DNA of 63,883 nt, counting the filler, from Hyphochytrium catenoides (Eukaryota; Protista; Hyphochytriomycota), in the NCBI GenBank assembly GCA_900088475.1. It is 5 parts of 5 records of this genome, joined end to end, with 100 filler letters (N's around TTAATTAATTAA, not from the genome) between each part and the next. Parts side by side here need not be neighbours in the genome. Positions count along the whole stretch, not along the records: positions 25,340 to 55,991 come from FLMG01002279.1; 4 more parts are not named here. One strand, given 5' to 3'. This document shows positions 1 to 63,883 of this stretch, one piece after another. A model generated the notes under the pieces. It saw only the letters and a list, made by a program, of their open reading frames with translations, did not search any database and was not told where the DNA came from. The translations under genes were made by a program, and so were the position numbers. Position 1 is the first letter of the stretch. Each line of letters begins with the position of its first letter.

Positions 1-87
1 TCTCTCTCTCTCTCTTTGTGTCTCTCTTCTCTCTCGTCCCTATCCTCTCCTTCCGAACCGCGATGCCTTCTCGTTATCACTTTCCAG

Positions 88-785
88 TTCCTGCTTCGCT
101 GCCCAGAGCATTATCCTCTCCTGTCTATGAATATTGCGGCCCTGCAAATCCAGGTAGGAGAGCACTTTACCTCTGTCTCTCTCTTCTCTCTCTCACTCTC
201 TCTCTTTCTCTCTCTCTCTCCGTGGATGCGTCACTCCTTTTCTCATCCTCTTTCTTGCTGTTCAGCTGCCACTTGCCTTCATCTGACCGCTTCATCTATA
301 TTCTCCCTTTTCGTCTCTTTGTGTTTCCATTCATACTCTCCCTCTCTCTCTTTCCTTTATTTCTCTCCCCCCCCCCTCTCTCTCTCTGCGGTCTTGCTGG
401 CGTCGCTTTCTCTCCAATTTCTCTCGAAGTTCAGCTTTTCTTTTCCAGCTCTTTTCACATTCACTCTTTCACATTCTCTTCTCTCTCCCTCTCTCTCTCT
501 CTCTCTCTCGCTCTCCCATCTTCTTTCTCTCTATCCTCGCTCTCTGTTTCTCTCTTCCCAGCGGACATTCCGCGGTTTCTCCTGTCGTCAGAGTCTAGAA
601 CGCGCCCCCGCGCCGCGCTCTCTTCCTTCTGACGGACTGCTAACGGAGCTGACGCTTTACGGGAGGTACCAGTTGAGAGAGAGAGAGAAGAGGAGAAGTT
701 ACGAAGATCATTGCGCTACCACTATCCAGGTATGATCACATGTGGGGAGAGAAGGGGGGAGAGAGAGAGAGAGACAGAGAGAGAC

Positions 786-824
<39 letters not shown>

Positions 825-1657
825 CACACACAGACACAGAGAGAGAGACAGAGAGAGACAGACAGAGAGAGACACAGAGAGAGAGAGAGGAGAGAGAGGA
901 GAAAGAAAAGGAGAGGTGGCAGGGAAGGGAAGAGAAAGAAAAGAGGAGGATGGAAGAAGAAGCAAGCAGGGCAAAGACCAAATGCTGTGGACGGAGCAGA
1001 ATGAGAATAGGCAAGGAGAAGAGAGAAAGGGAGAGAACGGAGCAGGGAGACAGACTGAAGTCAGAGAGAGAGACAAGGGAGAGAGAGACAGTTAAAACTG
1101 CAGTAAAAAAAGTGAGAAGGAGAGAGAGACGTTCAGGCAAGGAAAGCAGTGCTGTTAGAGACCAGCAAACCGGCATAAAGCCACGAGATGGAAGAGACGA
1201 AGGGAGACACAGACAGATATTGAGAGAGATTGAGATTGAGATTGAGATTGAGAGAGAGANNNNNNNNNNNNNNNNNNNNNNNNNNNNNNNNNNNNNNNNN
1301 NNNNNNNNNNNNNNGGCGAGGGGTGAGAAAATCCAGAGTAGAAGAAAGGAGATAAAGCCTTACTCAATTCTTTTCTCTCTCTAGTCCTGGTGGCGCATGG
1401 CCAGCACTCGCAGAAGGTTCCTCTTCCAACGCTATGCGCTCTATCTGTTTGCCGCCCGAGCTGTAAGAGCTCTACTCTCAGTCTCTCTCTCTCTCCTCCG
1501 CGCTTCGCTACCGTTGTACTCCGTTTCGCTCTCTCGTCTCTCTCTCTCTATATATATATTTCTCTGTTTTTATCTCACTTGCGCGCTTCACATCCGTTGT
1601 ACTCCCTTTCGACTTCCACTTCCTCTCACACTCTCTCTCTCCTTGTTTCTCACTCTG

Positions 1658-1691
<34 letters not shown>

Positions 1692-4167
1692 ATAGATTGA
1701 GAAGGGCTGGCAGCGATATCTAGATAATCAAAGGAAAGAGTTTGAGAGGCAGCAGAAAGCTGCCAGTGTCATACAGAGAGCCTGGAGGAGCTTCACGAAT
1801 AGAAAGGTAAGGCGGCCGCAGCAGGGAAGAAGAGAGACACGGATAGCGAGAGATAAAACAGAGACTTTGCGGGCGAGAGTGTGGAAGACAGAGAGAGAGA
1901 GAGTCTGGTAAAAAGATGAGAGACTGTAGTGTCTTCCTCTTTATGCTTGCGCTCAATCTCTCCCTTCCTTTTGCGCTCTCTCACTGTTTGGTAGCTCTCC
2001 CCCTTTCTTATCTCCTTTGCTATCTGTCTCTTCGTCTCTCTCTTCTCTCTCCCTGTGTCTCTTTCTTCTCTCTCTCTTTTTCTCTCCCCCTCTCTCCCTC
2101 TCTCTCTCCCCCTTGGCTAGAATCCTCTTAGGCCTTTGAGTGTCTCACCACCCCCGTTCTTCTTTGTCCTCACTCTTCGCCTGATAGATATTTACCTTCT
2201 ACCGGGACCTTCTAGACTTCAGAAGAAGCGGGACGCCCTACGATCTGCTGAAGGTGAGATAAAAGAGGAAGAAGATGGAAGAGGTTCTGCAAAAAAGAGA
2301 GAGAGAGAGAGCGGGAGAGAGAGAGAGGCACAAGTCAGGCGAAAGGAGAGAGAGAGAGAGAGAGAGAGGCGGCGAAGAGAGAAAAGAGCTAACTTTCAAA
2401 AGGAAGCAGCAGCAGAAGAGGCAAGATAGAGAGAAAGAGAGAGAGAGAAAGAGTTCTGGAGGGAGAGCGCGCGAGTGTTAGTGCTTAACCTCAGTTTACC
2501 AGGTCGTTAACCCTCAAGAGGCGAGTCTCTTGGATCCAGCCTGCAAGTCCTTCGTCCGCTTTCGCCTAGGCGGGGCGGTGTTCCCTCCCACTGTGTACTA
2601 CAAGGTAAAGAGAATGTCATCTCTCTCCTAGATCTTGGTTTTCTCTCCTTTTCCTCTTTCACTCCCATACTTCTCTTCATAACGACAAACGAACCTCACT
2701 CTAGTGCGACCTTCTCTCTCTTTAACTCTTCTCTGCCCCGTCGGCCTTCCTCTTCCGCGAACTCTATTCGCATCGCATGTGCCCATTCCTTTCCAAACCC
2801 CTCGATTCCTGTCTCTCTTTCCCCTCTCTAAGTTTGTGTCCTTTTGGGGAGAGATGATAATGCTTCTCTCTCTCTCTCTCTCTGGTTTTAGATCTTTACC
2901 GCAGCTGCAGTCTGTGACGTCGGATCCTTCGCGCCGAAGGTAAGACATTAGGTTCCCAGCGAGAAATCACACATCGCACTCTTTCCTTCTCCCTATCATC
3001 TCTTTTCTGCTTCTCCTCTGTTTCTCTCCTGTCTCTTTTTTGCTATATATTATCTCACAAGGATACCTAGGACTACGCAGGAATCAGGGCACCGGACCCA
3101 ATTTTCCTCAATAGCAAGAGCTCAGGCCCTGCGGACAGACAACAGAAGAGAGAGAAAGGGCACATTCGCGTCGGAAGGTCTCTCTTCTCTGCATCTTTTT
3201 CCGACACTTCCTCCATAGAAAACTGGTACAAACGCGTGGAGGGCAATGGCTGGAGACCTGTCTCCGTGAAGACTGTGAGCCAAGCCAACGCCGATGCGTT
3301 CAGCAGGGTAAGTGCCTACTTTTTGGCATCATTTGATGCGTGCGCTGCCTTGCAGCTTATCTTCTATACTCCGATAGAAAACTGGGGCAGTCCCTGTCAG
3401 AGCACACTACTCGCCATTGAAATCAAGAGAGAAGCTTCTTCAGGAGAGCAGAGCGAAGCAAATTATGCGGATGAGACAGCTGTACAGGTGAGAAGAACGG
3501 GACAAAAAAGACTAGCGTCTGGGAAGAAAGGAAGAGAAAGGACTCGGGGGAGGCAAGAGTCGAACGTCTGCTCCATCATCTAACTTTGATGGAGGAGAGG
3601 GGAGGAAAAGGGAGAGAAACGGGGAGAGAAAAGAGGAGAAAGAACTGATAAGGTGGAAGGAAAGAGAACACAGTGGGGCTGGGGATGGGGAGAGAGAGAA
3701 CGGCCTTGCGGCAGAAGGAGGGAAGAGAGAGACCAGTTGTTGCTCTGCAAAAAAAAAAGAAGATTGGTAAGCAAGAGAGCGATAAAGCGCTTTCCAGGTA
3801 TAGGGTAAAGGACAAGCCCCGGCTAACAGTTTATTCATCTGCCAGTGGCAAAACTAGAGAAGGGAGTAAAGCTCCTGAGACTCCATTTGGCGAGGAAGAG
3901 GCGATGGACGAAGATCAAGAAGTGCTGCAGGTAACCTAGTTAGAGAAGCAGGAAGAGAAGAGAGCCAGAGACATGAGCCTCAACGGAACTGAGAGAGATA
4001 CAGAGAGAGAAAGAGAGAGGAACGCTGTACGCGGGCCACAGCACCAGAGAGAAAAGCTAAATAACGTGACTTCGCAGTGGATGGAGACTCTGGATCTGCA
4101 GAAGGATGTCGAGAACTGGAACGACATAGGCACCTCTGCTACCATGGGACCGCCTTTCTTGTCATAG
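88..4167 (+). CDS. C11orf65: C11orf65/MFI-like protein with N-terminal IQ motifs (5'-partial, at least 11 exons)
   Basis: Phase-consistent GT-AG exons: 88-153, 562-729, 1385-1462, 1696-1806, 2188-2253, 2503-2604, 2892-2939, 3071-3307, 3378-3487, 3846-3930, 4078-4167. The product contains AASVIQRAWRSF, NPQEASLLD..VRFRLGGAVFPPTVYYKIFT, WYKRVEGNGWRPVS, MRQLY and WMETLD..NWNDIGTS, collinear with motifs I recall from human C11orf65/MFI. The N gap at 1260-1314 could hide an exon. Confidence 0.88.
745..1259. repeat. (GA)n/(GACA)n microsatellite field with a (GAGATT)n hexamer run, intronic
   Basis: Directly visible; the GAGATT run is at about 1226-1250. Confidence 0.95.
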
Positions 4168-4287
4168 ACGCCGTTGATTCAGTAGACAGAGAGAGAGACC
4201 GGCAGAGGGAGGAAAAGAGGGAGGGCTCTCTTTCTCCCTCCTTTTTTGCTCCTCTCTTTTTTGCACAAGGCTGTCTAGTAGCTGAGC

Positions 4288-5540
4288 TTAGCGCAGTTCT
4301 ACTTTGAGTTTCTCAGCAGCGATGGAACGCACTTCGTTCTAACGTAAAACACGTAGTTTAGGGACTTTGTTAGGAGGATGTCAGCCAGAATGCTAAGTGT
4401 CACAGATTCTCTCTCTCTCTCAGTCTCACCTTCTCCCATATGATGCTCCCCTAGCATACCGGGTTATCCATTATATAAAATCCTTTGACACTGCGTCTCA
4501 CCCCTTTCCACTTTCCTTCTTCAACTTTCTCTTCAACCCCTTTTACTCTCTCCTCTTCTCTCTCTCTCTTTCTCTCTAAAACTTGTCTTCGTTACTCTCT
4601 CACCTGAAGTAAGTCAACCTCATCATTCGTCAGGCTTCTGTCCATGCTTCGATAGTGTATCCGGTAGCACTTGCTCGTCTGACCGCGTTGCGGACTTGTG
4701 AACTCGTCAATCAGATCCACCTACACACCGAAGAGGCAACAACCCAAAGAAAGAAATGGATTAGAGCCCCCATCCGATGAGAAGCCAGAAGAAGACAACA
4801 ATGCAGGAGATACACCGAAAGAGTTCACGAGCAGCTGAATAGCCCTTTTCGCAGGGCCCTTTGAGGGTGGTGACATTCTGAGAGAGAGAGAGATGAGATG
4901 TATGCTGTCAAGAAGAGAGAAACATGAGACTAGGGACTGAGAAAAGAGGTGAGAGAGGGAGAGGAAAAGACCTTTTCGACGAAGTCTCCTGCCACTCCTC
5001 TGACCACCTCACAGAAGTCATTGTCGTGGAAGTGCGCTGGGATCCAGAAGCTAATGTCCTTGTAACACGAGGGATATTTGCTATAAGGCTTGAACTTCGC
5101 TATCTCCCCATCCTGGGCGATAAGAGAACAAGAAGGTCAGGCCCTCTGACAGGAAAGAGAGAGTTGCGCAGACAAAGAAAATGGCTTTTACTCGGTTGAA
5201 AGTGCAACCTTTACCTTGAACTGCCTGGTGAACCGTTCGTCCTGGGTCCAGAAGAGACGAATATCCGGGATGTCGAAAAGAACCATTGCTAGCCGCTCTA
5301 GACCTAGACCAAAGGCCCAGCCCAAGACCTCTCCATGTCCAGAGTTTCTTAGGATTTGCTGCTGGATCACGCCGCTGCCCAACACCTCCAGCCACTCGCC
5401 CTGAAGGATAGCGGAGAAACACTAGCGGTGAGCGAATAACCGACCTCAGGATGAGAACGCGGCAAATGAGAGAAGTTGGGAGACAGCTACATAGCCTGGA
5501 GAAGAATTAGAAAGACGATCTTTTGTATCATAAAGTGGGC

Positions 5541-5575
<35 letters not shown>

Positions 5576-7311
5576 AAGCGAGAGAAAAGAGAGAGAGCGA
5601 GATGGAAAGCGAGAGAAAAAGAGAAAGAGAGAGAAAGAGAGAGAGAGAGAGCAAGAGAGAAAGAGGGGAGCGATAGCGAGAGTGAGAGCAAGAAGGCTGG
5701 GGAAAAGAAAGGAAGAGAAAGAGACCTGAAAATAGACTTCCAGTTCGAAAGACGGTTCTGTGAAGGGAAAGTAAGCGTCCACCCAGCGAACTTCCGTGTC
5801 GCCAAACAGATCTCTGGCCATTCCTTCTAAAGATTCCTTCAAATGCTGCTCCACCTGCTTCGTCCCTTCTTCTCGTGGAAGGTCCTGCAGCTAAGATGTA
5901 AAAGGAGAAGGAAGGAGCAACCGAAGAGACACGTGAGTGGGGCACGACAGTAGGAAAGAGAAAGAGGCGGAGAAAGAGAGAAGAAAAGAGATAGAAGGGA
6001 GAGGGCGAGATGTAAATTGAAGAGGGAAAGAAGAGAGGGCGAGATGAAAGGTGAACAGGAGACTTCACAGAAGAAGGAGTGACCGCGAGTAAAGAAAGAA
6101 AGAGAGAGAGCGAGAAAATAAGAAAGGAATGTCGTCCCAGAAATTCCAAGACGGGGAGACTGGTGATGACTATAGAAAGACGGTATAAAAAGAAGGAGAG
6201 AGACACAGAGAGAGAGAGAGAGTAAGCGCAAGCCTGCGACACTTTACATACTTCCGGGAAGAGTCTGACTCCTTCCATCTGGTGGAACACTGGATAGTGC
6301 GAAGAGTCGATCTCGTCTCGCCGATAGACGTCGCCACTCAGAAGGAAGTTGCGCACATTCTGTTCTAACATTTCCAGCTGATGAGCGCTCGTGTGCGGTC
6401 TGAGCACTAGACTGTCAGTCACATAATATGTGTCGGTGGGTGAGCGGCTAATGTGCGCAGGAGGAATGAGAAGATCGTCGAAGGCTCTCTTGGTAGTGAC
6501 GATGGGGCTAAGATTATCTATGACCTCGTATCCTGACTCGTTCCTGGAGGAGAGAGGTCAGAGAAGAAGAAGAAGAAGAGAGAAAGAGAGAATGAAGGTG
6601 AGAAAGACGACGGCGTGACGAAGGGAAGGATGAACAAGAAAGGAAGGGGGAGAGAGAGAGCGAGAGAGGCAGCGAGACCGAGGCTGAGAGAGGAGAATGG
6701 GAAGGACGGAACGGTGAGCAAGAGAGAGAGCGAGGAAAAAGAAAGATAGGAGAGAAAAAGAAGGAGAGAAAAAGAGAAAACAAGATGAAGAGATAGAGAG
6801 AAAGACGAGAGAAAGAACACGCGAGAGAAAGACAGACAGACACAGAGAATGGAAGGGAGGGAGAGGAAAGAGGAGAGAAGATAAGGTGTTGACCACTTAG
6901 AGGCCTGCGAGGATGGGAGGGAAGATATCGACAGAAGCTGTCCCGACGATAGGGAACACCTCGGGCTATTTTCGCAGAGAAAAGGACATTTGATTTGACC
7001 TGGACTGGGCGTGAGCTTGGAAGAAGTTCTCTATCTTTGTCTTAATAATGTTCAGAGGATGGCCCTGGATCAAGTGAAGATTGCGCCCCATCTTAGCCGC
7101 GACACCTGGCGATACGTTGTTGGATGGATGGTCGTTAATGGGCGGCACTGCGATCAAGAAAGAGAGAGGCACGACGGGGTCAGAGGCATGTTCGGTCAGG
7201 TAAGGGACCTCAACCCCGCGAACCTTGTGTGGAGAGGAGCCTGGGGGTTGAAAGATTCTGCGCTAACGAGGCCCAAGGCCTGGCGCGCTGTCTCCGAAGG
7301 ATAGAGAGCAT
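4288..7311 (-). CDS. FARS2: Mitochondrial monomeric phenylalanyl-tRNA synthetase
   Basis: Exons about 7224-7311, 7000-7148, 6252-6543, 5726-5884, 5215-5400, 4972-5112, 4604-4720, 4288-4338. Arg/Leu/Ser-rich presequence [13 protein letters not shown]; motifs [63 protein letters not shown]; C-terminal ferredoxin-fold anticodon-binding region (KDISFW...[14 protein letters not shown]) ending KVELR*. Confidence 0.97.
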
Positions 7312-7895
7312 GCTGCCTAGCACCAAAGGGTCCTACCCTCTATTTCTCTTTACTTGGCTGGAAGGATAGGAGAGGAGTCCAAATGAAGGTGGCTGTGACA
7401 CCCAAAAAAGCCTACAAACGAGTCCTTCTGCAGCACCGGTCAGGAGCTATGAAACTGTCTCATGCAATAGGCAACTAGCTGGCATGACCGTCCTCTCAAT
7501 AGTCTCAATCTCAGTCTCCGTCTGCGTCTGAATCTGCATCTCTCAAGCTCAAGCTCAAGAAGTTGATGGTGCAGCTCAATGAGAATCACCGCCTCCCTCG
7601 TAGCCGTTAGCGTCTAGATAGCGCCTAACGGCTATCCTCAAAACAGTAGAGCCATTGAGATATATATTCGAGGATGATTGCATGTGTAATGACACCATTA
7701 TGGCCACTCTGTCATGACATGTGGGAGTGGACTCACGAATAGCTTGTTCAGGAAAGAGATCGATTTATTCTGTAATAGATACTATCATAGTGCTTCATAT
7801 TCAGGATCAATGGCTTTTCGGTGTGTTTCCGTTTTACTGTGACCGAAGCCTTCTCTCCCTTCGGCGCTGTGTCGCTTCACTTCGCATCCAGAGAA

Positions 7896-7936
<41 letters not shown>

Positions 7937-8458
7937 ACGTCAACGACAGAAAGAAAAGATGGAGAATATTTAAAACAGAGATAAGAGAGAGAGAGAGCAA
8001 GTGAGACAGATAAAGGGGTAAGAGAGAGAGAAAGCCAGAAAGAGAGAGAGGTAGAGGTCAGAGAGAGAAAGAGACAGGAGCGACATCGAGAAAGGTTAAG
8101 AAAGAAGTTGAGAAGAGGGCGCGATAGAAGAGATAAGAGAACAAAGGCTTGTCACAGACAAGAGGTAGCTAAAGCGAGTGAGAGAGATACGAAAGGGAGA
8201 GAGAGAGAGAGAGGAGACAGAGAAAGAGCTACATGCTGAAGAAGGAGATGAAGAGAAACTGAAGGGAAAGACACCACTAGATCCCAGCAGCTTCAGCCGC
8301 TGCCAATTGCCTCTGTCTATTGTTTCACCTTCGTCACTTCGACAAAGCCACAACATCTCCGTCCATGCTCAAGAAGAGCTCTTCTTCATAAACAGCAAGA
8401 GCCGCTCGAGCGCAGTCGAAAAGGGAGAAGAGAGAGAAAGAGAGAGAAAGAAAGAGAG

Positions 8459-11400
8459 ATGGAGAGTAGTACTAAGCCAAGAATATTCACCTCTTCTGGA
8501 GAGCGCTTAGTCAAGCCTCCATCTCTGTCACTCTCGTCATCTTCCTCTTTGCTTCCTCAAAGAAGACCTTCTCAGGTCGCGCCTTTGGACAGGACTCGGC
8601 CAGCAAAAGTGCAGAAGAATGACCTTCTCTCTCTTGCTTCTTCCAGTCAAAAAGAGAGAGACAAAGCTGCAGTCTCTCCTTCTCCCCAGCGGCTTCTTAA
8701 ACCTGTTCGTGGTCAAAAGAAAGCGAAGCAGAAGGAGGAGCTAGAGGGGTTGCTCTCCAGCGTAAAGACACTTCTAGAAAGCAAGCACCAGGAGAGAGAA
8801 AGAGGCGGCCAACGACAGCGAGAGGAAGAGAGAGAGAAAAGAGAGAGACCCAGTGCACGAGGACGAAAGAGACCTCTTCCGAAAGAGGAAGAAGAAGGAA
8901 GAGGGCAGTACCGTGCCAGGCGCCCTCTCTCTTTCTGCGGATCCATTCCCTCAGTCATTCTATATGAGCCATACAGCTGGAGGCCGAAGAAAGATATAGA
9001 TCTCTCTCTTTGGGAAAGCTGTCTCTCTCCTGCTGCTGTTGAGGCAGTGTGCACCGCCAATAGCACGATAGAGAGTCTCTCTCTGCATGACTGTCCCTCT
9101 CTTTCTCCCTCTATATTTATTGCCATTGGCGCTTCGATGAGCTCTTCTCTTTCTCGCCTTGATCTCTCTCGCTGCTCGCAGTTGTCAGACGAAGGAATAT
9201 GTGTCATCGCCTCTCGCTGTTCTCTTCTCTCTTCTCTCTCTATCTCTCACTGCCCACAGCTCACAGGCCGGTCCTTGTTGGCCCTGGCAGAGCACAGCCG
9301 GAACTTAACAGCTCTGGACGGCTCTGGCTGTCCCAGCTTCGGAGGCGAAGTGCTTAACCGCTTCATCTCTCTCTCTTCAGCCATCAACAGCATCGCCCTC
9401 AGCCGTTGTCCCCTCATTTCAGACGAGAATCTGCAGATGATGGGCCAGCATTGGACATTAGGCTTCTGTGAGCTTACCCACTGCGAGAGAGTGGGCGATG
9501 CAGGCGTCCAAGGCCTGCTAACGACAAAGATGAAGAAGCTTCAGTCTCTATCCCTGGCTCATTGTTCGCTGCTCACCGATGACGGCTGCCGCGCCTTCTT
9601 AGAGAAGAAGATTATCTATGGGTTTAAGTCCACAGGCGGCTTCCGCAGTCTGAAATCTTTGGATATCTCTGGATGCAGACGGCTCACGGAGCTATCGCTA
9701 AGCTATATCGCTGCAGGCTGTCCTAACCTCCAGAAGCTCATTGTGGAAGACGTGGGTCGTTCGGTGCATGGACGAAGAGGGTGGCAGGCGCTTGGCAGTC
9801 TGCAGAGTTTAGTGGAGCTCTCTGTCTCTCCCATTCTTCTCTCTTCTCATCTTGTCACATCGCTAGAGGCGCAGGGACCCACTGACGAGGCTTTACTAGC
9901 TTTCTTAGAGGCGCGGATAGCTCTCACTTGCCCGTCGTTGCAGTCTCTCTCTCTTTCTGGTTGCACCGAGCTCTTCACTGATCGTTCAGCGACTCTATGT
10001 GTCCAGGGAAACGCTATGATTGAGCATCTAAATATCTCTCAGACGCTGGTCTCAGATGAAGCTCTGAGAGAGATCTCATCGCATTGTCGAGCGCTCACAT
10101 CGTTAGATCTGTCGCATTGTCCTCATATAACAGCGGCAGGGCTTCTCTCCTTTTCACAGAGAAAAGTGGACTCCCTGACGGAGCTCAACATCTCCTTTTG
10201 TCCATCTTTGCGATGGGAAGAGCTCTCTGTTCTCAAGCACTTTCGTGCCCTCAGGGTGCTAGAAGCGTCAGGCGTGGACGATATAAGGACTGAAAAGACT
10301 GGAAAGACAGAGAGAGAGAGAGACGAAGAGAGAGACGCGTCTCCTGGCGGCATCGCTGACTCTCTGCCTGTCCACCACTATAGAGCTCTCTCTCTTTCTG
10401 ACTATGCTGAGAAGCTGGACGATGACGCTCTGGAAGGTTTGGCCCATCGAAACAGAGCGCTCTTGCGAGTGAATCTCTCTCGGTGCAGAAGACTGACCAA
10501 CAAAAGCATAAAAGTCCTTCTGTCTAACTGTCCCCAACTGAAAGAGATAGAGGTTCCGAACTGTGAGGGGCTGCGTATGAACGAGGAAGAGGCAACTGCT
10601 CTTGAAGAGTTCGTGCAAGGCCTGAGAGAGCTTCAGAAACGAGAGAGAGAGACAGAGAGACACAGCGAAAGAGGGAGATCGCTTTCTTTACGTTATCTTA
10701 GCTGCGTCTGGGCTCAGGAAGACGGTGAAGAAGGCACGCGAAGACTGGAAAGGATCACGCAGGTCAAGAAAGACAGGGACCAAGAAGAGAGAGAGAGACA
10801 GGCAATCAGAAGAGAGAAAGAAGAAGATGCCGCCATCCGCCTACAGAGTCTCTATAGAGGACACACAGCGTACGAGGCACTGCAGAGGTACAAAAAGAGA
10901 AAGAAAGAGAGAGAGAGCGCAGCAGAAGAGATGAAGGGGATCTTCACTCGAAAAAGAGAGGACCACGCTGCCTGGGTTATACAGAGAAGCTATAGAGTCT
11001 ACCGCATGAGAGAGAAAATAGCCAGAAAGAGCATGCGGAAGTCTCTCTCTCTGTGGAAGAAGTGGAAGAAGAAAGAGAGGCTTCTGAGGAAGCTGGAAGA
11101 GCTGTCTCCAGGGACACTGAGCTTCTCTTTCACTTGCTGGAAGGATCACGCTGCTAGACAAAAGAAGAGAAAGTCTAAACGTCACCGGGCGATGATATTC
11201 TGGAGAGGTCACACCCGGAGCACCGTGTTCCACCGATGGAAAGAACAGGCAAAGGAGAGAGAGAGAGAGAGAAAGTACCTTGTCACAATCTTTCTTATTG
11301 CTATCCCAGGCTTTGCCGCTCTCAACAGCTTGAGGCAGAGAGAGAGAGAAGAGAAAGCTCGCCTCTTTCATAGAAAGAACCTCCTAGCGCCTTGCTTCAC

Positions 11401-14400
11401 GGCGTGGGGAGACCTAGGCAGAACGAAATGGCGAGTAAAGCAAGAGAGACTCTCTCTCTTGAGAACTATCTTTCTCTCTTGGAAAGACGTGCATGTAGAT
11501 CCATCAACGGCGAAGAGAAAGAGTATGCTGCGGCTGCTCAAGACCAAGAGAACACCCTTTGCGGCGAGGGAAGAAGAGGAGAGACGAAGGAGAGAGGAAG
11601 AGAAACAACTAAGAATAGAGCTGCTGAAAGATGGGGAAGAGCTCTCTCTCTCTCACTTTCAAAGAAGAAGAAAGCGTCTCGCTCTTCGGCGTCTGCGCTT
11701 CTACGCCTCAGATGTACAGCGACAGAGGAAACGAGTGAGAATGGCTGTAGAGATATGGAGCTCGAGCCTCGAAACCCATACAATACGCTGGTGGAAGCAG
11801 TTCGTCCGTGAGAGACAGAGAAAGAGAGAAGAGAGACAGCGCGCAGAGCAGCACTTTCACTTAATAGTTCTTAGGCGATGGAGACGTCATTGTACGAGGA
11901 AGAAACAGTGGAGACTCTGCCTGGCGAGAGTCTCTTCTGACATGGAAAGGCTAAGCAAACGAAGAAGATTGCGTTCATGCTTACTTTCCTGGTGCCGTCT
12001 GAAGCCTCTTCGGTTGGAGAGAGAGAAAAAGAGAGAGAGAGCGCAAGGTTTCTATCGGCGTTCTCTCCTCTTCTCCGTTTTCTCTTCCTGGAAGGTAAAC
12101 GCTCTCATGAAGAAGGTTCCTCCCTGGGTTCTGCTTGCTTTCAACCTTATTCTTCTCTCCAACACCTTCAAAGCCTGGAAGAGCTATGCCGAAGAGAGAG
12201 AGAGAAAGAGAGAGAGTTATAAGAGAGAATGGGAAGAAAAGAATAGAGCTGCTACTCGGATTCAAGCCATAATAAGAGGGAAGATGACGCGGATCGCGGT
12301 AGAGAGATGGAAGTTCCGCTATCAATGGGCAGTCCTTAAGGCACAAGCTCTATGGAGAAGACGAAGTGCCGTCATGGCAACGAGACAAATTCTAAGAAAG
12401 AGAAGACTTGACGAGGCACTCAAGAGAGAAAGAGAGAGAGATCTTATGGCAGTAGAGGACGAGCTCAGTGAGCAGCTCTCTCTCTCTCTTCGTGCTGCTT
12501 CTGTCATCAAGCACTTTCTTCTCCGTGTCAGAGGGGCAAAAATGCTCTCTTTCACCCGCCATCTCCTAGCCAAGGAGAGAGCCATCAAGGCTGCCCAAGG
12601 AAGAGCAAGACACCTGGAAGAGACAGAGAAAGCAAAGAAGAGAGAAGAAGAGAGACAGCAGACGTTGAGGGAGAAAGCAGTGATCATCCAGAAGATAGGC
12701 CGTGGGTTCTTAGAGAGAAAGAGACACGAGGTGCGGCTAATGAACAGCCTCAAAGACCAGATGGCGACGATCATCCAGGCGGCATATAGAGGAAGAAGAG
12801 GACGAAGAGATACGACTGCGCGAAGAAGAGTGCAAGATATAGAGAGACAAGCTAGGGAAGACCGAGTACTAGAGGCGGCGATACTAAGAAGAGTGGGACT
12901 GAGACATCGCCATCAGCAGCGGCCGTTCCTGGAGGTTCTGCATACCGTCGGGTTCAATGCGAATAGCTTTAATCACAGCCTTAAGGGCCTGAGAGATGAA
13001 GTCCTGAGTGACTTTATGTCGTTTCTTCGATACATTGCGGGAGGAATCACCTCTGTGCAGGAGAGAGTTGCCAAGTCTCCTCTAGGGAAAGCCCTCTCTC
13101 TCTCTCCTTCTCGCTCTCTCTCTCCTGTGTCTCCTTCTTCGAAGAATGAGAGGAAAGGAGGTTCAGCTGCCTCTCCTTCTACGAGAGAGAGAGAGCATGG
13201 ACCTGGGACAAAGACATTGGCACGAATAGAGGCCGAGGTGGAAAAGAGGCTGGCGAGTTCTCTGTCTTTCTCTCCTGGAAGGCTTTACTCTCTCTCTATC
13301 AAGCCAAAGAAAGGAGACGCTGTGAGGATTATTGATCCAGGCTCTCCGCTAAGAGGAGAGACAGCTACCGTCCTTAACATTCTCAGGACAAAGTCTCCCG
13401 TTCCTCTCGCCACGGCAGCAGGAGGAGGAGGAGTAGAAGCAGGAGGCAAGTCATTCTTCTCTCTTTCTCTTTTCGCTTCTACTTCTCCTTCCGCTAAGGG
13501 CAAGGCTCTGGTCTCTGCGCCATCTCAAACGGGAGAAAGAACAATCGAGGAGAAGAAAACAGAAGAGTGGCAGGAAGAATATGTGCTAAAGGTTGATAGG
13601 ACAGGAGAGATCGTATGTCTCTCTCTCTATCAGCAGTCTCCCTCTCCTGGCCCCACTGAAGAGAGGCAACAAGCCATCATTCTCACGGAAGCTTTGATTC
13701 GACCGCTCTCTCCTCTTCTCCGTCCCGAGAGAGTGAGAGAGAATGCTAAGCAGCTTCTCTCCGTGGCTCGAAAGATGAAAGAGAGAAAGAGGTTGGACCG
13801 CAAAGCAACAGTCATTCAGTCTGCCATGAGAGGCTTTCTGGCAAGGCGAGCCGCGGAGAAGAGACAGGAGGAAGTACAAAAGATGCTCGCACAAGAGAGA
13901 GAGGGCACCAAAGAGTTTCTCTCTCTGATTGGGATGGACAGCAAGAGAGTGGCCTCGCTTCTCTCTTCTCTCTTTCTCTTACATCCCGCCCTCGTGCGTT
14001 CCATAGATTTCCCTGTTTCCGAGTCCGTTCTGTCTCGCGTCCGGACAGAAATATGGAAGCTGCAAGACAGTGTGGCGCGGAGGCAAGAGGTGCGAGAGAG
14101 AGTGTACTCCCAAGAGAGATGGATAACAGAAGTTCTCTCTTTCTCTTCTTCGTATTCTGATGGCAAGAGTCTTCTTTCTCCTATGGCCTTTAGAGAGGAT
14201 GGAACAGAGGCACTCTGTCTTCTCGAAGAGAGAAAGAGTCTTCTCTCTTCCCTGTGGCATCTTCCAGCCATTTCTGCAGGCTTGGCTCTGAAAGAGTGGG
14301 CTTCTTTCTCTGATCATAGCCAAGAGATTGGAATGATGCTTCACTCTCTCTCTGATTCTCTTCTTAAATCAGGAGGAGGTCAGAGGGGAAGAGAACGAGA

Positions 14401-17400
14401 GAGAGAGCTTCTTCTCTCCCATAACCACGTGAACATGGTGGGAGAGTACCGCTTCTCTCAACTCGAGACAAGTCTCCATCTGCGCCATAGAAAGGCGCTG
14501 ATAGGAAGAGGGACCGTTGTCTACCATGGAGGATGGCAAAAGAACCTCACGAGAAGAGGAGACGAGAGAGAGAGAGACAGGGGAGACTGGCAACCTCATG
14601 GCCAAGGCTTCATACATTTTCTTACCGGACAGTTCGCCATTCACGAGCGTTATCGACAGTCTCTCTGTCTCCCTGTGACTCTTGGAGGAGAGATACCTCT
14701 AAGAGTAGCCGTAGTAGGTGGCTCTCCTCCCTATAAGTACCACTGGGTAAGGAGAAGAAAGGGAGAAAAAAAGTGGGTTTCTCTTCGTCCTGGAACTTCC
14801 TCTCTCGCTCTTTCTCTCTCTCCCTCGTCCCCATCTTCGCCTTCTTCTGTGCAAAGGAATGATCTTTTGGTCCAAAGCTCAAAGAACTATCACGAGGTTT
14901 GGCTCCGGGACGTGGTAGAGCAGGATTTACTATGGGAATACGCCTGTAGAGTCTCTGACGAGATATCCGGGGAGAGATACTCTGGGACGATACTCTACAG
15001 CGGCATCATAACCTTACAAGGGAGCCCGCGGCTTGAAGGCGCTCTCTCTCTCTCTCATACCTCCACTGAGCTCACCACTGGCATGTCTCTTAAGCTCTTC
15101 TTCCTCCCTAAGGGAGGCACTCCGCCCTACTCTGTCTCGTGGACGAAAGACGGGAACGCGATCTGGTCTAAACAGCGCTGCACAGAGAACTCTCCTGCTG
15201 TTCTCTCTCTCCCTAACCTCCAGGTCCTGGATGGAGGAAGCTATGGGGCCATTGTCACCTGCGCCACCGGAGGACGGTACGAGACAGAGCAGCCGATAGT
15301 CCTGAAAGTAGCACCGGAACTGAAGATTATGAGACAGCCTCAGCCGCTTCCTACCCGAGTCGGGGGAAAAGCGGAGATGTCAGTCTCTGTCGAGGGAGGA
15401 TGCCCTCCCTATTCTTACCGATGGTTCCATAACGGAAACCTCGTTTTCTCCTCTGGCACTCCATCTCTTTCTCTCTCTCTCTCTCCCTCTAACAAGGGCA
15501 TTGTAGGACAGGAGAAGGAGAGAGAAAGAGGTATCGCTCTCTCCCTTGGCTCTTCCCCTTCAAAGCTATCAGCGAGGAAAGCACCAGTGGCCGACGGAGG
15601 AGGAGGAGGACGGGGAACTTCAAGCAAAGTCAGAGGAGAGGGAGAGAGAAACCCTGCCGAAGAAGAGGAAACAGAAGAAAGAGAAGGAGAAAGGATGGGA
15701 TACAAGCTCATCCTTGAGGACTGCAGAATCTATGACGGAGGGAGCTACATGGTCTGGGTGACAGACAGAGCAGGGAAGATGGTCATCTCTACACCGGTAG
15801 ACCTGTGTATATACAGCCACTTGGACGTTCTCATTCATCACGCTAGGAAGCTAGATATCGATTCTCTGGAGCCGCCGAACCCTTTCGTCACAGTCCAGAC
15901 GTCTTTCCCAGAGAGAGAGAGACTCCTCGGGAGCAAGATCTTAGAAGATTATGACCAGGCGCTGGAGAGAGAAAAGCGCTCAACAACTGTGAGAGAGAGA
16001 ACCCGGAACCCTGTCTGGGGAGAGAGACTCCGTCTCCCTCTCTCGGACTATAGCGCAAACCTCTCTCTCTTGGTTCAAAGCAGAGTGGCTCATCGCTCTA
16101 TGTTCCTAGGAAAGATAGAGTTTCCCCTTGCTGAGCTTCTCTCCGGGAGAGAAGTGACAGGAACCTTTGAACTGCAGGACTTCTTCATTGTCAAGCATAA
16201 GAAGACTATGGCTAAGCAGCTGAAGAGAGAAACAGAAAAGAAAGAGCTGTCAGAGTTGTGGGAGAGACTCTTGGGAAGTCAAGGAAAGAGAGGAGAGATC
16301 TCTCTCTCTCTTAAGCTCTTTCGCTCTGCTGTCCCGGACCTTATGGTCTATGCTCTGCCTCTCCCTGGAACTTTCTCTTTCTCTTCTTCTCTCTCTTACT
16401 TTCTCGATAACGATGTCTGTCAAGTCGTAGAAGAGATGGTGGGCGCCATCGAGAGAGAGGAAGAAGTGCAGGCAACAGTCACCTCTCTAATCGATCTCTG
16501 TGAGGCTCTCTCTCTCTATGACGTCAACGGGAAGAGAAACGTCTCCACTTTTGCTCTCTCTCCCTCTTCTCCAGCGTCAGCCCTGGTGCATAACCAGGCT
16601 AAGAGGCAGAGCGGTCAAGAAGGAGGAGAGAAGAGAGAAGTGGGGAGATTGGAGATTCAGGGTCTCCTGCAGGATCTCGTGAAGGTAGTCGAGGGAGAAG
16701 AGACGCTGGCGCATTGGAGAGAGAGAAGACTGCCCCTTATTTTCCCAGAAGTGAGAAAGCGACTCTCTTTTCCCATCTATCGCTCCCTCTCTGGGCACTT
16801 CCATGAGGGCGAGATCAAGGGAGAAGTGTGCATTATCTATGAAGACGCTTCCTCGTACAAAGGGCTATACATAGATGAATCGTGCGTGGAGAGAGAGAGG
16901 GGACGAGTCTCTCCCTCGAGTCGTCCTTTCAATCACTGGGGAGTGTGGAGAGACTCGACAGGGACTGTGTATGAGGGAGAAAGAGTTGACAACCACTTTG
17001 ATCCTCTCTCTCTCAACGGCTTCTTCATCATCACATCCAGTACCGAGCAGTACATAGGAGAAATGAGAGACTCACATCGCCATGGAAGTGGTGAGCTATA
17101 TGTCAGGAGAGGAGAGACAACCTGGGGAGAGAAAGGAGAGACAAAGGGCTTTCTCTTTGCCTATCTTGGCTCTTTCTTCCAGGGAGAAAGACACGGGAAA
17201 GGGAGATGCTGCTATGACGATGGTTCTCTTTATGAGGGAGAATGGGAGAGAGACTTTCCTCACGGATACGGGGTCAAGAGAGAGAGAGACGGCACTCTGT
17301 ACGAGGGAGAGATGAGGTTTGGAATTAAGCACGGCATCGGGGTAGAGATAGGAGGAGACGGGCATGTCTATAGGGGAGAGTTTTACCTCGGTCAATTTCA

Positions 17401-20400
17401 TGGCCGCGGCGCTCTTTCTCTTCCCAATGGCGATTATTATGCAGGAACTTTCTCTGCAGGAGAGCTCGAGGGAGAGGGAGAGAAGAGAAACAGCAAGAGA
17501 GAGAGATTGTTCGGGAACTTTAGGAAAGGGAGGCTCGACGGACAAGTGCGAGTAGAACGAAAGCTACCTGATGGCTCGAGAGAGATACAGCGGGGCTTAT
17601 GGGAGAAAGGCTACTTTGTGGCCTGGACGTCCACCGCGGTCAACCCTCTGAAGACGAAAGAGTTCGTCAGAAGATTCCTAGGAGAAAGAGAGAGAGAGAA
17701 AGACGAAGGTGAAGAAGGGATAGAAAAATTCAAGCCCACCTCAAGTCTTTCTCTCTCTCTCTCTCCATCTCCTCCCCGCTGGGATTCTCTCTTCGCTCTC
17801 GTGGTAGCGAAGAGACTACCTCTGATGCCTGATGGAGTCGATCCAGAAGATCCCGAAGTCCAAGAGATTCTTAGTGGAATCATCTTGGAGTGCGGAGACT
17901 TGGTAGGAAAGAGCACGGAAGAGGAACTCTTAGTGAGCATTCCCCAGCTGGAGAGAGAGATTTCTTCTCTCTCTCTCTCTCTTGAGAACATGGCCAAGGC
18001 AACGAGGGCAATGAGAGAGCTGGTGGAAAGACAAGAGGAGGAGATTAGACAGTCAACGTTCGTCATCACAGCCAAGAGAGAGAAAGCGCGAGAGATAAGA
18101 GAGGAGATAGAATATTTTTGGAAGAATGAGCCTGAGAATAGGAGAGAACACTATCTTGCCTCTCTCTCCAGCCTCAAAGCCTTACGCTCTATCGACTGGA
18201 GAGGAATGAGGAAACATCACTTTCCTCCTCTCGAGGTAGAAACCACCATAGCTGCTCTCTCTCGCATTCTTTTCCTCCCTTCCAACTGGAAGACTGTCTG
18301 CTCTGATCTTCTCTCTCCTGAAGAGGATCCTGAAGGTCTGTACGCGGGAACAGGAGAAGACGCCGACGGGCAAGAGAGAGAGTCGGAAGGAAACGAAGAG
18401 AGTCTCGGCCCGCCTGTGAAGCTTCTAAAGCACCTTGAAGCCTTTGATGTCTATCCATCCTGCAGGAGAGAGGATCTTCTCCAAGACTTGGAAGAAAACT
18501 TTCTCTCTCTCTCCTGGTTCAAAGCCCCAGAAGACTATAGAAAGACGATAGGATCGTGCTGCTACTTCCTCATAAAGTACGTGATAGCCGTCTTCCACTA
18601 TCTGGAGAAGGCACAAGCGGTGGTGGAGAAGAAGTATACGGCAGACGCGCTAGAGAGTGTGGCCATAAAAGAGGAAGAGTCTCTCTCTCTCTCTCCTCAG
18701 CGGCTGGCAGAGCTTGTCTCTCGTCTAAATGAAAAGATAGCGCAGCAAGAGGCAGAGAACAGCAGGAGAGACCAGATGATCTTCGAGTTAGAGAGGAAAG
18801 AGAAGATGCTGACAGACATTCAAGCAACCAGAGTAGACTACGAGGTAGAGAGAGAGAAGTTCCGTCCTCTTTCTCTTTATGAGAAAGCAGAGAGAGATCA
18901 AGACTATCTCTCCAAACAGTGCGAAGTGGCTCTGAACGATATGATCACCCACGTCGAGAAGTCTCTCTCCTGGTGGAGCACCGTGGGGAATGTTCCTCTC
19001 TCTTTCGGGACAAACATAGCCAAGTGGCTGGACGATGAACTCTCTCTCTTCCGTCCCCAATGTCTCTCTCTCTCTCCTGAAAACTCTTTCTCTCCCGCTC
19101 CACCTCCACCCTTTCCTCGTCTGTCTTATGAGGCAGAAGAGGCAGAAGAGGATGATGAAGAGAGAGACCCCGAAGGGAAGAGAGAGAAAGGCCTGGCAAG
19201 GAACAAGGCTTACCGTCTCATTGCTAAGGATCTAGCGAGAAGAGTAGAGCGGATCCTCCATCCAGACGAAGATTATCAGAGGCTTGTATACGATTTTCTG
19301 AAGAGAGAGAAAGACAACGCGAGAGAAGATGCTCTCCAGGCGCAAGGTCGCAAGTCAGAGTGCTCTGACTCTCTTCTAATGCTCCAGGAAGAGATGGCAC
19401 TCATTGCAAGAGAGATAGAAGCACTAGACACAGAGCTTGTCTCTCTCTCTTCTTCTCTCTCTTCTCTCCAGGCAAGAGAACCTTCAGTTCAGGAGTTCTT
19501 CTCCATAAAGCAGGAACTTGAAGGTCTGAGGAAGACAGAGTCAGCGCTGGCAATCATCGCGAGAGACAGACGAGCATTGGCGGAAGAAGCAATGAAGAGA
19601 GCGCAAGACGCTGCAGACGCTGTCTCTTCCGGAGAGAGTGAAGACGTAGATTTAGCTGTGAAGTTGGATGGACTGGCAGAGAGAGAGATGGAAGAGGCGC
19701 AAGAGAGAGAGAAAGACTACAGGGACGTACATGAGAGAATTGTCTCTCTAGAAGAGAGATACGGCTCTCTCCTTCGTCGAAAGGTGGTTGCAGAGTCTCT
19801 GCAAGTGGAAGAGAGAAACACCCATTGCCAGGCATATCGCTCTCTCCTCTATGACAGATGGACATCTCTCTCTTCCCAAGAGCCTCTCATGGAAGCAGAA
19901 CTTCTCTCTCGTAGAGAGAGAGCTGCTGTCTCTCTATCTTGGAGAGAGCGTTGCTCGGCTGCTCTAGAAGAGGATCTCTGGCATCGCCTTGTCCGTCTCC
20001 GCTGGGCAGAGCTCGACAGGCAGGAGAGAGACAAAGGGAGAGCTGAAGCCTGGGAGAGAGAGAACCCCAAAGATCCTGCAAGGGCCGCTTTGAGGGCAGA
20101 AGAGAGAGGAGGAGACGGAATGACCGCAGAAGAGATGTTCCAGTTCTCTTGCTGGGCTACTATCCATCCAGAGGAGATGCAGCAGGCGAGAGAGGATGCG
20201 GAAAGAGAGAGGGAGAGACTTGCTGACGTCTGGGAAGAGAGACATCCAACCCATCTTCTCCCTCCTCGCAGAGCTTTCCTCCCTGTCTCTCAGGAATGGA
20301 CGACAGCGGATGAAGCACACAAGGTTCTCTCTTCTTCGAGTCTCTTCTCTCCTCCTTTCTCTTCTCTCTCTCTCCCTTACGCTTACCTCACGGGAGAGAG

Positions 20401-20560
20401 AGAAGAAGAGAGAGAAGAGGAGATTCTGGCTGCTGCCTGGGCGCAGGCCCATCCCGAGGCCATGAGAGAGGCTGAAGAGAAAGCGACCGCAGCGTTGAAC
20501 CAGCAGTGGATAGAATACCTTGAATCACAGGGACTGATGCCAGTGGAAAGTGAAGGATAG
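8459..20560 (+). CDS. Intronless 4033-aa multidomain protein: LRR, IQ motifs, SFI1-like repeats, KOW-like, three Ig-like, C2, MORN, coiled coil with dynein MTBD-like domain
   Basis: Single 12.1-kb open frame. Cys-containing LRRs (LxxLdLsxCxxltD) about 8990-10570; about 7 IQ-like motifs (e.g. AAIRLQSLYRGH, AATRIQAIIRGK, ATVIQSAMRGF); F/L-x-x-W-K/R repeats about 11050-12190; KKGDAVRII..GETATVL about 13305-13385; three GGxPPYxxxW...YxxxV Ig-like units about 14660-15810; C2 (NPVWGE, FLGKIEFPL) about 15815-16325; MORN repeats (YEGEW...HGYG) about 16780-17630; MTBD-like segment about 18160-18610. Confidence 0.9.
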   Translation: MESSTKPRIFTSSGERLVKPPSLSLSSSSSLLPQRRPSQVAPLDRTRPAKVQKNDLLSLASSSQKERDKAAVSPSPQRLLKPVRGQKKAKQKEELEGLLSSVKTLLESKHQERERGGQRQREEEREKRERPSARGRKRPLPKEEEEGRGQYRARRPLSFCGSIPSVILYEPYSWRPKKDIDLSLWESCLSPAAVEAVCTANSTIESLSLHDCPSLSPSIFIAIGASMSSSLSRLDLSRCSQLSDEGICVIASRCSLLSSLSISHCPQLTGRSLLALAEHSRNLTALDGSGCPSFGGEVLNRFISLSSAINSIALSRCPLISDENLQMMGQHWTLGFCELTHCERVGDAGVQGLLTTKMKKLQSLSLAHCSLLTDDGCRAFLEKKIIYGFKSTGGFRSLKSLDISGCRRLTELSLSYIAAGCPNLQKLIVEDVGRSVHGRRGWQALGSLQSLVELSVSPILLSSHLVTSLEAQGPTDEALLAFLEARIALTCPSLQSLSLSGCTELFTDRSATLCVQGNAMIEHLNISQTLVSDEALREISSHCRALTSLDLSHCPHITAAGLLSFSQRKVDSLTELNISFCPSLRWEELSVLKHFRALRVLEASGVDDIRTEKTGKTERERDEERDASPGGIADSLPVHHYRALSLSDYAEKLDDDALEGLAHRNRALLRVNLSRCRRLTNKSIKVLLSNCPQLKEIEVPNCEGLRMNEEEATALEEFVQGLRELQKRERETERHSERGRSLSLRYLSCVWAQEDGEEGTRRLERITQVKKDRDQEERERQAIRREKEEDAAIRLQSLYRGHTAYEALQRYKKRKKERESAAEEMKGIFTRKREDHAAWVIQRSYRVYRMREKIARKSMRKSLSLWKKWKKKERLLRKLEELSPGTLSFSFTCWKDHAARQKKRKSKRHRAMIFWRGHTRSTVFHRWKEQAKERERERKYLVTIFLIAIPGFAALNSLRQREREEKARLFHRKNLLAPCFTAWGDLGRTKWRVKQERLSLLRTIFLSWKDVHVDPSTAKRKSMLRLLKTKRTPFAAREEEERRRREEEKQLRIELLKDGEELSLSHFQRRRKRLALRRLRFYASDVQRQRKRVRMAVEIWSSSLETHTIRWWKQFVRERQRKREERQRAEQHFHLIVLRRWRRHCTRKKQWRLCLARVSSDMERLSKRRRLRSCLLSWCRLKPLRLEREKKRERAQGFYRRSLLFSVFSSWKVNALMKKVPPWVLLAFNLILLSNTFKAWKSYAEERERKRESYKREWEEKNRAATRIQAIIRGKMTRIAVERWKFRYQWAVLKAQALWRRRSAVMATRQILRKRRLDEALKRERERDLMAVEDELSEQLSLSLRAASVIKHFLLRVRGAKMLSFTRHLLAKERAIKAAQGRARHLEETEKAKKREEERQQTLREKAVIIQKIGRGFLERKRHEVRLMNSLKDQMATIIQAAYRGRRGRRDTTARRRVQDIERQAREDRVLEAAILRRVGLRHRHQQRPFLEVLHTVGFNANSFNHSLKGLRDEVLSDFMSFLRYIAGGITSVQERVAKSPLGKALSLSPSRSLSPVSPSSKNERKGGSAASPSTREREHGPGTKTLARIEAEVEKRLASSLSFSPGRLYSLSIKPKKGDAVRIIDPGSPLRGETATVLNILRTKSPVPLATAAGGGGVEAGGKSFFSLSLFASTSPSAKGKALVSAPSQTGERTIEEKKTEEWQEEYVLKVDRTGEIVCLSLYQQSPSPGPTEERQQAIILTEALIRPLSPLLRPERVRENAKQLLSVARKMKERKRLDRKATVIQSAMRGFLARRAAEKRQEEVQKMLAQEREGTKEFLSLIGMDSKRVASLLSSLFLLHPALVRSIDFPVSESVLSRVRTEIWKLQDSVARRQEVRERVYSQERWITEVLSFSSSYSDGKSLLSPMAFREDGTEALCLLEERKSLLSSLWHLPAISAGLALKEWASFSDHSQEIGMMLHSLSDSLLKSGGGQRGRERERELLLSHNHVNMVGEYRFSQLETSLHLRHRKALIGRGTVVYHGGWQKNLTRRGDERERDRGDWQPHGQGFIHFLTGQFAIHERYRQSLCLPVTLGGEIPLRVAVVGGSPPYKYHWVRRRKGEKKWVSLRPGTSSLALSLSPSSPSSPSSVQRNDLLVQSSKNYHEVWLRDVVEQDLLWEYACRVSDEISGERYSGTILYSGIITLQGSPRLEGALSLSHTSTELTTGMSLKLFFLPKGGTPPYSVSWTKDGNAIWSKQRCTENSPAVLSLPNLQVLDGGSYGAIVTCATGGRYETEQPIVLKVAPELKIMRQPQPLPTRVGGKAEMSVSVEGGCPPYSYRWFHNGNLVFSSGTPSLSLSLSPSNKGIVGQEKERERGIALSLGSSPSKLSARKAPVADGGGGGRGTSSKVRGEGERNPAEEEETEEREGERMGYKLILEDCRIYDGGSYMVWVTDRAGKMVISTPVDLCIYSHLDVLIHHARKLDIDSLEPPNPFVTVQTSFPERERLLGSKILEDYDQALEREKRSTTVRERTRNPVWGERLRLPLSDYSANLSLLVQSRVAHRSMFLGKIEFPLAELLSGREVTGTFELQDFFIVKHKKTMAKQLKRETEKKELSELWERLLGSQGKRGEISLSLKLFRSAVPDLMVYALPLPGTFSFSSSLSYFLDNDVCQVVEEMVGAIEREEEVQATVTSLIDLCEALSLYDVNGKRNVSTFALSPSSPASALVHNQAKRQSGQEGGEKREVGRLEIQGLLQDLVKVVEGEETLAHWRERRLPLIFPEVRKRLSFPIYRSLSGHFHEGEIKGEVCIIYEDASSYKGLYIDESCVERERGRVSPSSRPFNHWGVWRDSTGTVYEGERVDNHFDPLSLNGFFIITSSTEQYIGEMRDSHRHGSGELYVRRGETTWGEKGETKGFLFAYLGSFFQGERHGKGRCCYDDGSLYEGEWERDFPHGYGVKRERDGTLYEGEMRFGIKHGIGVEIGGDGHVYRGEFYLGQFHGRGALSLPNGDYYAGTFSAGELEGEGEKRNSKRERLFGNFRKGRLDGQVRVERKLPDGSREIQRGLWEKGYFVAWTSTAVNPLKTKEFVRRFLGEREREKDEGEEGIEKFKPTSSLSLSLSPSPPRWDSLFALVVAKRLPLMPDGVDPEDPEVQEILSGIILECGDLVGKSTEEELLVSIPQLEREISSLSLSLENMAKATRAMRELVERQEEEIRQSTFVITAKREKAREIREEIEYFWKNEPENRREHYLASLSSLKALRSIDWRGMRKHHFPPLEVETTIAALSRILFLPSNWKTVCSDLLSPEEDPEGLYAGTGEDADGQERESEGNEESLGPPVKLLKHLEAFDVYPSCRREDLLQDLEENFLSLSWFKAPEDYRKTIGSCCYFLIKYVIAVFHYLEKAQAVVEKKYTADALESVAIKEEESLSLSPQRLAELVSRLNEKIAQQEAENSRRDQMIFELERKEKMLTDIQATRVDYEVEREKFRPLSLYEKAERDQDYLSKQCEVALNDMITHVEKSLSWWSTVGNVPLSFGTNIAKWLDDELSLFRPQCLSLSPENSFSPAPPPPFPRLSYEAEEAEEDDEERDPEGKREKGLARNKAYRLIAKDLARRVERILHPDEDYQRLVYDFLKREKDNAREDALQAQGRKSECSDSLLMLQEEMALIAREIEALDTELVSLSSSLSSLQAREPSVQEFFSIKQELEGLRKTESALAIIARDRRALAEEAMKRAQDAADAVSSGESEDVDLAVKLDGLAEREMEEAQEREKDYRDVHERIVSLEERYGSLLRRKVVAESLQVEERNTHCQAYRSLLYDRWTSLSSQEPLMEAELLSRRERAAVSLSWRERCSAALEEDLWHRLVRLRWAELDRQERDKGRAEAWERENPKDPARAALRAEERGGDGMTAEEMFQFSCWATIHPEEMQQAREDAERERERLADVWEERHPTHLLPPRRAFLPVSQEWTTADEAHKVLSSSSLFSPPFSSLSLPYAYLTGEREEEREEEILAAAWAQAHPEAMREAEEKATAALNQQWIEYLESQGLMPVESEG

Positions 20561-21190
20561 GTCTTTCTCTCTCTCGCTCGCTGTGTCTGTCTCTGTGCTA
20601 TTCCCTCCATTCGCTCTCTGGTCACTCTCCCTCATACCTCTGAATATCGTCTCTCTCTCTCTCTCTCTCTCTCTCTTTCGCCAAAAGGAGAGTAAGAGCA
20701 AGGATATCTCTGGTACCGAGAGAGGAGAGAGTAGAAGAGAACCCTCCGTCCTCAACTCTCTCTCTCTTCATACACCGAATTCTTCTGTCACTGCAGAGAG
20801 GAAAGGGGAAGAGGGAAGAGACACGGAGAGAAGAAGCAGAAGAGAGAAAGAAGAGGAGAGGAGAGCGAGAATCTGGGAGAGAGAAAAGAGAGAGAGAGAG
20901 AGAGCAGAGATCTCCTAAGTGTTGTACTCCTGTAAATATTGTTTCTTATAAAATTGATGGCTCTTTAGAAAGAAGTGGCACTCGAGAGAAAGGAATAGGA
21001 GAGAGACACCGCATGGCGAGAGGAAGGAAAGAAGAAACCGGGGACAATGAGAGGAAAAAGGGACAGGAAGAGAACAAGAGAGAGCAAGGGCTAAACCAAA
21101 GGTTATCTCTATGGATCTTGAGCCTTGAAGAAAGGTCAAGAAAAGAAAGAGAGATTGGAAAGGCAGAACAAAAGAGAGAGAGGGAGAGAG

Positions 21191-22997
<1,807 letters not shown>

Positions 22998-23229
22998 GTC
23001 TCCTCCTTTCTGTGAAAGTCTTGTGTACTACCTGGTAGAGAGAGGCTGAGCAATGAAGAGAGAGAATACGTTTGTAGAGAGAAGAGAGAAGGAGAGAGAA
23101 ACAGAGGAGTTCCAGAAAGTGCGCTGAAAAGATAAGAGGAAGGCAGACAAAAGAGAGAGAGAAGAGACGAGCGCGATCCAAGTCGGTTACCTTCCCCCTG
23201 GAATCTCCTAATTAACGGTAACTCTTGAG

Positions 23230-24921
23230 GAATAGAGCCGCAGCCGCTTTCTGCGCAAGCTTCTCTCTCTCTCTTCGTACACACTTTCTCTCTTTTCTCT
23301 CTCTTCTCTCCTCGCTGGTGCCCTACGTGGAAGAAGAAAAGCTTCGAGCTCTGCTAAGCTCGCTGATAGCAGCAACAATGATTGGAAAACCCGATGATGG
23401 AAGCTTCAGGTCCGCACCCTTCTTCCCCCGGCAAATTTCCTCACCTGATCTCTTTGTGTCTCTCTGCCTCTCTTTCTTTCTCTCGTCTTTCCCTCTCTTT
23501 TCCTCAAGATGCCTTTGTTGTCCGATCCTCTTGTCTCTTTGTCTCTCTCTCTCTCTCTCTCTCTTTTTCTGTGTCTCCCTCTCTTCTATCTCTTGCTGCT
23601 CTTTTGCTGATGCGATCGAGAGGAAGAAATTTATGAGTTGGACAAGCAGAGCCAAAGAAATGACGACACGAAGCAGAGCCTAAGGACAGAGAGAGAGAGA
23701 GAAAGAGAAAGAGAGAGAAAGACAGAGAGAAAGAAAGAGAGAGAGAAAAAGAGAGAGAAAGAGAGAGAAAGAGAGAGAGAAAGAAAGAGAGGGAGAGAGA
23801 GAGAGAAAGAAAAAGAAAGTAAAGTACCAAGCAACACGAAATGACTTGGCCCGACACCACGAACACGAGCCAGAGCCAGAATATATCTTAGGATAGTTGA
23901 GAGAGAGAGAGAGAGAAGAATACAAATCCAAAAAATAGTCCGAAAGAGGTCTTTCACTCTTCAAAAATCATCCGAAAATAGCTGAACATACTCCCCCACT
24001 TGGCTCCTCCCTTCCCTTCTGTTGTTACCAGCACAAAGGACCCCGCCGAATAATTTATCACCTACAAACAGAAGGCTTCTTATTCTCTGAAAACTTCCCG
24101 AAACATGACCAGTCGGAAAGAAGAAAAAACACTTTTCAATATGTAAGATTGAGTGATTGCTAAATATGGTTTAGAGTTTTGTCCGGTCAACTCCAAAACT
24201 CCCAAAAAATACGAAATCATAAAGTTCAATGAAAGCTTCAGCTGTCCAGGAGGAGGTCTGACGCTTCCATGAAATGCGAATCAATCCCATCAGAAGCTGT
24301 CCAAAACAGAGAGACAGAGACAGAGACAGAGAGTGAGACAGAGAGAGACACAGAAAGAGAGAGACAGAGAGAGACACAGAGAGAGACAGAGCGAGAGAAG
24401 AGAGAGAGGGGAGAGAGTAGGGAACAGAGAGGAAGCTAGATAGAAAGAGAGAGAGAGAGAAGAAAGAAAGAGAGAGACAAAAGAGAAGGATAGTTCTGGA
24501 GGGGGATGCGGGACGCGAAGAGGCAGCGTGAGGGAGAGAGAGAGAAGAGAACTCCAAGACAGAGAAAGACTAGAGAGAGAGCCACTGAGAGGTCGAAAGA
24601 GGGAAGTGGCAGCGACTTCTTGGGAGAGAAAGGAGAGAGAAAGAAAAGAGAGAGAGAGGGAGAGAGAGAGAGAAGAGANNNNNNNNNNNNNNNNNNNNNN
24701 NNNNNNNNNNNNNNNAGAGAGAGAGAGAACAGAGAGAGAGAGAGAACGAAGACAAAGCACCAGGCAGAGAGAGAGAAGGGATGCTGTGGGACAGGAAGGG
24801 CCAAAGCAGGTGGGATTGCGGGAAATAAGGGAGGAAAGGAGGTTCTGAAGGGCCATCAAAACATGGATAACGAGGTGCACTTGAAGATCAAGCACCGCGA
24901 CAGAGGGAAAGAAGACAGAGG

Positions 24922-24966
<45 letters not shown>

Positions 24967-25239
24967 AGAGAGCAGCGAGGTAGGGTGCCAAAGAACTTAA
25001 AAGAGACAGAGAAAAAAAGGAGAGGAGAGGCTGACCACGGAAGTGACACCTGCCAATGCGGAAGAGACTCCAAGGAAGAAGAAGCTTCAACTTCATCTAA
25101 TGAAAAGAAGAAACCGAAATATCTGGGGAAGAGAGACTCATCTCTCTCTCTCTCTCTTGTCCTCTCTCGCCCTAGAAGAGAGGAGAAGAGAGGAGAAGAG
25201 AGAGAAAAGAGACGAGGATGAGAGGGAGAAAAGAGAAAG
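23230..25239. repeat. Low-complexity CT- then GA-microsatellite region upstream of Ras
   Basis: Dense imperfect (CT)n, (GA)n and (GAGACA)n tracts; no supportable protein. Confidence 0.85.
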
Positions 25240-25339
25240 NNNNNNNNNNNNNNNNNNNNNNNNNNNNNNNNNNNNNNNNNNNNTTAATTAATTAANNNNN
25301 NNNNNNNNNNNNNNNNNNNNNNNNNNNNNNNNNNNNNNN
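25240..25339. other. Artificial contig-joining linker (N44-TTAATTAATTAA-N44)
   Basis: Exactly 100 nt with a six-frame-stop core; the same structure occurs four times in the window. Confidence 0.97.
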
Positions 25340-25771
25340 GGAGAATGGTGAACGAAAAGAGAAGAGTTTTAGTCTGGACCATAGAGAGATGCAGGCAGAT
25401 CAAGAAGGATTGCCTAATCTCCCAAGCCCAAACAAATGAGGAAGCTTCTCATCAGTCTCTCCTCCGCGTCACCTCATGAGGGCACACGGGGTGATCGGAG
25501 AGCCTACTAACAGACAGTCCGCGTTGAGTAGACGTGAACATAACCCATGACATAACCCATAGATTCGACTCTTCTTCTTCAGGATCCGCCATCTCCCACC
25601 TTTTTCAGTTCAGCCGCCCGGTCATCAACCTCCTTGTGTTCTGCCCCACCAGTGGTTTCCCTTGATTGTGCTGCTCAGTGCTACGGCTACTTCAGAGTTT
25701 AATGCCTTTCTTATGACATAAATGAGCGCTTAGAGTCTCGTATAGATCTACCTTTCCTTGCCTTTATTTAT

Positions 25772-28700
25772 CTAAAGGACCAGTGGCCGCCTCTCTTCTC
25801 TGTTGCCCGCCTCTTGCCTAAGAAAAACTGCAAAAGCTGGCGTGATAGCCCAGAGGAAAGTATCCAAGAGGCCCGCCGAGAGATACGCAAGCGTAGCGAA
25901 GAACCGGAGAGATTCTGGAAACGCTCCGCCTCTGACAATGTCAAAGGACCACAGAAGAGCTGGTAAGAGCCACGCAGCTGACCCGCCAACGGTCTAAGGC
26001 ACACAACAGGAAGGAGAAATGTGTGTTAGCTACGGCCAGAGTCCATCAACCTTTTAGCAGGTCTCTAGAACCGACGAGCACGACGTAAGAATTCAGTTGC
26101 CTCAATGGGAAACATGCTTGCTGCATAAGATGATATAGGCAATCGATGAGAGCGTCCTAGGTGTTTAGGTTTGAAAGAGAGGTCAAGTGGAGTGTGGAGG
26201 ACAGAGAAGGCAGATGGAAAGCCCGTCCTTGACTGCTGGCCTCTACGCTTTTCTTCCATTTTCTCCCCGTCTGTTCGTCCGTTCTTCCGAACAATACGTA
26301 CATGGGCTCCCCAAACCTCCTTCATATTTTCTCCTCTCCTAGTAGATTCCATGGAAAAGCGGTCTAGTAAAGCCAGTCCTTTGCGGTAGTTGCGCCAGCA
26401 GTAAAGAGCCAGGACGAAAGAGGGGATAATGAACAGGAGCAGCCGCGGCCATGGCAGCGGTAGCCAGCAATAACTGCAAAAGGGGAAGGCACTTATCAGG
26501 GAGAAGAGCTAACTATCACGCCAATTGGACGTAAAAGCTCTAAATGGGAGGTGTCCATAATATCCAAGCCTAAGATGGAAAACAGCCTGCCCTTGGAGCT
26601 TTTGGCTAATGATGAACTCCAAAGCACAGATTGTCCATGGGAGAGAGAGATAGGTTAGAGGAGAAAAGTTTTTTTACCCAGGTCGTAGGCCCACATCCGC
26701 GGCCTCGCCATACGCGCCAAAGGCTCCACCTAGAACCGCCACACACAAGGAAGCTAAAGTGGCTAAAGAGACTCTGGTGCTTCTGGGTTGGGCGGTATCC
26801 TGCGACTGGAGCAAACAAAGTAGGGATCGAGAGATAAAGAGGTCCAACACTAAGAGCGAGAGAGTGCAGGATTCTTGGACAAGAGCTCCTCCTAGGCACC
26901 AGATAGGGTGATTGAGCCCAGGTAGGACTGCAAAGAGGGGAATGACATAACATTGCGACGACCAGAGACACAATGATTAGTGAGAAGGACCATGGCCGCA
27001 CAGAGAGGACAACGAAGACAGACCGTAAATGGAAAAAGGTGAACGTAGTGGTCAAGAGGAAAGTGCTAACTTCTCACGGAAGTAGAATGGACATCCAGCG
27101 GTCCTATACAGGGCTGAAGAAGAAGGAATAACAGTACAGAGCAGGTACGGTAGGATTTGCCCGAGTAACGGAGAGCGCAGGCCTAGCTGTGGCCAATCGC
27201 GGGTGAGATTACGAGGGGTCCTCGCATAGCTTGATATCGATCTGAAGATAGGAAGATGACAAGCAAATAGAAGGCCCCAGAATAACGTTGAAGGGAAAAG
27301 AAGTACACCATCATTCCCCCCACAACCGCTGCTCGTGCGCCAGCACTCACATGTCATCCAAAAGGACAATTGCCTTAAAATCTCAAGCACGGCCCTCGTC
27401 AAGAAGATTCTGATCTCTGGGGAGGACTGGAGGCTGCTGTGGCGGAGGAAGAGGAAGAGGAACGCCACTGCTCCGCCAACAGAGAGAAGAGAGACGCCGA
27501 CAAAAGGGACGAGCTCGGCAATAGAGACAGGAGATAGAGTGATCCCGGACTCTGCCCTATGTTGTCCCTTACGAGATGAAAGTGCTGCGCCACACCGGGG
27601 CGGGATCGTCCTGACGCATGCCATACCTACCCGTTTGGACGTCGCGTCGAAGAGAGTGTGATAAGTCCTCAGGAATACATCGCCTAGAATCCATTGTCCT
27701 GCCGGTCCTGCCAAAGCGAGGGAAAGGAAGGTAAAAGCGGAAGTGAAGATCACGAAGAGTTTAGGAGCAAAGATCACAGTGACGGAGGCAAGCGGAAGGT
27801 GCGGGAGATGTGAGCTCCTGCAATAGGAACCAAAGGCGAGGAAGGATGTGAAGATAGATGTCCTTCCCTGTATTCATAAGAGGCTCCACACTCCTTAGGA
27901 AGAGAGAGGGTAAGCAAGACTACAGAGCGCAAAGCACTTACCTCCATCGGAGAGAAGAGGAATACAGATTATCCACTGGCAGAAGGTATAATCTGGGCCA
28001 TGGAGCTCGAAAACATGTTCTCCTAGTTCTGTGAGCAAAGTTAGAGTCCAAAACCATGAAGACGGCAGACCAGGAGGCAAGGGCAGACAAGCGTGATGGG
28101 CATTGACATAGATGAAGGGAAGATATGGACACAAGGGCAACATTCTGGTGGGAATATGTCTACCTAAGCGGATCGTTGGGAATTGAGATGGTGTGCAGCC
28201 CACGCATTGATAGCCAAGATTTGTATAGGCGCACGAGCAGAGCTCAATCAACACCTGCAGGCAACCAAGAGTGAGACCCACAAGGAGATGGTATGTCCAT
28301 ACTGACCGTTCCTTTTTCATTTTCCAGAGTAATCAGATGTAGACCTACCTCCATCGCTTTCCAGTATGGAATAGACGGCATAGTGAGGAGGGAGGTACCT
28401 GTATCTACGATCGCTCGGCAGCCATCTGAAATAACAATAAATGGATGTTAAGGGCCACATTTACAGATAAAGACAAGTTATAGAGGCAGACAAGACAGAA
28501 ACGCCACCATCCTCACGGAGGAGAAAACATCCAGGACCTACAATGCTTAGACAACAGCAGTGAAGAGCTTGGTGTGTTATAATCAGTGAACAGAGAGGTG
28601 GTCTTACGGGGACAGAGCTCCTTGTCATGTATGCTGACCGACGGGACGGAGACGGTCCAGAATGTGTAGGTAAAGCCGGTTGATATTACTGGCGAGAAGA

Positions 28701-31700
28701 GCCACTCGGTGCCCTCTAAGAGGCTTGGGGTTAGTTCCAAGGCATCATCTAAGGCATCAAATGCTGGAGTATGAAACCAAGATAAGAGAAGGCATTTCTC
28801 TGTACTTCAGTACAAGGAGACGCAGGAGATCCCCAGCCATTGAGCTGACCGAACGTCAATCAGGAATGAAAGTGCAAGGTAGAGGGACAAGGAGAGAGGT
28901 TGCTCACCCTTTGGTACGAGTGTATTGTCATATCCTCCCAGGATCAGCTGTGAACCCTCACTGTTTGGTTCACGGCTGAGGAAGAAAGAGAACTGGCCAC
29001 GCAGTTCTGGGTGCTGGGAAGAAAGCAGAGAGAAGACAGAGGGCACTGGAAGCGATATGGTAAGTGGAAATATCCTTGAGCTCGGCTACGCAGAAGAAAC
29101 TAAGAAAGTGTCTCGTCGAGCTGTGTCCAGCCTCAGGGCCCAGGATACTTACATAAAGGCAAGAGGAAAACCATGAAAAGGAGGCCATTGAACGAGACTA
29201 CCGCACAGTAACATGAGAGAGACAGGCGCCCACTAACCAGTCACAGTCGCCAAGCCTTCAAAGGCCATTCCCAGGATGCCCTCTGACTGCATGGTTCCCA
29301 TCCGGCCCATCTCCCTCTCAGCCACTCCGACCTTCACCCGATCAACGGCAAGACCGCCAAGGTGCACCTTTCATACAAATTTTAGGACATGGCCGCCGAC
29401 AAGGGTTAAGCAAACGTCTAGAGAAAGACGGAGAGAAGAGAGTAGAATTCTGGTCTGAAGCCATTCTTATATGAAGGAACAAAGAACAGACCAATGGAGT
29501 TTAAATTTGAGCGGTTCCGGACTATGGAGAGGAAGCTGCTTCATGTAAGGCTTGTCTCATGGCCTCCATGCCTTTTCCTCTACCTGCTCTCTAACTATAT
29601 AGCCTGATATCTGCCCACTGCCATAAGCATCTGAGAAGCCATTAGGCCCCGATAACACTGAGGAAGAAGTCGAGGTGGACGGATTATAACGAGCCAGACC
29701 AGCACAATCTACGCAATTTGTGCCAGGAACCTGGACCATCGGAGGGCAAGAGGTGTGATGTGTCAACTCTAAAGCAATAGGTCCATGGCATCGGGTAGCG
29801 AGTACTATTATATAAGATACTAAATGGAACTCACCCAAAAGTCCGCAGACCCAGTGTCAAAGATAACATCGAACGACTGAGGCGGCGAGCCCACCCCAAT
29901 CTCCCCGTAGAATTGCATAGCCCAGTAGTTACTTAGCGGGATGCGAAGGGAATCTGAAAGAAGGTGATGATGAGTCCCCTTGAAAGAGAGTGACGACACT
30001 AATAGCCAACAAAGAACAACCAAGAGAAGATGAGAAGAATCCGCCACAACATGCTTGATGAGACTAACAGCAAGTTCTTATGACACCGCAGCCCACCATT
30101 TTTTTGCAGTGCCTCCAGCCTAGCGCTTAGCGGAGAGTAGGCAAGCAGTTCCGGCCTCGGTGGAGACGACTGGGGAAGGTAATGCGACGCCTTGATGAAA
30201 GATGGTCAGATCCTTCCATTGAATTGCAACCTCTTTTCCCCTTGCTCTTCTGTCTATTACCTGCTCCGCTTTATGGCGATTGACTTTTCTCTTCAAAGGA
30301 ATCTTGTGCAAACCCGTCACTTCTATCGCCAAGTTATTCGCTAACGTTTCAGCAGGCTCTGGAACCCTTTGAGGGTCATTTTGATGGACTCTGTCATCCA
30401 GCATGGACACCTTTGCTGCCCTATTTCTCCTGCGTTTGTACCTGGGCTTTCCTCTTAGCTCGTACGGAGTGCCAAGAGAGATACGTTTGTCCTCTATATG
30501 GTAGGCAGTGGGATACTTTTGTAGGAAAGGCCACCCAAGAAGAATCATCTCCTGGACGCGGATCCCATCCGGGTAGGCCGAGAGCAAGAAGACGATGTGA
30601 GGATAGACAACTATCAGAAGTGCAAGTAAAAAATAAAGCAATGGACACACTCAAAGTCAAAAGAAGAGGTGCACGAGGAGGAACGGCAGGAGCCTCAAGA
30701 AGGGACAAGAGAGCAAAAAGTTGTCAAACGATCCCGGCCTGAGGCCCACAATGTTACTTACAATCTCAACCTCTGATATGAGAAGCTCACAGCTCACTTC
30801 GGTCTCCCGCCCATGGTTACCGCCTCCACAGACAGCATAGTCTTCGCCTTCGAGGATAAACTCTCGTCCTCCAAGGCGGAAGACAAGAGGAGGGAATCTG
30901 TCTCTTTCTTTGCAGTTTCTACAATTGAAGCCTGCAATGGTGCTTTCACAGTCACACAGCGATGAAAGCTCTCGTACTACGGCAGAAAATTCAGAGCTCT
31001 GTAGCCCTATTGTCGGCAAGCCGCTATCTAAACTTGCAAAGCAACCTATTGACGAGAAAGATGGATTAGATAAGCATAGGCGTGGTAGGTGGAGGACATA
31101 ACTGTTTACTCACAGAAGAACTACAGGATCAAAGATGAAGACCAAAGCAGAGTGGACATCGAGAATCATCACCTCTTGGGCAAAATTCGTGCCGTCCTAG
31201 CCGAGTAGAGGTAACCTCCACAGTCCAGTAGCGGTGAAAGGGTTCTTCGTTAGGTGAAGGGGAAGTGGGAACAAGCGGCAGGGAAAGCCAGGACGTTCCG
31301 TCTCCGAGGCATTTAGGGTGTACCCCTCCAAGAACCAACGCTACTTCCCAGTCCTTTTCCTGTCTTTCTCGACTTTCCTCTCGTTTGGAGGTCACTGAGC
31401 GAGCACAGAATGAAAATGTAGGAGGAAGTGACTCTTCTTTCATCAGCCTCCACACCATATTCTCCCGCGTGATCCTGCAAAAAATAAAGGGCAAACAACT
31501 AAGACTAGGCCAAGCAATAACATCCGATCCTGCCCGCCAAGGCACGTGAGCAAGAGAGGCGTACAAAAATAGAGAGCTATGCATCCACCAAATAGTTGTA
31601 TGGCACTCCAAGGATATACGGAAAGGGATGAAGGGGTACATAGCCTGAGAGTTGTCAAAGGAAAATCATGACCTAGACAGTCATACATGGGTGCGGAGAG

Positions 31701-34700
31701 CCTAGGCAAGAAGATTTGGTTGAGGAGGAGAACAATGGAATGGGCATTTGACAGCAAAAGTAGACAGAAACTTACTTGCCGAGCTGGGGGAATGCTAAGC
31801 CCACTATGCCGTCAGCCGCTAGCTCCCCTAACATGCCAACTTCACGCTCTGCGACACCCACCCGTACATCGGTGAGAGAGAAAGAGGAGAGATGAACCGT
31901 GTCCTGAAGAGAGGCACAGGGGAAACAGGAGCAATAAGTTCCATGATGGCTTTCGTCAGACAAATGCAAAACGTTAACGAGACAGTGGGCGAAGAAGAAC
32001 CATACGGTAAGCACGCCAAAGGCTTAGAAAGACCCTTACCCTAATGACGTAACCCTCGACTATCCCACTGCTATAGCGGTTCTCGAACATCTTGATGTTT
32101 CCTTTTTTGGTTCTATCTCTCTCGGCTGTTCTAGAGGCTTCTAGGTCAAACTCCGCACGACCGGCACAACGACGACAATGCCGCCCTGGTATCTAGAAGC
32201 ACCCATCACACATATAGAGCAAGGAGTGAGCCTTGAGTCGCACCAGAGCTTGCCTTCTACTCTTCAGCCGGACGAAGTCCTTCTTTCACTTACCCAAAAG
32301 TCAGCTGAGGCTGTATCGAAGACGACCTCAAACTCCTGCGGAGGTGTGCCGACCGAGGCTATGCCCACAAAGGGTGGTCGGTCAAACTCAAAGACCCATT
32401 TCGAGGGATGAGCCTTCCTATACGTGACTCTGTGAGTAAAGGCAATGATAAAGGGACAGGTCTGCCCCAATCGACAAGGGTAGATAGGCACTTAGGGATG
32501 TCAACGTAGAGCAGTCCACGGCAGAGAAGAAGAGGCAGAGATATGAATGGGACCTGGTTTACAAAGCGAAAAGAAGCCGTGACATCCATCTCAAGGCCGT
32601 TCTTAGCATGACGTGCAAGTTACCATAAGGGGACAACGATAATATTGTCTCGTTCATCTCTTTTATATTGCTGATGGACAGATGAATAGTCCCATCCGGC
32701 GAGGAAGCGCAAAGAAGTGAACAGGGCATCTGCAGACGACAGCAGATCTTCCGTCCCGCAGTGTAACCTTTTTGTAGGCGGAAGACTAGGAGGCGGAACA
32801 GAAGAGGAGACTGGACTTGAGGAGGCAGGAGGACAAGCGAAGCCCATTCTCTTTCCATCGGCATCGAATAGGGTGTAATAGTTCTTTAGAAAGGTGTCTC
32901 CAAGCACCCAAAAAGCCTCATAACCCACAGAGGAGAGAAGAAGAAGGCAAGATGTTCCTTGACACAATGTATAGGCAGATCCTGTCAAGGTGAGGAAGGC
33001 CCCGCCAAGGAAGGAGAAGCGGAGGGCAGGGAAGTGATCCGCCTCGCACTTGTTGCACTACAAAGCGCGAAAGTGTGGGGCCCCAATTAGTATAAGAGAG
33101 TAGGATAGTCCTCCAAGGCGACGGTAGGATAGGGACAATAGTCAGGACCTGCCCCTTTCAGGTTACTAGGGAGTTGATCAATGAAAAGAGACAAAGAAAG
33201 TGGAGGGTCAACGCAGAGGTTGTTTCCTAACGACGTAGCCGAGGCCGCTGTACCTGAATCGCGTACACAGAGAATCGACAACCACACGTTTCTTTCAGGA
33301 GAGGCAGAAGGCGGGCCAGGTAAGGCTCAGGAACACCGATGAGAGATGTTCCCGTATCTACAATGGCCGTACAGCCTAGCGGTATGAAACAGACAGGTGA
33401 GGGAAAGGCCGGAAAGTGTAAGACCAGAGATAACTAGAGGCAATTGGACGCGAACTGCACGCTATCTCCTCGTTCCCAAGCTCTCTGGAACTCTGGAACT
33501 GGTAAGTGTTGTTGCCTCTCATTATCAATCTTTCCCGTTCATCGTCAGCTTCTTTCCGTAGTAGTCCTTGCCACTTCCAACAGCTTCTCACTTTCATCTA
33601 CAGAATGTAGCTGCATACCGTAAGGGCAGATGTTATCTGTTCCAAGGCTCACGGCCAGCGCCTTGATTGTCCAGTATGTGAAGTCTTCCCCGGAGGACAC
33701 GAGAGGAGTGAAGAGCCATGTACTACCTTCGGCCACCAAACTGCGTAGAGGCGGATAGGGACAAAAATGCGTTAGCATGGTGAGATCCCTTTTGTCATTG
33801 TTCGTCACTAAATACTCAAAAGAAAATATAAGGAACAGAATGTATAGTCCCTCTATTCTCGCCTTACCTATTGTCTATGCCACCAATAACCAACTTTGAA
33901 CCCTTAGAATTAGGCTGGGCGGAGAGGAAGAAAGAGAATTGCCCGCTGATCTCAGGATGCTGCTCTAGAAGACCAGAGAAGACTGTCGGCACCGTGTAGC
34001 TGGAGACATGGGAGAACGAGTCAATCAAACTTCAAATTGTGCACAAATGCCTGTCATCATGATCGTAGCGTGCATGCATCGGCCCTTCTGAAGATCCCAA
34101 GCAGCCACACAACGAACTCTTTCCTTGCTGTCCACGGATGCGACCGCTTCCTTTACGAGGTGTTGTTCACATTATATCGACAGTAGCGGTTTGCGTGTTC
34201 GCATTGGCTCTTCGTTCCTCACCTGGCAATAGCTGGGAACGCCATCCCCATAACCCCATCGCATTGCAAATGTCTTATATCCTTCGCCTCAATCTCAGCT
34301 ATTCCAATCGTCACGTTCTGCACTTTCAGTCCACCCAGTCCGACGGTGTCAACACCTACAACCCCCAGCACAGCGCCGCTGACTAGAAACAGAAATCATC
34401 ATATAGGCAGGCGGAGTAAGGGCAAACTGAGTAAAGTATGACGTCACTTTGAATTCGTGTACTAAAGTCTAACAGTACGACAAACAAATGGAGACACCCA
34501 GGGATAAATTGGAGAGGAACGCAAGAAATAAGACAGCACAAGCAATATGGAAGTAGACAATTGTAGCAACAAGGCTGGGAGTGAAGTCAGAGCCCGTCGC
34601 ACAGAGAGGTCCTATACAGTACAGCTACCATAGTTATTGACGAAATATCTCCTAATGCTTCTGGGACTAAACGACCGGGACTGGCTGACGTCGAAGCGAT

Positions 34701-37700
34701 TCTTTCCTGCACATTGCCGGCAGTAGATACCAGGAACCTGAATAGGAAGAAAGGTGTCAACGGGATCTGCTGAAAAAAGAAAGTAGAAATTTTTTAGTCA
34801 TTGCACGACAATCATAACGAGTAAGCAAAGAGATGCTCAACTGGGGAATAGAGATGGCGGCCAGAAGGCAGATTGTCTCACTGCAGAGATACTAGTGGCA
34901 GCTTGAGTAACCTGATTACAGGTGTACAGATGGTTAAGGGTAGGATGCATCGTTTAGAGAGATCGGCCAGCTAGGAGGGTAACGGTGGTGAGGAGGCCCA
35001 CGTAAGTTGTGACGTATCTTACCCAGAGATCAGAAGAACCGGTATCAAAGATAACCTGGAACATCTCCCCGGCGTCCCCTAAGGAGACGTTCCCCACAAA
35101 TTGGAAGCTAAAGAAGTTCTCTAAGGCTATCGTCTCGCGCACTTGGAAGGCTGAGTGGTGAGGAGTCGTCCCAGTGATTGGTGAGCACGGGCTGATGGCG
35201 AGTCAAGAAGATGGAATATAGGCTAAATATGGTCTTACCCTCCGTTTTAGTGGGCATGACGCTGGAAAGGAGAGCTCCTTTCGGGCTCTGAATGGCTTGC
35301 AGAGGGATGTGCAGGAGACTAGGTGTTTGTCCTTCGTTTTGACCTTAAGTGAGAGCAAGTCAGGAAGTGGAGGCAGAAGAGACTACTAAGGCTTGAGGGA
35401 TCAAAAGCAACCTTTCTGGAAGTGTGACTCCAGCCTCACTGTCTTAAAGAGCCAACTTAAGGGTGATTGTAGAGAGAAGGAGGGGGGAGGACTAGTCCCG
35501 CATGTTTGATCTGGAGGACAGAGGAAATGAAGACTCCTCTTTCCCACATCAAAGACGGTGTAATACTCCTTCAGGAACACATCGCCTAATATCCACAGGT
35601 TCTGACGGCGGAAGATATCATAGATAAGCGTGCTGGTCGTCAATAGATAGAGGTATATCGGAGAATCTTGTTGAGCCGTCAGAGGAGCATCAGAAGCATG
35701 GACTCTAGCTGGAGGAAGCCTGATAGTGTGGAAGACTGATGTAGACTCAGTCGGCAAAAGCGGATAAGAAAAGAGGCACCCGGGTGCAGCAAGCTCGAGA
35801 CAAAGCTAAATAGTTGACTTCAGTATGCCAAAAGAAACGAGCCTTGCCTGCATTCCGGCACTGGCAATCATCAGCTGGCAGTAGTGCTGGTAGCAAGACG
35901 TGTAACTTTGCCCTGACAGAGTAATAAAATGTCCGCCGCTGAATGTGAGTCGCAGAGGGGGAAAGTCCCTGCCTGTGAGGACGGAATCAGTAATAAATGA
36001 GCATCACCACCATGCTCATCTTTCTAGGTGAGATGGCCTTCAGTCCTTAGTAAGAGTCATACGTCCTTCCGGCTATCTATTTGCCTTGATTGTCACCTAT
36101 CTCTAGTGTCTTTATCATTCGTCAGAGGCCATTGCTCCTATCTCACCTTCGCATCCCATGCAGATGTATCCCCACATCGTGTACCTGCATTGGCACCTTT
36201 GGTTCACGGACCGGAGCAGAGCGCGATAGGCACCCGGAGGCAGAGCTAAAAGGGAGGTGCCAGTATCAACTATGGCATGAGCCCCTGGAGTGCCAAAAGT
36301 AAATACGTCTTAGGCAACGTCTATAGGAGCTGAAAGACCGCAGTGTGATATCGAGGGGTTGAGACTGGGGTTCGCTGATAGAGGAAGAATAACCCTATGA
36401 TCCACCGATTGGTTTGCACCTCAGTCTCGCGAAATTAAAATAAGAAAGCGAGAGAGGACCAAAGAGCGAGAAAAGAAACAGCTGCCTCTCATTCATGAAA
36501 ACGTCGAATGAACTTCTAGTCAAGACAGAAGGTGCTACCATTGAGAAGAGGACATAGAAGTGCCTGAAAATGACTATCGCGCTTCAAACTTACCTGGACG
36601 ACATAAGCTGACGGATCCATAGACGCATTCTTGCATTTCGACCGCCCAAAATGTCAGCAGACCAAACACTGGGGTGATTGGGACCGAGAGCCATTTGCTT
36701 CCTTTCGGAACGCGAGAGGGGTCATACCCTCCAAAAGCTAGCTCTGAGCCCTGAGAGTTTGGCTCCTTTGATAGAAAGAAAGAAAATTCAGGAGCAAGAG
36801 TAGGATATTCCTCCAAAAGTCGTGAGAAAAGGGTGGGACGAGTAAACCTGTGAACAGATGGAGCGATAGTTATACAGAGCAGCCACGCCATCTGTTGGGA
36901 AGAAATCTAAAGGATTCAGGAATTAAGGCGGGATAAAAATGAGGCCTCCGGACGGAGCGGCTTACAAATAGAGATCAGCTCCTTGCAGAGTGATAGGGGA
37001 ACCATTCGAAGCTGTAATGGGTTTGGCGAACTTAGGATAAGCTTACTGAGCTAGAGCTTCAAAGGCCATTCCCGCAATCCCATCAGCTCTCATTGCGACG
37101 AGAGGACCGCTTTCATAGGTCGCCACCCCAAAAACAGTGCTTGGGATCTCATACTGTCCAAGGTGGACTGTATCTCTCGCAACAAACCCCACACTATCTC
37201 CACTTCCATAAGAGTCCTGAAAGGTTATAAGACGGCGATCAGGAGTAAAGGCAACCTCCAAAGAAGACGAATTCGATGGGAAGAAGCGATGTGTCCCGGC
37301 ACAAGTGGTGCACATAACACCTGGGACCTGAAATCAGGGGGGCAAGGAAGAGAAAGTCAGATCATAGAGGCACGCTGTGGCGTTCCATGGAAGCAGAAAG
37401 AACTTTATCAAGGTTCAAGGGAGCTGACTGCTCAATAAGAGAGGGATGATGTATGAAGTGTAAATTAGTGTATAGCAAATAGCAGAACGTTGTTATAGCG
37501 GCCTCGTCGAGAGGGTTCGCGAGGATAGCGAAAGGGACTCTTATGCAAACGGAGAACAAGAGGCTTGGAGCAGCGATGGAAGTCTTTGAGCCTACCCAAA
37601 GGTCGGAGGAGCCGGTGTCGAAGATGACTATGAAGGTCTGTGGAGGAGTTCCAAAGCTGATCTTGCCCAGGAATTGCAGCTCGTAGAAGTTCGTGAGATT

Positions 37701-37964
37701 GATAAAAGAGACATTGGCAGCGAGATTCAGCGAGTCCATCACTCCCTGTTCTTCTCCTAAGTTCGGACCGGTTGCGCCCTGCCATCTTTTGGGCAAGCCC
37801 CAAGCGTCTGGGTGCTTCCGTTGAGCTATGAGGGGAACTTGAAGCAGTTCACGGCTATTACGAAGCGTGGGACCAGCTGAAAGAGCACACTGGGCCAGAT
37901 AGGCCGCAGCTGTTAGTAGAGTTACTCCTAGAGGGCACCATCGGCCCGCTGGTACAGCAAGCAT
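25772..37964 (-). CDS. Signal peptide, four tandem pepsin-family (A1) aspartic protease domains, and a cAMP-receptor-like 7TM GPCR domain
   Basis: Catalytic Asp codons: D1 DTGS 37617-37619 / DTGT 36265-36267; D2 DTGS 35044-35046 / DTGT 33356-33358; D3 DTAS 32315-32317 / DSGL 31026-31028; D4 DTGS 29856-29858 / DTGT 28403-28405. Each domain has CxxC, a flap Tyr, G-h-h-G-[ML]-AF and a hydrophobic-LG motif. 7TM exons 27351-27707, 26678-26927, 26317-26473, 26085-26120 (or -26156) and 25772-25993 splice in phase. The D2-D3 junction (about 32430-32620) is the least certain. Confidence 0.82.
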
Positions 37965-39292
37965 GGCGCTTCAGCAGCTAAATGAGCCTCTTCCTGAAGT
38001 GAGAATCAGCATTAGGGTTGGACTGAAAGACTAGAAAGCAGCTCGTTGTGCCATTAAGAGCAACACTGACGATGGGTACAAGCTAAAGTTGGCCTCATTT
38101 ACAAGGCACCAGAGCTGGTAAGCGCCACAAAAAATCTATCAGCCTTGCCCTAGAGCTCACTTCATCTTGCTGCTCTTTCTTTATTGGTCAGCCTCTTCAC
38201 TATCTTGCGAAGATCTTGATCGGTGCTGCAGGATTCTGATGCCGCCACCGCTGGCCTTCCCTCCTGTCAACATCAAAAAAGAAAGATCTTCAATATCATA
38301 GTGATTATTTCTTTCTTTCCTTCTAATGTTGCTTCAGTCTGGAGAGTGCTGTCAAGTAAATGTATCGCTTCGGAAAAGAAAAGAATATACGCAAAATATA
38401 ATCTGAAACGTTCAAGACAACCTTGTTTGTGCTTCATCTTGTCGCTTATCCTTGAAAACCTTCCTGACTTGTTCGCCCGTTGGACCTATGTTAGGTATTA
38501 GTGTGTGTTGCCAAGGTAGACTTATTACATTGAATCCTACCTTTATATTACAAACAAGTCTTGTGCTGTCACCACTCAACACAAATCAGCCTTGGATTGT
38601 CGTATTACCCGACTTTACTGGATTGGTATCAATATAGCTCTTGAGTGTTACTACAAGGTGCTACCCCTTGTGAACCCTTGAATAATCTCGGTTGACCCTT
38701 GTCCAGTCTTTTCTTCCGTTCGAGGGTTCTACAAGACGAAGAAGTAGATAACTATGTTACCCGGATAGTCTGGATGAAAGGCCGCAGCGCACAAAGCTGT
38801 TATAAAAAGAAGAGATCTCTGCTAAAGGATCTCTTGCCATCTGGCTGATGATGATGGTGAGACTGTTCGCCACATTCTTATCATCATGACCTTCATCATA
38901 CAGCACTTCCTCGTCCTCGGCCTTCTCATGCTCTGCTGCTTCCGTTATTCAAGAAACCTCCTGTCTTCTTGCTAATCTCCTTTCTTTGTGCTCTCAGCTT
39001 TGTATAAAGAGGAACTCAATCTCACTGAACCCTTTCGTTATAGACAGCCTCCTAATCTCTAGCACTATACGAGGACTTGGACAGACATCAGTATCATGAC
39101 ATATTTCTAGAGCACAAGCTGAATCTCATGCTCTATTGACAGAGAGGAAGAAGGTTGTGAAAGCGCAAGAATCCAGCACAGCTCCCGCTGAAGTCTGGGT
39201 GATGATGACAGTGGAGGATGACTGGCCTATTAGATAGGGTTTAAGTCATTGAAGGGCAGTCAAGCGTGTGAATAAGAGCTTATTCAACAGTG

Positions 39293-40924
39293 ATGCAGAG
39301 CACGTCTAAAATACGTTCGCGACTGGCGCAGCAGTTGGGTCAGTCTCGAGTCTTAGAGGACCTAGAGAAGCAGCTGGAGGCCAGCTGCGAGCCGTAAGTC
39401 CTTCCCCGTTCACCCTTCAGAATTTCTCTATCCGCACATTCCGCCTTTGTTTCCTCCTATGTTTGTCCATATCGTTAGGCGCTTACCTTCTCCTATCGGT
39501 CAAGAGGCGAGCAGTAGCATCGCAGAGGTGCATTCTCTTGCTCTATTTTTAACTTATGTTTGTGGACGACTTGGTCAAATCTCTGCGTTCTTGTGCCTTA
39601 TAGCTCGGGTCACCTTTTGATGTGTCAGCCGACTCTACCGGATATCGTGGTGGTGCTTATTAGTGCTTTTTCTACAATACACCAGATCTCCCGAGGAGAT
39701 ATTGAATTCAAGGAGCATCAAGAACAATCTTACCGAGGAAGAGGGAGATAACAACGGAACGATTGATCCAGATCTTCTCCTCTCTGCGAGAGACCTTCCA
39801 TCTGTTTCTTACTACCAACTAGAGGAGAAGACAGCGCCAAAGGATGGAAATAACAAAAACAGCGAAGTAGAGCACGAGCTGGAGAGCTCCTCCACCTTCC
39901 TTTCTTCTGAAGCTGATCTGGAGGAAAGCATGAACGCGGTTTCTTTGTGTCGAGACCTGGAGCAATCCTTGCACTCTCTGGCTAATGAGCTTGGTCACGT
40001 TCAGTTCAACGAAGGTGAGCCTCCTTCCCAACCTTCTCCTTTCCTATCCTGCCATGGCGACGGTAGGCCGTTGGCCTCCATTGGCTACATTTACGTTGTC
40101 TGACTCTTCTGTCGCCCATCTCATAGCCTTCTAAACTCATTGTGGTGCTCGGTCACTTTCTCACTACGTGGACTTTAATCTGACAGCACATGTAGTATCC
40201 TTCTCTAGAGTACACCTTTCGTGCTTCTCTTCGGTTTTCGTTCTGATGGCTCCATACTTTGTTCTATAGGCGAAGAAAACGAAGAACCGCAGCAACTGTC
40301 GGGAAGGATGGAGAAAGAAAGAGGGCCAGAGAGAGTAGGGGCAATTGATGACAACGAACTGCTCTCTGTTTCAGCCTTGATCACGCCTCGTGGGAGAGAC
40401 AAAGAATCTGCACAGCCAGAGCGTCGTCAATCTCGTACTCCGCGGGTACGTTTTGCTTGATTTCAGGAGTTCGAGGGTAGATTATTTTTTCTCTAGGCTT
40501 CTTTCGTATGCCGGTGCACCCATACTTCTCACCAGCCTACTTTTGCGTAACATGTTGGCCTTACGTCTTCTCACTGGACGTCTCACTTTCTTGCGTTCTG
40601 TAGATGCTAGGAGAAGTTCGAACGCGGAGCTCAACTGAAGTTGACATGAGAAGAAGGCGGTCTCCGCTGTTGCAAGATCTCTCCTCGTCTCACACTAATA
40701 ACAACAAAGATGGAGAATACGAGGAATTTCGAAGAGATGGAGAGGCTACAAGACTAGCCTTCCAGCCCTCTGACTTCACTGCTTCTCTTAATCTCTCCCT
40801 GCTCGCCAGCGTCAAGGCTTCTGATGCATCCACTGCATCCAAGTTGTGGACTCCGCAAACAAACAGTGCTCGTAGGCTTTCTGCGCGCTCTTTGGACGCT
40901 ATTATTGACAAGGCCCATGCGTGA
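39293..40924 (+). CDS. Hypothetical low-complexity protein (4 exons, about 310 aa)
   Basis: ATG at 39293 (MQSTSKIRSRLAQQL); exons about 39293-39393, 39685-40014, 40270-40445, 40604-40924 with canonical donors (GTAAGT, GTGAGC, GTACGT) and matching phases. No family recognised. Confidence 0.6.
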
Positions 40925-42867
40925 GAGGAATCAGAAGATACGAGCCCCTCGAAAGCTGCGGCATGAAAGAGATTAATCACTGCCTCTCGCAAGGTTTGTC
41001 CAGGATATTGAAGTAAGGAAGGCGCCTCCTGGTAGAGTCTCTCAGACCAAATTGCTACGATTTTTGATAACGCTTCACGATCGCTGTTGAGGCTACTGCA
41101 TTATCAGGGAGAAACTATTCGGGACAAAGGGGAAAGCATTACCAAGTCCCTCTCGTTGATCCGACGTTCAACTTGAACGGGCTCCTTATATAACAGCCTT
41201 GTACAGATCCATGTTGGTGGCTTTCAATAGTCTTCAGTTATGTCCTTAAAAATGGCAGACGATTTTTAAGTTCGCAGATGGTGAAGCCTTTCGTGAGCTC
41301 CAGTACCCGCTCAGAATCAGTAATCTAGCGCTGCTTCTATCCTTTCATAGCTATGGAGGCGAGGCCCTATGTCCATCGTCTGCGTACGGACAAGAATTGG
41401 CGAAATGGCTCTCAAAGGCCATGAGCGTGGAGGCTTGGCCACAGACTGCCAGCTTAATAGATCGTGAGAGGTGTTTGTGCAACGGGGTCTAGGGAAGGTT
41501 CTCCATAAATAGGTTCTACGAGGCACTCTTCTCAGACACCATGTTCTATTTTACAGCACGGCCTTTCTACCCTTTCGCTTTCTGTGCTGGTGCCATTGTT
41601 CCCTTATACTGAACCCGAAGAAGAACCGAGGCTTGGAAGAATGTGGCTGCCGCTGGAGAGACAATGGCAGAGCCTCTGATGGCCGCTGCGCCGATGATTT
41701 GCTGATGAAGCTGCTTGTCAGTAGTGCAGTGGGGTTGTGCAGTCTCATCAAGATCCAGAGATCTTCGAACTTCGAACAATCTTTCAGCCTTGTGCTGCAG
41801 GTGTGAATCAAGACTGGACTCCGCTCCTATCCTGAATCATTGTAGTGATTATCTTGAATAATAGTTGGGCGTTGCGACCCAAGACCCAAGCCTTGGCTGG
41901 TCTTCCATCAGTCTGCTTGCTGTCCGTCCCCGTGGTTTGTGGTGCTGCTTGTACAAAATTTCCCCACTTTCGGGTCCACAAGAGGAAAGCTTCGGGGAAA
42001 CGTTCGCAACCACTACTTATTAGGGGGGAGTTGAAGCACTTGAAATAAACGAGCGAAAGAAATAAAGGAAGAAGATAACAGTTTTTGCTTCGATCTAGGA
42101 GGTCGCCACTCTTGCTTCGCTCTGTCTGTCCACATTCTCCTTTTTCCTCTGTCTTTACCTCTGTCTCTCTCTCATTCTGTTCTCTGTCTCTCATACCCTT
42201 TCCCTTCCTCTCTATCTGTCTGTCTCTCCCTCTCTGTGCTCTCTCTCTCTCCTCTCTGTGTCCGTGATTTTCCTAACTTTTTGGCTCTTGCGTCCACTGA
42301 GGAAGACATCACTGTCGCATGTCTCTCTCCTCTGTCTAGTTTTGGGCTTAGATCTAAGCTTCTAGAGCCGTAGTTCTTCCGTCTCTGTCTCGCTCTGGCC
42401 CTTCTTGCGCCTCCTGCTGTACAGTGAAGAATATTAGGCTTGTGTCCTCTGGCCATTGGCCTGCTCTGCCGATCTTTTTCTCCGCAGCACCCCTTCGCTG
42501 GCTCTGGCTGCGGCGTGTTCCTACCAAGGCTTCTCTGCCTTTCAATAGTCGCCCGCCTGGCCAAGAAGGCCGTCAGACGAGGATTGCCATGAGAGGACTC
42601 TGACAGAGCATTCAGAGAGACGCAAGGCCGCTGCTATCCTTGAGAACAGTTAGTCTTCGACGGGAGAATGAAGCAAGGCTGAGTTGAGCAACTCTAACTG
42701 GGTCTTCTTTGGGGGAGGCACCATAGCGGAAGGAGCGAGACGGCGGACCCAGAGGGCAGGATCCTCCGTTGGAGGACGCAGAGGGCAGGAACCTCCGTTC
42801 GAGGCAGAATATTTGAGACAGGAAAGAGTAAAAGGAGAACAGAAGGGAAATCGTCTGCACTGGAAAG

Positions 42868-45800
42868 ATGCAGTGCATGATGACCCCAGCCAAACGGCGC
42901 ACCCTTCACGGTGCAGCCAAGCGACCTCGCGTCTTGGGAGAGGAGAACCGGCAGGTGGGGCAGCGCATCTCTGTGAAAGGTGCCTCAGTGCACCTGACAG
43001 AGGGTATGAAGTGCTTCTCTAAGGACAAGCCGAAGAAAGCAAAGTATATCAACTCTCCAAGGGCGACGATCAAAGGTCAGTAGCGAGACACTCCTTCCAG
43101 AGCCTTTCATTATCCTTTGGGGACGTGTTTGTTCTCAGTAATCTACCCGGCGTTGTTTCGCACCGACTCCCCTTGCTTCGGCTTCCTTCTCCTCGCTACT
43201 CCTTCGATAATTTGCATTGTTCAGAGGCCTTATTCTCTCTGTTGCCTTCGCTCTCCATCGGGATGTCCACTCTCCTTAAAGATATCATGCCACCGCAATG
43301 TCTGGAGCAAGTGCTCCTCAGGGTGACGTCTCCCTATCACATTCCGTTTTAAGTGACTGATATAGCCTACCTTCGACGCTCTTTCAAACCATATGAAAGT
43401 CAACCGTAACCTTAACCCTTATGATTTTTGGGTCCGCTCTCTTCTCGTCTCTGTTTGTTTGCCGCCCAGATGGATTCTACTGGCTTCAATCGCTAGGACT
43501 TGGGCCCCTTTGCTTTCTGGGCTTTGTCTGCTATAATCTCCTGGTTTTGGGCTTCGGTCTTGGCGTATTAGCTTGTGGCTCCGATCCGATGTAAGTCTTA
43601 GGAAGAGTAGCGGAGTAGAATGTCCCCAAAATTGAGGCGGCATACTTTGGATGAAATGACGGCGAGATCAAATGAGCACGAGAGCTGTTGATGAGATCGC
43701 TCCGCGAGGCAAAGGGCCGAGATGGGCTCGATCAATCAAATCCAAAGGAGCTTAACGTCGTTAGGGAAGCAAGATATAGCTTAACTCTGGGAAAGGTTCG
43801 AAGAAAGTTGAATAAGAAGGAGGGGAGGACAGATCCCCTTGAGAGGCATGAAGAGTGGAGCAACCCTCATTCTAGACTCACTCTCCGTCCACAGCAAAAA
43901 CTTTTGGGACGCCTACAATATGTCCTTCCAGACGTTTGCAACAATAGGTTAGTCTGGTGGACATCTTTCGCTTCTCGATCCTGACTTCTCCCGCTCTGCT
44001 CCTGCCCTCTTGTCAAGGAGCCAGCTCTATCTCTTTCTGAGTCATCATAGGGTCTATTTCATCCACACACGACCTTTTCCTAAGTCTCTCGTATCTATAG
44101 GCTATGGATATCTATACCCGTCTGACGAATGCAGCAACATTGTAATCTCAGTGGAGTCGACGGTCGCAGTGCTCTACGTTTCCTTTTTCATTGGCGTCGT
44201 CTTCGCGAACGTCACTAGACCAACTGCAGCTATCCAGTTCAGCGAGGTATTCTTCTCTTCGTGATGGACCCCCTTCATCTCTCTTCTCTAGGTCTTCTCC
44301 CATGTTGAAGGGGGAGTACGTAATGAACTCTCATGCTGATTAACATGTGTTTGCGCGGAGTTTCTCCTCTACCAGTACCTGAGATGGCCTAGCCCTTGTG
44401 ACATCCTGATGCTAGGAAGAGCTGGCTTTCTCGGGGGAAACACTCAATCTGCCTTTGTCTTCTATCTTGCCCTATCGCCTCCTAGCGTCACCTACTTCTT
44501 TTATCTAACAGGGATGTCTTTGATGTCGGTGCCTAACATCCAGGTCTATACAATGTCCTATATTGGTGGCAAGCTCTGTATGGTGGTTCGTGTTGTGAAT
44601 TGTCATTTGTCTCCCCGCTTTCACAACGGAGAGCTCATTGAGGTAGATTTCAAGATGAAAGTGAGCCGCCTAGAGGTACGATAGGATATATGGATTCATT
44701 CTCATTGCTCGGCGCCTACCTACCTTTCGCTGTCTATGAATTCTATGCTCTCTCCCCTTCTTTCTTTCTTGCCTGACAGTTCCTGGTCCTCATCAGATCT
44801 TCGCATCGTCCTTTCGTTTTCGTCGTTTCTTTTTTCTCCCCATAAGCGCGACGATGGTGGTAATCTCAAGATATACAAGTACAACTTGAAGCTTCTGAAC
44901 AACAGCTTCCTGACTTTTAGGTGCGTAGAGCGTGGCGGATCGTCTTTGCTGCTGTTATTGTCTCATCCCGCTGTAAGAAGTTGTGGAGAGGGGCCATAAG
45001 AATAATTACCTCCCTAACTCATGTCTGGTTGCTATTGGTCTTTCCTTTCTGAGGTCTTTGTCCCTAGGCATCTGTTGACCTCTAATCTGTCTTCCTCGTT
45101 GTCCTCAGGACCTCGCTGTGGTTGGTACATCCTATTGGAAAACAGAGCCCTTTCTATGGAATGTCAGAGGAGGTAAGGGTACATATTGCTTAGGATACGA
45201 AGTTTTCTGTCCTCTGAGTCTGCTGACGTTCTTCATGACAGACCTTCAAGAAGCAAGATATGATGATTGAGGTTATCATGACGGGTAACGCTTGCATCGG
45301 ACGCTTTTTCTTTGCCTCTTGGATTTCGTGTTGTACCGCTTGTAGCTATTTTCCTGCTCACCCCTGCTCTGCTCCAACTTTCTCAGTTCCCTGACCATTC
45401 CTCGTACCATCCTCTAATTCCCACCCATCTAGGAGTCGACCTCACTGTTCAAGACACCGTGGCCCAGATGCACACATATTACCCGGAAGACAGTAGGTGG
45501 CATCAGCGGTAAGAGACCGAGTAGCTGCGAACGCTGCATTGTGCCGCCTTTGATTCGGGCTCCGTTCGTAATCCTACCCTCAATGGGGTACTCAGACCGT
45601 CTGCATCCGCGCTTCTATTCTGTCACCTTCGACAGTCTGTGCGTTCTCATCTCTTTCCTTCCGCGTACTCGGACTAACTTCATCTGGCCTTAGGTTCGTC
45701 CGCATGGGAAGCTTTTCTCTCAGGGGTAGGGAGATAATTCAAGACTTCTCCAAGATTGACGTATTGGAGGCTGCACCGTTGAAAGGACAGCGAACCACGT

Positions 45801-48800
45801 TGGCCCAGTTGCAGATGGCGTCCACCCCATTGGCTACTCACAAGGAGGGGAAGAAGGAGGATGTAAAGGAGAACGAGGGAACAACCAACACCGTCCCGAC
45901 TGCAGGGTAGGTTCAAATGGGAATAAGAACATGGATACCAAGGTCCAGGAAGATAGAGTGGCTCATGTGAGCGAGAAGAAAAGGCGCACAGACTGCGTGA
46001 GTGGGCTCAAAGTAGAAGCGTCGAAGACTGGAATTATGAAAAGGGAGAAAGATTCATGAAAAAGAGAACATAGAGGGTCAAGGCGTAGTGCGTTCTTGCA
46101 TCTCCTGCTTGCTCTTACTTCCTGAGGTACATAGTGCCGTGAGAGCACTCGGCAGTGATGTTACTGACTATCTTCCTCTAACCACGTTCTGGCAGCTCGA
46201 CGGACGGCGAGAGTGAGGGCCGAGAAAGTGCTGAAGAAACGGGAGAAAGGAATTGCACTGAAGAAGAAAGGGAGGATGAAGCACTTCGACAAGAGCTGAT
46301 GGCGGAGGAAGGCCCAGGCGCCCTCGAAGAGTTCCCTTATGCCGCGTCGCACAAGAGACTCACAGAGTTTGACATCTATCAGTACGTTCGCACCGCTTCC
46401 TTCTCTCATAAATTGAAACCACTCTGGACCAGATGGAATTTTATGACGCTTTTTATCAGATTTCTTGAAAAAGGCTATTCCTAAGCAAGAAGATCACTAT
46501 CGTTACAGTGTCCTGCTGCGACCCAACTGACCTAGGCCCTTATAATTGTTGTCACAGACGATGGAATTCAGATACAGGGAGTCGACAGGACTCAAGGGGA
46601 AGGGGAGGGGAGAAAGGACGGCCCCGAATTCCTACCTTTTCTCCTACGCAGCCACCTTCTGCATCTGACAGTACCTATAAGTTCATGCCCTCACCAACCA
46701 CTCCCACCATTCCAGAGCTACATCACGCAGACTCGTCTCTCTCTGTCAACTCCACGAGGACCGAAGAAGACAGAAAAATGGAAGAGGAACGCAAGGCCAG
46801 GGCTGAAGTGGATGCAGAGAGGGCGCAAAAGACAGTTAGTGACTACGCCGCTCTTCTTCTAGCGCGCCTGACTGCCGAAGACGAAACGACTTCACAGTAC
46901 TCTGCCCAGCACAGCCTAAAGGCAAAAAAGGGTGGAGAGCATAGGGGCCCGCCTCGGCGCTTTTTCTCTTATGCGCGAGACCTCCATCCTGGGGAAGAAG
47001 AAGAAGAGGAGGAAGAAGAAGATGAGCTCCCTATTCTGTAAGTACAAGAGCATGAGAGAATCTTCGTTTGTCTATCTGATCTTCACTTTCAGCCCGCGCT
47101 TTTCTTCGAGTATGCCGCCCTAACAGCTGTTTCTAACGTTGTTTGTCCATCTCTCCGACTGTACTCCCTCTTCGCTTTTGTCTGTCATTACACAGGCCAC
47201 AGATGGTCCGTACGACCAATCGCAAGGGTTGGCTATTTCGCTATGGCAGTGTCTACTCTCTTCTGATGGGTCTCAAGTGGGGGCCTCTCCTTGTCGTCAC
47301 GCTCTTCCTATACTGGGGGTCAATAACAATATTTGCCCTGTTCTACTATATTGAGGTACCCGAGCCTTCTGCACTTCATATTCTTCTCCATGTCTGAGCT
47401 CTCAGCTGATAATCTCTTACAGCGGATGTTCTGTAAGGTTATATCCTTTGCGCCTCTCCTCCTCCTTGAAATGATGCTAGAAGGTTGATTGTGCTTAAGT
47501 TATCTCTCTCCACGCCTGTCCATGGCGGCCCCTCTCTATCTTGTGTCGGGTCACGCAGAAATCTCCTACTCAGCTCTTGCATGTTCGTAGGCGGAGGATG
47601 TGGGAAAGAACTTCCAGTCGGCCGAGCCTATGGGAACTTTTACCCGGTGTCTCTATTTTAGTGTGCACACCATAACCACAGTTGGGTAAGAACTGCAGAC
47701 GAGAAGCGCGGAGCGTACAGATCAGTCAAAATGTTAAGGTGCACCTTCGCAGAGGCATTCGATTGAAAGGAAGAGGGAAAAAAACATGAAGTACAATTTA
47801 TGGGGAGATGAGGAGCTGGCTGTGTGGGTGTGGGAGAGAGAGAGAGAGAGAGAGAGAGAAAAGAGTAAGAGCAACGATACAGTTTCTGACGTCTGACGCC
47901 TATTGCTGGTTAGGTACGGGATCCTCTATCCCAACCCAAGCGGCCACTTCATTAATATTCTGGTTCTGCTGGAGACCTTCACCAGTCTCTTTATTACCAC
48001 GCTCATGACAAGTTAGTAACTGCTACCCTTTGCATTTCTTCCCCCAGATCAGAGGCAGGCTTGGCACGTCGTGGCGTCGTCTCTGCTAAGCATACATGTC
48101 TTTGGAGAATCTATTGAAAGTTTGTCTGCTCTGTCTGGTTGCTCCTCCCTATAGCACCACACCAGTTTCGCCCATCTGGAACTCCACCCTACCACTTTCT
48201 CTTCAATGATTTTTAAGACAGTAATCGGTTGTGCTCTTGCTCAGGTGTTACATGGAGCAAGGCTTCCATTCCTAAGGGCAAGCTACTATGGAGTCAAGAA
48301 GTAGTCTTTGCTCGAAACCACAAGGGACAGAGGGTCATGCAGTTTCGCTGTGCAAACCTAAGACCTCTAGGAGAAATGATACAATGTTCCTTCAGGTATC
48401 CTCTTGAGGCCTGCGAATTCCGTGTTGACAAGCTTTGGCTGCCTTTGTTGCCTCTCATATTGATGCATGACTGAGTCCACAACTTCCTTCTTCACAGTAT
48501 GCTACTTCTCCGATCTCCTTCCTGTTCAACCTGTACAAACTTCCTTCAACCGCAGTTCTACCTGCAGGTCAAAGTTCTCCTCTGAGGTGCTGTTCTTCTT
48601 CGGCTATGAAATCCTCTAATTGTTGCCCTTTGATGCCCTTATCCTTTCCGCCCCCGCCCTCATATTTCGCCGATTGGCTCACGACTCTGCACGTCGTAGG
48701 GTCTGCATTGCCTCGACAAACTCGTACCATGGCCTTCGTTTGGGCCTTCAGGACCTGACTCTTACGGAGTCTAGCTTTCCAACCTTCCATCATCCAGCCC

Positions 48801-49303
48801 TTTTAGAGCATGTTATCACGAAGGATTCTCCGCTCTATGGCATATCTTTTGAGCAGCTGAGAGAGGGAGGTGAGATTCTTGCTAAACAGCTCTGTTTGCC
48901 TTACCCCGTATTTTTGGATGAGTTTATCGGCCATGGACTAGTTAGTACCAATCTCTTTTGGATCGGCTCCCAATGCAAAGAGAGACGGAGAGAGATGGGG
49001 CTAAATTAGTCATTAGCATGCAAGCAGCAACTGCTACACCACTTCTGACGCCTCTCTCTCAACTTAGGGTGCATCATCCTGGCGCTCTTTACAGGTTTTG
49101 ATACAGTGTATCATGACACAGTGTACTGCCGCCACACCTACGTCTACAAGCAGTTCACTCAGAAGAAAGCTTTCAGGAAGTGTCTTAGCTTTATTGAGGG
49201 AACTGCGGTGGTGGACTTCGCCCGATTTGACGCAATACATAGAGAGGACAGAGAAGAGGAGGAGAAACGAGAAATAGGACCGGGGGGTCTTTCACCCATC
49301 TAG
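42868..49303 (+). CDS. Tandem two-repeat inward-rectifier K+ channel (Kir-linker-Kir)
   Basis: Repeat 1: IKDGFYWLQSL, M1, SFQTFATIG|YG filter (about 43894-44110), M2 ending VFANVTRP, cytoplasmic HPIGKQSPFYG and DFSKID. Repeat 2: VYSLLMGLKW, M1, FSVHTITTVG|YG (about 47591-47920), QFRCANLR, HVITKDSPLYG, VDFARFD. Linker exons about 46197-46381 and 46558-47037 join in phase 2 at every junction. Start codon uncertain. Confidence 0.85.
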
Positions 49304-51253
49304 CGCCCATGGAAAGAAGCTCTTATAGCTTCGCCAAGGTGTACTAGGTAGGTATATAGGGCTAGTGTACGAATGTTAACCGTAGGCTGAGGATGCAGCG
49401 CTACAGAAAGCTCGTCCGCTTGCCGTTTCTCCTCTTAGGCACGTTCCGTACCATATCTGAACCCCTTTAATGCGCATACTAGCTCCCGACACATGTACAA
49501 CTAAGAATATAATACACAGCTGCTACTAGTAAACGCCTGTAAAAGCGAGTGACATGACTTGAATGACTATATCAGCCCGTCGCCTCATCATCTGCAGCCA
49601 CTCTCTGCAGACCTCAGCGCGGCTCCAGCGTCCTGCACTTTCCCCTTGTTTTTTGCTAGAGATAGGATGATACCAATGAGCAAAACAAGGCCAAAAGGCC
49701 CAACGCCGTTGGTGCCTCAGCAACAAAGAGAAGAATGCCCGCCCATGGCTCCCATCATTCCCGATAAGATAAGGCAAAACATGTACTTGTAAAACGGTAG
49801 TTGGATGAGTGTCTTGAAGCGCCGAAGGTGCGTCAACTGGCGGACTCCCAATGTTCAGACAGGGCGAGAAGTCGCTAACCGCACTACTGGTGCGTACACT
49901 TTCTGAAAGTGTTGTGTCACTAGTAAAAATACTTTGACATGCCTCGTGCGCACATTCTCTGGCGGCAAAAGAAAGGCGGACTGAGTAGTCAAATGTCCAA
50001 CCCTCCAAGTCAAAAAAGTGCTGTATAAGAAGGATGGTGGAAAGAGGAGCCGAAGGACTATCATAAAACGAATTGAGAATACCTTAGGTTGATACCTGTA
50101 ACAGGAATCGCATTAATATACCAAGGTAGGTTTTTGGACGTGGAGTCTTTGAGGCATATTGTGACACTGTCACTGTATAGCGACTATTAGAGGACACTGA
50201 GGCACAATCAAGCCAGTCAAGCTTTCAGTTGGTGCATCACGCTGACAAATAGGCTCTTGGTGGCGTATCCTCTGGTAAATTGTTCATCACCTATATAGGT
50301 AATGTGGATAAGGGCGGCATATTATTAGAAAGATGGGGGTGACCAATGTAGAGGATAAAAAAGTTAGCTCCTTCGCTGATTGGACAGGACTAGCCAATCA
50401 ACACTAAGCGGTTAATCAGTAGGGTATTATAGCCTCTCTGGGTGTCTTTAAGCCTTACAAGGCGGCCTACGTTAGGCTAATTGCGTCTGTTGATGGAATC
50501 ATGGTGGCTACAGGCTGGTCTCGCTCTCTCTCTCCGCTTGCTGGCTCTGATGATCTCTTTAGGTATCTCTTCTCTCTCTCTCCTCATCTCTCTCTCTCTC
50601 TCTCTCTCCTCTTTCTCTCCCTCTCTCTCTTTCTCTTTCTCTCTCTCTCTCACCTCCACTCTCTCTCCCTCTTCCCCCTCCTCTCTCTCTCTTTCTCTTG
50701 GTGGCTCTCTTTCTCTGTTCACCTTTCTCTCCCTTATCACACAATGAACTGTCTTGCTGGCTCTCTTTTCTTCTCTCCTTCCATCATCCTTGGTATCTTA
50801 CTCCATCTCTCATTCACCCTCTCTCTGTTCTATTTCCTATTTCCTCTCTCTCTCCATTCTCTCTCACACACTCCAGTCTCTCTATTGCTGTCTCTCACCT
50901 TCTTCTTCTCCTGTCCAGGTCCCTTCTCTACTGTGTCCGTCATCTTTCTGGCTCCTAACGCCCTCTCCTCTTCAATGCAAATTTGTATTCCTCTCAGCAC
51001 TTCAAGCACTGAGAGTACCCTCGTTGTCTCTTGCTCATCTTTGCTTTCTTACTCTCTCTTCGCAGTTCGTTCACCTGCCGCAGACAGATCAATCTCCTCT
51101 CTTCTTCCCATCACTTTGTGACAATAGCGGGCCTGCATCCGGCTGGCCTGACGCCAATTGGCGTCTTTCTGAAGCAGAACAGTGCCTTCAGCTTTAGTGC
51201 TTTGCTGTGTGACTGAGGAGGTATTGCTGTTTGTTAAGAGAAAGAGGGAAATA

Positions 51254-53622
51254 ATGGCTGACAGAGAGGAAGTACTCGAGGAGATGGTTCCTTTGCTAGG
51301 GAACATGATCGAGCCTCTCGTGCCCTATATGATCCAGCTGCTAGGTCCACTCTACCTGGTGCTGAAAAGCTTTCGACTCCATAAGAAGAGACTCCAGGTC
51401 CGTGTCGATTAGAATTTCTTCTTGAGGTTTAGCTGCTCTCATCCCCGTCCTCCCTGACGCTGTCGTCCTCTCTTCTCTCCTCCCCTGCTCTGATTCTTCA
51501 GCAGCTCCTGTTCTGTCCTCAAACTCCATCCAAGCCGAGCCTCATGGCACTCTTCTTCTCTCTTCTCGTCTCCTTGTCGTGGCCTGACGTGATGTTCAAT
51601 TTGATAGTTTCCACAAAGAATTTCTGGCCTTTCCACTTTGGAAGCTGGGGCTCCTACACGATTAGTTCCTCGACCCTTTGCTGGCGCTGGCTCTTTTGGT
51701 CTCTTCATCTCCGCCCTTCTCCCTGTCTGACGCACTCTCTCTGTCTTGTCTGTCCTGGCATATGAAAGGAGGAGATCTTTCGCTTCATTTGGGGGCCATC
51801 GGAACATCCCTTCCATGTGATCTCCTTTATCAACGGACGGAAGAGAGATGCAAAGCTCTCAGCCGTGGAATGGAGAAGCAAAACTTCTGTCCCTCGGCCA
51901 CTGCCAGAAACTGCTGGGGCCCTGCAGCTCTTCGCTGCCTACTTCCCAAGCGAAATAGAGGGGAAGCAAATCGAGTCAGAGCTGAGTAAGTCAGTTAGAT
52001 ATGGAAACAGATCAACAAAGAGAGAGGAAGAGACAGAAAGTAGAAAAGGAAAGAGGGAGCGGGAGAAAGACTGTCTATTGCGAAGAGTTAACAAGAGGGA
52101 GAGAAGGGTAGGGATAAGAGAAGATACAGAGATTTGATGCGTTGACTATTCTGCCGATTAAGGAGTCGTCAGAGTCTCTCTCCCTGACAGCGGAGCCTCT
52201 AAGCGCTCTCCATCTTCAACTGCTCTCTTCTTTCTCTCTTCTCTCTCTCTCTCTCTATGCCTCTCCCTCTGTCTTCATTGCATTGTGCCTACTCACCCTT
52301 CCAATTGCTTTTCTATCTAGGATTCCGCCTTAACGGGTTCTTCCCTCCCATGGAGATCTTGAAGTTTGCTGCTTTCTACGGGGAGATGGTATATCGAGGA
52401 TATCCGACAACTCTGCTGAGGTAGAGTGCCTTAGCAAGCCTCTCTCTGAGTTGACAGTTAGTTTCTCCCTTGCCCTATGGCATCTTGCTCCCTACTCCAG
52501 CTTGTTGCCACCTGATACCTCGTTGGTTTCTCCCAGTGTCTAGCTCCACCTCTAGCCTTTTTCCTTCTAAGACTCTTTGCTTCTTTTCTATCTCTCACTG
52601 CAGACAAGTCTTTGAGGAGCGATTTCCCCGTTCCAAGCTCTTCTTAGACAACATCATGAAATGGAAATACATCTCCTTCTATCAGGAGGAGCCTGCGCTA
52701 GGAAGCAGACCTCCAGCCTATAGGAACCTTAGGATCCGGATTCCGGCAGATAAGCAGGGCCTAAGAGAGCTCTATCCTGGGTATTCCACCTCCACTTTCT
52801 CCTCCTTCTCTCAGTTTCTTTGCTAGGGTCATTCCCAAGCCCTACTGTTACCAATTTGTATTTCTCTCCCTCTTTCTCTCTCTCCCACTCCCTCTCTCCT
52901 TTCTCCTTTTTTCCTCCGTCTCCCTGTGTCTCATCTCTTTTTCTTTCTGTTTCTTCTCTATGTCATGCTGCTCTCCTGTCCCTTCTATCGGCTGACCCAA
53001 GCTTACATAAGATCTTTCGGCCTTCCAGCCCTTAAGAGCTTTTCTTACCTCCTACCTCCTTAGAAGTCATTACCATTCTACCTTAATCGACATCGCTGTT
53101 CTTCCTGATGTTCACTTCGCCTATCCTTGCTTGCATACTCTTTTTCTATCTCTCTGACATGTTCATCTTGTTGTTGCCTGCCGCTCTTCAGTATGGGAGA
53201 GCTCCTGTCTTTCTTGAAGGAGGCGACTTTCCGCGTGATGGACGAGAGTCAGTCGAAGATGTTGGCCATGGTCAAGATCAACTCAGCAGCAGTGATGGAG
53301 ATCTCCATGTAAGCGCTACATACTTCTCTTCTCTTTCATCTTCTCCAGTTCAACCTAATCTCTGTCTCTCCAGTTCAAGCTATTCTCTGTCTCTTCACTT
53401 CTCTCTGTTTTCTTTATTTCTCCATCTTCAAGCTCCTTCTCTTCCTTGTACCCTCTTTTCTCTTAATGGACCTTGCCTGAGAGTCTGATGCCTTCAGTGC
53501 TAACCGCCTTCTCCTGCCAAATATTGCCTTGCACTACGGCTCACAGGACTGTGAACAAGGACGGCCTTGTGTGGCTGGATACTGATGGCAATGTATATCT
53601 TACCTCGTCTCTTTCTGNNNNN

Positions 53623-53662
<40 letters not shown>

Positions 53663-54051
53663 CCTGCAGTTTTCTTAGCTACGCCCCTACGCTTCTTGAT
53701 CCTGCTTGCCTGTGCTGTATCAGTTGGTCTTTTCCGTCTCTACTCATCTCTTCTGCCTCTTTCCTCTTCGTATCTCTGGAATCTCACGTTTGTCTCCTTC
53801 CTCAGACTCTTCTTCAACGTGGTGCACCAGTACCTTTTACCGTTGGAGACGGTGGACGTCTGATTGTGCTTGTGGAGGCCAAAATTCAAGTCGCTCTTAT
53901 TCTCTCTGTAGCTCTTCCTAACATTGTCATCCAACTTGACTATGATCTTGAGCGGTGGGATCATACCTGCTGTCGGTCGCCCGTCCGTCTTCTTCGCTAT
54001 CTCATCTCTCTCTCTTTCCCTCGTTCTCCTTTCTGTCTCTCTCTCTCTCTG

Positions 54052-54088
<37 letters not shown>

Positions 54089-55923
54089 TTCTTTCTTTCC
54101 TTCTTCCTATCTCTCTATCTCTCTCTGTGCCTTTCTTCTGTTTCATTCTCTTGTCTGTAGCAGATGTTCCTCCTCATTGCATCTCTGCGGACATATCAAG
54201 TATTAGTTCCTTAGCCCATCACCTGATTTCAAGGACGATGTCAACCTCAGTCTCTTATCTCTCTCTCTCTATCTGTTTTTCCTTTCTCCCATTTCTTTCT
54301 GTCCCTTCTTTGTTGCGCAGGCACTCTAAAGGGATGGACGTCTACTTCTTCATTTCCCTTCTGGACATTGCTTCCTCTTTCACTGATAAAATGGCAGACC
54401 CTGTCTTCCCTGTCTCCAGAGTTAAGAGAATGTTGAAAGAGTCGCTCGAAGTCAGAGCGACGCTTAAAATGGGACCGATGGGAGACGAATGTAAGATATA
54501 ACTTGGGCTCCATTGTATGCCATCTGCTCTTCTCTGTCAGATGTACCCATTGGAGACCCTAAACGTCCACTTGGTCTGCCATTCCTTCAACTATCCCTGT
54601 CTTTTTCTCTTCCCCTTGGTATCTCTGTCTCTCTCTCTGTCTCTCTCTCTCTGTTTCTGCGGGCATGCTTGTACTGTCATTCACTCTGTTCATCTGCCTC
54701 TTTCGGTGCACTGTCTGGCAGCCTCTCCATCAGTCTCTCGTCTCCTCTTTTGGACGCTTTATTCCCTGACTTACACGGTTCCAATCGCCTATGCTGGATC
54801 CTTAGGCGGGCGTTTGACTATCAAGAAAGAGAAGGAAGTAAAGGAAGAAGACAATAATAGATCCACTGGCGGGTTCATGCGCACTCTTTCTATGCGGGCA
54901 GTAGCATCACAAAAGACTGTGGCGGCTAGTACGGACCTGTGGGTGTTAGGGGTAGACGCAGACTTCAACGTAAGCCTCTTATGCCTTCGGTCTTTCTTCT
55001 CTCTCTCTCTCTTTCTCTCTCACACAGTGTGTATGTGTCTCTCTTTCTCCTAGTTTCTCTGTCTCTCTTATTTTCTCCGTATCTTCTTGCTCTCTCTCCC
55101 TCTCTGTCCTTCCTATATATATATAGAGGGACGATCTTTCCATATTTCAACCCCACTTTCCTGCCTTCTCATTGTCCTGAAGCTCCGGGGGCTTTCCGGC
55201 CACAATGACAATTTTGTCCATCCTAAGACGTCGTCTTTCGATAAACCTGCTGTTTCCTCTCTCTCACGTCCTTCTCTCTTCCTGCGGCGCCCTCCGATAC
55301 CTCAGTGGGTGAACCACATTCCAGCCATCTTCTCAGCATTCCTGCGCGGTTACCTAGGAAAGTTGCTGGTAGATCTCATGGAGATACTCTATGACTTCTT
55401 TAGAGCGTCATATGTGGATTTCCTGAGACTCTATGAGGTGAGACGATGCAGCTAGACAGAGAAGAAAAGAGCTGAGAACTGGGAAAGGAAGGCGAGAAAA
55501 CGCTATGTTGACCTGAGCGCAGTGCATCTCATCCATCTTTCCTCTCTTTCCTCTACGACCCACGTTGTCTCGCTTTCTTTTCTCTGTTCTCTCCCCTGGT
55601 TATGAATCAACTTCCACCTCCAGGAAACTCGGGTCACAACCTTCGAGGAGGCATTGTCTCGCACTATGTCCCGCGTCCAGCTCCGTCCATCCGAAGGCAG
55701 AAGAAAGAGCGTAGACATCGATGAGGAAGAGATAACCTCCGGCGAAGTTGTAGGAGAGTTCGACAAGCACAAGAGCGTTGGAGAGATGGAAGGAGAGAGA
55801 AAGCACCAGCTTGTTTGGCTCATCTTCTTGGGCTTGTTGGGCTTCGTTTTGAACTATCTTTATCTACAGCTATCCTCACAGGCGACCTCTATTTATATTC
55901 TTGTTGCTAGTTGGATGAGATGA
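51254..55923 (+). CDS. Hypothetical multi-exon protein with a C-terminal transmembrane segment
   Basis: Phase-compatible exons from ATG 51254 (MADREEVLEEMVPLL...; RFRLNGFFPPME; QVFEERFPRSKLFLD; GLRELYPGMGELLSFLKEATFRVMDE; WVLGVDADFN; WVNHIPAIFSAFLRGYL) ending LVWLIFLGLLGFVLNYLYL..WMR*. Some internal junctions (53890-54810) are unresolved. No family recognised. Confidence 0.7.
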
Positions 55924-55991
55924 TAACGAATATATGCACTGCAGAACTGAATGAGAGATCATGTCCTACCTTTGCTCTCTCTCTCTCTCTC

Positions 55992-56091
55992 NNNNNNNNN
56001 NNNNNNNNNNNNNNNNNNNNNNNNNNNNNNNNNNNTTAATTAATTAANNNNNNNNNNNNNNNNNNNNNNNNNNNNNNNNNNNNNNNNNNNN
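55992..56091. other. Artificial contig-joining linker
   Basis: N44-TTAATTAATTAA-N44. Confidence 0.97.
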
Positions 56092-56144
56092 ATGCTTTCT
56101 GAAAACGAACTCCCAGCGCCTCTACTTCTGACTTCACTATACAG

Positions 56145-59100
56145 TACAAGCTGCTCCGTCTTCTAAAGTTGATGACCTTACCCGTTCGTTGATAGGGAGC
56201 GGCGACAATTACGTCCAGAGAGAGCAGGTCCTAAAAATGGGCTTGGAAAGCAGTCTTTTCCCCATCCCTGCTGGCGAGGATTGGCTCTCGCCCGCCCAGA
56301 GAGCGCTCGTTAGAGAGCGGTTTATGGATGAGGTGGAGGAGGTTAGAATGGCGCGAATTTCCGATGCCTACCGGGGACTAGGGGAGGTGATAAATCTGTA
56401 CCTCCTCTGGTACTTCCAAAAGGAGGAGAAGGTGATGATGGGGGGTGATGATCAGGAGGGGAATTCACCACCAGTGCCGCCAATGACGGACCTCAGCGAC
56501 CCAAAAACCTTTATTGAGCTCATTCACCTCTGTCGGGCCGAGTTTTGGGTAGAAGATGAAGCAGGTTCTTCAACGATCCTCCACCAAAAGCGCAGGAAGA
56601 GGAAAGTAAGCCCATCGGTGCTTGCGTTTATGGTAAGTAGTGATAATGGTCTCATTGCCATTCTCAGGTCGCCATTCTATATGTGTACTCGCTTGGTCTT
56701 CTCATTGCCATTTCTTTTTTAATCATCATCATTAATTCGCTGTGGTACCACTGCTTATTAGTGGCCAAGATTTTTTTCTTTTTGGCGTTTGTGCTCATTT
56801 GAAGAATGAAGGAGCGAGAGTAGTTGCCTTTCCTCTTCCTCTATCAACCTCTCTTCTCCTCTCCGTGTTGTCCTCCTCCACTAACACAAGTGGATGTATC
56901 CTTCTTCAGACCGCATTAGAGTCAGGGGAAGATGGCCTTTCCCCTGACCTCTTTCAGAAATTTGCAAAAAGCTTAGAGGATGAAAATGCGGTAACAGCAA
57001 CTGCCAGACAGTTGCACACCAACTTCCTAAACGCACTAAAGGTATTGTATGGTTCTTTTGCCGATCTCTTTACTCTTCCCCCAAAGCTTGCTCTATGAGC
57101 TGATATTCTTACCTATCTTCATATTCTTGCTTTTTCTCAACCTCTGTCTCTCTTTATATTCCTCCCAGCAACTCTTTGTGGACGGCTAGCCATCATATTA
57201 TCAGGATGCGTTTGTCAACTATTCCTTTTTTGATCCTGATCACTCTCAATTACGCCACCTATTTTGAGTGATGGATTAGACGACTCACTATTCTCTTTCA
57301 CTTAACCATATTCATCGAGGGACCCTTCTTCGAGCGCCAATTGGGGTATATCCGTGTCGCTCTTGCGCACCACCACCTGCAGGAGAGGGAATTGTTGAGG
57401 ATCCGTCAAATCATCAACAATTGGCCCCAAACCGTCGTCCAGACGGTAAACATCGAAGAAGATAACAGCGACGATGAGGTGAGGACAATATGAAGTCACT
57501 CTTTGTTCTTCTGCCTCTTTTCCTCTGTGCTTCTTTTGTAGCACAACAGGCAAACCTACAATAGCCCTGGAATAAGTGCCCCTCTTTTTGGCCCGCCTCC
57601 TAAATTTTGCTGTCACTATTCATCATCAGGAGCTCGGTGATGCTAACCAAGGGGCTTCTTCTTCATCATCGAACTACGATGTGGCAGCTGCCGCTGCGAT
57701 TGCCTTTCCGGATCGACCGGAGCTGATCGCCTTCATTCGGGAAGAGCGGGCGGCCTTCTTGCTGGGCTTCTCATCGAAGAAGAAGAAGGTCAAAGTAAAA
57801 AAGAATCCATCATTGCTTCTCCACTTATTACAGTCTGATTGCCCTTGCCCACAATCATTCTCCTGGCGCTTTGATTCGTCCTCGCTTGATTGACTTATAA
57901 TCCCATTTGCATTTGGAATTAACATTTGCATCATTTCTTTCTCTTCTACAATGCGCTAAATAGTACCGGGTTGTGCTAATTTTATTGACTACCTCAATCT
58001 AATAGGTGGGAGTAAGGCTATCTCGCGTACTCATAAAGTCCCACCCGAACTACTTCCTTCGAGTCCTGCGACGATTCCAGATCGCCATTTTCAGGTCTTT
58101 GGCGGAAAGACCTGTGAGGGCGAGACAAGAAGGAGGAATTCGTCAACCGAGGGCACAACGTCGTCGGAGCAAAAGGAGGCGAGGGAAAGAGAGAAGAAGC
58201 AGAAGGAGAGAGAGGAGAGAGAGAAGAAGGAATAGGAGATCAAAGGGCTTCCGCAAGGAGGAAGCTGTGCGCCAGAGCTCTGAGCCTGCTGTCGCGTCAG
58301 CAGCAATAGCTCCTTCTCTTTCATCTCTTCCTGCCCAAGAGCAAGAGCGAGTGGAAGCGGAAAGAAGAAGGCGCATGAGAGAACGGTGAGTGCAAAGGAT
58401 GGCTCTTTGCACAGCTGTCTTTGTCATCCTCTGGTCCTCCTCCCTCCCACTCTTCAACAGCTCCTTGTTGTACAAAAAGCCCCTAATACTAGCCATCTTG
58501 TCCTCTACTTTGATGTTGAAAAAACGTTAGCCGGCGCGAGAAGCAGCGAAGAAAGCGACGGCGTCGGAGGGAAAGGCGACAGAGGTCCGCGGAGATGGAT
58601 AATAGGTAGGCGCTTGAACACTAAATCGAATGAGAGAGTGGCAGAAGCAGCGCAGATGCTAATACTTTTTGCATAACGGCCTGTTGTTTGTTATTGCTTT
58701 TAGTGGAGCTCATCAGGACGACGAGAGCAAACCCACTCCCTCATCCGGCTCTGAAGTGAAGAAGAAGAAGTCCGACAGACAGGCAAAGGGCCCCAAGATG
58801 TTTACCCTAGCACCCCTCCCGGGCTTTGGTCGACATCATCTACGCATGGATGTTCGGGTATTACTGTAAGTCGCATTACGAAGCAGCACCAGCTTTTTTC
58901 TTTTCATTCAAAGCCTAGCTCTCCTCCTCAACCCATTTCCTCTCCTTTCAATAATATTCTGCAAAAACGATGCCAGCAATCTTCTAGACCTCACGAGGGC
59001 GGGACACTCTAAGGAGCTATGGCGCTTGGTCTTTGACCTGAGGCCAAATCGGTCACGTCAAGGCTCCGGTAATCCACGAATGTTTGGAGGTAACCATTAC

Positions 59101-60379
59101 TACTATACTATCCTCCACTCTCCATCCTCTACTAGCATTGCTTGCTTAGTAATTCTCATCACCTATCCGCATCCTTCATCAAAAGCTAAAGGATATATTG
59201 CTCACGACTCAAGTACTCACCATCAATCTCCTCGCCCTTACAAACTCTAGAGCTCATCGACACGGACGGCGTGACGCTCAGCGCCCACTATCATATTGCT
59301 GGGAGGCGGCCGGCTGGGAACTCCTCCTCTAGTAGCAGCTCAAAGGATGAGTGGGGAAAAGCTACTCCCCATGCGTACCTTTCTCCTGGTGAGGGATAGA
59401 GTGAAGCCTCTCAACGTATTATGCTTTCCTTACTTCATTCGCCATGTGACAGTGTCTGTTACGGGTCTATCCACTCACTATCTACCTATTGTCTCCTTCT
59501 TCTACGTGCCTTTTTTGCGTCGTCTCTTTTTCTTGGTTGTGTGCACTTCTTAGCTGCAATCTGTAAATAGGGCTACAGCTACAACTCTTCGCGTCTTACC
59601 ATCTTTTATGACTGTGTACTTGTCCGTCAGACTGTTACCCTAGGGTACTTGGAGTTGACCGAGGCAGAGTCAACATCTTTTGTGGAGTTGACGACGCCGG
59701 GCAGGTGTACAACTATACGCGGGGTCGCTACTACCAGGAGTCCCACTTGAACCTCCAGTCCACGAAGCTTGCGGCCTGGAATCGCGCCAACGAGAGATAC
59801 CTCGCGGCTTTGCAAGCCCTTGCGGCCACTGGAGGATCAAAAGGTATGTTGGTCCTCGTCGCCTTATCTTTTCCCTCTCTATAGTAGTACTCTTGTTGTG
59901 AAGCGTGGGCTTCATCCCTTCTCTTTGAGATCATCATGCAGACACCTTCATTCTGCTCCTGGGCGTCCACATTCTCTCCCTTCGCACTGCGTTTGCAGTT
60001 TTTCCCCTTTCTCTAGACCTTTCCAATGAATTAGACTAATACTGAAGCTTCCGTCTCTCTCTCTCTCTCTTGCTACCACTTATTATCAAACGTGTGGCTG
60101 GCACAGTCGTGGCTCTGGAGACATTTGTTTCCTACCTCAGAGCCACGCGCCAACACTATAACGAGCTGGCTGACCACCTCCGGAAGCGTCGCGTTGCCAG
60201 GACAAGTTTTGACTTTTTTATCAACAAGAGAAAGAGCATCAACTCCTTCTTAAGGTCTTTGGTATATGCTCCTTCTGGAAGGGGATCGTCAACTCCGCAG
60301 GGTTCCAGGGCGACGATGCTGGACGTCCCAGTGCTGGCCTACGGGGACGCTCGTCTTAAGAGCAGCGGAAAGGGAGAGC
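56145..60379 (+). mobile_element. Fanzor1-type (TnpB-derived RuvC) nuclease gene, intron-rich, truncated at both contig ends
   Basis: Spliced motifs in Fanzor1 order: VLKMGL..RISDAY..INLYLL; ARQLHTNFLN; FIREERAAFLLG; FTLAPLPGFGRHHLRMDVRVL; LWRLVFDL; FGELIDTDGVTLSAHY; RuvC-I RVLGVDRGRVNIF (Asp codon 59657-59659); YTRGRYYQES; RTSFDFFINKRKSINSFL; VLAYGDARLKSSGKGE. RuvC-II Glu, Zn finger and RuvC-III would lie past the contig end at 60427. Confidence 0.85.
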
Positions 60380-60427
60380 GTATACCAAAGACCTTAAGAA
60401 GGAGTTGATGCTCTTTCTCTTGTTGAT

Positions 60428-60527
60428 NNNNNNNNNNNNNNNNNNNNNNNNNNNNNNNNNNNNNNNNNNNNTTAATTAATTAANNNNNNNNNNNNNNNNN
60501 NNNNNNNNNNNNNNNNNNNNNNNNNNN
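60428..60527. other. Artificial contig-joining linker
   Basis: N44-TTAATTAATTAA-N44. Confidence 0.97.
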
Positions 60528-61639
60528 ACCGCAAGTGCAGTTCTCCCTTTGCTTACAAGCAGATGGACGGCCTTGATGATTGACCACGTCGTTTCTGCGC
60601 AGTGCCAACTCCGGCAACGGGCTCACATTTGCCATGTTTCCTGCTTGCGTGCCAGTGAGGGCCTCCGCTATATTTATTCGTTCCCATATTTTTTATGCTC
60701 TCGTTATTAGGTCTCAGTGTCTGTCCATGATGAGGAGGCGACTTCTAGTCTGAAGCCCAGCTCTTTGCGTTGTACCAGCGCGCGGCCTCGTGCAAGCTCT
60801 TCCATTGTCTTCGCTCAGTCCATGCGGAGAAGGTTTTATTAGACTACTGACCTATCATCTTCTCAATAAAGTCTACGACGCGGCGCCGTCAGAGGGAATG
60901 TCGCCTTTCCTCCCCCGTAGATCTAGGGCAAGCCGTCTGTCCACGTAGCAAAGCCACGCTAAGCAGCATGGCGATGCGCCGTTGATTGACTCAGTATGAG
61001 GAGCCTCTTCTTAGAAGCCATTGTCCGACACTTTTGTTAGCTCACCCGCCAGAATAGCGAGCAAGGCGAACGTCTCTCTCTCTCTTTCACATTCTGCTTG
61101 TTATTATGGTTCCGTAAGATGGCGGCGCTCTCCTCCGCCTCTCGGACTTCTCACAGTAGCACAGCGCCTGCAGACCCTTCACCATCCGATCTCTTTCCAT
61201 CATGGAGCCGACGAGACGTGTTCATCTGCTCGCTGGCTTGCCCTGAGATGATACGAAGCAAACAGAGGACTGAGCAGCGTCAGGATGAAGCATGAGCCCA
61301 CGGTCATCATGGGACTCTCCTACTAATGGAGCCCCAGCGCGTCCCGTCCCTTCAACAGCCCGCTCGGCCGAGCAGCTTTGCGGCTAGCGAGTGAGACATT
61401 TGACCCGAGACAGCGAGGCAGCACGATTAAGCTGAAGAAAAGAAGTCGCTGACCGCTATTGAAGACGCTTTGGCGACAGCAGTGGTCGGAGAGTCAGACC
61501 GACATCTGACATTCGAAGACAAGAGGCAATGCTTCTGTAGAGATGATGAAGGGAACGCTCCCCTCTGCTGGAACAAAGGAACATCCTCAAAATCAGACAC
61601 AAGCATAACGTTGCTTAGGTAGGATTGAGAGGGATGAGG

Positions 61640-61642
<3 letters not shown>

Positions 61643-61712
<70 letters not shown>
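61643..61712. repeat. Near-perfect (GA)n microsatellite
   Basis: About 70 nt of AG dinucleotides. Confidence 0.95.
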
Positions 61713-61713
<1 letters not shown>

Positions 61714-62328
61714 CCTTTTGTCGTCGACACTCTTCTCTTATTCTCCATCATCATCAACGCCGCGGAACGACTGTTTTCCATCCTTCAGACACATCATCGA
61801 GCTCATAGTCTCCCTTTCCTTTCTTCTCCTGAGACTGTTTCTCTCTTCCTCAGCTCCCAGCCCCGCGCAATACTTTCACGAGAGAGAGAGACACCAAATC
61901 TTCTCTCTCTCTCCTTGCCCTGTGTTTATCCGTGGACATGAACTCTCTGTCGCAGGTGCTGAGTTGGGAAAGGAGAGAGATGATCACGGTCCGTCCTACC
62001 TGGGAGGAACTGTCACGAGAGAGAGAGAAGAGTCGCCTCTTCTGGCAAAAGAAGAAGACAGATAGGGAGAGAAATTGCTCAGTTAAGGAGAGACATGAAA
62101 GGATATAAAGTTCCTTCAGGGTTTCCTAGCATATTTCCATGATCGGCCGGAGAGAGAGAAAAGAGAATAAGAGCCTCTCTTCTCTTTATTGAATCTATTT
62201 ACTCAGAGCTTGGAGAGAGACAGTGGGAGAGAAGCGACTATGTCTGGGGGCGGCTGGTAGGTGTCAGAGAGAGAAGAGAAGAGGAGAGCTTGGTAGACAT
62301 CCAGCGCGCTTCCTCTGCGAGCCAGAGG

Positions 62329-62428
62329 NNNNNNNNNNNNNNNNNNNNNNNNNNNNNNNNNNNNNNNNNNNNTTAATTAATTAANNNNNNNNNNNNNNNN
62401 NNNNNNNNNNNNNNNNNNNNNNNNNNNN
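62329..62428. other. Artificial contig-joining linker
   Basis: N44-TTAATTAATTAA-N44. Confidence 0.97.
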
Positions 62429-62636
62429 TCTCTCTCTCTCTCTCTCTTGATGTCCGGCACCATTTGTAGCAATTGTTGCTTTCTCTGCAGCTCTTTCCTG
62501 CCCAATCCTATTCCTCTGATACGGGCGATTGAGGCCGGTAACGCTCTTTTGAGCACAGGTTTGTCTGAAGTTATTCCTCCATGGTTCTGATGGTGAGAGG
62601 TCGAGATGTCGCTTCATCATTGCACGCTCGAAGGGG

Positions 62637-62670
<34 letters not shown>

Positions 62671-62862
62671 CAGAGAGAGAGAGAGGGAGAGAGGGAGACT
62701 GGATAGCAAAAAGAAGAGGAGAAAGAGAATTGTAGCAAGGCGAGAAGAGAGGAGATGATAGTGAGCAGGCAAGAGAAACAGGAGGAGCAGACTCCAGAAA
62801 ACGAAGCCTCAAGGTCAGAATAAAGCAGTCTCTCCATAGGACGTCTCTCTCTCGGATCTTGC

Positions 62863-63406
62863 ATGAAGCGCGTTGCTGCGGCAGCTATGGACTCTGAAGA
62901 GAAGGAGAGAGATGAGGAAGAGGAGGAGGAAGAGAAGAGAAGAAATGAGTCAGTAGGAGAGAGAGGAGAGGGAGAGAGAGGAGTGGAAGAGAGAGAAGGA
63001 GAAGAGGATGCGCCACCAGAAAGGCTCCGNNNNNNNCTCTCTCTCTCTCTCTATGTCCCTCTCTCTCTCTCTCGCTCTCGCTCTCTTACCCGGTCTCCAT
63101 TCTCTCGCTGTTTCTTCTCTATCTTACGTCCCCCTCTGCCTCTCCCCCACCTTCTCTATCACACACACACACACTTTATCTCTATCTGTATGTGCCTCTT
63201 CTCCCTGTATGGCTGTCTCTCTCTCCTTTCCCTCGCCCGTATCTTCTTTCTCTCTTCTCATCCTTTGTCTATCGCCATCTCTCTGATTCTCTCTTTTCGG
63301 CTTCTGTCTCCCTCTGGGACGGACCGGATCGCTCTTCCCGCCTTTGTGCTCCTTCAGTGTCAAACGCTTTGGGGCCCTGCCATATCTCTCTCCTATTAAT
63401 ATCTTA

Positions 63407-63471
<65 letters not shown>

Positions 63472-63612
63472 CCTCTCTCCCAAGCCCGCACTCTCTTTGG
63501 TTTTTTGTCTCTCACTCTGCCACTCCTGCCGTTCCCTCAGGCAGTATCCTGCTGGTGCTCGAGCAGTGCATAGACTCTAGAAACCAACAAGCAGTTCTTC
63601 GAACTGCAGAAG
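62863..63612 (+). CDS. Probable SpoU/TrmH-family (SPOUT) RNA methyltransferase, 5' part only
   Basis: Exon 63541-63612 (ctcag|...|GTGAG) reads SILLVLEQCIDSRNQQAVLRTAE, matching SpoU motif 1 (VLExxxDxxNxxAxxRTAE). An acidic first exon from ATG 62863 runs into the N gap at 63030-63036; its link to the motif exon is inferred. Confidence 0.65.
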
Positions 63613-63883
63613 GTGAGAGAAGAAAGGAGACAAAAAGAAAGAGGGAGAGAGACAGAGAGAGACAGAGAGAGAGCGAAGGAGGGCGGAGAGACAGAGAGAG
63701 AGAAAAGAGGACAGAGAGAGAGAGAGAGAGAGAAAGAAAAGGAAGAGAGAAAAAGACAGAGAGAGAGAGAAGACTACGTGGGGATATGCATGTTGTTGTG
63801 TGCGCGAGAGTTACAGATACGAATCTCCCTCCTCACGCTCAACTTCTGTCCCCATCACTTCTCTCTCTCCTCTCTCTCTCTCT

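What the first reader, a model, noticed from the sequence alone, without database searches (positions are those of the whole stretch)
25772..37964. GPCR carrying four tandem aspartic protease domains in its ectodomain
Seen: after the fourth pepsin domain ([16 protein letters not shown]) the same exon runs into TM1 ([22 protein letters not shown]) and TM2. Four further in-phase exons supply TM3 with its top Cys ([24 protein letters not shown]), TM4 ending GAYG, ECL2 GYCWL, TM5 ([17 protein letters not shown]), TM6 ([19 protein letters not shown]) and TM7 ([20 protein letters not shown]). TM5-TM7 are invisible in the ORF track. Established: YG..CW plus the TM7 G-L-x-[ND] pattern typify cAMP-receptor/GCR1-like GPCRs, and oomycetes such as Phytophthora have a fusion of a single aspartic protease with a GPCR (AP-GPCR). 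Inference: this is a quadruplicated AP-GPCR of roughly 1,900 aa (estimate), possibly a receptor activated by its own proteolysis, or one coupling protein digestion or acid pH to G-protein signalling. I know of no described four-domain form.
Basis: partly seen in the sequence, partly recalled or inferred. Interest (0 to 1): 0.93.

Follow-up and report, generated by a model that had tools for sequence, protein, structure and literature searches.

The report
Four-protease receptor gene, probably one transcript
A 12-kb, 33-exon gene appears to encode a single membrane receptor carrying four pepsin-like protease units outside the cell; this type was known only with one protease unit and only in oomycetes, and no transcript data yet prove the four units are made as one protein.

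Summary
On the minus strand, 37964 to 25772, I built an in-frame model of 33 exons and 32 introns (31 GT-AG; intron 5 probably GC-AG). It encodes 1,925-1,928 aa.

The protein has a signal peptide, four pepsin-family units and a Cys-containing stalk. A 7TM domain follows, collinear with that of oomycete AP-GPCRs (PiAP5 type, Dicty_CAR-like).

- **Subtype:** all four units carry the AP-GPCR-specific CxC...CxxC insert.
- **Origin:** the units form one clade (99/95), are 34-46% identical to each other and share three intron positions. This is an old internal quadruplication, not an assembly artefact.
- **Catalysis:** D1, D2 and D4 keep full catalytic motifs. D3 is degenerate (DTA, DSGLP) and probably inactive.
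- **Firm junctions:** D4 to TM1-TM2 lies in one exon. D3 to D4 is one ORF plus the strongest in-frame splice in that gap.
- **D1 to D2:** D2's propart exon has no start codon or signal peptide and lies 60 nt after D1's stop.
- **D2 to D3:** this junction rests on weak splice sites.

No spliced RNA was found; the one contig from a run guessed to be RNA is unspliced. Searches found only single-unit forms of 682-1,012 aa, all oomycete where named. The verdict is a new variant of a known kind, with function inferred.

The parts
25772..37964 (-). Whole gene model: 33 exons, 32 introns of 68-423 nt (31 GT-AG; intron 5 probably GC-AG), CDS 5,787 nt = 1,928 aa. Start ATG at 37964, stop TAG at 25774-25772.
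   Evidence: Spliced alignment to P0004 plus manual junction checks. There is no internal stop.
37875..37964 (-). Signal peptide, aa 1-30 ([30 protein letters not shown]). It is the only start-plus-signal-peptide found for the four units.
   Evidence: Hydrophobic core aa 10-30. An in-frame stop lies three codons upstream of the ATG.
35518..37874 (-). Unit D1: propart (aa 31-87, LLQVPL start motif) plus pepsin domain (aa 88-420). Motifs FDTGSS, YGSG, VDTGTS and WILGD are intact.
35131..35517 (-). D1-D2 linker with D2 propart (LLHIPLQ). It includes exon 7 (35343-35239), bounded by a strong donor agg|GTAAGA. The segment has no ATG followed by a signal peptide and begins 60 nt after D1's in-frame stop.
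   Evidence: Several in-frame splice options exist and all of them join D1 to D2.
32833..35130 (-). Unit D2 pepsin domain (aa 498-823). FDTGSS, VDTGTS and WVLGD are intact. The flap reads YVSG in this model, and its junction is uncertain.
32405..32832 (-). D2-D3 linker (Pro/Ser-rich, [22 protein letters not shown]) with intron 14 (32767-32430). This is the weakest junction of the model.
   Evidence: Donor aag|GTTACA scores 3.0 and the acceptor 4.7, against a training minimum of 3.7 for donors. A rival start, MDVTASFRF..., lies inside the intron.
30468..32404 (-). Unit D3, a degenerate pepsin domain (aa 854-1207): FDTASA, YSSG, LDSGLP, LLGWPF. It has no propart and a very long tree branch.
29943..30467 (-). 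D3-D4 linker with the basic cluster [10 protein letters not shown] and D4 propart (LHKIPLKRK). It is encoded in the same exon as the D3 C-terminus (30551-30261). Intron 20 (30260-29979) has strong sites.
   Evidence: One stop-free ORF spans 30650-30123. Donor 8.1 and acceptor 10.3 give the best in-frame path by a wide margin.
27616..29942 (-). Unit D4 pepsin domain (aa 1289-1614). FDTGSA, YGSG, VDTGTS and WILGD are intact.
27517..27615 (-). Juxtamembrane stalk (aa 1615-1647) with the C-x(7)-CG motif shared with oomycete AP-GPCRs.
25826..27513 (-). 7TM domain (aa 1649-1911):
- TM1 27513-27445
- TM2 27414-26920 (split by intron 29)
- TM3 26901-26812 (WC at the top)
- TM4 26775-26707
- ECL2 YCW
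- TM5 26448-26383
- TM6 26087-25931
- TM7 25909-25826
   Evidence: blastp to P0005/P0007 gives 53 bits over 274 aa against shuffles of 19 +/- 2. A family HMM gives 30 bits, E 8e-6 at Z=1e6, over model positions 32-294 of 303.
25775..25831 (-). Short cytosolic tail (19 aa), as in P0004.

Best explanation
This is one 33-exon gene for a protein of about 1,925 aa.

**Architecture.**
- It starts with a signal peptide.
- Four tandem pepsin-family (A1) units of the AP-GPCR subtype follow.
- Then comes a short Cys-containing stalk.
- It ends in a cAMP-receptor-like (Dicty_CAR/GPR157-like) 7TM domain with a 19-aa cytosolic tail.

**Origin.** It is a lineage-specific, ancient internal quadruplication of the [propart + protease] module of the AP-GPCR known from oomycetes (PiAP5).

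**Shown here.**
- The four domains and their catalytic motifs.
- The 7TM homology.
- The physical continuity of D3-D4 and of D4-TM1/2.
- The lack of any start codon with a signal peptide for D2 and D4.

**Inferred mechanism.**
- The signal peptide places all four units outside the cell or in an acidic lumen, tethered to the receptor.
- D1, D2 and D4 are zymogen-like proteases that low pH would activate.
- D3 is a non-cleaving, peptide-binding pseudo-protease.
- Propart removal at the inter-unit linkers could shed the outer units or create a new N-terminus.
- Proteolysis or peptide binding in the ectodomain would then be reported by the 7TM to a G protein.
For: - **Model.** A complete stop-free model has 32 introns, 31 of them GT-AG.
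- **Pepsin identity.** Seven of the ten ORF pieces scanned hit PF00026. Each unit aligns to most or all of the P0004 pepsin domain.
- **Subtype.** All four units share the CxC...CxxC insert and the FT.P motif with oomycete AP-GPCRs; D1, D2 and D4 also share the terminal Cys. Ordinary pepsins lack them.
- **Old duplication.** The units are monophyletic (99/95) inside the AP-GPCR clade (100/100). They are 34-46% identical to each other and share intron positions at alignment columns 37, 140 and 246. The duplication is therefore old and the reading frames have been maintained.
- **D4 to 7TM.** The D4 C-terminus, TM1 and TM2 are in one exon.
- **D3 to D4.** The D3 C-terminus and the D4 propart are in one ORF. 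The splice that follows has the best donor and acceptor in the gap and is in frame.
- **Proparts.** The propart start motif L-x-[IV]-P-L precedes D1, D2 and D4, as it follows the signal peptide in oomycete proteins. D2 and D4 have no Met or signal peptide of their own.
- **No room for separate genes.** Only 60-190 nt separate each in-frame stop from the next unit's first exon.
- **7TM.** 53 bits against shuffles of 19 +/- 2; family HMM E 8e-6. P0004 hits PF05462 in my own scan, and P0004, P0005 and P0021 carry it as a precomputed domain.
Against: - **No transcript support.** No RNA run was listed for the 5.9-kb stretch. The single contig laid comes from a run guessed to be RNA (X4, about 96% identical). 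It covers 30158-30422 and runs unspliced across the predicted donor at 30261.
- **Weak donors.** Introns 6 and 14 score 1.9 and 3.0, below every training intron.
- **In-frame paths are common.** Hundreds of in-frame splice paths exist by chance in the D1-D2 and D2-D3 gaps. Frame compatibility alone therefore proves little.
- **Codon bias is uninformative.** It does not separate the linkers from the read-through ORFs.
- **Direct family test missing.** Exons scanned singly give no Dicty_CAR hit, and the spliced protein could not be given to the Pfam, TM or structure tools.
- **TM2.** It falls below a simple hydropathy threshold.
- **Activity.** No data bear on protease activity or G-protein coupling.
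Confidence: 0.68

Rival explanations
1. The locus gives two or more separate or alternative products. For example, a secreted D1-D2 protein could end at the stop at 32620, and a D3-D4-7TM receptor could start from an exon inside intron 14. Another form could end at 30123. Only two units, or one, would then be tethered to the receptor.
For: - The D2-D3 junction has the weakest splice sites.
- An ATG-initiated [26 protein letters not shown]..., lies in intron 14 and can be spliced in frame to D3.
- A signal-peptide-like mini-[20 protein letters not shown], lies in intron 20.
- The one contig from a run guessed to be RNA is unspliced at the exon 20 donor.
- The read-through ORFs have codon scores no worse than the linkers.
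Against: - The gaps are only 60-190 nt, too short for a 3' end plus a promoter plus a signal-peptide exon.
- D2's and D4's proparts are encoded upstream without any start codon.
- The rival first-exon splice sites score no better: donor 3.6 and acceptor 0.6.
- The mini-ORF in intron 20 would need a 32-nt intron (my count from the sequence), while the shortest intron in this gene is 68 nt.
- The unspliced contig has depth 2.9 and may be genomic DNA or pre-mRNA.
Confidence: 0.2
2. The gene is a single one as modelled, but the four pepsin units act mainly as non-cleaving ligand-binding modules, like pregnancy-associated glycoproteins, Bla g2 or TAXI-type inhibitors. The protein would then be a peptide- or protein-binding receptor rather than a protease-receptor.
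For: - D3 has substitutions in both active-site motifs and in the psi-loop (DTA, DSGLP, LLGWPF) and a very long branch.
- D2 may have Val in place of the flap Gly.
- Kay et al. discuss inactive, membrane-bound pepsin homologues as possible surface receptors (PMC3116508).
Against: - D1, D2 and D4 keep both Asp-Thr-Gly motifs, the flap Tyr, the DG..G.AF and W.LGD.F motifs and proparts after roughly 55% sequence divergence. This argues for selection on catalysis.
Confidence: 0.2
3. The 7TM part is only a membrane anchor or sorting module and does not signal through G proteins. The gene's role would be to deliver several pepsins as a polyprotein to the surface or to an acidic compartment.
For: - The cytosolic tail is only 19 aa.
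- TM7 has D where relatives have N.
- Basic clusters in the linkers (KRRRNR, TKR) could be processing sites.
- The organism's G-protein complement is unknown.
Against: - The 7TM is conserved collinearly with all oomycete AP-GPCRs. This includes the TM3-ECL2 Cys pair and the TM7 motif.
- A single helix would suffice as an anchor.
Confidence: 0.15
4. The locus is an unexpressed or decaying gene, a pseudogene.
For: - No spliced RNA was found.
- D3 is degenerate.
Against: - The 5.8 kb of coding sequence across 33 exons has no stop or frameshift.
- Splice sites are intact and catalytic motifs are kept in three units that are only about 45% identical.
Confidence: 0.04

Closest known systems
[quoted passage not shown] Sources: Kay et al. 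2011, PMC3116508; van den Hoogen et al. 2018, PMC5784254.
   Same: - The order of parts: signal peptide, propart, A1 pepsin domain, short Cys stalk, then a 7TM of about 300 aa of cAR/RpkA type with a short tail.
- The AP subtype markers (CxC...CxxC insert, terminal Cys).
- A function that is equally unknown. Self-processing was proposed for PiAP5.
   Different: - This gene has four [propart +] AP units instead of one, and one of them is degenerate.
- The protein is about 1,925 aa, against 682-1,012 aa for the 28 database members.
- The gene has 32 introns, whereas the P0004 gene is a single uninterrupted ORF on a compact contig.
- The lineage falls outside the Peronosporalean clade.
- The literature states that AP-GPCRs are restricted to oomycetes, with one copy per species. 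The source organism here is not identified.
Dictyostelium cAMP receptor / GPR157-like GPCRs (Pfam PF05462 Dicty_CAR)
   Same: - The 7TM family to which the AP-GPCR receptor part belongs. P0004 hits PF05462 in my scan, and P0004, P0005 and P0021 carry it as a precomputed domain. The nearest Atlas clusters are of this family.
- The TM3-ECL2 Cys pair and the TM7 S-x-G-L-L-[ND] motif are present.
   Different: - Those receptors have short N-termini and bind small ligands.
- No direct Pfam hit was obtained on this window's exons.
Protease-activated receptors and adhesion GPCRs (tethered-ligand receptors)
   Same: A functional analogy only: cleavage in the ectodomain could unmask or remove a tethered element that controls the 7TM.
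   Different: - There is no sequence relation.
- Here the protease would be part of the receptor itself.
- None of this was tested.
Inactive pepsin homologues (pregnancy-associated glycoproteins, Bla g2; Phytophthora PxAP9)
   Same: D3 has substitutions in the DT/SG motifs of the kind discussed for these peptide-binding, non-cleaving proteins (PMC3116508).
   Different: - D3 keeps both Asp residues and the flap Tyr.
- It sits inside a chain of apparently active units.
Tandem pepsin units in one ORF or contig elsewhere (P0002, 772 aa with two [propart+pepsin] repeats; metagenome contig L002)
   Same: They show that head-to-tail pepsin zymogen units without intervening signal peptides occur in other organisms.
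   Different: - They are ordinary pepsins without the AP-GPCR Cys insert and without a 7TM.
- The two P0002 units are near-identical, so they may be recent or an artefact.

Membership tests
Pepsin-like aspartic peptidase, MEROPS A1 / Pfam PF00026 | Significant match to the family profile over both lobes | tested here: met
   ORF pieces of D1, D2 and D4 hit PF00026 with E from 1.2e-5 to 4.9e-11; the one D3 piece scanned gave no hit. Each of the four units aligns to P0004, starting at residues 42-64 and ending at 377-390; P0004 itself hits PF00026 at 1e-70.
Pepsin-like aspartic peptidase, MEROPS A1 / Pfam PF00026 | Two catalytic Asp in D-[TS]-G motifs plus the flap Tyr75 | tested here: met
   D1, D2 and D4 have DTG and DTG plus Tyr. 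D3 has DTA and DSG plus Tyr, so the feature is met for three units and doubtful for D3.
Pepsin-like aspartic peptidase, MEROPS A1 / Pfam PF00026 | Proteolytic activity inhibited by pepstatin | not testable with these tools
   Needs expression and an enzyme assay.
AP-GPCR (PiAP5-type GPCR-bigram) | Pepsin domain and 7TM domain on one polypeptide, with the AP at the N-terminus | tested here: met
   The D4 C-terminus, stalk, TM1 and TM2 are in a single exon, 27707-27351, with no stop.
AP-GPCR (PiAP5-type GPCR-bigram) | AP domain of the family's own subtype | tested here: met
   The units share the CxC...CxxC insert and, in D1, D2 and D4, the terminal Cys. They fall in a 100/100 clade with 28 oomycete AP-GPCR domains, separate from ordinary pepsins.
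AP-GPCR (PiAP5-type GPCR-bigram) | 7TM homologous to the family's 7TM | tested here: met
   An HMM built from 28 family 7TM regions hits model aa 1655-1920 at 30 bits, E 8e-6 for Z=1e6. blastp gives 53 bits against shuffles of 19 +/- 2.
AP-GPCR (PiAP5-type GPCR-bigram) | A single AP domain, preceded by a signal peptide and propart | tested here: not met
   There are four AP units. Only D1 follows a signal peptide, and D3 lacks a propart. The gene is therefore filed as a variant, not a typical member.
AP-GPCR (PiAP5-type GPCR-bigram) | Restricted to oomycetes, one copy per genome (as published) | not testable with these tools
   The organism is not identified. The intron-rich gene and its tree position outside the Peronosporalean clade suggest a deep oomycete or another stramenopile. 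Only a 30.6-kb piece of the genome was available.
cAMP-receptor-like GPCR (Pfam PF05462 Dicty_CAR) | Profile match above the gathering score | tested here: inconclusive
   ORF pieces holding the 7TM exons gave no Dicty_CAR hit, and the spliced protein could not be submitted. The link is indirect, through P0004 (24.1 bits against a cutoff of 21) and the precomputed PF05462 domains of P0004, P0005 and P0021.
cAMP-receptor-like GPCR (Pfam PF05462 Dicty_CAR) | Seven transmembrane helices, N-terminus outside | tested here: inconclusive
   Six segments pass a Kyte-Doolittle threshold. TM2 is amphipathic and is supported only by alignment to relatives. The signal peptide fits an outside N-terminus. 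No dedicated topology predictor was available.
cAMP-receptor-like GPCR (Pfam PF05462 Dicty_CAR) | Coupling to heterotrimeric G protein | not testable with these tools
   Needs experiments and the rest of the genome.

The most novel reading that the evidence does not exclude
The protein is a 'poly-zymogen receptor'. One polypeptide would cut its own inter-unit proparts on acidification. That would release up to three pepsin-type modules and leave a protease-bearing or newly unmasked cAR-like GPCR. Extracellular proteolysis or pH would thus be wired directly to G-protein signalling. It would occur in a lineage outside the crown oomycetes, which would extend AP-GPCRs beyond the group to which they are said to be restricted.
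Probability: 0.2. Interest if true: 0.8.

Novelty: new variant of a known kind. Interest (0 to 1): 0.6.

Why it matters
AP-GPCRs are an unexplained class of receptor with a built-in enzyme. They have been described only from oomycetes, always with one protease domain, and no function has been shown.

A form with four units, three apparently active and one degenerate, gives a natural experiment. It shows which parts are conserved: the propart, the Cys insert, the stalk and the 7TM.

The degenerate unit suggests that peptide binding as well as cleavage matters. It also makes the self-processing idea testable, by asking which fragments stay attached to the receptor.

If the source is a non-oomycete stramenopile, the published statement that AP-GPCRs are restricted to oomycetes would need revision. 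The fusion would then predate the oomycete radiation.

Tried and rejected
**RNA evidence.**
- The first run search, on 5.9 kb, listed no RNA run.
- The second, on one exon, listed one run guessed to be RNA from another organism label. It yielded a single 268-nt unspliced contig, so transcript structure stays untested.
- Three small runs with the same species label laid nothing.

**Database look-ups.**
- The exhaustive representative search with the D4-TM1 exon gave only four distant hits. This genome's own proteins are therefore not in the library, and the single-exon query had low sensitivity.
- The exact-product look-up of the first-exon ORF found nothing on record.
- The metagenome scan with the last D2 exon found no orthologue, only an unrelated tandem-pepsin contig.

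**Analyses that did not discriminate.**
- Codon log-odds, meant to tell linkers from read-through ORFs, were too noisy on 1.7k training codons.
- My first reading of a 'DRY-like' frame ([12 protein letters not shown]) downstream of TM2 was rejected. Homology to P0004 and the strong GTGAGT donor place that stretch in intron 29.
- The aligner's first choice for the TM6 exon (26116-26051) was rejected in favour of the micro-exon plus 25993-25772, which matches RLLASY...LPS in relatives.

**Organism.**
- The neighbouring ORFs gave only a Kir-like channel.
- Hyphochytrium catenoides fits in intron statistics. Its paper's supplements mention no matching gene, so identity is not shown.

**Artefact.** Assembly or recent-duplication artefact was rejected: the units are only 34-46% identical and no tandem DNA repeat was found.
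Full report
**1. What is there**

The piece is eukaryotic, about 49% G+C, with canonical GT-AG introns. The feature lies on the minus strand.

Stop-to-stop translation shows four sets of pepsin hallmarks.

| Unit | N-lobe motif | C-lobe motif | Psi-loop motif |
|---|---|---|---|
| D1 | FDTGSS 37622 | VDTGTS 36270 | WILGD 35595 |
| D2 | FDTGSS 35049 | VDTGTS 33361 | WVLGD 32910 |
| D3 | FDTASA 32320 | LDSGLP 31031 | LLGWPF |
| D4 | FDTGSA 29861 | VDTGTS 28408 | WILGD 27693 |

Seven of the ten ORF pieces scanned hit Pfam PF00026.

An exhaustive HMMER search used the exon that carries the D4 C-terminus plus TM1-2. It found only four proteins at E <= 0.001.
- One of them, P0004 (682 aa), has a signal peptide, one pepsin domain and a Dicty_CAR 7TM. 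It is therefore a single-unit AP-GPCR.
- tblastn of P0004 against the locus gives four successive full passes over its pepsin domain, then the 7TM.

**2. Gene model**

I wrote a protein-to-genome spliced aligner and ran it with P0004 as the guide. I then checked every junction on the sequence.

The result:
- 33 exons and 32 introns: 31 GT-AG, with intron 5 probably GC-AG.
- Introns of 68-423 nt, median 198.
- CDS of 5,787 nt, giving 1,928 aa with no internal stop.
- ATG at 37964, preceded by an in-frame stop three codons upstream.
- Stop codon TAG at 25774-25772.

Two details are uncertain but do not affect the architecture.
- Intron 5 is better explained as a GC-AG intron (cag|GCAAGG, exon 5 ending at 35848). 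That gives 1,925 aa and restores the spacing seen in D2 and D4.
- The 36-nt micro-exon 26120-26085 has a weak donor, and skipping it also keeps the frame. Its product, RQLNSY, matches RLLASY of P0004.

**3. Are the four units one protein?**

*D4 to 7TM.* This is certain at the DNA level: one exon, 27707-27351.

*D3 to D4.*
- The D3 C-terminus, a basic linker ([10 protein letters not shown]) and a propart-like segment (LHKIPLKRK) lie in one stop-free ORF.
- That ORF is followed by donor cag|GTAATA and acceptor ctttcaag|. A matrix built from 28 confident introns scores them 8.1 and 10.3.
- This pair is in frame and is far ahead of every alternative.

*D1 to D2.*
- The exon that carries D2's propart (LLHIPLQ...) ends in a strong donor, scoring 9.9.
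- It begins 60 nt after D1's in-frame stop.
- It contains no ATG followed by a signal peptide.
- Several in-frame ways to join it to D1 exist, and all of them fuse D1 to D2.

*D2 to D3.* This is the weak point.
- The best in-frame junction (aag|GTTACA ... ctcacag|) scores only 3.0 plus 4.7.
- An ATG-initiated ORF in intron 14 could give a separate first exon, though with sites that score no better.

*Independent arguments for one polypeptide.*
- The propart start motif L-x-[IV]-P-L follows the signal peptide directly in oomycete AP-GPCRs. It recurs before D1, D2 and D4, without any Met or signal peptide of their own.
- The gaps between units, 60-190 nt, are too short for a gene end plus a gene start.
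- All 33 exons are intact, although the units have diverged to about 45% identity.

*Against.*
- No spliced RNA could be found.
- The one contig from a run guessed to be RNA (268 nt, about 96% identical, depth 2.9) runs unspliced over the exon 20 donor. It could be genomic DNA, pre-mRNA or an intron-retaining form.
- Codon bias cannot decide between linkers and read-through ORFs.

I put about 0.68 on one mRNA carrying all four units plus the 7TM. I put about 0.9 on at least D3-D4-7TM being one protein.

**4. What kind of domains**

*Identity.*
- D1, D2 and D4 are 44-46% identical to each other.
- They are 39-44% identical to the AP domains of P0004, P0005 and P0006 (Globisporangium polare).
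- They are 29-36% identical to ordinary pepsins.

*Subtype markers.* All four units carry the CxC...CxxC insert and the FT.P motif that mark the AP-GPCR subtype. D1, D2 and D4 also carry the terminal GF.C.

*Phylogeny of 34 domains.*
- The AP-GPCR type is one clade (100/100).
- The four window units are monophyletic (99/95).
- They sit in a polytomy with a Peronosporalean clade (Pythium, Globisporangium, Lagenidium, Phytophthora, downy mildews) and with P0004+P0005.
- Long branches, D3 above all, call for caution.

*Shared introns.* All four units share the intron at column 37 (phase 0). The introns at column 140 (phase 2) and column 246 (phase 1) are shared by D1, D2 and D3, with D4's lying one to three columns away. 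The duplication therefore copied exon-intron blocks and is old.

*D3.* It is degenerate (DTA, YSSG, DSGLP, LLGWPF; about 33% identity). Substitutions in the DT/SG motifs are what mark inactive pepsin homologues such as PAGs and Bla g2 (PMC3116508). D3 is therefore probably a non-cleaving module. That step is inference.

*The 7TM.*
- The spliced 7TM aligns end to end with P0005/P0007: 53 bits over 274 aa, with WC at the top of TM3, YCW in ECL2 and Y-x-S-x-G-L-L-[ND]-x-F-x-W-A in TM7.
- Shuffled controls give 19 +/- 2, maximum 30.
- An HMM of 28 oomycete 7TM regions hits aa 1655-1920 with E 8e-6 for a database of a million.
- Family membership in Dicty_CAR is indirect. P0004 hits PF05462 in my scan. 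P0004, P0005 and P0021 carry it as a precomputed domain. The nearest Atlas clusters are cAR/GPR157-like.

**5. Comparison with what is known**

- Kay et al. 2011 described PiAP5 as an unprecedented fusion of signal peptide, propart, AP and a 322-residue 7TM. They proposed self-processing.
- van den Hoogen et al. 2018 state that every oomycete has a single homologue. They found no similar protein outside oomycetes.
- A database search that allowed lengths up to 1,580 aa returned 28 family members of 682-1,012 aa. All are oomycete where named, and none is long enough for two AP units plus a 7TM.
- Full-text searches found no paper describing multiple AP domains on a GPCR.
- Proteins longer than 1,580 aa could not be searched for directly, so more distant multi-unit forms are not excluded.

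*Organism.* It is not identified. Three leads point to a deep-branching oomycete or another stramenopile:
- the 32 introns, whereas the P0004 gene is a single uninterrupted ORF;
- the tree position;
- a neighbouring Kir-like channel whose nearest Atlas clusters are from diatoms and oomycetes.

The intron statistics of Hyphochytrium catenoides fit (3.64 introns per gene, mean 208 bp). That is a lead only.

**6. How it most likely works**

*Shown.* The topology-determining parts are present: a signal peptide, four lumenal or extracellular units, and the 7TM. Catalytic motifs are conserved in three units, and proparts are present.

*Inferred.*
- The units are made as tethered zymogens.
- Low pH would displace the proparts.
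- Cleavage in the linkers could shed outer units or change the receptor's N-terminus.
- D3 may hold peptides without cutting them.
- The 7TM would transmit this state.

*Rivals.* Separate or alternative transcripts, a purely ligand-binding ectodomain, or a 7TM used only as an anchor. They are listed with the tests that would refute them.

**7. Verdict**

Transcript continuity is not demonstrated, and the function is inference.

It is a new variant (four units, one degenerate, intron-rich gene) of a known but poorly understood kind, the AP-GPCR. Interest 0.6.

Noticed in passing
window 43953-44681 (+): There is a Kir-type (inward rectifier) potassium channel gene fragment here. It has the selectivity filter SIGYGY, a weak PF01007 hit (E 1.9e-4) and a likely cytoplasmic-domain exon downstream. 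The nearest Atlas clusters are from diatoms and oomycetes.
   Followed up: partly
window 47834-47859, 50587-50608, 52240-52255, 53623-53658, 54052-54087, 55975-55990; N run 53618-53622: There are many (CT)n/(GA)n microsatellites, and long Ser/Leu-rich pseudo-ORFs lie in the 50-55 kb part of the piece. A 5-N assembly gap sits directly beside one (CT)18 run.
   Followed up: no
window 30000-30050 (-), inside intron 20: A mini-[20 protein letters not shown]-stop, looks like a signal peptide. To serve a D4-only isoform it would need a 32-nt intron, shorter than any in this gene. It is probably a pyrimidine-rich intron read by chance.
   Followed up: partly
window 32490-32595 (-), inside intron 14: An ATG-initiated [30 protein letters not shown]..., could in principle be spliced in frame to D3's first exon. 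It is the only candidate for an internal start.
   Followed up: partly
window 35839-35848 (-): There is a likely GC-AG intron with donor cag|GCAAGG. The GT alternative 9 nt downstream scores -5.4.
   Followed up: yes
window 30158-30422: A 268-nt contig from a 2024 run of another organism label (kind guessed as RNA) is about 96% identical, with 10 mismatches and a compensating 1-nt deletion and insertion at 30223 and 30233. A soil metagenome run also holds 12% of the words of this exon. Close relatives therefore exist in environmental samples.
   Followed up: partly
L002:85-2023: This 2-kb metagenome contig carries the C-lobe of one pepsin followed by a complete second pepsin unit on the same strand. 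It is about 33% identical to D2 and lacks the AP-GPCR Cys insert. It may be another tandem-pepsin gene.
   Followed up: no
P0002 (772 aa): This library protein has two nearly identical [propart + pepsin] units in one ORF and a single signal peptide. It is either a precedent for a pepsin 'poly-zymogen' or an assembly artefact.
   Followed up: no
L001:1-14049: The contig that encodes the single-unit AP-GPCR P0004 is compact, and the AP-GPCR gene on it is a single uninterrupted ORF. Its neighbours include Stealth/Notch, DSPc, LRR and EGF-like genes. This is an oomycete-like organisation, in contrast to the 33-exon gene studied here.
   Followed up: no

Follow-up and report, generated by a model that had tools for sequence, protein, structure and literature searches.

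The window analysed here, a stretch of 63,883 nucleotides of Hyphochytrium catenoides DNA (filler included), carries two complete inward-rectifier K+ channel (Kir) units, arranged head to tail (+ strand; 42868-45907 and 47196-49303), which, judging from the sequence, probably belong to one fused gene (42868-49303) encoding a tandem Kir protein of ~901 residues; we put the probability of this reading at about 0.78. Each unit combines an IRK pore with an IRK_C cytoplasmic domain, and both are intron-rich. That the two form one protein is likely because their water-mould relatives are demonstrably fused. Textbook classification of K+ channels knows the tandem-pore architecture only from K2P, TOK and TPK.

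In the fused model, the gene has 18 exons and 17 introns (Table 1), and the frame that joins its parts through three phase-2 junctions is open over 2703 nt, or 901 codons. All 16 Kir exons are open and bounded by GT-AG borders, ten of them in repeat 1 (ATG 42868 to 45907) and six in repeat 2 (47196-49300, followed by TAG 49301-49303). The pore module M1-P-M2 with a T-x-G-Y/F-G filter is present in both units, as is the β-rich IRK_C domain directly after M2, the exons of which are colinear with positions 200-395 and 684-854 of the tandem profile described below. Both filters are intact and interrupted by an intron: the codons T-I-G|Y-G of filter 1 (TIGYG; 43941-43947 and 44101-44108) at 43947|44101, and T-V-G|Y-G of filter 2 (TVGYG; 47678-47685 and 47914-47920) at 47685|47914. 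An earlier note on this DNA had described two complete Kir units with exactly these filters, and exon borders, filters and colinearity with the tandem profile all bear it out. An aspartyl protease is encoded next to the locus; PDB and ESM Atlas matches to it carry no taxonomic information, and Rfam gave no hit on the whole piece.

Table 1. Exons of the two Kir repeats and candidate exons of the linker, in window coordinates
Feature	Position	Strand	Evidence and remarks
Repeat 1 exon 1, N-terminal cytoplasmic segment	42868..43075	+	ATG 42868; donor aag|GTCAGT; 3' end phase 1
Repeat 1 exon 2, slide helix and M1	43470..43590	+	Frame links exons 1 and 3; donor GTAAGT; hydrophobic M1
Repeat 1 exon 3, 53-nt micro-exon, pore helix ..SFQTFATI-G	43895..43947	+	Pfam Ion_trans_2 on ORF segment
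Repeat 1 exon 4, rest of filter (G)YGYLYP, M2, IRK_C start	44101..44246	+	Pfam IRK 7.6e-5
Repeat 1 exons 5-9, IRK_C β-rich domain	44544-44675, 44847-44920, 45109-45172, 45242-45284, 45433-45508	+	tblastn
Repeat 1 exon 10, IRK_C end ..DFSKIDVLEAAPL and 39-residue tail	45694..45906	+	Candidate donor GG|GTAGGT at end
Candidate linker exon L1, 186 nt, acidic	46196..46381	+	Open frame 46182-46481; phase 2 to 2; contains ATG 46299
Candidate linker exon L2, 480 nt, Ser/Pro/Thr- and Glu-rich	46558..47037	+	190-codon stop-free segment 46469-47038; phase 2 to 2
Repeat 2 exon 1, strand ..PQMVRTTNRKG, slide helix, M1	47196..47355	+	tblastn
Repeat 2 exon 2, pore helix ..YFSVHTITTV-G	47591..47685	+	Pfam Ion_trans_2 0.0011; profile 633-649
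Repeat 2 exon 3, rest of filter (G)YGILYP, M2	47914..48011	+	tblastn and tandem profile
Repeat 2 exons 4-5, IRK_C first half	48245-48395, 48700-48869	+	tblastn to oomycete repeat 2; Pfam IRK_C 0.013
Repeat 2 exon 6, IRK_C second half, acidic tail, TAG 49301-49303	49068..49303	+	phmmer; profile 792-854

Behind both filters the context is x-L-Y-P without Arg (GYGYLYP in repeat 1, GYGILYP in repeat 2), just as the earlier note had read it, and in this the window differs from the solved Kir structures. By inspection, the Glu-Arg pair behind the filter is missing altogether: no Arg follows GYG, and the presumed place of the Glu in the pore helix is taken by Gln in repeat 1 and by His in repeat 2, in the window as in the oomycete consensus. 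The Gln/His and post-GYG positions presumably correspond to Kir2.1 E138 and R148, going by residue numbering rather than a computed alignment.

Within repeat 1, the N-terminus (..PAKRR..) is similar to that of the oomycete relatives (..ASKKR..), and the micro-exon 3 aligns to positions 126-142 of the tandem profile. Exon 4 has 41-45% identity to oomycete repeat 1 in tblastn and finds KirBac3.1 as its best sequence match in the PDB. Exons 5-9 (44544..45508) align in order to profile positions 200-339 and contain tblastn matches such as YNLKLLNNSFLTFR with 79% to Phytophthora repeat 1 and GVDLTVQDTV.. with 58%. The two repeats of the window share only ~30-59% identity with each other, and this over short stretches; a recent tandem duplication was considered and rejected, since the repeats are weakly alike and more similarity connects each of them to its oomycete counterpart.

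An in-frame TAG at 45908-45910 follows repeat 1 and, as had been claimed for it, is overlapped in the sequence by a donor (agg|GTAGGT); splicing there would leave an exon with 45906 as its last, phase-2 position. Four other exons of the locus that finish in phase 2 (at 43590, 45508, 47037 and 47685) likewise read through into G|TAA, and because the stop has the same form as these, we read it as the probable start of an intron. From there, three junctions, all in phase 2 (45906|46196, 46381|46558 and 47037|47196), would carry the frame through L1 and L2 into repeat 2; these junctions exist as had been proposed. The linker that they define comprises 259 full codons with 22% D+E and 25% S+P+T, in good agreement with the acidic, Ser/Pro-rich linker of roughly 250 residues noted before. 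The splice path through the linker and its exact exons are, for the window, predictions from sequence alone.

We scored these sites with splice position weight matrices (PWMs) trained on 14 local introns, giving percentiles relative to all such sites in 42600-49600. The junction between L2 and repeat 2 is strong (donor in the 91st percentile, acceptor 47195 in the 94th), and the open segment of L2 stops exactly at its GTAAGT donor. The first two linker junctions score no better than the weakest members of the confident intron set, with donor 45907 in the 86th percentile, acceptor 46195 in the 60th, donor 46382 in the 86th and acceptor 46557 in the 48th. A branch-like CTGAC motif is located ~30 nt 5' of both weak acceptors, compared to 8% of background AG sites, at -31 for L1, which also has CTAAC at -17, and at -30 for L2. 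Other in-frame paths are available, for example 45862|46652 in phase 0 or the direct junction 45906|47196; such paths are easily found because the local donor consensus is loose. The gap 45911-46195 contains four to six stops in every frame. In a codon-usage log-likelihood model trained on 630 local codons, L1 scores +0.12 per codon versus about -0.3 in introns, but the signal of the linker is weakly positive regardless of frame and does not discriminate. The linker motif EPLFEPLL..GTQR, conserved in oomycetes, was searched for in the window linker and not found there, and the linker ORF gave no match in an index of 5.8e9 proteins, with candidates limited to proteins of 105-332 residues.

A further argument for fusion comes from related proteins. 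When repeat 2 exon 6 was compared by phmmer to 1.84e9 representative proteins, only two matches were obtained (E 4.8e-6 and 6.1e-5), and both are oomycete proteins carrying IRK+IRK_C twice. With an 805-residue protein of Aphanomyces invadans as query ('hypothetical protein, variant 1', P0001), 55 of the 61 proteins found were tandem Kirs with two filters; they have 634-1065 residues, a range that includes the 901 of the window, and come from Aphanomyces, Saprolegnia, Achlya, Pythium, Phytophthora, Peronospora and Bremia. Among them are a 997-residue protein of Phytophthora infestans (P0032) and an Achlya hypogyna protein annotated as 'inward rectifier K channel (IRK-C) family protein' (P0006). 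The earlier note had suggested looking for Pfam IRK and IRK_C twice on one protein, and this is what the oomycete relatives have, with IRK_C scores of 5e-29 and 6e-31; on the window, where single exons were scored, the matches are weak (IRK 7.6e-5, IRK_C 0.013). In this two-repeat family, which is conserved and universal in oomycetes, the domains follow the same order as in the window and a long low-complexity linker lies between the repeats. Diatom clusters of 577-615 residues in the ESM Atlas are candidates for the same architecture.

From the 55 oomycete tandem Kirs, we built a tandem profile and compared the window to it exon by exon. Repeat 1 exons align on positions 126-395 and repeat 2 exons on 633-854, in order, a colinearity far beyond chance. 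The exons also distinguish between the two halves of the oomycete proteins: repeat 1 exons 3-9 score higher against oomycete repeat 1 than against repeat 2 in 49-54 of the 55 proteins, and the opposite preference, for oomycete repeat 2, is shown by repeat 2 exons 2, 4 and 6 in 52-55 of them, by exon 4 in all 55. In total, the half of the same type wins in 49-55 of the 55 proteins for 10 of the 16 exons. Repeat 1 exon 2 and repeat 2 exons 1, 3 and 5 are ambiguous in type, and the two terminal repeat 1 exons lean weakly in the right direction. Both tblastn and the order on the profile agree with these scores, by which repeats 1 and 2 of the window are orthologous to oomycete repeats 1 and 2, respectively. 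Signatures common to both are S.QT..TIG, YNLKLL.N.F.TFR and GVD.T.QDTV in repeat 1, and SVHT..T(I/V)GYG, WSK and AL.TG.D in repeat 2. The distance from filter to filter is ~555 residues in the window, compared to 347-686 in oomycetes.

The window protein is nevertheless a distant member of this group. Identity to the oomycete tandem Kirs is only ~30-45% per exon, and filter 1 is TIGYG in the window, but mostly TIGFG in oomycetes. A closer relative or annotated ortholog was not found by protein, profile and metagenome searches: the protein libraries searched contained no near-identical protein, the metagenome scans with window exons gave no relatives, and a degraded profile, made from the A. 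invadans 805-residue protein and the window exon rows, returned known oomycete proteins only.

In the relatives, the joining of the two repeats can be read directly from the genome. A single uninterrupted exon of A. invadans (L001 6001-7701) encodes residues 1-567, that is, repeat 1, the linker and M1 of repeat 2; because this one exon reaches from repeat 1 into repeat 2, their fusion in A. invadans is a genomic fact. In Pythium insidiosum, a stop-free frame of 793 codons spans both repeats. Whereas the oomycete fusion thus lies inside one exon, fusion in the window would proceed via splicing across a stop, and the window gene has 17 introns compared to four in the A. invadans gene. Three of the five repeat 2 introns share codon position and phase with the latter: the intron after exon 1 (phase 0, same position as A. 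invadans intron 1), the one 3' of exon 3 (phase 1, same codon as intron 2) and the one between exons 4 and 5 (phase 2, in an Arg codon, as intron 3). The proposal of the earlier note that one polypeptide contains two Kir repeats is thereby strongly supported at the level of the family, through the fused oomycete ORFs, and continues to be a prediction for the window itself.

An alternative interpretation of the locus is that it comprises two adjacent genes, one for a 377-residue Kir ending at TAG 45908 and a separate one for repeat 2, which would start at ATG 46299 or at a Met in L2 (46681 or 46778) and yield roughly 330-490 residues with a long disordered N-terminus. This would represent either the unfused ancestral condition or a secondary fission of a tandem gene, and a heterotetramer of the two products would still be conceivable. 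The in-frame stop is what this interpretation can cite in the first place, but, as described above, it is shaped like the other phase-2 exon ends of the locus. The in-frame ATG 46299 in L1 would give a repeat 2 product of ~490 residues; it has, however, a pyrimidine at -3 and an out-of-frame ATG upstream (46276), and the 388 nt from the TAG to this ATG would have to accommodate a 3'UTR, a poly(A) site, a promoter and a 5'UTR; on its other flank, ~4.9 kb separate the locus from the next gene start. Separate genes would also fit the weak PWM scores at the junctions flanking L1, and from the stronger donors 45967 and 46127 an intron of the 5'UTR might run up to 46195. Against this, every relative found is fused, and order, strand and adjacency kept over such divergence are what one expects of fused rather than of free genes. 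On this evidence, we consider two separate genes unlikely.

A fused gene might in addition give rise to shorter products, by intron retention or early polyadenylation, given a stop that coincides with the donor, to a subunit with repeat 1 only, or by skipping of L1 and/or L2 to tandem subunits with linkers of ~40 to ~260 residues. Donors 45906, 46381 and 47037 can each be joined in frame to any downstream acceptor (46196, 46558, 47196), and the linker length of the oomycete proteins varies widely, as seen from their filter spacing of 347-686. The argument is purely combinatorial, though, and three junctions selected for preserving the frame would agree in phase by chance with a probability of ~1 in 9, so that we hold such isoforms to be a rather doubtful addition to the fused gene. 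Decay of one or both units into pseudogenes seems highly improbable, as does an assembly artefact behind the arrangement, given 16 of 16 open Kir exons with GT-AG borders, intact filters and ordered matches to the tandem-Kir profile at 126-395 and 633-854; the low identity between the repeats also argues against an artefactual or recent duplication.

Per unit, the window protein has the same fold elements as KirBac3.1 and KirBac1.1 and as animal Kir2.2, Kir3.2 and Kir6.2, namely a slide helix, M1-P-M2 and the IRK_C β-domain. In the AlphaFold2 model of the 805-residue A. invadans protein, both Kir units fold and the linker is disordered; compared to known structures, the oomycete model is closest to KirBac3.1 (TM 0.75-0.87, 28-29% identity), then to Kir2.2, Kir6.2 and GIRK2. 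KirBac and animal Kirs have one repeat per subunit and assemble as homo- or heterotetramers, whereas the window protein, if fused, has two repeats. The premise of the earlier note that Kir channels are built from single-repeat subunits is incomplete, as dozens of two-repeat Kir proteins are already present in public databases, apparently undescribed. A fused window gene would share two pore domains per polypeptide and a dimeric pore with K2P, TOK and TPK and with the viral Kpov (PMC13715775). Beyond the generic pore, which is all that Ion_trans_2 matches, there is no sequence kinship to K2P, TOK and TPK; these lack the Kir cytoplasmic domain, as had been pointed out, and all family matches of the window are to IRK and IRK_C. 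K2P channels are without IRK_C and in animals possess a cap helix, whereas each pore domain in the window has a Kir cytoplasmic domain of its own.

Linked Kir subunits are known to be able to form working channels from engineered concatemers, such as dimeric Kir2.1 (PMC2860589) and Kir4.1-Kir5.1 tandems (PMC2229613), in which the connection of C-terminus to N-terminus fixes the stoichiometry. Those constructs are laboratory-made and have short linkers, while the tandem described here would be natural and ancient and consist of two diverged, paralogous repeats. In a search of the literature, we found no paper on natural tandem Kir channels save for a remark on a Kir homologue of Toxoplasma gondii, XP_002369151, with four transmembrane domains and a filter seen only in the second pair, which its authors did not treat as a tandem channel (Prole and Marrion 2012, PMC3283738). 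This protein possibly has the same tandem architecture, and one may speculate that a missed micro-exon, comparable to the 53-nt exon 3 of the window, could explain why its first filter is absent. The origin of the tandem K+ channel architecture was still called unknown in 2026 (PMC13715775).

The predicted product of the window gene would comprise a repeat 1-type Kir (TIGYG), a probably disordered, acidic and Ser/Pro/Thr-rich linker of ~260 residues, and a repeat 2-type Kir (TVGYG). We infer that, in the window as in all oomycete two-repeat Kirs, two such polypeptides dimerise, such that a pseudo-fourfold K+ pore and a ring of four IRK_C domains would both consist of repeats 1 and 2 in alternation, the outcome being an obligatory 2:2 heteromeric channel; K+ selectivity and gating are likewise presumed.

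A natural Kir concatemer shows that the Kir family, too, arrived at the tandem-pore solution and kept its cytoplasmic domains, and the window gene, if fused, would stand for an independent origin of this architecture. In a broader and tentative picture, which we think has less than even odds, tandem Kirs would be an old, conserved and undescribed class common, shared introns included, to oomycetes and the intron-rich lineage of the window, perhaps also to coccidia, in which the two-pore-domain architecture originated independently of K2P, every pore retained a cytoplasmic domain for gating and the gene fixes the 2:2 composition of two diverged repeats, with the window locus additionally providing repeat 1-only and variable-linker subunits. 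A naturally fixed 2:2 heteromer would lend itself to work on asymmetric filters (a Gln or a His behind the filter; TIGYG/TIGFG versus TIGYG/TVGYG) and gating by a heteromeric cytoplasmic ring. As a class, the IRK genes of P. infestans are induced ~five-fold in spores, in a study that does not single out the tandem genes (PMC5322657); with this induction and its presence throughout the oomycetes, among them major pathogens of crops and fish, the tandem Kir family is experimentally accessible. The window would extend the tandem Kir family to a second, far more intron-rich lineage.

The window consists of intron-rich eukaryotic DNA with a GC content of about 0.46-0.54. Reading 42600-49600 in three frames, with each junction checked on the DNA, revealed two Kir-like units on the plus strand, the first (repeat 1) comprising ten exons with GT-AG borders and the selectivity filter TIGYG, the second (repeat 2) six exons and the filter TVGYG. 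In both repeats an intron lies inside the first Gly codon of GYG (43947|44101 and 47685|47914), in phase 1 in repeat 1 and in phase 2 in repeat 2; a single ancestral intron that has slid by 1 nt could account for this, as could parallel gain. Gene predictors could miss an exon as small as the one encoding the pore helix of repeat 1. Window sequences were searched exon by exon, and the Pfam scores of single exons (IRK, 7.6e-5; IRK_C, 0.013; Ion_trans_2 on pore-helix exons) are weak because the exons are too short. Each unit belongs to the Kir family, as its pore module and IRK_C domain show, and the locus is not related to K2P, TOK or TPK channels.

Exons of the Kir locus, candidate linker exons and introns shared with the Aphanomyces invadans tandem Kir locus (L001)
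Feature	Window position	Strand	Remarks
Repeat 1 exon 1	42868-43075	+	
Repeat 1 exon 2	43470-43590	+	
Repeat 1 exon 3	43895-43947	+	53-nt micro-exon, carries pore helix
Repeat 1 exon 4	44101-44246	+	
Repeat 1 exon 5	44544-44675	+	
Repeat 1 exon 6	44847-44920	+	
Repeat 1 exon 7	45109-45172	+	
Repeat 1 exon 8	45242-45284	+	
Repeat 1 exon 9	45433-45508	+	
Repeat 1 exon 10	45694-45907	+	then TAG 45908-45910; exon end 45906 if spliced onward
Linker exon L1	46196-46381	+	186 nt; acceptor 46195, donor CA|GTACGT at 46382
Linker exon L2	46558-47037	+	480 nt; acceptor 46557, donor CT|GTAAGT at 47038
Repeat 2 exon 1	47196-47355	+	
Repeat 2 exon 2	47591-47685	+	
Repeat 2 exon 3	47914-48011	+	
Repeat 2 exon 4	48245-48395	+	
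Repeat 2 exon 5	48700-48869	+	
Repeat 2 exon 6	49068-49300	+	then TAG 49301-49303
Shared intron, after M1	47355|47591		L001 7701|7746; phase 0
Shared intron, codon before (I/V)(A/T)WSK	48011|48245		L001 7938|7982; phase 1
Shared intron, Arg codon after (S/H)F	48395|48700		L001 8129|8178; phase 2

On one side of the locus, at 27000-38000, the minus strand carries an array of pepsin-like aspartyl protease genes (PF00026), at least three in number and arranged in tandem. In ORF 37365-37970 the first of them has a start like that of a signal peptide, together with the catalytic DTGSS motif; C-terminal exons with W(I/V)LGD.FL..Y.T.FD lie near 35.5, 32.8 and 27.6 kb. An unknown gene may lie between these proteases and the Kir gene, where the plus strand (39621-41100) has two open segments, one of 160 codons and one of 106. 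On the other side, 50400-55000 is rich in CT/GA microsatellites over long stretches, where the strands are strongly skewed (GC skew to -0.37, AT skew to -0.51). It also holds a short N run near 53.6 kb and, at about 54400-54500 on the plus strand, a short exon-like ORF with ..ADPVFPVSRVKRMLKES.., which we take to be reminiscent of a histone-fold (NC2/DPB4-like) N-terminus.

Between the two Kir units, a candidate donor (agg|GTAGGT) overlaps the TAG at 45908, and an exon ending at 45906 would do so in phase 2. Joined through L1 and L2 to repeat 2, the latter via acceptor 47195, the exons have a summed coding length of 2703 nt, or 901 codons, with all three linker junctions in phase 2 and a linker of 259 full codons (22% D+E, 25% S+P+T). 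As the junctions, phases, 901-codon frame and linker composition are all present in the DNA sequence, the earlier note's observation of a stop on a donor and three phase-2 junctions in one frame holds as written.

Searched against 1.84 billion representative proteins, the last exon of repeat 2 yielded only two significant matches (E = 4.8e-6 and 6.1e-5), from Aphanomyces invadans and Pythium insidiosum, each with 33% identity and two matched stretches, and each carrying IRK and IRK_C twice per polypeptide. The 805-residue Aphanomyces protein (P0001) as query retrieved 61 proteins, 56 of which have two filter motifs; counted without a bacterial LtrA fusion, the two-repeat family spans Aphanomyces, Saprolegnia, Achlya, Thraustotheca, Pythium, Globisporangium, Lagenidium, Phytophthora, Peronospora, Bremia and other genera. 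The eukaryotic two-filter proteins are 530-1065 residues long, with filter 1 mostly TIGFG, filter 2 TIGYG or TVGYG, and a spacing of 347-686 residues; the three eukaryotic single-filter matches are truncated calls of the same tandem architecture on short contigs. The oomycete fusion is independent of gene prediction: one unbroken exon of A. invadans (L001 6001-7701, residues 1-567) takes in the whole of repeat 1 and the linker as well as repeat-2 M1, and both repeats of P. insidiosum lie in one frame of 793 codons that has no stop. When the Aphanomyces protein was modelled with AlphaFold2 from a 48-sequence alignment, both Kir units folded well (pLDDT about 75-92) and the linker (residues 357-525) came out disordered; the model's top structural match is KirBac3.1 (TM by target 0.75-0.87, 28-29% identity), followed by Kir2.2, Kir6.2 and GIRK2.

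The oomycete linkers, otherwise variable and disordered, contain a conserved (M)EPLFEPLL..GTQR motif (P0001-P0059; residues ~418-436 of P0001), at whose Met the gene calls P0057 and P0058, on short contigs, begin; the motif was sought in the window linker and not seen. Two bacterial proteins (P0060 and P0061, 696-713 aa) represent a different Kir fusion architecture, an LtrA membrane domain (PF06772) with a single Kir unit (IRK/IRK_C).

In tblastn searches with eight family members, repeat 1 aligned with the first window unit and repeat 2 with the second, confirming the exon borders; YNLKLLNNSFLTFR is 79% identical to Phytophthora repeat 1 and GVDLTVQDTV.. 58% identical to Pythium repeat 1. 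When single exons were compared by blastp with 55 family members split into their two halves, repeat 1 exons 3-9 scored better with oomycete repeat 1 in 49-54 of the 55 proteins, and repeat 2 exons 2, 4 and 6 with oomycete repeat 2 in 52-55; four exons were ambiguous, and the two terminal repeat-1 exons leaned the correct way, weakly. Matches of the window exons to a profile built from these 55 proteins follow one another without a change of order, exon ends abutting, and cover positions 126-395 and 633-854. Three residues ahead of the filter Thr, repeat 1 has Gln and repeat 2 has His, in the window and the oomycete consensus alike. Three of the five window repeat-2 introns agree in codon and phase with the A. 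invadans gene, which implies an intron-containing common ancestor of the two genes. The two window repeats resemble each other weakly. The division into repeat types, the sequence in which they follow one another and some of the gene structure are therefore older than the split of the window lineage from oomycetes.

The earlier note had proposed a single polypeptide. This stands for the relatives, the two repeats being one protein in every one examined; for the window we favour a single fused gene with a probability of about 0.78, and put even odds on the note's exact three-junction path being the one used. Repeat order, strand and adjacency are conserved between window and oomycetes, which favours fusion, as it is expected from a fused ancestor and hard to keep otherwise; fused length and filter spacing also fall within the family range. 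The TAG at 45908 resembles four internal phase-2 exon ends (43590, 45508, 47037 and 47685), where reading on past the exon runs straight into the G|TAA of the intron itself. Since L2 lies in a 190-codon stop-free segment ending exactly at GTAAGT, and its junction to repeat 2 combines a 91st-percentile donor with a 94th-percentile acceptor (PWM), coding sequence certainly exists upstream of repeat 2. That repeat 1 and repeat 2 are instead two adjacent genes, the second of which could start at ATG 46299, seems unlikely: the gap between the TAG and this first possible downstream start is just 388 nt. On the other side of the locus, the nearest gene start, that of a pepsin-like gene read in the opposite direction, is about 4.9 kb away from ATG 42868.

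What counts against the fused path is that the remaining linker sites (PWM percentiles: donor 45907, 86th; acceptor 46195, 60th; donor 46382, 86th; acceptor 46557, 48th) rank with the weakest of 14 confident introns or lower; the linker codon-usage signal is also weak, and ATG 46299 could serve a separate repeat-2 gene. In favour of fusion, a CTGAC lies about 30 nt ahead of each of the weaker acceptors, 46195 and 46557, a motif present at 4 of the 14 confident introns versus 8% of other AG sites (looser CTRAY: 7 of 14 versus 14%), and 45911-46195 contains four to six stops in every frame. Because donors are loosely defined in this locus, other in-frame paths exist, among them 45862|46652 (phase 0, acceptor 98th percentile) and a direct 45906|47196 join. 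Protein and metagenome searches found no closer relative or annotated ortholog of the window gene.

Both window filters are followed by x-L-Y-P, as claimed earlier, and lack the Arg after the filter; Gln or His takes the presumed place of the pore-helix Glu. These Glu and Arg positions presumably correspond to Kir2.1 E138 and R148. Because of both changes, filter stabilisation may differ from that in animal Kirs. Two tandem polypeptides would form one channel, in which repeat 1 and repeat 2 would alternate round the pore, and likewise round the ring that the four IRK_C domains make. That linked Kir subunits can give working channels is known from engineered Kir concatemers (PMC2860589, PMC2229613).

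The closest kin of the window locus, the oomycete two-repeat proteins, are found in public databases under generic names. A full-text literature search found no paper on them, and the single relevant statement concerns a four-TMD Toxoplasma homologue (PMC3283738); a 2026 paper on tandem K+ channel origin leaves Kir tandems unmentioned (PMC13715775). The tandem Kir sequences are public and their architecture seems to have gone unrecognised. With the window, this architecture probably reaches a second, far more intron-rich lineage.

Follow-up and report, generated by a model that had tools for sequence, protein, structure and literature searches.

Short stop-free stretches at positions 56145-60427 of the window, a 63,883-nucleotide stretch (filler included) of Hyphochytrium catenoides DNA (GCA_900088475.1), carry motifs of an RNA-guided nuclease, and the question arises whether they are the exons of a single gene of the Fanzor1 family. 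The piece analysed spanned positions 56092-60427 (4336 nt, GC 0.49) and was translated in all frames. The motifs that a sequence-only reading had named were all recovered on the plus strand: IDTDGV at 59256-59273, VLGVDRG at 59645-59665, YTRGRYYQES at 59714-59743, and VLAYGDA at 60331-60351. That the exon with the RuvC-I motif is missing from the ORF list was likewise borne out; the first ATG, GTG or TTG in its frame is the GTG at 59705, downstream of the motif. The earlier count of at least 12 exons was too high for the piece, in which 11 were found.

In the six-frame reading of the piece, these 11 exons and 10 introns occupy 56145-60380 on the plus strand. All ten introns are of the GT-AG type and 98-278 nt long, all 20 splice sites are canonical, and the donors include GTAAGT, GTGAGT and GTATGT. 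The intron phases are all consistent, and approximately 765 codons are read across the 11 exons without a stop or frameshift (734 of them, stop-free, from the ATG at 56237 onward). Intron GC content ranges from 0.38 to 0.47, compared with 0.54 in the exons. The C+T content is 0.61-0.67 in nine of the ten introns (0.47 in intron 6) and 0.45 in the exons, and the 3' parts of the introns are rich in pyrimidines. The GT-AG introns, their polypyrimidine-rich 3' parts and the compositional contrast between exons and introns are what is expected of a eukaryotic genome. About 2.3 kb of coding sequence is interrupted by the 10 introns, a density of about 4.4 introns per kb, and the intron-rich structure claimed earlier was thus confirmed.

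Relatives of the gene were sought with individual exons and with alignments. Searches of single exons against Pfam and NCBIfam returned noise only, and phmmer searches of the PDB with exon 10 and exon 11 gave no match. With exon 10 as query, a word search recovered a single 67-residue protein fragment (P0001), 83% identical, on a 543-nt contig of NCBI assembly GCA_041442895.1; it reads DPGR in RuvC-I, and its departure from the window sequence falls precisely on the donor site of exon 10. The same kind of search among gene-called ORFs of comparable length gave no match for exon 11 or exon 1, and scans of metagenome and viral contigs with back-translated patterns from the exon-10 alignment yielded no relatives. 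The two-sequence profile of exon 10, used in an exhaustive HMMER search, matched 15 proteins, two of them from the cryptophyte Hanusia phi (EukProt). P0002 and P0003 were rejected as false positives; they are FG-GAP repeat proteins that match over a short G-V-D-D-x-G stretch. P0004, P0006, P0008, P0010, P0013 and P0014 are TnpB-like, and all six carry the PF07282 (Cas12f1-like TNB) domain; five have lengths of 529-813 residues, and P0014 has 248. The aligned relatives share TDGV..H, V-I-x-x-D-P-G-R, QYY..S and AYGDA.F..G.GE..P. Where the C-terminal part is complete, they also have the Glu in (D/N)E(F/A).T (DEF.T or NEAYT), a CxxC zinc finger and SRD.NAA.NI. This motif set is the full split-RuvC layout. 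Scans with the alignment of the relatives added 53 metagenomic loci and nine giant-virus loci (IMG/VR, GVMAG). By tblastn, exon 10 matches 47 of 65 related loci.

Two family profiles were built, A2 from 8 members and A4 from 28. Against the PDB, A2 matched the Fanzor1 proteins PpFz1 (9cf0, E = 3e-18), SpuFz1 (8gkh, 8e-20) and GtFz1 (9cer, 3e-12), with no TnpB or Fanzor2 chain among the matches. A4 matched the same three proteins more strongly (7e-29, 5e-26 and 4e-17, respectively), and up to an E-value of 10 no TnpB, Fanzor2 or Cas12 chain was found; the next match was LaTranC at 0.13. By hhalign against A2, exon 10 scored 99% (8e-18) and exon 11 scored 97.6% (4e-12). The exons were also compared one by one with the A4 HMM, with E-values calculated for a database of just 11 pieces. 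Eight exon matches to A4 ascend colinearly along the profile, and neighbouring exons abut; exon 2, for example, ends at profile position 147 and exon 3 starts at 148-149. The colinear, abutting matches therefore provide independent support for the splice model.

The first exon in the piece (56145-56632) corresponds to the N-terminal helical, REC-like part and gave a weak colinear match to profile positions 41-77 (E = 0.016). It follows an acceptor AG at 56143-56144 in phase 1, which places its first base just where the earlier reading had set it, and its frame is open from 56132. Because the exon starts at an acceptor and the ATG at 56237 lies inside a strand conserved among the relatives, at least one short 5' exon probably lies beyond the piece. 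Exon 2 (56910-57041; GT-AG, phase 0) matches profile positions 116-147 (7e-5), and exon 3 (57320-57478) matches positions 149-187 (6e-7). An alternative acceptor for exon 3 at 57335 was disfavoured because with a start at 57320 the exon directly adjoins exon 2 on the profile. Exon 4 (57630-57794) covers a variable region; it is phase-consistent only, with no significant profile match. Exon 5 (58006-58385) holds an Arg-rich, NLS-like insertion at about 58123-58260 and aligns by BLASTP to residues 242-370 of P0013 (8e-10, in low-complexity sequence). Exon 6 (58531-58605), placed by the splice model, continues the Arg-rich segment. Among the relatives, only P0013 and P0006, the closest of full length, share the insertion of exons 5 and 6. 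Exon 7 (58704-58865) encodes a WED-like strand, FTLAPL...RMDVRVL, with the family-invariant P and D kept (positions 238-265, 4e-5). Exon 8 (58977-59089) gave a weak colinear match to positions 287-304 (0.16). Exon 9 (59251-59388) contains IDTDGV..H, in which the conserved T, D, G and H are retained (positions 311-333, 1e-4). The RuvC-I motif VLGVDRG, with its Asp, lies in exon 10 (59631-59843; positions 343-405, 4e-17). Exon 11, from 60107 to at least 60380, encodes a helical insert followed by VLAYGDA..GKGER, just upstream of RuvC-II (positions 412-484, 7e-14). Relative to the family, exon 11 has a 15-residue insertion before VLAYGDA.

At both ends the gene runs beyond the piece, and exon 11 is cut by the contig end. 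The terminal 47 nt (60381-60427) repeat 60220-60266 of exon 11 exactly in inverted orientation, and this fold-back is probably an artefact of assembly or amplification. The single mismatch in the inverted repeat, at 60380, gives GAG CGT (E R), which fits the G.GER.vP of the family; the true sequence therefore reaches at least 60380. A stop at 60406 was rejected as the end of the gene, as it lies inside the fold-back copy 60381-60427. About 80% of the protein is covered, and the piece ends approximately 30 codons short of the RuvC-II Glu. Of the 598 profile positions, 485-598, with the RuvC-II Glu, the zinc finger and the RuvC-III Asp, fall past the contig end at about 60380.

Because no single exon reaches Pfam, NCBIfam or the PDB, the link between the window and Fanzor1, drawn from sequence comparison, is transitive and runs via the profile of the relatives: the exons match A4, and A4 matches PpFz1, SpuFz1 and GtFz1. 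The Fanzor1 identity proposed by the sequence-only reading held up by this route, exons 10 and 11 matching the family profile and the profile matching three solved Fanzor1 proteins. The profile similarity that it had called for was found exon by exon, with A4 reaching the Fanzor1 structures at 7e-29 to 4e-17. For membership of Fanzor2 or TnpB, whose proteins are compact (about 400-600 residues) and lack a long N-terminal extension, no PDB match to either group was found, and more than 550 codons precede RuvC-I. The absence of direct Pfam or PDB matches for single exons, together with a contig end that is demonstrably artefactual, could also be taken to mean that the motif resemblance is due to chance or to an assembly chimera, with no TnpB-family gene present. 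That reading has practically no probability; it is already refuted by the exon-to-family matches, whose E-values are as low as 1e-17, and the eight matches ascend in an order that chance alone would give with odds of about 1 in 8!, with adjacent exons abutting. The fragment is thus read, very probably correctly on the available sequence, as a nuclear genomic piece of an intron-rich, TnpB-derived gene of the Fanzor1 family.

As such, the gene would be a eukaryotic one descended from TnpB, a transposon nuclease, and interrupted by at least 10 spliceosomal introns. The fragment would encode, in order, an N-terminal helical region, the Arg-rich NLS-like insertion, WED-like strands, RuvC-I and a helical insert. 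Homology predicts that the complete protein binds an omega-RNA, made from the 3' end of the gene or of the element, and that its split RuvC site cuts DNA complementary to the guide.

The profile of the relatives aligns nearly full-length with SpuFz1 from Spizellomyces punctatus, PpFz1 from Parasitella parasitica and GtFz1 from Guillardia theta. The order of elements is the same: N-terminal helical region, WED strands, RuvC-I D-P/x-G, helical insert, GD..G.GE..P, RuvC-II, zinc finger and RuvC-III. The likeness is at the level of profiles only, as a phmmer search with P0013 matches none of these proteins in the PDB. Unlike the solved Fanzor1 proteins, the sub-family of the window carries an Arg-rich stretch of about 150 residues inserted within the protein, and in the window protein, known here without its C-terminal fifth, the catalytic Asp is followed by Arg rather than Pro. 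Prokaryotic TnpB (IS200/IS605, IS607) and Fanzor2 belong to the same superfamily, and the split RuvC and PF07282 TNB zinc finger are found in the relatives; compared with TnpB and Fanzor2, the window gene has a long N-terminal extension and spliceosomal introns. Jiang et al. (2023) described four clades of Fanzor1 and one of Fanzor2, with acquired nuclear localization signals and intron densities of up to about 9.6 introns per kb that match those of host genes (PMC10530073). Their Chlamydomonas reinhardtii CrFNuc is an intron-containing Fanzor1c with six copies in Helitron2 and a sequenced 3' guide RNA (PMC10530073). CrFNuc and other intron-bearing Fanzors are likewise TnpB-derived with host-like intron density, and the density of about 4.4 per kb in the window lies within the published range.

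The state of this copy was assessed from the family alignment. VLGVDRG aligns to V-I-x-x-D-P-G-R of the 28 relatives; the codon of the catalytic Asp (59657-59659) is kept, and Arg (59660-59662) stands in place of the family Pro. The earlier description of DRG as a variant was correct in that Arg replaces Pro but understated the change, since all 28 relatives have this Pro. A second position invariant in all 28 is altered from Ile to Leu (I557L), a 96%-conserved Trp is replaced by Ala (W650A), and an 89%-conserved Arg by Ser (R662S). The nearest copy, P0001, keeps the usual DPG. In Cas12a, RuvC-I reads I-D-R-G and the enzyme is active, so an Arg at this position need not inactivate. The positions conserved in at least 80% of the family are kept in 25 of the 34 covered, including the RuvC-I Asp, and a nuclease role of the window gene is proposed by homology. 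The four altered positions and the 15-residue insertion before VLAYGDA would suit a decaying, non-functional relic of a Fanzor1 element. Such a relic is, however, improbable: the intact frames and splice sites (about 765 codons in 11 exons with no stop or frameshift, every splice site canonical) argue against a decaying pseudogene, and this intactness is unlikely for neutral decay old enough to have left 83% identity to the nearest copy.

The age of the introns could be judged from P0005, an intron-bearing relative on a 975-nt JGI metagenome contig (L067), with identities of 41% to exon 10 and 30% to exon 11. The introns of this relative coincide in codon and phase (phase 1) with introns 9 and 10 of the window. 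Its counterpart of exon 11 continues intronless through GKGEQAVP...LIDENLTT..CHKCDEC, which includes the RuvC-II Glu and the CxxC, and this continuation should correspond to the sequence beyond exon 11 of the window. From this comparison, at least two introns predate the split from a relative that is 30-41% identical. As the introns are common to so distant a homologue, either the lineage is a long-standing resident of eukaryotic nuclei or it spreads together with its introns. The long residence suggested earlier fits these two shared intron positions and phases, but shared introns are compatible both with a domesticated gene and with an element that carries its introns along when it moves.

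A domesticated host gene derived from Fanzor1 would be inherited vertically, laden with introns, immobile and possibly impaired as a nuclease, and would serve in a new role, RNA-guided or DNA-binding. Besides the intron positions shared with the distant relative, domestication is favoured by the Pro-to-Arg change beside the catalytic Asp and by W650A, by the single other close copy (P0001, 83%) in word searches with exons 1, 10 and 11 among ORFs of comparable length, and by the lack of terminal inverted repeats (TIRs) or a transposase in the 4.3 kb. However, that piece is shorter than the gene and too short to reach the ends of an element, and the low copy count comes from a collection that may be without the small ORFs of this genome, as the window ORF at 56237-56719 is absent there. 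The copy moreover retains its catalytic Asp and most conserved positions, and the D-R-G of active Cas12a would also speak against an impaired site. Domestication is therefore considered rather unlikely. A more specific version would join the window gene, P0001 and L067 in one Fanzor1 lineage of low copy number, passed on vertically, with ancient shared introns, an Arg-rich insertion and, in the window copy, an altered RuvC-I, which might have a domesticated, possibly nuclease-independent RNA-guided function; we regard it as speculative and would expect it to prove wrong. The TldR-type domestications of TnpB in bacteria offer an analogue for such a lineage.

For the preferred reading, a Fanzor1-family gene, the surroundings of the relatives were also considered. 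Several relatives adjoin DDE_3 (Tc1/mariner-type) transposases. Relative P0004, on an 84-kb giant-virus-like scaffold, adjoins a serine recombinase (resolvase), the neighbour also found in IS607. An Rfam search of the piece, with the 3' end of the gene outside it, gave no match. The loci of P0013 (L001) and P0006 (L002), whose proteins are about 55% identical, have a conserved non-coding block in common right after the stop, which is a candidate omega-RNA scaffold of the sub-family. The block was found in no other fetched locus, and the two-sequence consensus fold was uninformative owing to MAFFT misalignment.

The gene belongs to an already published kind, and neither intron gain nor a eukaryotic Fanzor1 is new (PMC10530073). 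The catalytic C terminus and the guide RNA lie outside the piece, and the current picture is therefore unchanged. What the locus illustrates is that an RNA-guided-nuclease gene can be recovered where introns fragment the ORFs and annotation based on ORFs misses it. A family of interest for genome editing and for the adaptation of TnpB to eukaryotes thereby gains a divergent Fanzor1 sub-lineage, marked by an internal Arg-rich insertion and by introns that its distant members have conserved.

The two closest full-length relatives of the window protein, P0013 (locus L001) and P0006 (locus L002), are encoded by intronless genes. Their proteins are only about 55% identical, yet a non-coding block directly 3' of the stop codon is conserved (L001:3641-3705 and L002:1944-2016; TAAAGTAGCC..CTGTCTCTC..TGAGAACATGTCTG.GCATGG), beyond which L001 and L002 diverge. 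The block was absent from every other fetched locus. It is a candidate for both the omega-RNA scaffold and the element boundary. Upstream of P0006, which is an N-terminally short relative, a 24-nt tandem repeat (L002:3-215) encodes an RGG-type Gly/Arg repeat ORF.

The window protein carries an insertion that follows its N-terminal helical part and precedes the WED strand: an extremely Arg-rich stretch with runs such as RRR and RRRRR (window 58123-58260 and 58531-58605). Among the relatives, only P0013 and P0006 have it. Its possible roles are those of an internal NLS, a nucleolar signal or an RNA-binding segment.

Introns were also found in a metagenomic relative (L067:1-975), which has at least three. 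Two of these are identical in codon and phase to introns 9 and 10 of the window gene, and a donor is located at about 890, 3' of the zinc-finger region.

At the 3' side of the window gene, the contig terminates in a 47-nt perfect inverted copy (60381-60427) of part of exon 11 (60220-60266); the inverted-repeat tool reported the pair as 52 nt with one mismatch. The terminal copy looks like a fold-back chimera from assembly or amplification. The copy introduces the stop codon at 60406, which is a false one. In another relative, from an ENA contig of 13.8 kb, the coding sequence is broken up into four + strand ORFs that are consecutive or overlap (L066:1440-3459). Either this copy is frameshifted or degraded, or the breaks stem from long-read indel errors.

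Within L003:8393-11737, on an 84-kb giant-virus-like scaffold, the Fanzor1-like P0004 is located 175 nt downstream of a gene for a 477-aa Resolvase-domain protein. This pair is IS607-like; in the literature, such pairing is ascribed mainly to Fanzor2. Relatives at L008, L010/L039 and L025/L028 directly adjoin genes for transposases of 297-338 aa that belong to DDE_3 (Tc1/mariner/IS630-type), which fits with these relatives being carried in transposons of this type.
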